Part shown: positions 1 through 64,000 of the stretch, piece after piece
How positions within the stretch are numbered: the stretch's first letter is position 1
How the letters are laid out: each line of letters begins with the position of its first letter
From: Geosiphon pyriformis uo1
Lineage: Eukaryota; Fungi; Glomeromycota
Reading direction: 5' to 3'
Assembly: GCA_016748015.1 (NCBI GenBank)
Contig: JAAOMT010000276.1
Span: 434,001 to 498,000, forward strand
DNA length: 64,000 bases
The notes under the pieces: model-generated
Seen by the model: only the letters and a program-made list of their open reading frames with translations
Told to the model about the DNA's origin: nothing
Database searches by the model: none
Position numbers and translations under genes: made by a program

Positions 1-3000
1 GCATCAGAGTGATCTGTGATGAAATCATCCACGGAGTAGTCAGATTCATTATATTCGAGTGTCCAAGAGTTGTCTTTGATTTCTCGTATTTTTTTGGGCA
101 TAGTGCCTTTGGCTTTGGTGCTTGCTATTCTTCAGATTTTGTGATTATCATGTGGATAACCGTCTAACCTATTGAGTGCTCATTTCTAAGCATTCTTAAT
201 GAGAGTTTTCTTTTATACCCAATCATTAATTAATATGGTGTACTGACAAGTCTTGTCACATGTTTTTTCTCTGCCAGGCACATTATTTTAGAGTTCTTTA
301 TTAGGCAGGATCTCATTACATGCAAGGCATAACATGTTGTTTCATTTGCCTTGTCATTTCGGTCATCCAAATTTTTTCAGTAAACAAGGTTTGCAGTAGT
401 ATTTGGTGGCAGTAGACCATTTTTTATTATTCTTGATACATGTGCTCATTGTGGATAGCTTCTTTTCACAATCAACATTATTAGTTTTGGAGGTTGGTAA
501 AATAAATTTCTTTGGTCCAAGATTATGTATCCTAGTGATGATAATTGGAGTTCTTTTTTGGCTCTGCCTTTTTTTTTTTTTTCAGGTTGGTGGTAGAAGT
601 AGTTCAGTTTGATAATTGTCCGCCCATGAAACCTGATAGATTTCAATGGTCAATGGTAGTGGTGTGTCTTCGAATTCAATAAGGAGTTCCTCAGTATGTT
701 GGGTTTTAAAGTGTCTGCACATAACTGGAACTTGGGCATGCTGTCCATTAAATGTGAATTGAAGTTCTTAGGTGTTCCAGTCGAGTGTAGCATTAGCTTT
801 TAACAGCCAATCATTTCCTACTAGAGCTTGATATTAAGTAACTTCTATAATAAGTACTTTGGTAAAAATCTGGATTTTATTAATCTCGAAGGAGAAGTTG
901 TCAATTTTTCTTATTAGGGTTTTTGTGTTTCCATCTGCTGTAATGATTTAAGCAGTAGTAACATGGTTTACTTGGCAACCTAGTTGGTTTATAAGCTGCT
1001 TTATGATTATGCTACTGGCTAATCCACTATTCAGAATTAATTTAATGTCTATTCCACAGGTATAGATTTATCAAAACCCTGGTCTTCCATAAAACCAAGA
1101 TAGGAAGCTTGATTTGGGTATCCAGTTGGTGCTGGTCGAGATTGGGCAGGACTGCGAGAGATTGGTTGAGACAGTTCACTGTTGGTTTGCACTTAATTGT
1201 TGTTGGAATTGATTATAATCTATGGCTTGAGGTCTGGGCTGGCTGTAAGGGGGAGTTTGATAATAAAGGATTGTTTGTGTTATTGGTGATAGTTGATAAT
1301 AATTCCAGGGCAGTGGTTGAGTGTATGAGACTTGTTGTGCATACTGGGACAGTTGATTTTAAGGTATGAAATATTGGAATACCATGTTTTACTAATATCT
1401 TGGTTGCTGGTATTGGTTTCCTTAAGTTTGGTCTATTATCTTTTTTCTGCAGTTATGGGCAATATGTTCAGGTTTCTGGTAGTAGTAACAGTTGTGGAGA
1501 TTGAATCTCCAAGGTTGTTGCTGTTGCTGACAGTTCTGTTACTGGGAGTATCTGCTGTTGTTGTTATTTTCTTTTCATTGTGATGGTTGGTAAGTTTCTA
1601 TGGTTTCAGTTAAAAATTCCTCAATTTTCTGAGTTAATTTTTCACTTAATTGGATTATCTTTGCATTGATGTCAGAGATTTTATTGATGGCTAAATTAAT
1701 AACTTGGATATGGTTTGCTTCTTGTTTTGCAGACTCAAAATCACAAGTGAGAGTGACTGCTTTTTGTAGGGTTGTCAGATGATGAAGTTATATAAACCTT
1801 AGGTGACTGCTCCTTAGTTTTTTAATGAATTGATTGAGAATTTGTGCAGTGGTATAATAATTCTACTTAATGGCTAGAATTTGTCAAAAGACCTGATTGA
1901 ATCTTCCGAGATAAGTAGTTACTGCTTCATGGTCATTTTGTTTTATTATACTGAATTGATTTTGCAATTAAATGAGTGTATTAAAGTCACAAAAGTATTG
2001 CAGAAATGCAAGTTTAAACTCTGTAAAGGAGGTAGGCTTCTCTGCAAAACTCTGGTACCACGAATTGGCAGTTCCAGTCAAAAAGAATGGCAGTGTCTGA
2101 ATTGTGTGATTGTTGTCCCAACCATTAGTGGTAATGGCTTTTTTAGCATCTGTGATCCAAGAATATGCATTATCTTTTTCACCAGAGAATTTCTCCAATT
2201 TAGTAATATTCCAGTAAGCCATAATCTGGTTAATGAGTGAAATATTACTAGTTATGTTTAAGGAAATTGGTGTCTGCATATTCGAGTGTTCTCTGGGTGC
2301 TAATGCTGATTGTTTTTCTTTGTTACTTGTACCAATAGATTGTAAGATAGCTGTTTTCTCTGTCAAGGAAGATGCTGATTCTGCTGGGTTTTGTGCTGGT
2401 GGTTGTTTCCAAGTTGACATGTTTTTTTCTGTTTGACTGGCTGTTGGGATAAGATTTTCAAACAGTGATCCGTATTCTCCTAATGATTTGGTCCAACTGT
2501 ATTGACCCCAAGGGTGTGGATTTCCAGGAGTTTGTGGTGTTTTTAACTGGGTTTCTGGGGGTGGGTTGAATACAATTCTACTTTGGGGTGTCTAATGATA
2601 TAATAAAGTTGTTGGGAAGAAGATCCTTGGTTTCTTGGTAATCATGGACTTGTCTTGGGCAGTTGTGGGATTATTGGATCTATCTTCATATTCCTCCAGA
2701 TCAGATTTTACTGGTTGTTGTATTTAAGGGAATTGTTGTGTTATGTAGTGTTTAATGTCTGTATTGACTATGTATAGAGTTTCAGTGATTGCTCAAGTAG
2801 TGGTAGTTGTTAAGTACCCTAATAAGGTTTGATAGATTTGTTCTCCAAGTCTTTCTGTATCAGTTGTGCGTCCTAACAAGCAGTTGATTTTTGCATTAAT
2901 ATAGTTGCAAAAATCACTTTCTGTGATAGTAGTTTCTGCTGGTATTTCTAGATCTTTTTGAAAGTATTGAAATAGTGCTTTTCTATATGAGGAGTGGTCT

Positions 3001-3050
3001 TTTCTTATTGTTCCAATAGTTGCCACTTTTGTGTATCTTTAGAGTGCTCT
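1..3050 (-). pseudogene. gag-pol: gag-pol remnant of element C
   Basis: Fragments 2793-3026 and 1968-2420 homologous to B2 Gag; many in-frame stops. Confidence 0.8.
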
Positions 3051-3087
3051 GTCTCTGTGGATTTATAACCTTACAGAGAGCACCAAA

Positions 3088-4014
3088 TGTTACAAATAAA
3101 CTTGGCAGAGTATGGTGATAATGTTTAGTGCTCTATTTTTGGGTTATCTTTCAAGGTTGTTTGCTTTTTTTACTGTGTCAGTGTTATCAGTCTCTAAAGG
3201 TCTATTCTTGGATGTAAATTTACCCATTGAGTTCTTTGGTTATAAGGCACAGAGTTTGTTTTTTGTCAATTGCAACATTTTTCGTAATTGTAAGTTTTCT
3301 TCTCCATGCTAATGAGTGCAGTCATTAGGATTTGACATTGTTTTTTTACCCTTCTGGTAAGCTACCAAGATAATATTAATATCCAAAACTTAGGAGAAGC
3401 TTCTCTTTTTTACCAGGCTATCATAAAGTCTATTCCAAGACAGTCAATTTTTTTATGTTGCCACTCCAAACAAAAGAAAAAAGAAAAGAAAAAAATAAAG
3501 AAAGAAAAAGAAAAGAAAAGAAAGAAAAAGAATTAGTTCCTGTCAATCACCGTGATCAAGAGTGATTGGTCTAAATTGTTAAGGTTTGAGGTGTTTATGC
3601 TAATGGCATCTGTCCCAGAACAAAGATAGAAAATACTGATTTTGATTTTTAATTGAAATCTGTAATATTGGTGAACATAAAGTGGTAAATTGAATTTCTT
3701 TTTGGTTTTTAATATTTTATTGTATTTCGGACTATAGATATATGATAAGTATAATACAAAGTAAAATTAATTGCTAACTAACTGTCTTTTCAACTTCTAC
3801 AACTACTTGTTTTTATACATTTTTTTGGTTTTACAGGATTGCTTTCAATTGCTTCACTATTGCTAGCTATTGCTCATTATTGCTAGTAATTGCTCACATT
3901 TGCTAGCTATTGCTCGTGTTTGTCCTGTGTTACTTCGAGTTGTACTGCATTTTTCTTGTCATGTTTCTTTGTCATGTTTTTCCATAGCTTTTTGGTTTTT
4001 CTACTCGGGTAACA
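3088..4014 (-). repeat. 5' LTR of element C (~927 bp)
   Basis: Terminal TGTTAC/GTAACA inverted ends, adjacent PBS, blocks shared with B LTR (ATAGCCTGGTAAAA, AGCTTACCAGAAGG). Confidence 0.8.
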
Positions 4015-4875
4015 TCATATTTCAACAGCTAATGGAAATTGTCTACATTGGACTACTATGGAAATCAGTAGTTGTATACTTGGATGATACCAATGTGTTC
4101 TCTAAAACATTTGATGATCATCTACATTATCTTCAACAAGTATTTGAAAGACTCAGATAAACAGAATTAAAACTAAATGCCAATAAATACTTCTTTAGAA
4201 AAACAGAACTCAAATTTTTAAGACATGTTGTAAGCAAAGACAGTATCAAAACAGATCCAAATAAGATTGCAATAGTAAAAAACTTTTTAGTACCAACCAA
4301 TTTAACAGAACTAAAAGCATTTTTGGGATTTGCAAGCTATTATTGTTGCTTTATCAAAGACTTTTCTAAACTGGCTCAGCCACTTTATTATCTACAAACC
4401 AAGAATATAAAGTATGAATAGACAGTAGCTCAACAAAAAGTGTTCAACACACTGAGAAAAAAACTTATTTATGCTTCAGTACTGATCTATCTAGACCACA
4501 ATAAACCATTCATTATCACTACAGATGTATTAAGCCAAGCATTGGGAGCAGTACTATTACAAAGAGAACTAGATAGAAGAGAACATCCAATAGCATAGCC
4601 AAAGTTTGAGTTCAGCCAAAAAGAACTATAGAACACTAGCATTAGAATATTTAGCAATTTATTGGACAGTCATAAAATGAAAAAAATACTTGAGCCAAAA
4701 GTTTGAAATATATATGGATCACAAAGAACTGACTTCAATACAGAAGCAAGAATTTGGAGATAATTGCTATACAAGATAGAAAATAGCACTATCATCATAT
4801 ACATTTACAGTACACTATAAAAAGGGAAAAGACAATGAAAATGCCAATGGATTGTCACAAATGAGACAAATCTAA
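4015..4875 (+). pseudogene. pol: RT/RNase H remnant (B1)
   Basis: YLDD motif, RNase H-like ITTDV..ALGAVL, ends NANGLSQMRQI*. Confidence 0.85.
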
Positions 4876-4905
4876 AAACATTTCAATTCAAAAATATAAC
4901 AAAAG

Positions 4906-6282
4906 ATGAATATACAAAAATACCAACAACTTCAACATTATATAAATACCCAATTGTTCAAGGAGAAATTATATCAAAAGGAACAAAGGAACATAAAACA
5001 ACAATCAAAATATTTTATCAACTATCAAAATATACTTTACTGAAAGAACAAAAGAAATCCAGATCAACCAACCAGAGTAATTACCGAACCAGAGAAAAAA
5101 ACAATATTATTCAATATGCACTCAGATCAAACAGCAAGACATTTTCATAAAGAAGCAACAATAGAAAGAACTAGAAAAAGATACTATTGGCCATCAATAT
5201 ATCCAGACATCATCTAATATATTTAAAATTGTGATGCTTGTCAAAGAAGAGGTGAAACAAAATCCAGTGAACCATTAAAACCAATCAAAGTAGAACAACT
5301 ATTTGACTGTATTAGAATCGACTTAATAGGACCATTAACAATAACCAGCAAAGACAACAGATATATTGCAATAGCCATGAATTATCTCACAAAATAGCCA
5401 GAAGCAAAAGCCATTCAAAGAGCAGATGCAGAATCCATTGCTGAATTCATTCATTAAAATTTGATCTGTTAACACGGATGTCTAAAAAAACTACTATCAG
5501 ATCAAGGAATTTACTTTGTGAATAGAACATTAGCAGAATTAAGTCAAAGATTTGGGATAAAAAAACCATTGTCATTACCATACCATCCACAAACAAATGG
5601 GTTAGTTGAAAGGTTTAACAGAACATTGTGTAAAGCCATTGCCAAAATCAGCCAAGAAAACCAAGACAAATGGAATTTGATTATACCATCAGTATTATTT
5701 GCTTACTAAACAATAAAGCAAGACACTATACAAGCAACACTATTCAAATTAGTATACAGTAGAACAGCAACATTACCAGTTGAGATAGAAGTCAAAACAT
5801 ATCCAACAGAACCAATAACAGAAGAGAATTTTCAAAGAACATTGTTGAAAAAAACATATGACTTAATGAAAACACTAGAAAACACATGGCAAAAAGCAGC
5901 TGATAACATACAAAAGTTACAAGAAAAACAAAAAAAAAGACATGATAACCAACTATTAAAGAAACCAGTCGAATTCAAGATTGGAGACAAAGTACTTCTA
6001 TATCATACCAAAGTGAAAAAACAATGGAGTAGAAAATTTGACTCCAAATGGGATAGACCATTTCACATAGAAGAAATTCTAGGAAATGGAACTTATAAAT
6101 TAAGATTAAACAACAAAATCTTAACCAAAGCAGCACATGGTAATCAACTGAAACAATATCATCATACAGCATCATTATCTATCAGTAATATTCCACAATT
6201 AGGAGTACAGAGAATACTAGTTAAACCAAATGAGATTCTACAAGATCTAGAACCAATTATAATTATTGAACCAAACATGTAA
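4906..6282 (+). pseudogene. Integrase ORF remnant (B1), own ATG
   Basis: HHCC zinc finger remnants, core motif, GPF/Y-like WDRPFHI; several stops. Confidence 0.85.
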
Positions 6283-6312
6283 AATTAGACAACCAAAAAA
6301 ATATATAAAGAC

Positions 6313-6971
6313 ATAGTATACATGACAAAAGACAGTAGAAAATGGAGATTATTGACAACATTCATTCACTAACACAACAACTTTTCCAACTGATCTAACA
6401 ACAAGAGATGAAAATCACAATTAACCAACAAACTATCAAATATACAAATACCAAAAAAAGACCATGAGATAAAATATGGAAAAATACAGAAAACACTGTT
6501 AACAAAATAATCACAAAAATAAAATTGGCCATAGAAACACAACAAGAAGTCACCCAATATCAAAAGTTGATTATAGAAACTTGGAATTAGTGGATACAAC
6601 AATTTTCAAGAAACTTTTGTTACTTCCACTTGGAATAACACTTGAACATTCAGAACTTATATATAGATAAAACAAAACAATTATTTAACACAGCTATACT
6701 GCAGCAACTAGAACAATTTGTGGAAAAAAACAATTTGACAACACAAGCAAGAGCCATCTATTGGCTACAGACTGGATTTCAAGACAGACCAGAAATCTTA
6801 CTTAATTCAGAAATGGGCTCTATTACAGTAAACCAAATAAGAAAAATAACCAATGTCCAATTTGAAGAATTACAGGACAGGATAACACAAGTAATTCTCA
6901 AAAAAGAAGTTCAAGAAATACTCAAGAATAGAGAATTAGAATTAGGAGATTTCGACAGAGCTCAATATTAA
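6313..6971 (+). pseudogene. B-family ORF3 (unknown protein between integrase and PPT)
   Basis: Homologous to 46244-46903; ORF 6642-6971 is its C-terminal part, stop abuts PPT. Confidence 0.7.
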
Positions 6972-6984
6972 AAAGAGGAAATAA

Positions 6985-7844
6985 TGTTACTTATAAAATA
7001 TAGAAAATATATTAACATATAAATTAGCCAATCAAAAGTAGCTGTAATAAAGATGAAATTCCAGAATTCCTCTTAGAGGAATTGCAAGATTTCAGAAATT
7101 TCAGGATTCTCATATAAGGAATTGCAGAATTCCAAAATTCTAAGATTCTTTTCAAAGAAATTGCAGGATTCCAGGAATTCCAAGATTCTTGATGTGAAGA
7201 ATTGAAGAATTAAGGAATCTCAATTATGTATATATAGCAGTAGTGCTAGAAGTAAAAAAGACAGAATCCTTTAGTTAAAGACCTTTCAGTTTAGATTTAA
7301 TCAAAACAACCTTTTAATTACAAATATTAATAAATAAATTATTTAATATCTCAATTCACTCTTCACTATTAACCCTTTATATTGATAGTCTCAAATACTT
7401 AACCATGTTGGAACAATAACTTTTGATCACAGCTATTGATGAGATACTAACTATTATTGTCTTGGCTTATTTGTTTTTATATTTTTTTTATATTTTTTAT
7501 TACTTTCTTTTGTTTTACTAACTTGATTATAAGGATTCATGCGTGGAGATACTGATGTTAGGATATAGCATTGGTAAAAGACCCAGAAATAAGGGTAGAC
7601 ACTTGGAATTAAGGATATCTTACCAGAAGGTTTACCAGCCATCATACTGAGAAAAAAATTGACAAAACTGTGGTTTTGGAAAGCTATGAATAAAACTATC
7701 AGTTAAAATCTCTGTCCATTATACAAAGAACTATATTAAAACCTTCAGATACAAACAGCCTACAGATATTACTCGAGTCATCAATTAAGCACTAAGTTAC
7801 AAGTTTGTTATTTGCTTTGAGACTCCAAATAATCACTTGTAACA
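6985..7844 (+). repeat. 3' LTR of B1 (~860 bp)
   Basis: TGTTAC...GTAACA, preceded by PPT, homologous to 37680-38549. Confidence 0.9.
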
Positions 7845-8552
7845 TCGTACATCCAACAAACCACCCAAGTCCATGGACACAAATATAGCTTGGTAATCAG
7901 TGTCAAAGTAGTCACCAATACTAAAAACCTCACAATATACTACTGTATTAATCAGACCTGAAAAAAGAAATATGTAGTCAATTGTTTTCATAATCTTTCT
8001 AAAATTTTCCCAAGTAGACTTTTTCAATACTAAGCTCTCAACCAACACATTGACCAGACCTAGATCAAGGCATTTCTTAAAACTGGCACTTTTATGAGAA
8101 CCATTTTCATTGAAATCACTACCAAGAATGATGAAAGAAGACTTGTTTGTAGCCTTAGCAATAAGAGAATTGATTTCACCAGCCTGAGAAAACCAAACCA
8201 CCAAAGAAGTATCAGCATAGAGCCCCAAAATTGACACAGAAAGTTTGTTTTTGAAAAGTAATTTAATAGATAAAACCTGACCAGACACTTCAAAAACCCT
8301 GTACACATGCTTTACCAAAAATGAATACAATACCAGCACCCAGATATTCAGACTTTAGACCAGAAGTAAACACCCAAATACCATCAAATTTGTTGACAAT
8401 CCAGGGGCAAATCTTCTCTTTAAGTTTTATTTCATAAAAATAGAAACTAAATTGTTCATGTTCTTGTGCCAATAAACAATATCATCTTGTTTTACAAGAT
8501 TATTCATTTCTTTAATGTTGCAAATGGCAACTTTCCAAACCAACTCACTCAT
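7845..8552 (-). pseudogene. LINE ORF2 APE endonuclease domain
   Basis: ORFs 7833-8339 and 8290-8472; GDFN- and SDH-like motifs, degenerate. Confidence 0.85.
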
Positions 8553-10400
8553 TGAAGAGGAGATTAAGGGAGTGCACTACCAGCCAAAACCAAACCATCA
8601 AAGTGAACAAACAAGCTCAGCACAGAAGCAGAAAGGCCTTCCAATATATTTTCTAATTTAACCACATAAGAAGATGTCAACAAGTCCATAACAGTAGCAG
8701 TCTCACCACCAGTAGTCTTATTTAAACTTACTCCCATTACTATATTACTTACTGGATTCTATAACAAAGAGAAGGAGGTTACTGACAGCTGACATCCAGG
8801 GCTAGGCTGGGAAACTGTTGGCACAAGTGATTCCAACCTCTTAGCCAACTTATCAATCTGTTCTATAAGACTAGCAAGACTGCTTTTAATACTAACCAAA
8901 TGTCTTTTTAAACAATCACAACTAAAGAAGGAGGTTTACTATCATCAATGGAACCAAGATGTGAACTATCACCATAAAACACAAATGTGAGAAAAATACT
9001 AATCATTGATGCCTAAGTCTTTTCACCAAAAGTCAGAGAACGGAAGACAGATGCAGATTTCTTTTCATAAATCTTTGCCAACCTGAACTGGTTCTGAGCT
9101 GATAGGAGAGTCTTTCTGCTTTTAGGAGCCAAATTATCTTTGACCAAGTTACAAATGAGAGATATATATAATCTGGACTTTTACAAACTGAACACAAAGC
9201 TAATAAAAAATAAGACCAGCGAAGATCCACTCCTTTTATGACTGAAGTTGCAGCCAATGCATTAGTCAAATCCAGTTCAGAATCAAAACACACTATGACA
9301 CAGTAAGCATAGGTATAATTAACAAGATTGCAATCAATAAAGCAAGTTTTTCCATTTACAAAACCAATAAAATCTCACAAATTATGAGCAGATGTACTTA
9401 TAGGGAGAGTGTAAAACAAAGCCCTAAATTTATTCCTAATATTCCATGTCTGTTTATCAACATTAGTCTTGGCCACATAAACAGTATTTTTTTCGATTAA
9501 GATGGACCACTTGGAAGCCAAAAGATCAGCTTGATTTGGTTCTTTAATTCAATAGTTGCTTTCTGTCACAGACCAACCAGCTATATTTTGATTAACTTAA
9601 TGACATCAAATTTAATAACAGCAGCACAAACAGCTTCAATAGATGTTTTCACAGGAATTTTCTTTAACACAATTGCCTAATCTGTATGATTGTTGATTGG
9701 GCACTTGAGATTGGTATTTATTACAATACCACAATCATTTGCCAATTTTGCCGCAGCCATCATTGCCATTTCAGAAGTAAAAAAGACCCAGATGATTTCA
9801 CCAAATTTTGAAGGAGTAAAGGCCCTTCCAAAACTATTCACATCAGAGAAAATTTTTCTAACATAAAACAACTTTTCCTGAGAGAATTTGCCAGCTACTA
9901 TCATAAATTCAATATCCAGAGCAAATGACTTTCTAATTGAGATTTGCACCACAGATTTAAGAGAAAAAGAGGGAGAGAGTGAAAGCAATCCATCCAAAAC
10001 TTTATCATTACCATTACTTTTCATGCCGAAATCAATAGTATTTAGAGGCTTTCCAAGAATATGCTTTGTAACAACTCTTTTGGGACTTTTGAGTATTATT
10101 TCAATATTATCACCACCAAACTTCTTCTCACTTTCTTGTTAAAAGCTGGTTTCTTTTACCAAGTACTTCTTCTTTATATCAACACTTTTTAACTCAGTAG
10201 TATCCCCATTTACACATTCAGCCAAATCAACAGAAACATTATAAGCAGAAACACCAATTATCTTAACAGATTCTTTCAATAAGCCACTCTTGTGTTTTTT
10301 TCTAAAAGAAAAATTAATTACAGCAGAACCAAAAAGTGACTTTTTCTTGGTTTCCTTTATAACAGAAATGCCACTGCTAACAGCAGCTTTGTATTTGAAT
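8549..10400 (-). pseudogene. LINE ORF1 (RRM-like repeats, degenerate zinc knuckle, coiled coil)
   Basis: ORFs 9677-10024 and 9033-9293; KWSILIEKNTVYV matches HWSVLVGKDSVRI of family D; TGA overlaps the ORF2 ATG; 5' boundary approximate. Confidence 0.75.
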
Positions 10401-10543
10401 AGAAAGGGTTGTGAAATATCTAATTAAATAGCAAAAAAAACAAAGGCAATAAAAAAAAACTTTTTTTAAAAAATGCACTTTTTTAGAAATTTAAAACATA
10501 AGAGAGAAAAAAAAATTTCCTCTCTTTTTAAGTGTTTTTTGGT

Positions 10544-10563
10544 NNNNNNNNNNNNNNNNNNNN
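10544..10563. other. Assembly gap (20 N) with 492-bp duplicated flank
   Basis: 10052-10543 is repeated apparently identically at 10564-11055. Confidence 0.95.
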
Positions 10564-12215
10564 TCCAAGAATATGCTTTGTAACAACTCTTTTGGGACTT
10601 TTGAGTATTATTTCAATATTATCACCACCAAACTTCTTCTCACTTTCTTGTTAAAAGCTGGTTTCTTTTACCAAGTACTTCTTCTTTATATCAACACTTT
10701 TTAACTCAGTAGTATCCCCATTTACACATTCAGCCAAATCAACAGAAACATTATAAGCAGAAACACCAATTATCTTAACAGATTCTTTCAATAAGCCACT
10801 CTTGTGTTTTTTTCTAAAAGAAAAATTAATTACAGCAGAACCAAAAAGTGACTTTTTCTTGGTTTCCTTTATAACAGAAATGCCACTGCTAACAGCAGCT
10901 TTGTATTTGAATAGAAAGGGTTGTGAAATATCTAATTAAATAGCAAAAAAAACAAAGGCAATAAAAAAAAACTTTTTTTAAAAAATGCACTTTTTTAGAA
11001 ATTTAAAACATAAGAGAGAAAAAAAAATTTCCTCTCTTTTTAAGTGTTTTTTGGTGGTTTTTTTTAGTTTAATTCTTTAAATAAAGTTAAATTTCTTTTA
11101 ATAATTGTGAATAATTTGGAATTGTAATTTAACAAAATTAAAAACAGTCTTATTAGTTTTATAAAACAAATAAATAAGTTAACTAAAAAATTAAATGTAT
11201 TTGTGTTAATGATTTTCTAGTTTAATTTTAAATATTAATTATTGGTAACTTTTTTATCACAAAATTAAATAGATAATATAATAATAAAAGAGAGTTTAAG
11301 TGTATTTATTAATAACAAAACTGCTATAAAGTTAGATTTTTTAGTATCTTTAAATATTATTAAGTTGAAAACTTAATTAGAAGATTTGTTTAATTTAGTT
11401 ATAAATTTGTTAGCAAGATTTGATAGTCTGATTTTAACTTAAGATGTATTTTTTTTAAATATCTTAATAACCAGTCTCATTTAAAAGATTACTATATGTA
11501 ATATAAAAAAATAAACAATCTTACTAAACAAAAAAATATTATTTATTGGTACAAATAAATAAATAATTTAATTTCTATTATTACTAAGACTAAATTAAAA
11601 GACAAAATACATCTGTGAGTAACTAATAAGTTTAAAAATATTCAGGTTTTTATTTTTAATATAGATTTTAATTATTTGAATTTTAGTATTATAATTATTA
11701 TAAACAATATGCTGGCTAAGCATATATACAAGATTTCTAAAATTGTTAATTAGCTTTTGTCTATTAAGTTACTTTTCAAAAATAAGCTTTTTGTTTTAAT
11801 TTTAAAACTATATACTGGTATTGTTTTGGTAATATGTTTGGCTTAAGTTAAAAAGATTAACTTTTTGATTACAAAGGCTGTAAATAAGTTATTTTTTGTA
11901 GTCTTGAGTAGTAATTTCAATAAAAATAATTTTTATAAATGTGTTAATTTTAAAAAGTGTTTTGATTTAAAACTAGTCAATTTTTTGGTAAGAAATTTAA
12001 TTGCTAAAACTTTAATATAAAAAAATTTCAAAAATACTAAAAAAATAATTAATTATATATTTGTTTTTTTAAATCTTATTAATATAGTAGTTAATTATAA
12101 AACTCTAAATATTAATGAATATTTTAATACTAACTATTAAGTTATTTTTGTTTTTGTAAGTTTAAGTGGCTTATTAAATATGTAATTAAACTTTTTTTAC
12201 AAACAAATTAATAGA

Positions 12216-14517
12216 TAATTTATTAAGATATAAAAATTTTTTGTCTCTTTAATTTTATAACCACAACCAGAGCAAAGAGTAAAAAGGCTGCATCTAATAT
12301 CTGTTCTGAGATATCTAATAAAATTTCAACCAGAAGAGCTCTCTCTGTTGTAGAAGCAACTAGGCAAAATGTTTTAGAAGCCTTTCTCTTACCCAGTAAT
12401 CGTAATAAGCTGCCTTTAGTAGCCACTAAAACAACTTCCTCATCTTTGGCTGGTTTCTTACCAGTCAAAGTCCTCTCAAAGAGACACATTTGGGTTAGTC
12501 CCAATGTTGCCTCCACTCCAACCAAGAGCCCAAAAGTTTTTAATAATAAACCAATAAATAAGCTGGTATTTCTCTCCATAGCTTTAACATCTGGTGCTGC
12601 TAGCACTTCTTTTTCAAAAAAAATGGTCAAAAAGACCAAAAGTTCAGAAAAGTGAGGACAGTTGCTTGCGTCTACTATTGTTACACCGAATTCTTTTGTG
12701 GTTCCCAATAAGATCTTAGATGAAATCTCCATGGCATTATCCAGCACGTCATCCAAGATGGGCCAAGATCAACCACTGACTGTATTGCCAAATGTAGTGT
12801 CTTCTGGCAAATCATCGCCAGTTTTAGAAGCAAAACAATCTTCTCCTGTTGGGTCACCTGTCCTTGGAAACTGAGCTAATCAAATAGAAACTGATTCATC
12901 TTCTCCTCTAGTTTTTGGTGCTACTTCTGGTGGTGCTTGGGAAACTATTACTAGTTGTCAAAGGTTTGCTGAGTGGGTGGTCTCCACTCTGGTGCCTAGT
13001 GCTACTTTTAAGATCAAATTGGTTCATGTTAAGACTGTTTTTCAGTCTGTGCATGGTTTCTTGGATGCTAAATCTGTTTCAAAAGACAATGTAAAGCTTT
13101 TCTGTGTGAAGTTTGCTTCTCAACAGTCTTTGGAAGCTGTATTTCTGGTTGAGTTTACAAGCTTTGTTTGTTTGGCCACTCTTAAAATTGCCAAGTCTTT
13201 GGTGGTTTCTGAATCTGGTTCCTTTCCTGCTGCTGTTGTGCTGTGTGATATACCTTTGAGTGTATCTGCTGCTAATGTTAAGTTGGCTCTCAGTGTGTTT
13301 GGTAGTGTTACTCGTGTTGTGCTGAAGCCTGCTGGCATTTGGCAGTATGTGGTGGTTTATTTTAAAAAGTTGGATTTTGCTGTGTCTGTCTTGAAGCATT
13401 GGTCAGTCTTGGTGGGCAAAGATAGTGTTAGAATCCTCCCTCTGGTGAATCAAAATGAGACTATTTTGTCTTATAATAAGTTTAAGACCAAATTGGTCAA
13501 TCTTCCCCCTAACTGTACTGCTTTTGAAATCAGTGATATGATTTCTCAGATTGGTGATTGAACATGTTTTATTCCTCGTTTTCCTGATTCCGGTTGTCAT
13601 TCCTGGTTTCCTTTGGTTATATTTGACTTTTAAGGTGATTTAAATTCTGCTGTAGTCAAGACTGGTATTCTAAAGAAATGCCGTATCTGGTGAGAAACTC
13701 CTGGCTGCCAGTGCTGCTTTAGGTGTCAAGAAATGGGCCATCTGGCCATGGATTGCAAGATTTTCTCACCTTCCACTCCCAAAATTCCCAAGATTTTCAA
13801 GTCTCATTTTGTGGGTTCTGCTTCATATGTCAAGACTGCTGCTCCTTCTGGTTTTTCTGAGTTTCCTTCTTTAGTGGCTCTTTCGGCTGCTTCTGCTGCT
13901 GATCCTGTTGTTGGTTCCAGATTGGACTCTTTGGAAAAGCAGATTTCGGATTTGGCTGCTCTGGTTAAGTCTATTGTTGAGCCTGTTGGTTCTTTGGTTG
14001 CTTTGGTGTTTCATCTTCTTAATGATAATGCTGTTAAAGCTGTTTAGGTCGAGAAAGATATTATTTCCATGAAGAGTGCTGTTAACAATTTTGCTAACCT
14101 CATGGTTGGAGTTTCTAAGGACATTGCTTGTCTTAGATCTAAGGTTGACTTTGGTGGTATAGATTATGATAGTATACTGGCTGCTAAGCCTTCCTTTTTA
14201 AGTGAAGACACTGTTGAGTGTGTTATTGCTTTGTGGTAAATGTCTGGTGCTGAAACCAGGAGCAATATTGAATCTACTAAATTGTTTCTTAGCGAGTTTA
14301 TTTTTGACTCTAGGAATCTGAATGGTATCATTAAGAAAATTCGTGGGTTGGGATTATTTTCACCTACTTTTGATTCAGCGTAGTGAGTCTTTGATTGGGC
14401 CAAGTATCTGATCACGTGTAGAAAACACATGATTTATGCCTATAATGTAATTTCTTCTGTGGTATTATAGTTTTAGATTGTATTTGGGTCTCGCTCATTA
14501 AATAAATAAATAAAAAA
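12216..14517 (+). mobile_element. ORF1-only non-LTR element D1 (HAL1-like)
   Basis: TSD AAATTAATAGA at 12205-12215 and 14518-14528; A-rich tail ~14490-14517; single ORF1-like frame; no ORF2. Confidence 0.85.
12257..14383 (+). pseudogene. ORF1-like protein of D1 (~708 aa: S/P-rich N-terminus, RRM-like domains, CCHC knuckle, coiled coil)
   Basis: Fragments 12446, 12662, 12977 and 13733 share one frame; CFRCQEMGHLAMDC; RLDSLEKQISDLAALVK; start decayed to ATA; internal stops. Confidence 0.8.
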
Positions 14518-17064
14518 AAATTAATAGAGATCATTGAAAATTTAATTTTAAGAATATCAACAATGCAAAATAAAATTGGTTTAAAGATACTATATTTGCT
14601 AATATTATAATATATTTTAAGAAATTTGTTGCTTTTAAAAAAATTTTGAATTTAAATACAATGTAGAATATTTAAAAATAATATATTTTTTAACTAATAA
14701 AATATTTAAAAAAAAGTAATTCAAAAAATTTAATAATATTTTTACCAAAAATTTTCAAAGTTTCATAAATTAAAAATTTTGGTGTCTAAAATTATTAAGT
14801 TTTTATAAGTAAGATCCAATAATAAATTAGTTTTTTTAATAAACTGTTAGATATTTTTAAACTGTAATAAGGCTTTAAGTATTTAAGTTTTGTTAAATTC
14901 TGGTACTGGTTTTAATAGTGTGAGCTTTGTTTTATTTAATGTAAAAAAATCTTATCATGTTTTTAAACTTACCAAATTATTAAAAATTAAGAAATTAAAT
15001 ATTAAATCAGTTATTATTAAACAAATAAAAAATATTGCTGTTAATAAAAATTATATAATCAGAAGTGTTTTAGAACACTTTTTTCAAAAAATAGTTTTAG
15101 ATTACTTAGTTGTTAATAATAAGCTGGTTCTAAATTCTAATAAAGTTAAGTTTAAAATTAATATAATTATGAAAAATTAAACAAAAAAAAATTAATGTTA
15201 AACAATGTTTTAAAATTATGAGATTATTAATATTTGTCTTTGGTTTATATTAATAATAATGTTTTTTTTAATGATATAAGTACTATTATATATGATAAAA
15301 TATTATATGTAATCAAAAATTTGTTTAATAGAAAAACTATTAACTTGTTTAATATTATTAATAAATTGTAAAAACATTATAATAATTTTGTTTTGGAAAT
15401 GTTTTTGGATTTACTAAACTTTTGTTTAATATATAAATTTGTTTTTTAATCTTAAAAAAAAGTTTAAGTATTTATAATTTTTAAATCATATAAATAAAAA
15501 AAAGTTTTGACTAATACCAAATCTATTGTCTTAATTAAAACTGTTTAAAAAATTCTTTTCAAGATTTTTTTAATCAGAATTTTTTTAGTTTATAGTAAAT
15601 TTAATGTTCTTTATAATAACAATTTTTTTGTTTTAAAAAGTATTATTATTCAGTTTCCAATTTTTGTAATGAACTTGATAATAAAAGATGTTTTAAAAAA
15701 AATCATAAACTTTAGTTGGTCTTGTAAAATATACAAAAAACATACAATTTTGTTAATTGATATTATTTAGAAAGTAATTTGGTTTGTGTAAAAATATGTA
15801 AGCAGTTTATAAGATTTTTTGGTAATATTTACAATAATAAAGTTAATTAAATTATAATAAATTATAAATTAATTAATAGATACCAGATATATAATAGTCT
15901 AAATTAAGTTGAAATTTTTTCTTTACTGTTTTAAAGAATTTTTTATAATTTTTTATTATACAAAATAAAAAAATATAAAAGTTTGTGTAATTATTATCTT
16001 AATACTAAGTTTATTGTCTAAACTAACAGAGTTAAAAGTTAGACTGAATTGATTTTTTTTTAACAACTGATGCTTTTATTAACAATATTATCTAAGTAGA
16101 AAATAGTTAAGCTGTTACTTAATATATTCTAAATATTGCAAATAAGTTTTTTAAAATCAATAAAATTTTAATTAACAATAAAAAAACAATAGTTATTTCT
16201 ATTAATTAGAAAATCAAAGAAACTTTATTATTGATAAGTGGTCTGTTGATTTCTATTGTATAGAAAAAAAAATTTTATAAATATTTAAGTATTTATTTAT
16301 TATTAAAAGATTTGTCTAAATTTAGTCTGGCAAAAATATATTTAAATATTAAGTTTTTTGCTAATATAGTCTTAAAAAAATTATTTTAAACAAATAATTT
16401 CTTTATTAAGTTTTGGCTGTCCTTTAACTTGTTGTTAATTACAGAATTTAATTTAGTTTTATCTTTAAAAATATATGCAACAAATGTGATATGTTAATTA
16501 AAAAGTATCTAAAAATAAAAACTAGTTTACTAAAAAAATTTTTTAATAAGACTAATTATTATTTATTTTTATATAACTTGAAAATTTTTGAGCAGATGTA
16601 AACAAAAAATAAAGTAGCAATAATAATGTATTTTTTTAATACTAAAATTTAGTGTAAATAGCTTATAAAAACATAACAATCTTAATTAAATAGAAACATA
16701 TCTTTAATAATTTTAATATTCTATTTATATTATTTATGTTCTTAATTAAAATATTTTTTTTTGTTATTATTTATATAATGTTTGTTATAAAATTAGAATT
16801 TAATTTAAATTATTTATTAATAAAATATTAACTTAGAAACCAAAAGCTTTAATTTTAGAAAATATAAAATACAAAAATTTTTAATATATAAAGTTTTATT
16901 AAACTAATATTTAGAAAACACTTAATTAGTAACAAAATACACAATATTTTTAAGATATTTTTATATTATATCTAAGATACTTAATAATTTTAAACTCTTA
17001 AAATTGTATTTTAAAGCAATTAATTTTTGCAAAATAATATCTTTAAATTTAATTTATTTTATAT

Positions 17065-17811
17065 TGTTATGGATTAAAGTAACAAGCTAACAGATAGCAA
17101 GGGAGAACAGGATTGTAGAGTGATGGAAATAATCAAAGAGAATTCAACTTCAATGAGCAAATTGAATGAGTATAGATTCAATGTGCAAAATTAGTCTTAT
17201 AAAATATTTCAGTTGCTATTTTTTTTAAAAGATAATAAGGGAATCTGAAGGTAGAGGGATAGTCTGTACTGTCAACAATTAATAACTGCTAGTATAATTC
17301 TATGCCTCACGTCAGTACTCTTAGAATTCAATATCAGGTATCAACTTGTGCTCTTCAGTTATATTTATTCAAATAATCTTCAAATACTGTAATTACACAT
17401 TTCAAGAAAGTGCCAACAAGTAATCTTTTATCCAAAAGATGTTCAGATACTTGAAGGTAGGGAAAGGGAAATTAGTGATAAGAGAATATTTGAGATGGAA
17501 GTTTGTTATTTTATTTCTTTGATTGTCTTAATTCCTTACATTGATATTTTTCTATAGCTAAGAGACTCATTACTTATATATCTATTGAAAGTGGTCAACA
17601 ACCAGGTCAATAATTAGGTCAATGATCAGGTCAATAATCAGGTCAATGATCAGGTCATTGATCAGATTAATGATCAGGTCAATGATCAGATCAATGGTCA
17701 GGTCATTGATCAAGTCAATGATCACTATTTAAAAATAATGTGGCTAATTATATAACATTAGTGGCTAATACATGTAATAACTAATAAAAACTATGAGTTT
17801 CAACCATAACA
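17065..17811 (-). repeat. 3' LTR of A1
   Basis: TGTTATGG...CCATAACA; PPT GGAGAGGATGA adjacent on minus strand. Confidence 0.92.
17593..17724. repeat. 12-bp tandem array (GGTCAATGATCA) x11 in U3
   Basis: Counted directly; TATATAAG follows on the minus strand. Confidence 0.9.
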
Positions 17812-18533
17812 TCATCCTCTCCAAAGAGATTGAACTCTGGCAAAATCAAACTATTTAGAAGATACTCTATTTGAAGGGTTTTATTTAACTCAAAACTAAC
17901 TAGTTTGTTGAAGTCTTTTGTGAATAAGATATATAAAACTTGAGGTGAAATGAGCTTTGTGTCCAAGAGACCAAATCTTTGTATAAGAGTTTTGGCTCTT
18001 TTTGCAATGGTCAAAACTCTTGGGAAATCTAATTGTACAATGTCCAAAATTTCCACTTGTATCTCAGAAGTTGTTTTCTTCATGAGCTTCATGTCTTCTA
18101 TGATTTCACCAAGATGACCATAGAGTTCTAGTTGTCTTTTATATGACAAGTTTTTGTCTATGGGCAAGATTTTTTTAATTGTTTTTTTAATTGTGATAGA
18201 AGATACAAGTATTGCTGCTGTTATACTTTCCAGCAAATACTTATCCATTTTGCTACCAATTTTTTCTCTTCTGGTAGTTGTTTTCTTTGGTCTGATAACA
18301 GTATGTGTTTCACTGTTGTCAGTTATTGTAGTTTGTTTTTCAATAGTCAGAGTAGCATTTGGATAGTTTTTAATCCAATACTCATGAAGAGTATAGAAAG
18401 CATTTTGAATGTTTTGATCCAAAAAATAATTGTTAATATTGATTGAAGATACCTCTGTTTTGGGAGTGGTGTATTTATTTATATCTGATTTTTGCTGATC
18501 ATTTGAGTCGGTATTACCACAACAGGTAACCAA
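17781..18533 (-). CDS. A-family ORF3, unknown protein; frame open but probable start (MNNYFL, ~18440) decayed
   Basis: 250-codon open frame conserved in A2, A3, A4; runs through the PPT into the LTR. Confidence 0.65.
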   Translation of the reverse strand: MVTCCGNTDSNDQQKSDINKYTTPKTEVSSININNYFLDQNIQNAFYTLHEYWIKNYPNATLTIEKQTTITDNSETHTVIRPKKTTTRREKIGSKMDKYLLESITAAILVSSITIKKTIKKILPIDKNLSYKRQLELYGHLGEIIEDMKLMKKTTSEIQVEILDIVQLDFPRVLTIAKRAKTLIQRFGLLDTKLISPQVLYILFTKDFNKLVSFELNKTLQIEYLLNSLILPEFNLFGEDDVMVETHSFY

Positions 18534-19792
18534 TCAGATTGTTTGTGATATTTCTTGAGTCGTGTGTCATGAACAAGGCGATCATTAAAGATTGTTCCGG
18601 ATTGATCTTGAAGAATATAAGAACTATTGTTCAGAACTTTGTTGACTATAAAGGGTCTTTTCCATCAGTTAGAGAATTTATCATCATAGACATTGTTTCT
18701 GTCTGAACGGTATTCCAAAACCAAGTCACCAATGCTTAAGGAAAGTGTTTTATATGTTTTCTTTTTCTTAAGCTTCTCTTGGAACTGTTTTATCTTTTCA
18801 AAGGCAATTATCCATACCTCTACCAATGAGTCAAAAATGGTACCAAGTCTTCTTTGCAAAATGTCTTTGTAATTCCCTATTGTGATTTTTTTAAAGGGTA
18901 TTGTCTCAATATCAGTTTCTATTGGTAGTATTGCCATTCGTCCATAGAACAGATAAAAAAGTTCATAACTTGTTATGTCATGATTTACAGTTCTATAAGC
19001 AAACAAAGCTGAAGACAGTATTTTGTTCTATAAGTTTGTTTCTTCATTTGTTTTGGCTAAGGTTTCACACAGTGTTCTATTAAAACATTCCACTAGGCCA
19101 TTTGTTTAAGGGTAATAAAGGAAAAAAAGTTTGTGATATATTCCCATTTTTCTACAAAGTTTTTCAACCAGTGTACTAAGAAAAGCTCTTCCTCTATCAG
19201 ATAAAAGTTCTTTGGGACAGCCATGGCAACAAATGATATCTTCATAAATGAAATTAGCAATGGAAACTGCTGTTTAATTTGGGGTGGCTCTTGCTTCTAC
19301 CCACTTTGTAAAATAGTCAGTAGCTGTGATAATGTATCTGTTGCCATCAAAAGTTACTGTTAATGGTCCAACAACATCTATACCAATTCTGTCAAAGGGT
19401 TGGCCAACAGAGATTGGATGGATGTCTTCTTTGTAATTGGGTTTTTTTCTTTTTTGGCAGGTATTACAGATTTTAATGTACTCAGCAATGTCTTTTCCCA
19501 AGGTAGGCCAATAATAGTGAGCTAGAGTTTTCTGAATTGTTTTTGTTTTTCCAAAGTGTCTAGCTAATAGATCAGTGTGCATGTTGTAGATCACAATTTC
19601 TCTTTCTTCAAATCTTATGACTCTTTGGGGGCAGTCAGGATTTTTTCTATTTCTTTTATATAATTGGTTCTGGTAGATCAAATAAAAATTTGATTGTTTG
19701 CACAAATGTTTTCTTTGCTGTTGAGTGTATTCTAATAGGTATTGTTCTTTACCCAAAAATTCTATTAAGACAGAGTAGTTTTCCAAATCCAT
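18479..19792 (-). pseudogene. Integrase ORF (A1)
   Basis: HHCC (MHTD..ARH..CNTC), FDRIGIDVVGP core, separate ATG; stops. Confidence 0.9.
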
Positions 19793-19856
19793 TATTGTGT
19801 TTGGTTATAAGAGAATTACTAATAATTAGGTTGGTTTGGTTTGGGAGATTGTACTG

Positions 19857-22540
19857 TTACTTGGTGGTAAGTCTGGAGAAAGCGTTGGCATTTTGATGAT
19901 TAGCTCCTTTACAGTATTGAATATCATAGTCAAATTCATCCAAGTGGAGTATCCAGTGGGCTATCCATTTATGTTCTAGCCTTTTTTTGTTGTGCAGCCA
20001 AACCAAAGCTTGGTGATCTGTTACCACCAAAAACTTCACATCAAGGAGATACTTATTCCAGTAGCTGGTAGTCCAAACTACTGCTAAGCATTCCTGCTCA
20101 GTAACTGAATAGTTTTTTTCTGCTGATGTAAGAGTTCTACTGGCATAGGCTATTGCATATTCTCTGTTATCTTCATCTTTTTGTGAGAGAACAGCACCAA
20201 GTCCATAGTCAGATGCATCAATGTGAAGAATGAAAGGTGGATCCAGATCAGGTTGCTTGAGAATAGATTCTGTAACCAGTTTTTTCTTTAAAGTTTCAAA
20301 GGCTTTTTACTAATGTGTTCTCCAATAGTAATTGACATTTTTTTTGAGTAGCTGATTGAGAGAAAAGGCGATTTTGGAAAAATTCTTAACAAATTTGCAA
20401 TAATAGGAGACCAAACCAAGGAAAAAATGTAACTTATAAACATTCATTGGTTGTCTTATGTTCTGAACTTTTTCTACTTTGGCTGAGTCAGGGAAGATTC
20501 CATCTTTTGTAATAAGATGGCCAAGGAATTGAGTGGATTGTTTTCCAAAGAAAGATTTGATTGAGTTGATCTTGAGACCTGTATTTCTGAGAAGATCAAA
20601 AACCTTTTGTAAATGTTCAAGGTGTTCATCTCAGGTTTTTGAGTACACCATTATATCGTCCAGATAGACCAGAACAAAGTTTTCTTTCACTGATTCAAAT
20701 ACTTTATCCATTAAGTGTTGAAAAGTGGGAGGGGCATTGATGAGACCAAAAGGCATGACTGTAAATTCATAAGTGCCATACTTGGTAATGAAGACGGTTT
20801 TCTTCTAGCTTTCTGGATTCATCTCTACTTGCCAAAATCCAGCAATTAGATCAATGGTTGAAAAGAAAGCAGCATCTTTGAATTGGTTCAGCATTGCATC
20901 AATCTTGAGAAGTAGGTACATGTCTCTTTCAGTAATGACATTTAATTGGTGGTAGTCAACACAGAAGTGTAGGGTTCCACCTTTCTTAGATACCACTACA
21001 ACTGGGAAAGCCTATTTACTCTTGGTTTTTTGTATGAAACCAAGTTCTTTCATCTGGTTTATTTTTTTCTTGATAAACTCATCATTTCAGCGATTGGATT
21101 GGTAAGGCTTCAAATAGATGGGATGAGTTTCTCTGGTGGTGATAATATGTTGTATCACATGAGTTCATCCAGGGGTATCACCTTCTTTTGAAATAACTGG
21201 GCTGTTTCTAGCCAGCAGATTTTCAATGTCTATTTTTCTTTCTTCTGGAAAGAATTCTCTTTGTTTTACAACTAGTAATTGGATCTCAGATGGTTCATTT
21301 TCAAAAGACTTTTGGACTTCTTTCAATTTTTTTCTAGGTATCAAACTGATTGGTTCCCAATCTTTGTAATAAATCAGGCATGATTTGCATTTATCACTTG
21401 GATAATACAAGAGTTGATTGTACTAGCACTGGACACAAGGACCATGCCACCAATAACAGTACTTGGCTTTCTTGCCAGGTTTTTGGTCAAAGATTCTTCT
21501 AAAAATATCATAGTAGGGCCAGCAAATCAGCTTGCCATTTACAATGATTCTCTCTCTATCAGTTTTAATATTGTCTAGTGGCTTGTTATTGCTGGTGAAG
21601 GTGGTGTAGGTGAGTTCAGCAGTTTCTTCTTGTTCATCTTTTTCATCACTCTCTTCATTATCTGATTTCTCTAATTGCTCATCTTCTTGATTTTGTTTGG
21701 TTGCTAGAGGAGTTGTCCAATGTCAACATTTAACCACAATGGGTTTTTCATCACATCTTATGGTTAGCTCACAAAGTTCATAGTTGAATAAGGCTTTTGC
21801 TTTCTTGAGCCACTCATTGCCAACAATGATGGTGTATTCTTTAGCTTCAGAAACTTCCATGTCAGTTTTAATGCTGATTCCATTGATGTGGACAGGAACA
21901 GCTTTGGCAATACCCAGTCCTTTCTTTTTGTCACCATGTACATTGGTCATTGGTCAGGTGGAAGGCTCATCAATTTTTCTGCCAATTGCTTTAAGGAAGT
22001 GTTTGGCAATTACACTAACAAATGATCCACTGTTTAGGATCAAGTCAATAAAATAACCAGCCACTTGTGCTTTGCAAATTAGAGGAGTGACATTGCTGTT
22101 GTTAACAAGTCCAGCTTGGTAAAGGTGTTTATTGGTCTTTAGTGTTTTTTTCTTGGGGATTAGAGATTTGTGGAGATTTTTTCTGAACTGTGGATGGGTT
22201 ATTAACTGGCCAAAAATAATGTGTGCTGGGGTTTCCATGAGATCTTTGACAACAGAATAGGGTTCAGATTTTTGTACAATTTTTGGGGATTCCAACTTTG
22301 GAGAGTTTTTAAAAACTTTGGCTTTTGGTGGCTCATTGTTATCAGCAGTAGAAGTTGAGGCTTTGTTGGGATCTAAAACAAAATCAATCTTGGCTTTTTT
22401 TTTTTTCTGGTTGATTCAGAAGTGTTAATTGCTAATTCATCCATGTCATAGTCATTATCAGTTAAGTTAAATGCAAAAAAGGGGTTTTCTTCTGGTTGGC
22501 TTACACTCTTACCCTTTGGAGATGTGCCTACCAGTTTAAA
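19857..22540 (-). pseudogene. pol: pol PR-RT-RNase H (A1)
   Basis: LILNSGS protease remnant, CVDY, YLDD, TDHQAL, NANAFSRL. Confidence 0.9.
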
Positions 22541-24080
22541 AACTGATAGACTGTGGCTTCAACTAGAGAATCCTCTCCAAAGAAATTGATGTTGGCATGG
22601 TTGGGTCTTTGATTGGAAGCATTATTGTTGATGGGTTTATTGTTTTGATTGTTATTATTTCTGGGGACTGGAGGAGGTAAAGAAGGATTGTTGCAATCTC
22701 TTGAGAAATATCCAGTTAATCCACATCTATAACATACAGGAGGACCACGATTTTGCTGTCTTTGATTAGGAGATTGCTGGGACTAATTAAAACGTGGTTC
22801 ATATCTGGATCTTTGTGGTTGTTGGTTATCTTTAACTGCTTGTGCCAAAGGTTCTAATAACTGGGCAAGATTGGCTGTGAGTCTATCAATTAATTGTTCA
22901 TTTGGATTTTGAGTTTGGGCAGCAAAAGAGGCAGCAGCCATTTGAAGGGCAAGAGCCACGACAGGAGCAGAAGCAAAAACTGGAAGTATAGATCCCAAAT
23001 GTATTCTTTGGTTGTCTTCAATTTGTTGGGCAAGTTCAATGGCCATGTCCATATAGGATTGTCTTTCAAGACCAAAAGAGACCAAAGAGCATAAGATAAA
23101 TCGGTTCTCAATCTTTTTGTGAAGGAATGAATCTTTTGCTCTTCTGTCCAATTTCTTTCAGAGTCTACACACTTGATTAACTTTCTGATTGCTTTAGCAT
23201 ATTCAGTTACAATTTCACTAGAGCCTTGAGTTCTTCTTTTTAATTCCATGCACCACTTTGAAATTAAGATAGGAGTTCTAAATTTAGTTTCAAACCAGAT
23301 AGTAAAAGAGATGTTGTTTTCTCCAGCATTTGTCAGTGTCCATCTAATGATTTTTTGCTGAGCATTGGCATTGGTTTCTTGTGAGAACCAAGTAGCAGAA
23401 GAGCCTTAGAGATAGCCACCAACAATTTGGAACTTGTATTTATTATCATATTGGTTTGCTGTGGCAGCTCTTTCAAAATCATCCAGCTATTTGATTGGAT
23501 CTTGGGCATCACCTCTGAATAATGGTAATGGGGTGTTGTTTCTTTGCCCTAAAGCAGTCTGTATACCTTGGAGGGCAATCAGAATGTTTTGTTGTAGAGG
23601 GTTTTGTGCCATTGGTTTAGGTATAACTGTTTGTGTAGAGTGTTCTGATTTATTTAAAAAAAGATCAAAAACAGGAGCAGTTTGATAGCTTTCTTCTTCT
23701 GTTTTAAGGAGAGTTTTTGTTGATTGATGGGCAGCAATCCAAATGTGAATTTGATGGTTCAGATATTCGAGATCAGAGGGCTGTTGTTCAAAGGTTGTAG
23801 AATATAAGAGCTGATTAATACTGTTGTTTTTTTTTTCAAAGTTATTTTCAAAATAAGCTTGGTCAAAGTAATAGATTGTATAAGCTGTGTAGGTTTCAGC
23901 TGAATGCTCATTCAGAAACTAGTTCCAAAAGTCTTGGAATTGTCTGCTGGATTGTTCTTCAATGGGGAAACAAATCAAGCAGGAAAGCAAAGGATTGAGT
24001 TCAATAAAGTCTAGATTATTTTTGTTGTATGCTTTAAAGTATTCTTCTGATTGTTGTGGCAGGTATGAATAATCACTCAT
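22528..24080 (-). pseudogene. gag: gag (A1)
   Basis: Capsid-like region and CCHC knuckle remnant; homologous to A3 57917-59473. Confidence 0.85.
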
Positions 24081-24132
24081 ACAATAGAAAACAAAGTGGA
24101 TTTTAACAACCTCACAGAAAGCACCACTTTTA

Positions 24133-24866
24133 TGTTATGGGTTGGAGTAACAAGCTAATGGATAGTAAGGGAGAACAAAATTGTAGGGTGATGGAAATAA
24201 TCAAAGGGAATTCAATTTCAATAAGCAAATTGAATGAGTATAGATTCAATGTACAAGATCAGTCTTATAAAATATCTCAGTCACTATTTTTTTCAAAAGG
24301 TAACAAGGGAATCTGAAAGTAAAGGGATAGTCCATACTATTAACAATTGATAACTGCTGGTATAATTCTATGCCTCACATTGGCACTCTTAGAATTCAAT
24401 ATCAGGTATCAACTTGTGCTCTTCAGTCACATTTATTCAAATAATCTTCAAATACTGCAATTACACGTTTCAGAAAAGTGCCAACAAGTAATTTTTTATC
24501 CAAAAGATGTTCAGATACTTAAAGGTAGAGAAAAGAAAATTAGCAATAAGAGAATGTTTGAGATGGAAATTTGTTATTTTATTTCTTTGATTGTCTTGAT
24601 TTCTTACATTGATATTTTTCTATAGTTAAGAGACTCATCACTTATATATCTATTGAAAGTGGTCAATGACCAGGTCAATGATTAGGTCAATGATCAGGTC
24701 AATGATCAGGTCAATAATCAGGTCATTGATCAGATCAATAATCAGATCAATGATCAAGTTATTGATCAAGTCAATAATCATTATTTAAAAATAGGGTGGC
24801 TAATTATATGACATCAGTGGCTAATACATGTGATAATTAATAAAAACTATAAGTTTAACCATAACA
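24133..24866 (-). repeat. 5' LTR of A1
   Basis: Homologous to 17065-17811; 10 copies of 12-mer at 24661-24780; PBS adjacent. Confidence 0.92.
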
Positions 24867-24870
24867 ATAT

Positions 24871-26946
24871 TATTAATATTTTTATAGTTATATTTTTAAT
24901 AATTTTTATTAATTTGTTTTTTTAATGTAAAAAATATAGTGTTCAAAAAACCATTCAATTTTATTAAAACATATACAGTCTTATAATTGTTAAAAATTTT
25001 TTTGCATATTTAAAATACCATAAATTATTACAATATTATTTAAAGAAAAAAAAACCAAAATAAAATCAATAGTTTTTTTAACTTTATAAAAGTTTATTTA
25101 AATAAAAGTTTTAAAAAAACTATCTAAAAATGTAAACATTTTTTAAAATTAACATTATATTTTATATTATTTTTATTAAAATCATTTTTTAAAATAACAA
25201 AAGTACTCTTATTAAATACCTAAAAATAAGTAAATTAATGACTAAAATTTAATTCAACCTTGTTTTAATAGATATATTAATATATAACTTTAGTACTATA
25301 ATTAACTATTTGTTTTTAAATAGCAAATAAATCAATAAAAATCTATTAAAAATTTTAAAAATATGTTTAATTAAATAATTATTTATAATTACTATAATTT
25401 AGTATTCAAAAAGTCTAATTTTAATTTGAATGTAAATGTTTATATATTATTAAATTTGTTTACAATAAAAAATTTTATATTTAAATAAAATTTGGTTTTA
25501 ATTATAATTAAATATTATTATTTAAACTTTTATGCTATTTAACAATATTATTTTGCTTAACAGAAACATTTATATCTTTAATATTATATATAGTTGTTTT
25601 TTATATTAAGCTATTTATTGAAAATAAGAAAAAAATACTATATTACTATTTAAACAAAAAAAATTAAGCTTGTTTAAAACTGCTTTAACTAAACTTTTAA
25701 AATTAACAGTTTAGTTTTTAAGCTATTAATTTTAATTATTAGAACTTTTAAGCTATTCATAAACAGTAAAAAAAAATTGTTTACTATTTTAAATATAATT
25801 GAAAAATTTAATGATAATTTGTTAATAATTATATTTAAATTTAAAGCAAAAATTTGCAAAAGTGCTTTTTTAATACTTAATATTAAAAAAAAAAACTTAA
25901 AATATTCAACTTACATAAAATTTTGAAGATTTGGTCTGTAAATAATTTTATAAAATATTTTAAGACTTTTAACTGAAAATTTAAAACCAAAATTGTTCTT
26001 ATAGTATTATAAACAATATTATCAAAAAAGCTTTTTATAATTAAATTACTATAAAATATATTATAAAAAATAAATAAATTTATATCAATAATTACCAAAA
26101 CTTAAACTTTATTATTAAATAAAACTGAATAAAAAATAAAAGCTTGTTTGTTTATATATATATATATATAATATTATTTGTTAAAACTAAAAAAAAATTT
26201 ATTATAATTAAATAAATATATAATTATTCAAAACATAACTAAATTGTTTACAGTTAATATACAAAAATAATATTAAACTAGTCTAATATAAGTTTGTATT
26301 TTTAAAAATTAGAATTAAATAAATAGCAGTATTTTTAAAATTAGCTAACTTAAAATATACTATAATATAATAAATTTATATTTGTTTATTAATATTAATT
26401 TTAACTATATATACAGAATTTTTTTTACAAAAATTAACTATTTGAAAATAATTATATTAATAATATTAGTACTTTTAAACTTAATTAACATTTTTTGCCA
26501 ATAATTAATTAACTGTAACTTAATTGTTTTTATTTTACTGTATTTAATTAATGCTAATTTTATTGTTAATTTAAAAAAATTAATTAGATAATTAATTTTT
26601 GATTATATTTAATATTGACTTATTTTAAATTAGTATTTACTAAGATTTTTTTATCAATAATTAGCTCTTTAGTCTAATTAAAACTAGATTTGGAGATAAA
26701 TATTAATTAAATTATTCTGTAAAATTTTAAAAAAATTATCTTTTTAAAATTATCTATTTAATAAAATAATTTTTTAATTATTTTTAATTTATTATTTAAA
26801 CTTTTTTTTAAAACAACTAATATGTTAATATTTAATACATATAATTTTACTGGCAAAAAAATTTTATTATTTTTTTAGAATAAACTGTTACAAATTTTAA
26901 GTCAACTATAATTAACAAAAAAAAATTCAATATATTATTATTATTC
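24871..26946. other. Extremely AT-rich decayed sequence, probably ancient hypermutated repeat
   Basis: Very few G/C, no CpG noticed, same texture as L-a; no motif recovered. Confidence 0.5.
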
Positions 26947-27546
26947 ATATTGTTATGGGTTGGAGTAATAAGCTAACAGATAGCAAGGAAGAACAGGATT
27001 ATAGGGTGATAGAAATAATCAAAGAGGAATTCAACTTTAGAGAGCAAATTGAATGAGTATGGATTCAATGTGCAAGATCAATCTCATAAAATATCTTAGT
27101 TACTATTCTTTTCAAAAGTAACTGGAGAATCTGAAAGTAGAGGGATAGTCCATACTGTTAACAATTGATCACCACTGGTATAATTTTATGTCTCATGTCA
27201 GCACTCTTAGAATTCAATATCAGGTATCAACTTGTGCTTTTCAGTTATGTTTATTCAAATAATCTTCAAATGCTACAATTATATATGTCAGGAAAAAGCC
27301 AACAAGTAATTTTTTATCCTAAGATGTTCAAATACTTGAAAGTAGGGAAAGGGAAATTAGTGATAAAAGAGTAATTGAGATGAAAGTTGTTATTTTTATT
27401 TATTTGATTCTTGTCAGAGAGATGATTTTCTACAGCTAAGAGACTTATCACTTATATAGCTAATGAAAGTAGTCAATGGTCAGGTCATTGATCAGGTTAA
27501 TAATCACTATCTAAAAATAGAATGACTAATTATATGACATTAGTGG

Positions 27547-28314
27547 CTAATACATGTAATAACTATTAAAATTATGGGTTTCAATCATAACATTATTCTC
27601 TCCAAAGAGATTGAGCTCTGGCAAAATCAAGCTATTTATAGGGTATTCTAATTGAAGGGTTTTGTCTAACTCAAAACTAACTAGTTTGTTGAAGTCTTTT
27701 GTGAATAGAGTGTATAGTACTTGAGGCAAAATAAGCTTTGTATCCAAGAGACCAAATCTTTGTATAAGAGTTTTGGCTTTTCTTGCAATGGTCAAAACTC
27801 TTGGAATATCTAAACGTATAATGCTCAAAATTTCCACTTGTATTTCTGAAGTTGTTTTCTTCATAAGCTTCATTTCTTCTATGATTTCACCAAGACGACC
27901 ATAGAGTTCTAATTGCCTTCCATATGACAAGTTTTTGTCTATGAGCAAGATTTCCTTAATCGTTTTTCCAATTGTCATGGAAGGTATAAGTATTGCTGCT
28001 GTTATGCTTTCCAGCAAATACTTATTTATTTTGCTACCAATTTTTTCTCTTCTGGTAGTGGTTTTCTTTGGTCTAATAACAGTATGTGTTTCACTATTAT
28101 CAGTTATGGTGGTTTGTTTTCCAATGGTCAGAGTAGCATTTGGATAATTTTTGATCCAGTACTCATGGAAAGTATAGAAAGTGTTTTGAATGTTTTGATC
28201 TAGGAAATAATTGTTTATATCGATTGAAGATACCTCTGTTTTGGGAATGGTGCATTTATTTATATCTGATTTTTGTTGATCATTTGGGTCGGTATTACCA
28301 CAACAGGTTACCAA
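27547..28314 (-). CDS. A-family ORF3 (A2), open frame
   Basis: 255 codons, highly similar to 17781-18533. Confidence 0.65.
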   Translation of the reverse strand: MVTCCGNTDPNDQQKSDINKCTIPKTEVSSIDINNYFLDQNIQNTFYTFHEYWIKNYPNATLTIGKQTTITDNSETHTVIRPKKTTTRREKIGSKINKYLLESITAAILIPSMTIGKTIKEILLIDKNLSYGRQLELYGRLGEIIEEMKLMKKTTSEIQVEILSIIRLDIPRVLTIARKAKTLIQRFGLLDTKLILPQVLYTLFTKDFNKLVSFELDKTLQLEYPINSLILPELNLFGENNVMIETHNFNSYYMY

Positions 28315-29573
28315 TCAGGTCATTTGTGATATTTTTTGAGTCATATGCCATGAACAGGACAATCATTGAAGATTGTTCTATATTGATCTTGTAAGATATA
28401 AAAACCATTGTTCAAAACTTTGTTGACTATAAAGGGTTCTTTCCACTGGCTAGAGAATTTATCACCATAGACATTGTCTTTGTCTGAATGGTATTCTAAA
28501 ACTAAGTCACCAACACTTAAGGAAAGTGTTTTATATGTTTTTTTTTTCTTAAGCTTCTCTTGGAATTGTTTTATCTTTTTAAAAGCAATTATCCGTGCTT
28601 CTACTAATGAGTTAAGAATAGTACCAAGTCTTCTTTGCAAAATGTCTTTGTAATTTCCTATTGTTATTTCTTCAAAGGGTATTGTCTCAATGTCAGTTTC
28701 TATTGATAGGGTTGCCATTCATCCATAGAATAGATAAAAGAGTTCATAACTTGTTATGTCATGATTCACAGTTCTATAAGTGAACAAAGCTGAAGACAGT
28801 ACTTTGTTTCATAAGTTTGTTTCTTTGCTGGTTTTGGCTAGGGTTTCACATAGTGTTCTATTAAAACATTCCACTAGGCCATTTGTTTGAGGGTGATAAG
28901 AAGAGGAAAATTTGTGACATATTCCCATTTTTCTGCAAAGTTCTTCAACAAGTGTACTGAGAAAAGCTCTTCCTTTGTCAGATAAAAGTTCTTTGGTGCA
29001 GCCATGGCAACAAATAATATCTTCATAAATGAAATTGGCTATTGAGACTGCTGTTTGGTCTGGAGTGGCTCTTGCTTCTACTCACTTTGTAAGATAGTTG
29101 GTAGCTGTGATAATGTATCTGTTGCTATCAGGAGTTATTGTTAAAGGTTCAACAACATCTATACCAATTCTGTTAAAGGGTTGACCAACAGAAATTGGAT
29201 GAATATCTTTTTTACGATTGGGTTTTCCTCTTCTTTGGCAGATATCACAGGTTTTGATGTATTCAGCAATGTCTTTTCCCAAGGTAGGTCAATAATAGTG
29301 AGCTAAAATTTTCTGAATTGTTTTTGTTTTTCCAAAGTGTCCAGCTAATGGATCAGTATGCATATTGTAGATCACAATTTTTCTTTCTTTAAATCTGATA
29401 ATTCTCTGGGGGCAGTCAGGATCTTTTCTATTTCTTTTATAAAGTTGGTTCTGGCGAATCAAATAGAAATTTGATTGTTTGCACAAATGTTCTCTTTGTT
29501 GTCGTGTGTATTTCAGTGGGTATTGTCCTTTACCCAAAAATTCTATTAAGGCAGAGTAGTTGTCCAAGTCCAT
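28260..29573 (-). pseudogene. Integrase ORF (A2)
   Basis: MHTDPLAGH...CDIC HHCC, core motifs, WKEPF. Confidence 0.9.
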
Positions 29574-29639
29574 TATCATGTTTGTCAAAAAGGGGAATTA
29601 CTAATAATTAAGTTGGTTTGGTTTGAGAGGATTGTTCTG

Positions 29640-32334
29640 TCACTGGATGATAAGTCTGAAGAGAGCATCGGCGTTTTGATGATTAGCTCCTTTGTGATGT
29701 TGAATATCATAGTCAAATTCATCCAAGAGGAGTATTCAGCGAGTTATCCGTTTGTGTTCTAGCCTCTTTTTGTTGCACAGTCAAACCAAAGCTTGGTGAT
29801 CTGTTACCACCAAAAACTTCACACCAAGAAGATACTTACTCCAGTAACTGGTGGACCATATTACTGCTAAGCATTCTTGTTCAGTGACTGAATAGTTCTG
29901 TTCTGCTGGGGAAAAAGTTTTACTGGCATAGGCTATGGTATGTTCTTTGCCATTTTCATCTTTCTGGGAGAGAACAGCACCAAGTCCAAAGCCAGATGCA
30001 TTAGTGTGGAGGATAAAGAGTCAATCTAGATTAGATTGCTTGAGAATGAGTTCTGTAACCAGTTTTTCCTTTAAAGTTTCAAAGGCTTTTTGCTGATATG
30101 TTCTCCAATGGTAATTGACATTTTTCCTGAGTAGCTAATTGAGAGGAGAGGCGATTTTGGAGAAATCCTTGACAAATTTGTGATAATAAGAGGCCAAACC
30201 AAGAAAAGAGCATAGTTCATGAATGTTCATTGGTTGTTTGATGTTTTGGACTTTTTCAACTTTGGCTGGGTCAGGAAAGATTCCATCTTTTGTGATAAAA
30301 TGACCAAGAAACTGGGTGGATTGTCTTCCAAAGAAAGATTTGATTGGGTTGATCTTGAGGCCAGCATTTTTGAGAAGGTCAAAAATCTTTTGCAAATGTT
30401 CCAGGTGTTCATCTCAGATTTTTGAGTATACCATTATGTCGTCCAAATAGATTAGAACAAAATTTTCCTTGACTGATTCAAATACTTTATCCATTAAGCA
30501 TTGAAAGATGGGGGGGGGGCATTGGTGAGACCAAAAGGCATGACTGTGAATTCATAGGTGCCATACTTGGTGATGAAGGCAGTTTTCTTTCTGCTTTCTG
30601 AATCCATCTCTACTTGCCAGAATCCAGCAGTTAAGTTAATAGTTGAGAAGAAAGCAGCATCTTTGAATTGGTCTAACATTGTATCAATCTTGGGAAGTGG
30701 GTACATGTCTCTTTCAGTGATGGCATTTAATTGGCAGTAGTCAACACAGAAGCATAGTGTTCCACCTTTCTTGGATATTACTACAACTGGAAAAGCCCAT
30801 TTACTCTTGGTTTTTTGTATAAATCCAAGATCTTTTATCCGGTTTATCTCTTTCTTGATAAACTCATCATTGTGCTAATTGGATTAATAAGGTTTCAAAT
30901 GGATGGGTCGAGTTTCTTTGGTGGTGATAGTGTGTTGTATCACATGGGTATGTCCAGAGATATCACTTTCTTTGGAGATAACTGGGCTATTTCTAGCCAG
31001 CAAATTTTCAATGTTTATTTTTCTTTCTTCTGGGGAGGATTTTTTTTGTTCTACAACCAGTGATTAGATCTCAGGTGGTTCATTCTCAAAAGATTTCTGT
31101 ACTTCTTTCAATTTTTTTCTGAGTATCAAACTGATTGGTTCCCAATCTCTGTAATAGATCAGGCATAATTTGCATTCATCACTTAGAGAATACAAAAGTT
31201 TGTTGCACCAACACTGGGCACAAGGACCATGTCACCAAAAACTGTATTTGGCTTTCTTGCCAGGTTTTCTTTCAAAGATTCTTCTAAGAATATCTTAATA
31301 AGGCCAGCAGATCAGCTTGCCATTTACAATGATTCCTTCTTTGTCTGCTTTAACATTGTCTAGTGGTTTGCCATTGCTGGTGAAGGTGGTATAGGTGAGT
31401 TCAGCAGTTTCTTCTTGCTCTTCTTGTTCTTCTTCTTCATTACTCTCTTCATCATCTGATTCATCTGATTGTTCTTCTTTTTGGTTTTGTTTGGGTACTG
31501 GGGGAGTTGTCCAATAACGACACTTAACCACAATGGGTTTTTCACCACATCTGATGGTTAATTCACAAAGTTCATAATTAAGCAAAGCTTTTGCTTTCTT
31601 GAGCCATTCATTGCCAACAATGATGATGTATTCCTTGGCTTCAGAAACTTCTATGTCAGTTTTAATGCTGATTCCATTGATGCGGACAGGAACAGCTTTG
31701 GCAATACCCAGTCCTTTCTTTTTGTCACCATGTATATTGGTCATTGGTCTGGTGGAAGGTTCATCAATCTTTCTACCAATTGCTTCCAAGAAGTGTTTGG
31801 CAATGACACTAACAGATGATCCACTGTCCAGAATTAAGTCAATGAAGTATCCAGCCACTTGGGCTTTATAAATCAGAGGGGTGACATTGCTGTTGTCAGC
31901 AAGTCCAGCTTGGCGAGGACGCTTGTTGGTTTTTGGTGTCTTCTTCTTTGGAATCAAGAATTTGTGAAGATCCTTTCTGAACTGTGGGTGGGTCATTAAC
32001 TGGCCAAAGATAATATGTGCTGGGGTTTCTATGAGATCTTTGACAATGGAATAGGGTCCAGATTTTTGTACAATTTCTGGGAGTTCTAACTTTGGAGAAT
32101 TCTTAAAAACTTTAGTCTTTGGTGGCTTATTGTTATCAGTGGCAGAAGTTGAGGCTTTGTTGGGGTCTAAAACGAATCAATCTTGGCTTTCTTCTTCTTT
32201 CTGGTTGGTTTTGAGGTGTTAATTGCTAGTTCATCCATGTCTTGGTCATTATTAGTTAAGTTAAAAGCATAAAAAGGGTTTTCTTCTGGTTGGCTTGCAC
32301 TCTCATCCTTTGGAGGTGTGCCTACCTGTTTAAA
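29640..32334 (-). pseudogene. pol: pol PR-RT-RNase H (A2)
   Basis: LILDSGSS protease site, MPFGLTNAP, YLDD, FLGH, FLGLASYY. Confidence 0.92.
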
Positions 32335-33878
32335 GGCTAATAAACAGTGGCTTCAACTAGGTGATTCTCTCCAAAGAAATTGATGTTGGCATGATTGGGT
32401 CTTTAATTGGGGACATTGTTGTTGTTGTTGGGTCTGTTGTTTTGGTTGTCATTGTTTCTGAAAGCTGAAGGAGACAGTAGAGGATTGTTACAATCTCTTG
32501 AATAATGTCCAGTTAATCCACAATAATAGCACACAGATGGGCCACGATTTTGCTGTCTTTGATAGGGAGGTTGCTGGGGCTGGTTAAAACAAGGTTCATA
32601 TCTAGGTCTTGATAGTTGCTGGTTATCTCTGACTGCTTGTGTCAATGGTTCTAATAACTGGGCAAGGTTAGCTGTGAGTCTATCTATTAATTGTTCATTT
32701 GGGTCTTGGGTTTGGGCAGCAAAAGAAGTAGCAGCTACTTGAGGAGCAGGGGCCATGACAAGAGCTGGAGTAAAAACTAGAAGTGTGGATTCCAGATGTA
32801 TCCTTTGGTTATCTTCAATCTTTTGGATGAGTTCAATAGCCATATCCATTGTAGGATTGTCTTTTAGAGCCAAGAGAGACCAAAGAGCATAAAATAAGTC
32901 AGTTCTCAATCCTTTTGTAAAAGAATGAATCTTTTGTTCTTCTGTCCAGTTCCTTCCAGAGTCTACTCACTTGATTAACTTTCTAATTGCTTTGGCATAT
33001 TCAGTTACAACTTTACCAGGACTTTGGGTTCTTCTTTCCAGTTCCATGTGCCATTTAGATATTAAGATTGGGGTTCTGAACTTGTTTTCAAACCAGGTAG
33101 TGAAAGAGGTATTGTTTTCTCTTGCATCTGCTGGTGTCTATCTGATAATTCTGTGCTGGACATTGGCATTGGTTTCTTGTGAAAACCATGTGGCAGGAGA
33201 GCCTTGAAGGTAGTCACCAATGATTTGGAACTTGTACTCATAATCATATTGGTTGGCAGTGGCTGCTCTTTCAAAATCATCCAACCATTCAATTAGATCT
33301 TGTGCATCACCTCTGAATAATGGTAATGAGGTGTTGTTTCTTCACCCCAAAACAGTTTGTATGCCTTGGAGGGTGGTTAGGATGTTTGCTTGTATTGGAT
33401 CTTGGGCCATTGGTTCAGGAGTTACTGTTTGAGTGGAATAATCTGAATCACTTGAGAAAAAATCAAAAATAGGAGCAGTTTGGTAACTTTCTTCTTCTGT
33501 TTCAAAAGGGGTTTCAGCTAATTGATGGGCAGCAATCCAGATGTGAATTTGGTGATTTAGATATTCAAATTCATGAGATTGTTGTTCAAAGGTTGCTGAA
33601 TATAAGAGCTGATTGATATTGTTGTTTCTTTCTTCAAATTTGTTTTCAAAGTAAGCTTGGTCAAAGTAATAGATTGTGTAGGCTGTGTAGGTTTTAGCTG
33701 AATGCTCATTCAAAAACCAGTTCCAAAAGTCTTGGAATTGTCTATTGAATTGTTTTTCAAAGAGGAAGCAAATCAAACAGGATGGCAAAGGATTAAGTTC
33801 AATAAAGTCTAAATCGTTTCTGTTGTGTGCTTCAAAATGTTCTACTGATTGTTGTGATAGGTATGAATAATCACCCAT
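32322..33878 (-). pseudogene. gag: gag (A2)
   Basis: CYYCGLTGHYSRDC knuckle; N-terminal extension ORF 33342-33893. Confidence 0.88.
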
Positions 33879-33907
33879 ACAATAAGGAAACAAGTGAATT
33901 TTGACAA

Positions 33908-33924
33908 CCTCACAGGGAGCACCA
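33908..33924 (-). promoter_or_regulatory. Primer-binding site TGGTGCTCCCTGTGAGG (A2)
   Basis: Begins TGG (complement of tRNA CCA), 6 nt inside the LTR end; identical to B2 PBS. Confidence 0.88.
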
Positions 33925-34560
33925 CTTTTATGTTATGAGTTGGAGTAACAAGTTAATAGATAGCAAGGGAGAACAGGATTGTAGGATAATGGAAATAATC
34001 AAAGGAGATTCAACTTCAATGAGCAAATTGAATGAGTATGGATTCAATGTGTAAGATCAGTCTCATAAAATATTTCAGTCACTATTCTTTTCAAAAGATA
34101 ACAAAGGAATCTGAAAGTAGAGGGATAATTCATACTGTTAACAATTGATAACTGCTGGTATAATTCTATGCCTCATGTCAGCACTCTTAGAATTCAATAT
34201 CAGGTATCAACTTGTGCTCTTCAGTCACATTTATTCAAATAATCTTCAAATACTACAATTATTCAAACAGGAAAAGGCCAACAAGTAATCTTTTATCCTA
34301 AGATGTTCGGATATTTGAAGATAGGGAAAGGGAAATTAGCAATAAGAGAGTGATTGAGATGAAAGTTGTTATTTTTATTTATTTGATTCTTGTTTGAGAG
34401 ATGATTTTCTACAGCTAAGAGACTCATTGCTTATATAGCTAATGAAAGTGATCAATGACTAGGTCAATAATCACTATCTAAAAATAAAGTGGCTAATTAT
34501 ATGACATCAGTGGCTAATACATGTAATAACTAATAAAAATTATGGGTTTTAACCATAACA

Positions 34561-36336
34561 CTATTCTTGACTCCTTGGTAGAAGCACGAATAATTGCTTT
34601 TAAAAAGATAAAACAGTTCCAAAAAAAGCTTAAGAAAAAAAAAACCTATAAAACACTTTCTTTAAGTGTTGGTGACTTGGTACTAGAATACTGTTCTAAC
34701 AGAGACAATGTTTATAGTAATAAATTTTCTAGCCAGTGGAAAGGACTTTTTATAGTTAACAAAGTTTTGAACAATGGTTCTTATATTCTTCAAGATCAAT
34801 TCAGAACAATCTTTAATAATCATCCTGTTCATGGTACATGATTCAAGAAATATTATAAATGACCTGATTGGCTGCCTGTTGTAGTAATACCAATTCAAAT
34901 GATCAGTAAAAATCAAGTATAAATAAATGCACCATTCCCAAAACAGAGGTATCTTCAATCGACATAAACCATTATTTTCTGGATCAAAACATTCAAAACA
35001 CCTTCTATACTTTTTATGAGTATTGGATCAAAAACTATCCAAATACTACTCTAACCATTGGAAAACAAACCACCATAACTGATAACAATAAAACACATAC
35101 TGTTACTAGACCAAAGAAAACTACTACCAAAAGAGAAAAAATTGGTAGTAAAATGGATAAATATCTGTTAGAAAGTATAACAGCAGCTATACTTCCACCT
35201 TCTAACACAATTGGAAAAACACTTCAAGAAATCTTACCCATAGACAAAAACTTGTCATATGGAAGGCAATTAGAACTCTATGGTCACCTTGGTGAAATAA
35301 TAGAAGATATGAAACTCATAAAGAAAACAACTTCAGAGATACAAGCAGAAATTTTGGGCATTATATGGTTAGATGTCCTAAGAGTTTTAACTATTGCTAG
35401 AAGAGCCAAAACTCTAATACAAAGATTTGGTCTCTTGAATACAAAACTCATTTCACCTCAAGTGTTATATACTTTATCCACAAAAGACTTCAACAAACTA
35501 GTTAGCTTTGAGTTAGATAAAACTATTCAAATAGATTACCTCATGAATAGCTTGATTTCGCTGGAGCTCAATCTCTTTGGAGAGGATGATGTTATGGTTG
35601 AAACTTATACTTCTTATTAATTATTACATGTATTAGCCACTGATGTCATATAAATTAGCCACTCTAATTTTAGTAAGTGATTATTGATCTGATCAATAAC
35701 CTGACTATTGACTTGATCATTGACCTAATCATTAACTTGATCAATGACCTGATCATTGATCTGATCATTGACCTGATCATTGACCTAATCATTGACCTGA
35801 TCATTGACCACTTTTTATAGTTATATAAGCAATGAATCTTTTAACTGTAGAAAAGCATGTAAGAATCAAAAAAATAAAGAAATAAAATAACAATTTCATC
35901 TTAATCTCTCTTATCACTAATTTCTCTTTCCCTACTTTCAAGTATCTGAACATCTTAAAGATAAAAGATTACTTGTTGGTTATTCCTTACCCTTTTCCTG
36001 AAATGTGTAATTGCAACATTTGAAGATTATTGAATAAAACATGACTGAAGAGCACATCTGATACTTGATATTGAATTCTAAGAGCACTGACGTGAGACAT
36101 AGAATTATACCAAGTATGATTATTTGTTGACAGTACAAACTATCCCTCTATCTTCAAATTCTCTAGTTATCTTTGAAAAGTATAGTGACTGAGATATTTT
36201 ATGAGACTAATCTCACACATTGAATTCATACTTATTCAATTCACTCTTTGAAGTTGAATTCCCTTTGATTTTTTTTATCACCCTACAATCCTGTTCTCTC
36301 TTGCTATCTGTTAGCTTATTACTCCAATCTGTAATA
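34561..36336 (+). mobile_element. Family A 3' fragment A4 (INT end, ORF3, PPT, 3' LTR 35590-36336), inserted in D4
   Basis: ORFs 34542-34841 and 35153-35620; PPT GGAGAGGATGA; reverse-orientation LTR with 11 x 12-mer. Confidence 0.9.
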
Positions 36337-37143
36337 CTGCTTTTGAGATAAGTGATTTGGTATTCCAAGTTGGTGGCTGTACATGTTTTATTCCTTGCTT
36401 CCCTGAATCTTACCAATATCAATGCTTTGCTGTGGTTATATTTGATTCTTTGGAATCTCTGAATGTTGCTGTGTCAAAAACTGGTACTTTGCATGATTGC
36501 CACATCTGGTGGAAGACTCCTGGATGTCACTGCTGCTACAGGTGTCAAAGACTTGAATCATTTGGCTGTGGACTGCAAGAAGTTACCTCCTCTTCCACCC
36601 AAACTCTCTTCCAACACTTCTGATGACCCCAAAGTTTTCAAACTTTCATTTGCTAGATCTAAATTTTATGCCAAAGCTGCTGTCTTTGTGGTTCCTCTTG
36701 TTGCTGTTGCTGCTAATATGGACTTGGATCTCAATAGTCCTTCCAAAACTACAACACCCATGTTGTCTGCTGTCTCTTTTGTTTCCAATTCTGCTGTTGA
36801 ATCTAGGTTGGCTTCTCTAGAATCCCATCTTAGTGAACTGTTTGTGTTCATAAAATCCTTGGTTGAACCTGTTGGTACTCTGGTTGTATTGGTTACCAAA
36901 TTGCTGTCTACTCCACCTACTGTGAATGTATCAGTTAAAGAATGTGTGGCTGGATTGGCTAGACAAAATAAAGGTTTGGCTGCTGTTGCTTCCATGATAC
37001 AGAAAAAAATAACACATCTTGAGAAAAATGTGAGCAGGTCTGCTTGGAGGATGCATCAGATGATGATGACATGGTTGATGATAATGATGACAATAATAAA
37101 GATTTTTCAGTCTATGATGACACCTTTGATGTTATAATGCACC
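36337..37143 (+). mobile_element. Family D fragment D4 (C-terminal half of ORF1-like gene)
   Basis: Closely similar to D2 from ~51265 to 52079; HLAVDC knuckle end, SRLASLESHLSEL. Confidence 0.85.
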
Positions 37144-37679
37144 TTTTTTTTTTTTTTTTTTGTTAATGTGTAGCCACACTGGTCATTTATTAGTTAAGTC
37201 ACCCAATAATACAAAATCACAAGATGCAGCTAATCACAAACAAAAAGCTCTAACTACATGCTAGTACTATCTTTGCTACCTAATGTATTGAACATATCAA
37301 ACTCATACATCTTACCCATAATGTTAACGAGCTCATGACTATTCTTAACCATACCACTCATCCACTTAGCAGTCTAATCAGGATTGAATTTGATACCAGG
37401 AGACTGAATTTCTCACAGTTGCATCATCATATCAAAAGTGTTATCATAGACTGAAAAGTTTTTAACTTTGTTATTATTATCATCCATATCATTATCATCA
37501 GATACATCCTCCAAGGAGATCCGATCACACTTTTTTGTTAAAAACTTAACATCTCTATTCAACATAGAAGCCACAGTAGCCACAGCTTTAACTTGTCTTT
37601 CCAAACTCACCATACTTTCCCTTAATGTCATGTCCACAGCTGGTGGAATAGACAGCAGTTTGGTAACCAGCACAACCAG

Positions 37680-38549
37680 TGTTACTCATAAAATATAGAA
37701 AATATAGTATTATTAGTCAGTAGATATTAGCCAATCAGATGTAGACATAGTAAATGTGGAATTCCAAGATTCCTCTCAGAGGAATTGCAGGATTCCAGAA
37801 ATTTCAGGATTCTCCAACAAGGAATTGCAGAATTCCAGAATTCCAGGATTCTTCTCATCAGGAATCACAGAATTCCAGAAATTCCAGGATTTCTGTTACA
37901 AGGAATTGAGAAATTGAGGAATCTCAAATATGTATATATAGCAGTAGTATTAAAAACAGAAAAAACAGAATTGACATCAAGAATTCTTAGCTTAGTTATC
38001 ACAATTCTTAAATAAATAATTATTTACTATATCAAATTCTTTCTTCACTATCAACACTTTATGTTGATAGTAATTGATACTTAACTATAGCTCTTGATCA
38101 CAGCTATTAACGGGATACAAATTAGAATCACCTTGGCTTATTTGCTTTATTTTATATTATTTGCTTTCTTTCTTTTTTTTTCTTTTCTGTCTTTGTTTTG
38201 TTGTTTTATACTAATTGATTAAGGATTAAAAGCACTGAGTTATTGACATCATAGATAGTCTGGTAAAAGACTCAGAAATAAGGATAGAATTTTATATATT
38301 ATCAGATAGCTTACCAAAAGAGCATGACTACCAGAATAAATCTGGCCTTCATGCTGAGAAAGAAATTGGACAAAATTACGATTCCAAAAACTATTACAAT
38401 TACAATTGAATCTCTGTTCATTATACAAAGAACTCAACCCAAAACCTTCAGATTACCAATACCAACATCAACAGAAATCAAGATAGCTTTTGAGCACCAA
38501 GTTACAGGTTTGTTATTTAATTCTACCACAGAAATAATCACTTGTAACA
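37680..38549 (+). repeat. 5' LTR of B2
   Basis: TGTTAC...GTAACA, followed by TT and PBS. Confidence 0.93.
37726..37942 (+). promoter_or_regulatory. Putative LTR promoter: CCAAT box, ~40-bp GGAATT-rich repeats, TATA box
   Basis: AGCCAATCAG ~37729, units starting 37781, 37821, 37861, TATATATAG ~37933; same layout in all three B LTRs. Confidence 0.6.
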
Positions 38550-38551
38550 TT

Positions 38552-38568
38552 TGGTGCTCCCTGTGAGG
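38552..38568 (+). promoter_or_regulatory. Primer-binding site (B2)
   Basis: TGGTGCTCCCTGTGAGG 2 nt after LTR end. Confidence 0.9.
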
Positions 38569-38569
38569 T

Positions 38570-41500
38570 ATAATCCTACAGAGAACTCACACCAACAAAT
38601 ACCATTCAAAAGTGGCAGAATCAGAAAATATAGGAGCAAACCATTTAGGATTCACAAAATTCTTATTTCAACACTATTGTCAATACTTTGGATTAAACCA
38701 CAATCATATATCTGCTCAATTTTTATGTCAATGAAAAGATTTCTTCTTTGTTAAGAACACCAGTGAATACTGAATCAGCAAGGGAAACTTTCTATAAGGA
38801 ATTAATTCAAAACACCAACCTACCAACAAATCATAATTTCGCATCCATCATCACTGAGATCAACAAAGAAATTGAACATCACACCCAACAAAGATATCTA
38901 ATTACATATGCTAGTAAAGGCAAAAGAAAACTACAAACACCAGCAGTAACATCCAGAAAAATACAACCACCTACTTAGAAGAAAAACAGAATTGAATTCC
39001 CAAGCAACTCATTCTACCACTATACACCCAGAAGTGCCATTAACTATGACATCAGCATTTGGATGATTCCCATTCCAAAGTAGACAAAAAAAAACAGAAT
39101 TATTAGGACCATATGGCGAATACTTTGAGAGATTTAATTCACAATCATCAATCCCATCAGGACTTCAATCACCACCGCCTCCACCAAATTTCAGAATTTC
39201 TGATCCGTGGGAAGTAATGGAATCAGAAAAAGAGGAAGAAGAATCAGAGAATCAAGAATTCACTTACCAGCACCCGATCACTGAAAATCCAGAAGTTGAA
39301 ACCCCGAATCTTCAAACTCAGCAAAATCTAAATCTAGAAAATTTGGAAATCAAAACTCCAAATATTCACACTCCGCCAAATCAAAGAAATCAAAACTCCG
39401 ATTTAATTTATCAGCAAAACCTACCTCCAGTTATCGTCATCAATCAACCACCAATTGAGCCAATCAGTGAGCCAATTCAACCACTTCAAGTACCACCTCA
39501 ACAACCATTACCTTTTCAACAACTTCAACAACAGCCACCTCAACAGTCCCAGCAACCTATAGTACCAATGGTCTATGTACCAATCACCAAATTAGAAAAA
39601 TTCACCAGTGAAGAGGATGATGTTCAAGCTTGATTGAATGATGTTGCCAAAGCAATCACGGCAAACAATTGGAACGACAACAAAGCTCTTCAGACAATCC
39701 CATATTTCCTCCAAGATACTGCAGATTTGTGGTATCAAAGCTTAGCCACAAAACCTCAAATGTTCAACGCATTTAAGCAGGAGTTCCTAAAATACTTTAG
39801 TAATAATAATAGTATCAACTATTTGGTAAATACTTTCACTACCATTAAACAAGAGAACACTAAAGCTGTTACCATGTACTTGGGACAATTCCATAGATGC
39901 CTGTGCCAGATTCAAGCTATCAATGCTGATTATTTTACAGTGGCCCAAATTTTGAATCAATTTATCAGAGGCTTATGCAGTAGTATTTTCCAGTGTGTAC
40001 GTCCACTATACCCAGCAGATTTACAAGCAGCCGTCATTAATGCCAGAGATTTTGAAGCAGCCAAACTTGAAGATAACCACACCCAAGCTGTCAATCTAGT
40101 AATGAATAGATCATCTGAATTGGATTCTAAATTGAAACAATTCAGTGATTTCATCAATTAAAAATTAGAGGAGTACTTAGCTGACAACCGAGCAATCTAT
40201 TAACTATCACAACGACACAACAATCAAGGAAACTCCAATCATGTCCAAAATCAACCATGTCCATCATTTCCAGCCAATCAACAGTGGCAACAAGAAACGT
40301 GTGTTTGCCACTATTGTGATAGACAAGAACACATACAAATTGATTGCTGCCAACATTTAAATAACCAACAATTGGGAAATCAATATTGAAATCCTGATCG
40401 TCAGTTCCCAGCTCCGAGTTTCCAGCAAAATCAAGAACAATACCAACACTTACCTCATTATGCACCAATAATGCAGCAATCAATGTATCAACCACCAGTA
40501 TATCAAGCTCCAATTTATCAACCACAGCCACAAGTGATTTATCAACAACCACAGCCACAAATAATATATCAACTCCAACAAATTCAAACACTGCCCCAAA
40601 ACTTACCACCCAACGGAACACAAAGACCAAGAATGACTCAACAGAGCTGGAGATTGGCAATGGTGGTCCATCAACTGATCCCCAGTTCTTCACAGCAACC
40701 ATCTGGATTACGCCAGCAGAATTCAGGTACTGGTCAACCCCAGAACCCGAATTCTCAGAACTATTTAAGTCTTCTGGTCACCCCAGAAGATGCCTTAGCC
40801 AATAACCTAGCATTCGCCCAAAAACAACCACTTATCAGTAATATCTCATCTACTACCATCACCGAAAATGAGTCCTTGGCTGCTATCTTTCTATTCAAAT
40901 TCGAGGAAACAACTGCAATGCCATTATTTAGTGGAGCTGCTCTTGAAGCCAAACTGATCACTGCGATGTACACTAATGCCAAAGTCAAGGGACAATTCAT
41001 CAAACTGATCCTTGACAGTGGTTCAGCAGGCAGCATTATCACATGACAACTTATGGATCATTTAGGTCACTGAGTTGACTGAGCTGCCAGTGCCAGAATT
41101 ATCACTGCTGATAGAGCAACCAAAACTCCAATTGGCAAAATCGACAACTTCCCTTTCGAAATCAATGGCATCATGACTCCCATTAAAGTTTTAATGATGG
41201 AAGCCACCCAATACCAAGCTCTTGTTGGTAATGACTGGCTATTTCAAGTCAATGTGACATTAAACTGAAACACCCAGGAACTCTAGCTAACATATCAGGG
41301 CCAACACATACGTGTACCAGCCACGTGTGGCCACTTCAAGACTCCTCCAAAAGAGAAACTATTGATCGAACTGGAGGAAAAAAAAGAGAAACCTACCTGG
41401 GAAGCTTACCAAGTCTCCTGGGCCGATGTCAACCACAACAAACTACTACCCATACTCTTATGAGATGACAAGAGAAAGAAGAAAGAAGAAAAAGAACTTG

Positions 41501-44500
41501 TCTGGGAGCCAAACCTAGGAGCATGGAGTGACGACAGCCAGAGCAAACCAACCACTGAATGAAATTGAGAAGAAAAAGGAAAAGGGAAGAAATAAGAAGA
41601 AGAGCTGACACTAATCAATAAATCGACTTATGTCCCATACACCTACCAACCACCAGCTCAATACCATCAACCCAAGCTAGTGTGTGTCAATTGCAGCAAG
41701 AAATTGTCATCAATGGGTGCATGTTGCAACAAAGATGAAGAATAGTTCACGGCGACCAAATATTATTGTTGCCCATGCATTATTGAATGCAATGGATAAC
41801 CAAAACAAAAAGGAAAGTGGGATGGCAAATGTTGCCTGACATGTGGAGACACCCTTCTCAACAAAGGAATGTGGAACAACATTCCTGGGGAAGGAGGAAT
41901 GTGCAACGAGTTGTGCCAATACACGATTCTTATCAGCAACTGGATACGAAAAGGAATGCCCATTGAAGCTGCCTAGAGAAGAGCTGTTCAGTGCCTGGAC
42001 AGTTACCCACACGATGATGACAAAATTTGGTGAATGGCACTCGCCAAAATCAAAGAAGCATTACCTGAGGAAATAAAAATGATTAAAAACAACCCCCCAG
42101 AACCTTTAGAGCTTGACTGGGATGCAGAACCTATTATAAATCTCCTAGATCCAGAACAATTCCATGAACACTACTAAGAATTAGCACCCACAAGGGAAGA
42201 ACAAGAACAATGGTTAAAGCAGTTAAACACTCGACTATGTCAACACTGCCTAATTCCCTGTGACTTCCAGTATTGTGATGAGTGTGACCTCATCTACAAT
42301 TCACCACCACATATGATCTACACAATTCCAGAGGAAGAAGAACCAATCAGCAGCTGTGCATTAGAATCAGAATTGCCAATCAATTGCACTTCAAACTCTG
42401 ATGATGACAACAATAACAACGGTTCAAGCTCTGGTCAAGATGGCAATAACAATGACAATGGTATAAACTCAGATTTAAACTCCAATTCAGACCCCGAACA
42501 ATATATCACACTTTCTGACCTCACCAAAGACCAAAAACTTAAATGGTTTAGTGATAATGATGAAGGTATCATGCCAGAACAAGCGCATGATACTGATACA
42601 GGGTTTGATTTGAGGTATCCAAAAAAAAATGCCATCAAATTGGAACCACATTTACGCATCTGCCTTGATTTGAAAATAGCGCTGGAAATTCCAGCAACAA
42701 CAATGGTTCAATTACCATCTAGGAGTAGTTTAGCGAAAAGAAGGATTAATATAAGAGGAAGAATAATTGATGCAGGATATGTAGGAAATATCATCACTAT
42801 GCTACAAAATGACTCAGAAAAGGCCTATATAATAAAGCCCAATGAAAAGATAGCACAGGCAATATTCCTGTTTCTGGTTAGAGTAGCTCAGTTAGTATCA
42901 GTGGGAAAGAAGGAGGAATTAGGAATAACAGCAAAAGGAATACAGGGATTCGGATCAACAGATAGAATAGATGTGCCAGTCAATATGGCAGAAGAAGAAA
43001 TGGTTAGCCAAGGAGAAATTATCTCAACCAGTCAAGCAATTTCTATTCCACCATATAATCAGTACATAATAACAATAGAGAGAGAGAAAAAAGACCAAGC
43101 ACAAATTTTTGAAGCAGAAGCAAGTTTTTGTGAATCAGGAGAAGTTGGACTCATCAATCTTTACATACCAGCCAAGAACTATAACCACATCAAAATTCCC
43201 ATCTACAACAACACCAGAAATGTTGTCAATATACTAAAAGGAACTATCATCGGATATTTGACTACAGAAATAGAGGATTAACCACTGAGCACTGTTCCAG
43301 ACTTTCCACAGCTTTGTGGATATGTTGATATCACATTACAAACAATATACAGACAAAGCGAATGTTATTTGCTCCAATCAGAACAGTTGGAACAAATGAA
43401 CATGGGAAACTTAGATCCACTCCAATGTATGCAACTTAAGATGTTGCTCAACAATTTCAATGACATCTTTGCCAGCAAAAACGAGTTTGGCTGAACTGAC
43501 ATCATCCAGCATCAGATTAAGACTGGAAATGCAATGCCAATTAAACAAAAAGCATACAGAGTACCACCAGCTAGCCACAAGATTATCTGTTAAGAGATAA
43601 ACCGAATGCTTGACAATAGGCTAATTCAGCCATCAATGAGCCCATGGTCATCACCAATAGTACTCATCCAGAAAAAGAATGGGAAAATTTGCTTTTGTGT
43701 AGATTATAGAAAACTCAATGGAGTAACTTGTGAAGATAGCTACCCCACTCCACGGATCCAAGAATTATTCAACACTTTTGGTAGAAACAAATGGTTTTCA
43801 ACATTAGACCTGAACAGTGGTTACTGGCAAGTAGCCATGGATCCAGCCGACAAAGAGAAAATGGCATTCACCACAAGGGAAGAGAATTTTGAATTTGAAG
43901 TAATGCCATTCAGCTTAACCAATGCCCCAGCAACTTTCCAATGGCTAATGGAAATTGTTTATACTGGCTTATTGTGGAAATCAGTAGTTGTATACTTGGA
44001 CAACACCAATGTATTCTCAAAAACATTTGATGATCATTTTCATCATCTTCAACAAGTGTTCAAAAGACTAAGAAGAGCAAAACTAAAGTTAAATGCAAGA
44101 AAGTGCTTCTTTGGCAAGACAGAACTAAAATTTTTGGGACACATAGTTAGCAAAAATGGCATCAAAACGGATCCAGAGAAAATAGAGATAGTAAAAAACT
44201 CTCCAGTACTGACCAATATAACAGAACTGAAATCATTCTTGGGATTTGCCAGCTACTATTGGCATTTTATCAAGAACTTTTCCAAAATAGTGCAGCCACT
44301 TAACCAACTGCAAACCAAGAATACCAAATATGAATGGACAGAAAGTCAACAAGAAGCTTTTGATATTCTGAAAAGAAAGCTCATTCAAGCTTCAGTACTG
44401 ATTTATCCAGATCACAGCAAACCATTCATCATCACCACTGATGCATCCGGCCAAGCATTGGGAGCAGTATTATCTCAGAAAGAACCAGACAGCAGAGAAC

Positions 44501-44775
44501 ATCCAGTAGTATATGCCAGTAGAGGTTTAATACCAGCCAAAAAGAACTATGGAACACCAGAACAAGAACACTTAGCAATATACTGGGCAGTCATGAAATG
44601 GAAAGAATACTTGAGCCAGAAGTTTGAAGTATACACAGATCACAAAAAATTAACATCACTTCAAAAACAAGAATTTGGAAAAATGGCACTCGCACTATAT
44701 AATTATATTATACATTATAAAAAAAGAAAAGACAATGGAAATGCTGATGGTTTGTCATGAATAAAACAAATCTAA
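38570..44775 (+). pseudogene. gag-pol: Single-frame gag-PR-(Cys-rich)-dUTPase-RT-RNase H polyprotein (B2)
   Basis: ORFs at 39217, 39634, 40471, 42313 and 43606 share one frame; knuckle CHYCDRQEHIQIDC; LILDSGS; YLDN (decayed YLDD); TDASGQALGAVL. Confidence 0.92.
42571..42963 (+). CDS. dut: dUTPase domain within Pol
   Basis: Five trimeric dUTPase motifs: DTGFDL, RSSLA, IDAGYVG, IAQAIF, KGIQGFGST. Confidence 0.92.
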
Positions 44776-44837
44776 AAAACAATTCAATCCAAAAATATAA
44801 CAAAACCAAAACAATACCAATGAAAATATAACAAAAG

Positions 44838-46220
44838 ATGAACATACAAAAATATCAACAATTTCAACATTATATAAACACTCAACAGTTCAAGGAGAAT
44901 TTATCTCAAACAGAACAAAAGAGTATCAAACAACAATCAAAATATTTTATCATTCACCAAAATATACTGTATCGGAAAAATAGAAGAGATCTAAAACAAC
45001 CAACCAGAGTAATTACAGAGCCAGAAAAAGAGACAATATTATTCAACATGCACTCAAATCCAACAGCAGGACACTTTTACAAAGAAGCAACCATGGAAAG
45101 AACCCGAAAAAGATACTACTGGCTATCAATGTATCCAGACATCATCCAATATGTTCAAAATTGTGATGCTTGTTAGCAAAGAGGAGGTACAAAACCCAGT
45201 GAACCATTAAAACCAATCAAAGTGAGACAATCATTTGACCATATTGGAATTGATTTAGTCGGACTATTAACAATTACCAATGGAGAAAACAGGTACATAG
45301 CAGTAGCCATAGACTATCTCACTAAATGGCCAGAGGTGAAAGCAATTCAAAGAGCGGATGCAGAATCCATTGCCGAATTTGTTTATCAAGATTTAATTTG
45401 TCGACACGGATGTCCAAAAGAATTATTATCAGACTAAAGAACTTATTTTGTGAACAGAACATTAACAGAATTGAGCCAAAGATTTGGAATTAAGAGACCA
45501 CTATCATTACCATACCATCCACAAACCAACAGATTAGTCAAAAGATTCAACAGAACATTATGTGAAGCAATAACTAAACTCAGCCAAGAAAACCAGAACA
45601 ATTGGGATTTGTTGATATTATCAGTACTATTTGCTTATCGGACAATGAAGCAAGATACTACACAAGCAACACCATTTGAATTAGTATATGGTAGAACAGC
45701 AACACTACCAGTGGAAATAGAAGTCAGCACATATTCAACCGAACCAATAACAGAAGAGAATTTCAAAAACACATTGTTGAAAAGAACATATGACTTAATG
45801 GAAACATTAGAAAACAAATAATGAAGAGCAGCTGATAACATACAAAGGTCACAAGAGAAACAAAAAGAAAGACATAATAACCAACTACCAGATAAACCAG
45901 TTGAATTCAGAATTGGAGACAAAGTATTACTATATTGTACCAAAGTGGAAAAACAATGGAGTGGAAAATTTGACCTCAAATGGAACAGACCATTTTACAT
46001 AGAAGAAATTCTAAGAAATGGAGCTTACAAATTAAGATTGAATAACAAAATTTTGACCAAAGCAGCACATGGAGATTGACTGAAACCATACCATCATACA
46101 GCATCATTATCTACCAGTAATATTCTACAATTAGGAATACAGAGAATACTAGTCCAATCAGATGAGATTCCATGAGATCTGGAACCAATCATTATCATTG
46201 ACAACAACATGTCCAATTGA
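44838..46220 (+). pseudogene. Integrase ORF (B2), separate ATG and frame
   Basis: MHSNPTAGH...CDAC, IGIDLVG, LSD, PYHPQTN, WNRPF; no chromodomain seen. Confidence 0.9.
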
Positions 46221-46243
46221 TTGACAAAAAAATATATAAGAAC

Positions 46244-46903
46244 ATGGTCAATGTGACAGAAGAGATCAGAAAAATGGAAATTACAGACAATATCCATTCA
46301 CTAGCCCAACAAATTTTTCAATTAATCCAACACCAAGAGATGGAAATTACAATCAATTAACAAACCATTCATTACAAAAATATAGCAAAGATACCACAAA
46401 ACAAAGCACAGAAAAGACTTGAAAATGTTGTTAACAAGATCATGACCAAGATAAAATTGGCCATAAAAGAACAACAAATAGTCAGATTACACCAAGAACT
46501 TACCAGAGAAACTTGGACTTGGTAGACACAACAATTTCCAAAAAATTATTGTTATTTTTACTTGGGACAACACGTGAATATCCAGAACTTATATACGGAT
46601 AAAACAAAACAGTTATTCGACACAACAATACTACAACAACTAGAACATTTTGTGGGAAAAAACAACTTATCCACATAAGCTCAAGCTATATACCAGATAC
46701 ACACAGTATTTCAGGATCGACCAGAAATTCTACTCAACAAAGCAATGGATATGATTACTAGTAATCAATTGGGAAAAATCACCAATGCTCAATTTGAAAA
46801 ATTACAGACTCAAATAACACAAGTAATTCTCGAAAATGAAATTCAGGAAATACTTCAAGAGAGAGAATTAAAAGAATTAGATTTTGACAGAGCTCAATAT
46901 TAA
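46244..46903 (+). pseudogene. B-family ORF3 (220 codons, 3 premature stops)
   Basis: ATG to TAA in one frame; stops explainable by single transitions; ends DFDRAQY* as in B1. Confidence 0.75.
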
Positions 46904-46916
46904 AAGAAGGGAATAA

Positions 46917-47814
46917 TGTTACTCATAGAATATAAGAAATATAGTATTATTAGTCAGTAGATATTAGCCAATCAGATGTAGACATAGTAAATGTGGAATT
47001 CCAAGATTCCTCTTAGAGGAATTGCAGGATTCCAGAAATTTCAGGATTCTCCGACAAGGAATTGCAGAATTGCAGAATTCCAAGATTCCTCTCATCAGGA
47101 ATTGCAGGATTCCAGGAATTCCAGGATTCTTGTCACAAGGAACTAAGAAATTGAGGAATCTCAAATATGTATATATAGCAGTAGTGTTAAAAGCAGAAAA
47201 GACAGAATCAACATCAAGAATTCTTAGCTTAGTTACCACAATCCTTAAATAAAATAATTATTCACTATATCAAATTTCTTCTTCACTATCAACACTTTAT
47301 GTTGATAGTAACTGATATTTAACCATACTAAAACAATAGCTCTTGATCACAGCTATTGATGAGATACGAATCAGAATTGCCTTGGCTTATTTGCTTTATT
47401 TCATATTATTTGCTTTCTTTCTTTTTTTTTCTTTTCTGTCTTTGCTTTGTTGTTTTATACTAATTGATTAAGGATTAAAAGCACTGAGTTATTGACATCA
47501 TGGATAGCCTGGTAAAAGACCCAGAAATAAGGATAGAATTTTATATATTATCGGATAGCTTACCAGAAAGGCACGACTACCAGAATAAATCCGGCCTCTA
47601 TACTGAAAAAGAAATTGGACGGAATTGCAATTCTGAAGACTATTACAATTACAATTGAATCTCTGTTCATTATACAAAGAACTCAACCCAAAACCTTCAG
47701 ATATCAAAACCTTCAGATTACCAATACCAACATCAACAGAAATCAAGATAGCTTTTGAGCACCAAGTTACAAGTTTGTTATTTAATTCCACCGCCGAAAT
47801 AATCATCTATAACA
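46917..47814 (+). repeat. 3' LTR of B2
   Basis: Homologous to 37680-38549, preceded by PPT AAAAGAAGGGAATAA. Confidence 0.93.
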
Positions 47815-49930
47815 CCAGAGAACCAACAGATTCAATTATAAACTTAATTAACAATGCCAACTTATTGAGATGGAATTTCATAGGAGCCAATCTGGATCCA
47901 ACAACAGCAATTGGAACAGGGGAGATGCCAGGAACCATGAGTACTACAACTTTGGGGAGTGAATCAAGAACAGGATTTATACCAGTAGCAGCAGCAGCAG
48001 CAGGAGAAACCACAAAGGCAACAGCTTTGGCATAAGACTTAGCTCCAGCAAATGAAGACTTGAAAACTTTGGGACCACCATTGGAGTTGAAAACAAACTT
48101 GGGAGGAAGAGGTAGTGACATCTTGCAGTCCACAGCTAAATGATCCAAATCTTAATACCTGTAGCAGTGATGGCATCCAGGAGTTTCCTACCAAATATGG
48201 CTACCATGCAAGGTACCAGTTTTTAACACAGCATTGTCCAAAGATTCCAGAAAATTGAAGGTAACCACAGCAAAACATTGATGTTAGTATGAATCAGGAG
48301 ATTGGAGAATAAAACAGGTTTGACCACCAACCTGGGAAACCAAATCACTAATCTCAAAGACAGTACAGCCAAAAAAAAGATCAACCAACTTAGCTTTAAA
48401 TGCATCTCTTGAAGCAATAACTTCTCTTTGGTTAACTACAGGAAGAATTCTAACATTATCTTTTTTGACCAGTACAGACCAGTGTTTGAAAGCCTCAGCA
48501 GCAGAAAAAATGTCTTTGAAATAAACTACAGCATATTGCCACAAGCCAGCTGGCTTCAACTTAACAGAAGTGACAACACCAAAAATGCCAAGAGCAGCTT
48601 TAATGTCATCAGGAGAAGTACCCAAGGGGACATTACAAAGTGCAACAGACAGAGGAAAAGAAGACACAAAGGCCACACCAGAAGACCGTGCAATCTTAAG
48701 AGTGGTCAGAAGAACTTCTTCACCAATGGCCACTTTGATGGCACCATTTAGACTTTCCTAAGATGCAAATTCTACACAGAACAACTTGACAGCATCTTGT
48801 AAAACTGACTTAAGCCCAATACAACCAGGCAGCAGCTAAAACAAGAAACTAAACAAGGCCATTTTAATCTTAAATGTACTACCAAACACAAGATTGGAGG
48901 CCACCTGACCAGAAAATCTTTGACGACCATTCACATTTTCCCAAGCACCACCATCAGCAGCACCAGAAACTGGGGGAGGGACAGTTGATTCCATTTCCAT
49001 CTGATCAGCCCAATCTTTGAGATCATCTGGATTGATGGACTGTTTTGCTACTGGAATTGGCAATTATCTGCTGAAGATTACCACATCAGGCAACACAGCC
49101 AGTGGTTAATCTTGGCCCATCTTGGGAGATGTGCTGCTGCTGTTGCCGTCCATATCAGGAAGAGGGCTGGCTGCTGCTGTGGAGATCTTACTGAAGATCT
49201 TATCTGGAACCACAAAGGAGTTTGGTGTGACCATAGCAGTTGTGACTGCCTGCTGCTGTTTTTTGGAATTTTTGGCTTTTATGTCCATTTGTGAAGCAGT
49301 AGTAGTAATAGTAGTAGTAGAAGTGGTGAGAGTGAGAAAGACCAACTTGTTGACTGGTCTGTTATTAAAAATCTTTGGGTTTTTAGACAACACTAGAACT
49401 AACCCAAATGTGTCTTTTGGAAGGAACTTTGAATGGAAAAGAATCACCAGCCAAAGATAAAGAAAATGAACCAGAAGCTGCTAAAGGCAGCTTTTCACTA
49501 ATATTTTTCAAAGGAAATGTAGCCAAAACATTTTGTCTAGCTGCTTCAATAACAGAGAGACTCTCTTGTGTTAAAACTTTATTAGTTATTATAAAGAAAG
49601 TAATGTTTGCAACTTTTTTACTCTTAGCTTTAGTTATGGTCATAAAAATTAGAAGAAAAAGTGTTTTTTTAAAAACAAGCCAATTATAGTCAAGAATACA
49701 AATTAACAGCTAAATGAAAAAAGTGAGACAATCAAACAGACACACAATTTCTGTTGGTATCAGTTAATTACTTTGTCTTTGTTAATAACACAGTGTGGAT
49801 AGCTAACTTAAGACAGGGAATGCAGAGTATTCTGAACACAGCCAGCTCTTTCTTTAGAATGGTGGATATTGAGATCAACTTAGACAAGACTGAAACAATG
49901 ATGGTCAGACCCTTTAAGAGAAAATCAGTG

Positions 49931-52382
49931 AGATGGGAGAGTCATAGTAAAAAAACTCTTTTTCTCCTAAATTTCATGACCATGAATAGAGCTAAGAGTA
50001 AAAAAGTTGCAAACTTTACTTTTCCTATAGTGACTAATAAAGTTTCAACACAAGAGAGTCTCTCTGTTATTGAAGCAGCTAGACAAAATGTTCTGGCTAC
50101 ATTTCCTTTAAAAAATAATAGTAATAAGCTGCCTTTAGCAGCTTCTGGTTCATTTTTTTCACCTTTGGCTGGTAGTTCTTTTCCAGTCAAAGTTCCTTCA
50201 AAAAGACACACTTGGATTAGTCCCAGTGTTGTTTCCACTACTTCAAAAAGCCCAAAGATTTTTAATAACAGACCAGTCAACAAGTTGGTCTTTTCTGCTC
50301 TCACCACTCCCACTATTACTTCTACTACTACTGTTTCACAAATGGCTATGAAAGCTAAAAATTCCAAAAAACAGCAGCAGGCAGTCGCAACTGCTATGGT
50401 CACACTGAACCCCTTTGTGGTTCCAGATGAGATCTTCGGTAAGATCTCCACAGCAGCAGCCAGCCCTCTTCCTAATATGGATGGCAACAGCAGCAACATA
50501 TCTTCCAAAATGGGCCAAGATCAACCACTGGCTGTGTTGCCTGATGTGGTAATCTCCAGCAGATTATCGCCAATCCCAATAGCAAAACAGTCCATCAATC
50601 CAGATGATCTCAAAGATTGGGCTGATCAGATGGAAATGGAATCAACTGTCCCTTCCCCAGTTTCTGGTGCTGCTGATGGTGGTGCTTGGGAAAATGTAAA
50701 TGGTCATCAGAGGTTCTCTGGTTAAGTGGCCTCCAATCTAGTACCTGGAGCTACATTCAAGATCAAAATGGCCTGCTTGGTTTCTTGTTTCAGTTACTGC
50801 CTAGTTGTATTGGGCTTAAGTCAGTTTCATGAGATGCTGTTAAGTTGTTCTGTGTGGAATTTGCATCTCAGGAGTATCTAAATGATGCCACCAAAGTGGC
50901 CATCAGTGATGAGGTGTTTTTGACCACTCTTAAGATTGCACGATCTTCTGGTGTGGCCTCTGTTTCTTCCCCTTCCTTGTCAGTTGTACTGCACAATGTA
51001 CCTTTGGGTACCTCTTCTAATGACATCAAAACTGCTCTTGGCATTTTTGGTGTTGTCACTTCTGTTAAGTTGAAGCCTGCTGGCTTATGGCAATATACTG
51101 TGATTAATTTTAAGGACATTTCTTCTGCTGCTGCTGTTCTCTCTAACTGGTCTGTATTGGTCAGAAAAGATAGTGTTAGGATTCTTCCTGTTGCCAACCA
51201 AAAGGAGGTTATTTTCTCAAAAGATGCATTCAAAGCTAAGTTGGTCAATCTTCTATTTGGCTGTACTGCCTTTGAGATAAGTGATTTGGTCTCCCAAGTT
51301 GGTGGCCATACATGTTTCATTCCTCACTCCCCTGAATCTTATTAATGTCAATGCTTTGCTGTAGTTATCTTTGATTCTTTGGAATCTCTGAATGTTGCTG
51401 TGTCAAAAACTGGTACCTTGCATGGTTGTCGCATCTGGTGAGAAACTTCTGAATGTTGCTGCTGCTACAGGTGTCAAGACTTGAATTATTTGGCTGTGGA
51501 CTGCAAGAAGTTGCCTTCTCTCCCACCTAAACTCCCTTCCAACACCTTTGGTGGCCCCAAAAATTTCAAATCTTTATTTGTTAGATCTAAATCTTATGCC
51601 AAGGCTGCTGCTTTTGTGGTTCCTCCTGGTGCTGCTGCTGCTGATATGGAATTGAATCTTGGTGGTTCTCCTGAAACTACAACACCTGTGTTGTCTGCTG
51701 TCTTCTCTGTTCCCAATACTGCTGTTGAATCTAGGTTGACTTCTCTTGAATCCCACCTTAGTGAACTATCTGTGTTGATTAAATCTTTGGTTGAATCTGT
51801 TGGTGCTCTGGTTGCATTAGTTACCAAATTGCTGTCTACTCCATCTGCCATGGATGTGTCAGTTAAGGAATGTATAGATGGGTTGGCTAAGCAAAATAAA
51901 AGCTGCTACTGTGATGCAGAAAAGATTAACACATCTTGAGATAATAAGTGAACGGATTTGCTTGGAGAATGGATCAGATATTGATGACATGGTTGATGAT
52001 GTTGATGATGATGATGATGATGATGATGAAGATAAAGATTTTTCAGTTTATGATAACACCTTCAATGTTATAATGCACCTATGGGAAGATCAGCCTTCTA
52101 GTATCAAATCCAGTTCTGATCAGACTGCTAAGTGGATAAGTAGTATGGTTAAGAATAGTCATGAGCTTATTAGTATTATGGGTAAGATGTATGAATTTGA
52201 AATGTTTGATACATTAAGTAGCAAAGGTAGTACTAGCATGTAGTTAGGGCTTTCCACTAAGTGGTTAGCCACATCTTATAAACTTTGTATTATTGGGTGA
52301 GCTGGCTTTATGAAAGTGCCAACTTTATTGTTAGACAAAACTAATAAACGATCAGCATGGCTACACGTTAACATAAAAAAAA
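49931..52382 (+). mobile_element. Full-length ORF1-only element D2 (2.45 kb)
   Basis: 15-bp TSD AAGAGAAAATCAGTG (49916-49930, 52383-52397) preceded by TTT; poly(A); ~45-nt leader; one gene; ~130-nt 3' UTR. Confidence 0.92.
49976..52243 (+). pseudogene. ORF1-like protein of D2 (~750 aa)
   Basis: MTMNRAKSKK start; RRM-like blocks; knuckle remnant; coiled coil; poly-Asp; ends GSTSM*; stops and frameshifts. Confidence 0.85.
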
Positions 52383-53248
52383 AAGAGAAAATCAGTGCTG
52401 GTTGAACCACTAAAATTTGGGCCAAACAAACAAACTCTGAAACTCCTGGATCCATCTACATGTACCTGATATTTGGGGAGGTGGATTAGAGCAGATGGAA
52501 AAAATAAAACTGTGCTGAAAATGATTAGATCTGACATAGAAGCAGTGTGTAAGGTTATTAGGAAAAAACACATCACTAAAAAACAGGTGAGTAACAAGCT
52601 AACAGGTAGCAAGGGAGAACAGAATTGTAGGGTGATGGAAATAATCAAAGGGGAATTCAACTTTAAAGAGCGAATTGAATGAGTATGGATTTAATGTGCA
52701 AGATCAATCTCATAAAATATCTCAGTTACTATTCTTTTCAAAGGTAACTGGAGAATCTGAAAGTAGAGAGATAGTCTGTACTGTCAACAATTAATCACTG
52801 TTGAAATTAATTCTATGCCTTCATGTCAGCACTCTTAGAATTCAATATCAGGTATCAACTTGTGCTCTTCAGTCATGTTTATACAAATAATCTTCAATAC
52901 TACAATTATTCAAACAGAAAAAGGCCAACGAGTAATCCTTTATCCTAAGATGTTCAGATACTTGAAGGTAGGGAAAGAGAAATTAGCAATAAGAGAGTAA
53001 TTGAGATGAAAGTTGTTATTTTTATTTATTTGATTCTTGTCTGAGAGATGATTTTCTATAGCTAAGAGACTCATTGCTTATATAGCTAATGAAAGTGGTC
53101 AATGACCAGATCAATGACTAGGTTAATGATCAGGTCAATGATCAGGTCAATGATTAGGTCAATGGTCAGGTCATTGATCAGATTAATGATCACTATCTAA
53201 AAATAAAGTGGCTAATTATATGACATCAGTGGCTAATACATGTGATAA

Positions 53249-53819
53249 CTAATAAAAATTATGGGTTTCAACCATAACATCATCCTCTCCAAAAAAATTG
53301 AGCTTCAGCAAAATCAAGCTATTTATAAGGTATTCTAATTGAAAGGTTTTGTCTAACTCAAAACTAACTAGTTTGTTGAAGTCTTTTGTAGATAGAGTAT
53401 ATAGTACTTGAGGCGAAATAAGCTTTGTATCCAAGAGACTAAATCTTTGTATAAGAGTTTTGGCTCTTTTTGCAATGGTCTATGATTTCATCAAGACAAC
53501 CATAGAGTTCTAGTTGCCTTCCATATGACAAGTTTTTGTCTATGGGCAAGATTTCCTTAATCATTTTTCCAATTGTCATGGAAGGTATAAGTATTGCTGC
53601 TGTTATGCTTTCCAGCAAATACTTATCCATTTTGCTACCAATTCTTTCTCTTCTGGTAGTGGTTTTCTTTGGTCTAATAACAGTATGTGTTCCACTGTTA
53701 TCAGTTATGGTAGTTTGTTTTCCAATGGTCAAAGTAGCATTTGGATAATTTTTGATCCAGTACTCATGGAAAGTATAGAAAGCATTTTGAATGTTTTGAT
53801 CTAGGAAATAATTGTTCAT
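53249..53819 (-). pseudogene. A-family ORF3 (A3), internal deletion near 53480
   Basis: Retains ATG of MNNYFLDQ; fragments 53439-53915 and 53249-53434. Confidence 0.75.
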
Positions 53820-53860
53820 GTCAATTGAAGATACCTCTGTTTTGGGAATGGTGCATTTAT

Positions 53861-55174
53861 TTATATCTGATTTTTGTTGATCATTTGGGTCAGTATTACC
53901 ACAACAGGTAACCAATCAGGTCATTTGTGATATTTCTTGAGTCGTGTGCCATGAACAGAACGATCATTGAAAATTGTTCCATATTGATCTTGTAAGATAT
54001 AAGAACCATTGTTCAAAACTTTGTTGACTATAAAGGGTCCTTTCCACCAGCTAGAGAATTTATCATCATAGACATTGTCTCTGTCTGAACGGTATTCTAA
54101 AACTAAGTCACCATTACTTAAGGAAAGTGTTTTATATGTTTTCTTTTTCTTAAGCTTCTCTTGGAATTGTTTTATCTTTTCAAAGGCAATTACCCGTGCT
54201 TCTATTAATGAGTTAAGAATGGTACCAAGTCTTCTTTGCAAAATGTCTTTGTAATTCCCTATTGTTATTTCTTCAAAGGGTATTGTCTCAATGTTAGTTT
54301 CTATTAGTAGGGTTGCCATTTGTCCATAGAGTAGATAAAAGAGTTCATAACTTGTTATGTCATGATTCACAGTTCTATAAGCAAACAAAGCTAAAAGCAG
54401 TACCTTGTCCTATAAGTTTGTTTCTTTGCTAGTTTTGGCTAAGGTTTCACATAGTGTTCTATTGAAACATTCCACTAGGCCATTTGTTTGGAGGTGATAA
54501 GGAGAAGAAAGTTTGTGATGTATTCTTATTTTTCTGCAAAGTTCTTTAACAAGTGTATTGAGAAAAGCTCTTCCTCTGTCAGATAAAAGTTCTTTTGGGC
54601 AGCCATGGTAACAAATGATATCTTCATAAATGAAATTGGCTATTGAGACTGCTGTTTGGTCTGGAGTGGCTCTTGCTTCTACCCACTTTGTAAGATAGTT
54701 GGTAGCTGTGATAATGTATCTGTTGCCATCAGGAGTTATTGTTAAAGGTCCAACAACATCTATACCAATTCTGTTAAAGGGTTGACCAACAGAAATTGGA
54801 TGAATATCTTTTTTGCGATTGGGTTTTCCTCTTCTTTGGCAGATATCACAGGTTTTGATGTATTCAGCAATGTCTTTTCCCAAGGTAGGTCAATAATAGT
54901 GAGCTAAAATTTTCTGAATTGTTTTTGTTTTTCCAAAGTGTCCAGCTAATGGATCAGTGTGCATATTGTAGATCACAATTTCTCTTTCTTCAAATCTGAT
55001 AACTCTCTGGGGGCAGTCAGGATCTTTTCTATTTCTATTATAAAGTTGGTTCTGGCGAATCAAATAGAAATTTGATTGTTTGCGTAAATGTTCTCTTTGT
55101 TGTCATGTGTATTTCAGTGGGTATTGTCCTTTATCCAAAAATTCAATTAAGGCAGAGTAGTTGTCCAAGTCCAT
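53861..55174 (-). pseudogene. Integrase ORF (A3)
   Basis: IGIDVVGP, LSDRG, NGLVECFN, WKGPF. Confidence 0.92.
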
Positions 55175-55241
55175 TATCATGTTTGTCAAAAAGGAGGAAT
55201 TACTAATAATTAAGTTGGTTTGGTTTGAGAGGGTTGTTCTG

Positions 55242-57929
55242 TTACTGGATGGTAAGCATCGGCATTTTAATGATTAGCTCTTTTGTGATGTTGAATATCA
55301 TAGTCGAATTCATTCAAGTGGAGTATTCAGTGAGTTATTCATTTGTGTTCTAGCCTCTTTTTGTTGTGCAGCCAAACCAAAGCTTGGTGATCTGTTACCA
55401 CCAAAAACTTCACACCAAGAAGATACTTACTTCAGTAACTGGTGGACTATACTACTGCTAAGCATTCTTGTTCAGTGACTGAATAGTTCTGTTCTGCTGG
55501 GGAAAGGGTTCTACTGGCATAAGCTATGGCATGTTCTTTGCTATCTTCATCTTTCTGGAAGAGAACAGCACCAAGTCCAAAGCCAGATGCATCAGTGTGG
55601 AGGATAAAGGGTCAATCTAAATCAGATTGCTTGAGGATGGGTTCTGTAACCAGTTTTTCCTTTAAAGTTTCAAAGGCTTTTTGCTGATGTGTTCCCCAAT
55701 GGTAATTGACATTTTTCCTGAGTAGCTGATTGAGAGAAGAGGCGATTTTGGAGAAATCCTTGACAAATTTATGATAATAAGAGACCAAACCAAGAAAAAA
55801 GCATAGTTCATAAATGTTCATTGGTTGTTTGATGTTTTGGACTTTTTTAACTTTGGCTGAGTCAGGAAAGATTCCATCTTTTGTGATAAGATGACCAAGG
55901 AACTGGGTGGATTGTCTTCCAAAGAAAAATTTGATTGGGTTGATCTTGAGGCCAGCATTTCTAAGGAGGTCAAAAACCATTTGCAAATGTTCCAGGTGTT
56001 CATCCCAGGTTTTTGAGTATACCATTATGTTGTCCAAATAGATTAAAACAAAGTTTTTCTTGACTGATTCAAATACTTTATCCATTAAGCATTGAAAGAT
56101 GAGGGAGGGGGGGTGTTGGTGAGACCCAAAGACATGACTGTGAATTCATAGGTGCCATACTTGGTGATGAAGGCAGTTTTCTTTCTGCTTTCTGAATCCA
56201 TCTCTACTTGCCAGAATCCAGCAGTTAAGTCAATGGTTGAGAAGAAAGCAGCATCTTTGAATTGGTCTAACATTGCATCAATCTTGGGAAGTGTGTACAT
56301 GTCTCTTTCAGTGATGGCATTTAATTGGTGGTAGTTGATACAGAAGCATAGTGTTCCACCTTTCTTGGATATTACTACAACTGGGAAAGCCCATTCACTC
56401 TTGGTTTTTTGTATGAATCCAAGATCTTTCATCTGGTTTATCTCTTTTTTGATAAACTTATCATTGTGCTGATTGGATTGATAAGGCTTCAAATGGATGG
56501 GTCAAGTTTCTCTGGTGGTGATAGTGTGTTGTATCATATGGGTATGTCCAGGGGTATCACCTTCTTTGGAGATAACTGGGCTATTTCTAGCCAGCAAATT
56601 TTCAATGTCTATTTTTCTTTCTTCTGGGGAGGGTTTTTTTTGTTCTACAACCAGTGATTGGATCTCAGATGGTTCATTCTCAAAAGACTTCTGTACTTCT
56701 TTCAATTCTTCTCTGGGTATCAAACTGATTGGTTTCCAATCTTTGTAATAGATCAGGCATAATTTGCATTCATCACTTGGAGAATACAAGAGTTTGTTGC
56801 ACCAACACCGGGCACAAAGACCATGCCACCAAAAACTGTATTTGGCTTTCTTGCCAGGTTTTCTTTCAAAGATTCTTCTAAGAATATTATAATAAGGCCA
56901 GCAGATTAGCTTGCTATTTACAATGATTCCTTCTTTGTCTGCTTTAAAATTGTCTAGTGGTTTGCCATTGCTGGTGAAGGTGGTATAGGCGAGTTCAGCA
57001 GTTTCTTCTTGCTCTTCTTGTTCTTCTTCTTCATCGCTCTCTTCATTATTTAATTCATCTGATTGTTTTTCTTCTTGGTTTTGTTTGGGTACTGGGGGAG
57101 TTGTCCAATGGCAACACTTAACCACAATGGGTTTTTTACCACATCTGATAGTTAATTCACAAAGTTCATAATCAAGCAAAGCTTTTGCTTTCTTGAGCCA
57201 TTCATTGCCAACAATGATGGTGTATTCCTTGGCTTCAGAAACTTCCATGTCAGTTTCAATGCTAATTCCATTGATGCGGACAGGAACAGCTTTGGCAATA
57301 CCCAGTCTTTTCTTTTTGTCACCATGTACATTGGTCATTGGTCTGGTGGAAGGTTCATCAATCTTTCTACCAATTGCTTCCAAGAAGTGTTTGGCAATGA
57401 CACTAACAGATGATCCACTGTTCAGAATTAAGTCAATGAAATATCCAGCCACTTGGACTTTACAAATCAGAGGGATGACATTGCTGTTGTCAGCAAGTCC
57501 AGCTTGGTGAGAGTGCTTGTTGGTTTTTGGTGTCTTCTTCTTTGGAATCAAGGATTTGCGAAGATTCTTTCTGAACTGTGGGTGGGTCATTAACTGGCCA
57601 AAGGTAATCTGTGCTGGGGTTTCCATGAGATCTTTGACAACGGAATAGGGTCCAGATTTTTGTACAATTTCTGGGAGTTCCAACTTTGGAGGATTTTTAA
57701 AAACTTTATTCTTTGGTGGCTCATTGTTATCAGCAGCAGAAGTTAAGGCTTTGTTGGGGTCTAGAACGAAATCAATCTTGGCTTTCTTCTTCTTTCTGGT
57801 TGGTTCTGAGGTGTTGATTGCTAGTTCATCCATGTCATGGTCATCATCAGTTAAGTTAAAAGCATAAAAGAGGTTTTCTTCTGGTTGGCTTGCATTTTCA
57901 CCCTTTGGAGGTGCGCCTACCAGTTTAAA
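55242..57929 (-). pseudogene. pol: pol PR-RT-RNase H (A3)
   Basis: ORFs 56502-57833, 56085-56492, 55612-56085. Confidence 0.92.
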
Positions 57930-59473
57930 GGCTGATAAACAGTGGCTTCAATTAAGGGATCCTCTCCAAAGAAATTGATGTTGGCATGATTGGGTCTTTG
58001 ATTGGGGACATTGTTGTTGTTGTTGGGTCTGTTGTTTTGGTTGTTATTGTTTCTGGGAGCTGGAGGAGGCAGTGGAGGATTGTTGCAATCTCTGGAAAAA
58101 TGTCCAGTTAATTCACATTTATAACACACAGGAGGGCCACGATTTTGCTGTCTTTGATAAGCGGGTTGTTGGGGCTGATTAAAACGGTTTTCAAATCTGG
58201 GCCTTTGTGGTTGCTGGTTATCTCTGACTGCTTGGGCTAATGGTTCTAATAGCCAAGCAAGATTTGCTGTAAGTCTATCTATTAATTGTTCATTTGGATC
58301 TTGTGTCTGGACAGCAAAAAAAGTAGCAGCCATTTGAGGAGTAGGAGCCATAACAGGAGCAGGAGCAAAAACTGAAAGTGTGAATCCCAAATGCATTCTT
58401 TGATTGTCTTCAATTCTTTGGGTGAGTTCAATGGCCATATCCATAGTGGAATTATCTTTTAAAGCCAAGAGAGGCCAAAGAGCATACAATAAATCAGTTC
58501 TCAATTCTTTTGTGAAGAAATGGATTTTTTGCTCTTCAGTCCAGTTTCTACCAGAGTCTACATGCTTGATGAGTTTTCTGATTGCTTTGGCATATTCAGT
58601 CACAATTTTACCAGAACCTTGGGTTCTTCTTTCTAATTCCATACACCATTTGGATATTAAGATAAGGGTTCTGAATTTGTTTTCAAACCGGGTAGTGAAA
58701 GAGGTGTTGTTTTCTTCAATATTTGCTGGGGTCTATCTAACAATTTTTTGTTAAGCACCAGCATTGGTTTCTTGTGAAAACCAGGTAGCAGGGGAGCCTT
58801 GGAGGTAGCCACCAACAATTTGAAACTTGTACTCATCATCATATTGGTTGGCTGTAGCAGCTCTCTCAAAGTCATCCAACTATTCAATTGGGTCTTGGAC
58901 ATCACCTCTGAATAATGGTAATGGGGTGTTGTTTTTTCGCCCTAAAGCAGTCTGTATACCTTAGAGGGCAATCAGAATGTTTTGTTGCAGAGAGTTTTGA
59001 GCCATTGGTTCAGGTGTTACTGTTTGTGTGGAGTGTTCTGATTCACTTGAAAAGAGATCAAAAACAGGAGCAGTTTGATAGCTTTCTTCTTCTGTTTCAA
59101 GAGGAGTTTCTGTTAATTGATGGGCAGCAATCCAAATGTGGATTTGATGATTCAGATATTCAAAATCAGGGAGCTGTTGTTCAAAGGTTGCAAAATATAA
59201 GAGCTGATTGATACTGTTGTTTCTTCCTTCAAAGTCATCTTCAAAATAAGCTTGGTCAAAGTAATAGATTGTATAAGCTGTGTAGGTTTCAGCTGAATGC
59301 TTGTTCAAGAACCAGTTCCAAAAGTCTTGGAATTGTCTGCTGGATTGTTTTTCAATGGGAAAGCAAATCAAGCAGAAGGGCAAAGGATTGAGTTCAATAA
59401 AGTCTAGATTGTTTTTGTTGTGTGCTTTAAAATGTTCTTCTGATTGTTGTGGCAGGTATAAATAATCACCCAT
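57917..59473 (-). pseudogene. gag: gag (A3)
   Basis: CYKCELTGHFSRDC; ends YQPLNW* just after slippery site. Confidence 0.9.
57923..57929 (-). promoter_or_regulatory. Putative -1 ribosomal frameshift heptamer T TTA AAC
   Basis: Correct phase in gag; -1 frame is open into pol; conserved at 22534-22540 and 32328-32334. Confidence 0.75.
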
Positions 59474-60204
59474 ACAATAGGAAACAAAGTGGATTTTGAT
59501 AACCTCACAAGAAGCACCACTTTTATGTTATGGGTTGGAGTAACAAGCTAATGGATAGCAAGGGAGAACAAGATTGTAGGGTGATGGAAATAATCAAAGG
59601 AGAATTCAACTTTAAAGAGCAAATTGAATGAGTATGGATTCAATATGCGAGATCAGTCTCATAAAATATCTCAGTCACTATTCTTTTCAAAGGTAATTGG
59701 GGAATCTGAAGGTAGAGGGATAGTCCGTACTGTCAACAATTGATTACCACTGGTATAATTCTATGCCTCATGTCGGCACTCTTAGAATTCAATATCAGGT
59801 ATCAACTTGTGCTTTTCAGTTATGTTTATTCAAATAATTTTTAAATGCTACAATTATATATGTCAGAAAAAAGCCAACAAGTAATTTTTTATCCTAAGAT
59901 GTTTGAATACTTGAAGATAGGAAAAGGGAAATTAGCAATAAGAGAGTGATTGAGATGAAAGTTGTTATTTTTATTTATTTGATTCTTGTCTGAGAGATGA
60001 TTTTCTATAGCTAAGAGATTCATTACTTATATAACTAATGAAAGTGGTCAATAACCAGGTCAATGACTAGATTAATGATCAAGTCAATGATCAGGTCAAT
60101 GGTTAGGTCAATGATCACTATCTAAAAATAGAGTGGCTAATTATATGACATTAGTGGCTAATACATGTGATAACTAATAAAAATTATGGGTTTCAACTGT
60201 AACA

Positions 60205-60434
60205 ATATATTGACTGATGTTTTTTGTGGTAAGAGTACTTTGTATAATAGTGTGATACTCTATAGAGTTTCTGGTTATACTAGCATGTAGTTAGGCATAA
60301 CCACTTAATAGTTAGCCATATTTTGTAAATTAGATTATTAGGTGAATTGGCTTTATGAAAAAGTCATGTTCTGTGAATGTGGCTAAACTAATAAAAGACC
60401 AGTATGGCTACACATTAACAAAAAAAAAAAAAAA
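60205..60434 (+). mobile_element. LINE 3' end (ORF2 C-terminus, 3' UTR, poly(A)); probably the tail of LINE E
   Basis: Matches ~61057-61283; A15 tail; A3 is flanked by + strand LINE sequence on both sides. Confidence 0.75.
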
Positions 60435-61283
60435 GCTGGTTCCTCAACAATACATACATTTATTATAAAATTATTTTACAATATGCTGCCAACAGCAGAG
60501 GTGCTATACAACAAATGTTCTCTTGTGTATTTAAACAATCTGTGCAAAAGATGTCACAAAGAGGTAGAAACCAACTGGCACTTTTGGGAATGCTTTCTGA
60601 ATATTCAAATGAGTAAAACATTAATAGATAATGTAAGGAATAAGTGAATGTGGTATTTATCAAAAACAATGGGTGAAAAACATAAAAACTTAGAATATGG
60701 GAAAAAAATTGTTCTGTCTAATAAGTTCATTAAGTTAACATCCAACATAGATCTGCTATGTAAAAAACTGATCAATAAGCAATTTGGAAGGATCAATGCT
60801 TTTGCTGACATTGATCAAAAGACTAACAATAATATATTAATTAAGGTGTATAAATAGGCAGTAACTCAAGCAAGGAATAGATTATAAAGAAAATGTTGCA
60901 AATTACAAACTAAGTGAGAAAAATCAGTGGGTATTAATAACAAAGTTAAGAAAAACCTATCAAGAATGTTCAACATTCATAAAATATTAACAAGTAGTGG
61001 TAATGATATCAGCATATTCAAAGTTAAGTCAGATAATAGGTTTACATAGTGTAATAAAATACTGGTTGATGTTTTTTATAGTAAAATTACTTTATGTAAT
61101 AGTGTAATACTCCATAGATTTTCTGGTTATACTAGCATATAGTTAGGCATAACTACTTAGTGATTAGCCACATTTTGTAATTTAGATTATTGGGTGAGTT
61201 GGTTTTATAAAAAAGTCATACTTTTTAATATGGCTAAATTAATAAAAGACCAGTGTGACTACACATTAACAAAAAAAAAAAAA
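60435..61283 (+). mobile_element. LINE 3' fragment with zf-RVT domain, 3' UTR and poly(A), inserted in A5 integrase
   Basis: TFIIKLFYNMLPT...LCKRCHKEVETNWHFWEC from 60435; A13 tail 61271-61283. Confidence 0.85.
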
Positions 61284-64000
61284 CAATATTCCAATACTAA
61301 GTCATCAATATTTAAGGAAAGTGTTTTATAAGTTTTTTTTCTTAAGCTTTTCTTGAAACTGTTTTATCTTTTTAAAAGCAATTATTCATGCTTTTACCAA
61401 TAAGTTATGAATAGTACCAAGTCTTTTTTGCAAAATGTCTTTATAATTCTTTATTGTGATTTTTTCAAAGGGTATTGTTTCAATGTTAGTTTCTATTGGT
61501 AATATTGCCATGTGTTTATAAAGCAGATAAAAAAGTTTATAACTTGTTATGTTATGATTCATAGTTCTATAAGCAAATAAAGCTGAAGACAGTACTTTGT
61601 CTTATAAGTTTGTTTCTTCACTAGTTTTGGCTAAGATTTTACATAGTGTTTTATTAAAACATTTTACTAGGCTATTTGTTTGAAGGTGGTTAGAAGAGAA
61701 AAGTTTATGACATATTTCTATTTTTCTATAGTTTTTCAACCAGTGTACTGAGAAAAACTCTTCTTCTGTTAGATAAAAGTTCTTTGAAGCAGCCATGACA
61801 GCAGATAATATCTTTATAAATAAAATTGGCTATTGAGACTGTTGTTTGGTCTGGAGTGGCTTTTGCTTTTATACACTTTATAAGATAGTCAATAGTTGTA
61901 ATAATATATCTGTTGCTATTAGAAGTTATTGTTAAAAGTTCAACAATATTTATACCAATTTTGTCAAATGGTTGACCAACAAAGATTGAATAGATATCTT
62001 TTTTGTGTTTAGGTTTTCCTTTTCTTTGACAGATGTTACAGATTTTGATGTACTCAGTAATATTTTTTCTCAAGGTAGATCAATAATAGTGAGCTAAAGT
62101 TTTCTATATTGTTTTTGTTTTTCAAAGTGTTCAGCTAATGGATCAGTATACATATTGTAGATCACAATTTCTTTTTCTTCAAATTTAATGACTCTTTGGG
62201 AGTGGTCAGAATTTTTTCTATTTTTTTTATATAACTGGTTTTGGCAAATCAAATAAAAATTTGATTATTTGTATAAATATTCTCTTTGCTGTTAAGTATA
62301 TTCTGGTAGATATTGTCTTTTACTCAAAAATTCTATTAAGGCAAAGTAGTTATTCAAGTCTATTATCTTGTTTGTTTATAAGGGAGTTACTAATAATTAA
62401 GTTGGTTTGGTTGAGAGGTTGTACTATTATTGAATAGCAAGTCTAGAAAGAGCATTGGCATTTTGATAATTTGTTCTTTTGTGATATTGAAGATCATAGT
62501 TGAATTTATCCAAATAGAGTATTAAGCAAGTTATCTATTTATGTTCCAGTTTTTTTTTGTTGTATAGCCAAACTAAGGCTTGATAATCTGTTACTACTAA
62601 GAATTTCATACCAAGAAGATATTAATCCTAATAACTAATAACTCAAACTACTACTAAGCATTTTTGTTTTATAATTAAATAGTTTTTTTCTGCTGATATG
62701 AGAGTTTTATTAACATATATTATAGTATGTTTTTTGCCATTTTTATTTTTTTGTAAGAAAACAGCATTAAGTCTATAACCAGATACATCAGTATGCAGAA
62801 TAAAAAATTGGTCCAGATTAGGTTGTTTAAGAATTGATTCAATAACAAGTTTTTCCTTTAAAGTTTCAAAAACTTTTTGTTAATAAGTATTCCAGTGGTA
62901 ATTGACATTTTTTCTAAGTAGCTAATTAAAAAAAAAGAAAATTTTGAAGAAATTCTTGATAAATTTGCAATAGTAAGAAGCCAAACCAAGAAAAGAGCAT
63001 AGTTCAGAAATATTTATTGGTTGTCTAATGTTCTGAAGTTTTTTAACTTTAGCTAGATCAGAAAAAATTTCATCTTTTGTAATAAAATGACCAAAAAATT
63101 GGGTGGATTGTTATTTAAAAAAAAATTTAATTGGGTTTATCTTAAGGCCAGCATTTCTAAAGAGATCAAAAACCTTTTACAAGTGTTCAAGATGTTTATT
63201 TCAGGTTTTTGAGTATATTATTATGTCGTCTAAGTAGACCAGAACAAAGTTTTCTTTTACTAATTCAAATACTTTGTTCATTAGGCATTAAAAAGTAGGA
63301 GGAGCATTAGTGAAACCAAAAAACATAACTGTAAAATTATAGGTACCATATTTGATAATAAAGGCAGTTTTCTTTCTGCTTTTTGGATCTATCTCTACTT
63401 GTCAAAATCCAGCAGTTAAGTTAATGATTGAGAAAAAAGCAGCACCATTGAATTTGTTTAGCATTATATCAATTTTGGAGAATAAATATATGGCTTTTAT
63501 AGTAATAACATTTAATTGACAATAGTTAACACAGAAGTGTAGAGTTCTGTCTTTCTTAGATACCACTACAATTGAAAAAGCTCATTTACTCTTGGTTTTT
63601 TGTATGAATCCAAGATTTTTTATTTGGGTTATCTCTTTCTTGATGAACTTATTATTGTGTTAATTGAATTAATAAGGCTTCAAATAGATAGGACAAGTTT
63701 TTCTGATGGTAATGATGTGTTGTATTATATGGGTTTGTTCAGAGATATTATTTTCTTTTAAGATAACTGGGCTATTTCTAGCCAACAAATTTTCAATATC
63801 TATTTTTCTTTTTTTAAGAAAAGGTTTTTTTTGTTTTAATATAAGTGATTAGATCTTAAATGATTTATTTTCAAAGAATTTCTGTTTTTTTTCTAGATAC
63901 CAAATTAATTGGCTCCCAATTTTTGTAATAAATTAGGCAGGACTTGCATTCATTACTAGGAAAATACAAAGATTTATCATATCAGCACCTGGCACAAAAA
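61284..64000 (-). mobile_element. Older family A copy A5 (INT, RNase H, RT), runs out of window
   Basis: Colinear with A1 from ~18710 to 21440, with heavier transition load; ORF 61726-62073 integrase. Confidence 0.9.

Follow-up and report, generated by a model that had tools for sequence, protein, structure and literature searches.

Non-autonomous LINE partners that encode only ORF1 have been described from animals, as HAL1, HeT-A and Ag-Sponge (PMC5786205). The HAL1 (half-L1) elements of mammals encode ORF1p alone, end in poly(A), depend on a LINE and have several origins, and are described as derivatives of L1 itself (PMC5753468, PMC5786205). HeT-A, which accompanies TAHRE and TART in Drosophila, and Ag-Sponge in Anopheles are likewise ORF1-only, use the reverse transcriptase of another element and share a restricted niche with it (PMC5537684, PMC5786205). 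In stringent SINE/LINE pairs, such as those of UnaL2 in eel and of L1-clade LINEs in plants and Chlamydomonas, the partners have a common 3' stem-loop tail that is regarded as the signal for ORF2p (PMC3747384), and exchange of tails is known among SINEs (PMC5786205). Among early-diverging fungi, the bicistronic Grem-LINE1 of Mucor circinelloides occupies a few gene-free, pericentromeric regions (10.1101/706580). A limited literature search returned no fungal ORF1-only LINE partner and nothing on the LINE families of Geosiphon.

We analysed a stretch of 64,000 nucleotides of Geosiphon pyriformis uo1 (contig JAAOMT010000276.1, positions 434,001 to 498,000; hereafter the window), which contains copies of an ORF1-only element, D, and of a LINE family, LINE-B, with a common 3' tail (Table 1). 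Our main reading, to which we give a probability of roughly 0.7, is that D is a non-autonomous partner of LINE-B, of the HAL1/HeT-A type, carrying a captured tail. Like HAL1, D is non-autonomous, encodes only ORF1p and has a poly(A) tail, but its ORF1 is just 32% identical to that of LINE-B, its link to the LINE is a specific tail of predicted structure, and its host is a fungus. Like HeT-A and Ag-Sponge, it is ORF1-only and has a restricted chromosomal niche in common with its partner; those elements belong to the Jockey and CR1 clades, and HeT-A is telomeric with a Gag much like that of TAHRE, whereas D lies in internal islands and its ORF1 is foreign to LINE-B. As in stringent SINE/LINE pairs, the partners share a 3' tail of predicted structure, but D is a coding element of 2.45 kb that lacks a small-RNA head, and the tail is about 140 nt long with a predicted four-way junction. 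LINE-B resembles Grem-LINE1 in its confinement to few islands, and its approximately 40 single islands recall that element as a lead only; compared by description, LINE-B has an RNase H domain and none is listed for Grem-LINE1.

Table 1 Copies and fragments of elements D, E and LINE-B, with positions counted from the first base of the window
Feature	Position	Strand	Remarks
E, ORF1-only sister element of D	12229..14520	+	Apparently in decayed ORF2 of another LINE; 55% aa identity to D2 core
D1, D fragment without tail	36335..37143	+	3' end cut by D3 poly(A) end
D3, 3' part	37144..37679	-	ORF end, poly(A); tail at 37144-37266 lacks ~35 internal nt
D3, 5' part	47815..49671	-	
LINE-B reverse-transcriptase fragment hosting D2, left part	49672..49930	+	84-87% identical to RT of loci L024, L006, L018
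D2 TSD, left copy	49916..49930	+	15 bp
D2, full-length ORF1-only element	49931..52384	+	RRM and CCHC knuckle, tail 52231-52372, then poly(A)
D2 TSD, right copy	52383..52397	+	15 bp
LINE-B reverse-transcriptase fragment, in-register continuation 3' of D2	52385..52589	+	
LINE-B 3' end 1	60205..60434	+	Last ~28 ORF2 codons, stop 60288-60290, tail 60278-60419, poly(A) 60420-60434
LINE-B 3' end 2 (850 nt)	60435..61283	+	Decayed ORF2 C-terminus, stop 61140-61142, tail 61130-61270, poly(A) 61271-61283

The window holds further repeats. One LTR retrotransposon family, whose LTR contains a 12-nt tandem repeat and which has an additional ORF past pol, is arrayed on the minus strand (17065-34570, 52590-60204 and 61287-64000). 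A second LINE family, LINE-A, is represented by a 5' part with ORF1 and endonuclease at 7858-10138 (minus strand), cut at 7858. LINE remnants at 10600-12228, 14520-17000 and 24870-26900 have about 20% GC beside elements of 35-40% GC and show strong, patchy C-to-T decay. An exact tandem duplicate of 492 nt (10052-10543 and 10564-11055) flanks a run of N and is probably an assembly artefact.

Element D is 2.45 kb long and consists of one long frame with a match to RRM_1 and a weak match to zf-CCHC (Pfam). In D2 the frame runs from the ATG at 49976, about 45 nt behind the 5' start, to the stop at 52241-52243 (approximately 756 codons), interrupted in this copy by stops and frameshifts. A consensus of 26 copies is open as far as the terminal T-S-M-stop codons save for one stop, likely at a CpG site. 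Shared transversions gave an omega of approximately 0.44, a rough test of selection because singleton changes also gave approximately 0.53. ORF2 (EN/RT) is lacking: in 40 copies 140 nt separate the stop codon from the poly(A). One exact pattern matched at least 59 copies, and D2 is the only copy with both ends available for a comparison of target-site duplications. D3 is a single copy split by an LTR retrotransposon at 37680-47814 with a 4-bp duplication, CCAG. The 5' ends of D copies (49671 in the window; L002:868, L027:1016 and L059:2764 elsewhere) consist of an A-run, about 25 nt and the ATG, with hardly any 5' UTR. Judged by sequence, D is a protein-coding, ORF1-only, non-autonomous non-LTR retrotransposon, or half-LINE, whose product is a homologue of LINE ORF1p (28-32% identity to two LINE ORF1s). 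Its ORF1p homologue, the lack of ORF2, and its copy number, poly(A) and TSD place it in the broad class of non-autonomous elements with ORF1 (HAL1/HeT-A/Ag-Sponge), but the strict HAL1 feature, a 5' end and ORF1 derived from the partner LINE, was not found. The original prediction had cast the two families as a LINE/SINE pair; the shared tail agrees with that framing, but the SINE part is inexact because D is a protein-coding half-LINE. A SINE identity for D itself was rejected on its length, its long coding frame and the lack of a small-RNA head, as no tRNA or Rfam match was found anywhere in the window. No autonomous parent of D was seen among 160 proteins, and where long D/E-like gene models include stretches of ORF2, this looks like an artefact of nesting.

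For comparison we used 60 loci beyond the window (L numbers), chosen as top hits. An autonomous LINE copy had been expected in the window itself, which was not borne out, as both LINE 3' ends are dead fragments. The zinc-finger motif C-x2-C-x8-H-x3-C (CKRC...H...C) could be recognized by eye from 60543, as predicted, but zf-RVT was not called by Pfam. The second 3' end sits immediately behind the first, whose 5' side adjoins the LTR end at 60204. The first probably belongs to the same LINE-B copy as the fragment beginning at 49672, the host of D2, and would be its far end, separated from the rest by an LTR element together with the loss of about 2.1 kb. The same LTR family adjoins another LINE-B copy at the same base on a different contig (60204/60205 in the window and L030:1714), with differing junction bases (ATATA and GTATA) and flanks that are 85% identical, which may reflect either a hotspot for LTR insertion or an ancient duplication. 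The full LINE could be rebuilt, as had been proposed, since LINE-B tiles from ORF1 to tail across overlapping copies in the 60 loci, giving a composite in which the weakest join spans 106 nt with 77% identity. Its order is ORF1 (RRM, CCHC)-EN-RT-RNase H-zinc finger-tail; Pfam matched RRM_1, RVT_1 and RNase_H, with Exo_endo_phos below the cutoff (E 6e-4). Two places, C554 and C689, each have an ORF1 match and, approximately 4.9 kb away on the same strand, a tail match; the tiling predicts this spacing, which independently confirms that ORF1 and tail belong together. The TSDs measured 14 and 16 bp for LINE-B and 15 bp for D2.

The two families are linked by a shared tail. Both motifs by which the original prediction defined it occur exactly four times in the window, compared to 0-0.3 expected by chance, and at the predicted places: 60278/60389, 61130/61240 and 52231/52342 on the plus strand and 37266/37192 on the minus strand. 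D2 matched the two LINE tails with 77% identity across 155 nt (E ~1e-25), and its local scores of 111-115 against them far exceeded the shuffle maximum of 28. In alignment the homology starts at the T-S-M-stop codons and extends to the poly(A), as had been claimed, giving a common tail of about 140 nt in the four window copies and in 73 at related loci; the family consensus tails of D and LINE-B are 84% identical. All 73 near-complete tails examined lie directly 3' of an ORF end, 40 behind D and 33 behind LINE-B ORF2. The 300 nt 5' of the tail are unrelated, as also predicted (for D2, 444 of 500 shuffles equalled the real score), and a weak score upstream of D3 is a chance, off-register, AT-rich match of 21 nt. 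D3 ends in the same tail blocks but is missing about 35 internal bases of the tail.

Outside the tail, the DNA of D2 and LINE-B showed no similarity, and their 5' ends and N-termini could not be aligned. The core of D2 ORF1 is 55% identical at the amino acid level to E, 32% to LINE-B and 28% to LINE-A. A phylogenetic tree unites D and E (100/100) on a long branch and places LINE-B ORF1 outside their clade, and the split between D and LINE-B is much deeper than that between D and E, with branches of approximately 0.9 changes per site. The E ORF aligns with D to the C-terminus, and the tail behind it is unrelated to that of D. E is an apparent insertion with a duplication of about 11 bp; an E-type tail was not found on any LINE in the window, where the sole match was decayed AT-rich DNA. 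The nearest outside relatives (about 32% identical) are ORF1s that precede EN/RT ORFs in bicistronic metagenome LINEs, and the close relatives in a large protein library appear, from their sequences, to be Geosiphon gene models. The youngest pairs are similar in age (D 94%, LINE-B 95% identity), and nesting occurs both ways, with D2 inside LINE-B and a LINE-B copy inside D (L025).

These comparisons bear on whether D was made from LINE-B or joined to it. A recent deletion product was rejected, because the ORF1s are only 32% identical; nor is there a DNA match outside the tail, and the two fall in separate clades. An ancient internal deletion in a LINE-B ancestor, the classical origin of HAL1, with the tail then retained by selection or repeated conversion as ORF1 diverged and E swapped its own, is unlikely. 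It would yield the in-frame fusion to the last ORF2 codons, and LINE-B ORF1 is the best non-sister match of D among the Geosiphon ORF1s tested (32% vs 28% for LINE-A). Yet the noncoding tail is still 84% identical across a split far deeper than that between D and E, the 5' ends and N-termini fail to align, and a metagenomic autonomous ORF1 (P0099) is weakly nearer to D/E than LINE-B is (81/90). The combination of an 84% identical noncoding tail with a 32% identical protein points to transfer of the tail, and the different tail on the sister element E indicates that at least one swap happened. An ORF foreign to LINE-B fits the original proposal that D acquired a LINE tail as its mobilization signal; we infer the remainder of that proposal, namely that ORF2p recognizes the tail and that the LINE-B tail was gained by D.

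The tail RNA is predicted to fold into a four-way junction, closed by a 13-bp helix between the T-S-M-stop codons and the last 13 bases before the poly(A). Since the last codons and the stop form one side of this helix and the final bases the other, its 5' arm begins where the homology begins. Consensus folds gave z-scores of -5.5 for LINE-B and -3.4 and -2.7 for two D subfamilies, strong values that depend on consensuses in which CpG sites were restored from TG/CA mixtures by a rule blind to structure. The four window tails fold weakly (z -0.7 to -2.1), owing to decay by transitions. The closing helix and first two arms are alike in the three consensuses, one D subfamily departs from the other two in its third arm, and the arms of the distal hairpin vary by group (GCCAUGC/GUGUGGC, GCCACA/UGUGGC and CCAAC/GUUGG). 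RNAalifold recovered the same closing helix. The stem that the original prediction had drawn between TAGCCACAT and ATGTGGCTA has arms that are complementary as strings, yet its pairing probability is 0 in the family consensus folds. Covariation in the aligned tails, proposed as a check on that stem, was not above shuffles (97 of 500 as high), so the structure is predicted rather than proven; per-copy covariation is uninformative here because dead copies change mainly by transitions.

LINE-B and D occupy the same small part of the genome. An exact tail pattern had 121 matches, and the 100 matches listed lay on 35 contigs with one cluster per contig. A D ORF pattern independent of the tail had 59 matches, 54 of them no more than 50 kb from a known place of LINE-B; zones of this size around LINE-B make up at most 3.8% of the genome, in approximately 40 islands. 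E (at least 40 copies) is dispersed: among the matches examined, 1/40 of E, 0/40 of LINE-A and 10/40 of one LTR family fell within 50 kb of LINE-B. Location tracks the tail rather than the ORF1 lineage, for which targeting via ORF2p would be the simplest reading. The islands, one per contig on about 40 contigs with a summed span of about 1.9 Mb, are candidate centromeric or pericentromeric regions. At L001, L007, L026, L042, L052 and L038 many LINE-B/D copies begin right after the poly(A) of another copy, in head-to-tail stacks, which suggests insertion into each other's poly(A) or template jumps.

The co-clustering could also be read as survival or detectability in special domains, with relaxed recognition of poly(A) only and a tail that serves RNA stability or 3' end formation. 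The covariation result would be compatible with this, exact-pattern and top-hit searches do overlook hypermutated copies, and the LTR family is itself somewhat enriched near the islands. We nevertheless consider it improbable, as E copies at 82-93% identity persist genome-wide, which implies that young non-LTR insertions survive outside the islands, and three subfamilies retain the entire fold, even at a hairpin where their sequences diverge. That an independent SINE, with TSDs of its own, was inserted behind each of the two ORFs and forms the tail, the outcome by which the original prediction could have been overturned, is extremely improbable and has no point in its favour, because a single 15-bp TSD encloses the ORF, tail and poly(A) of D2 and every near-complete tail lies behind a D or LINE-B ORF end, and the tail itself provides the stop codon of both ORFs and carries no small-RNA head.

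Returning to D as a LINE-B partner with a captured tail, since D has the LINE-B tail and lies in the same islands, it most likely borrows the LINE-B copying enzyme, and we infer from these sequence patterns that it is mobilized in trans. Under the mechanism we propose, an old ORF1-only lineage, represented by D and E, would have gained the 3' end of LINE-B at the end of ORF2, through either recombination or RNA template switching. The capture would have been fused in frame, such that the D ORF now ends at the LINE-B stop codon, and the captured unit coincides with one predicted RNA domain, the four-way junction; a closing helix that reaches into the T-S-M-stop codons would explain why homology sets in inside the coding region. 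This domain would then be bound in trans by LINE-B ORF2p, which would use D RNA as the template for target-primed reverse transcription, with D ORF1p probably packaging the RNA. D would thereby inherit the insertion preference of LINE-B, and both families would accumulate in the same approximately 40 islands.

Many gene models annotated as 'hypothetical protein G9A89' correspond to parts of these elements, a point relevant to annotation. With an ORF1 lineage of its own and a swappable tail, D joins the biology of half-LINEs with tail capture of the kind known from SINEs, and by comparing D with E one can test directly which of the two, the tail (via ORF2p) or ORF1p, sets insertion sites. More tentatively, an independent ORF1-only lineage may switch its helper LINE by way of a folded 3' RNA domain, with the tail and not ORF1p setting where it lands and with islands that could be centromeric. 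If so, D and E would be a natural experiment that places LINE targeting in the pairing of tail and ORF2p, and the LINE-B/D islands would mark unmapped centromeres in Glomeromycotina.
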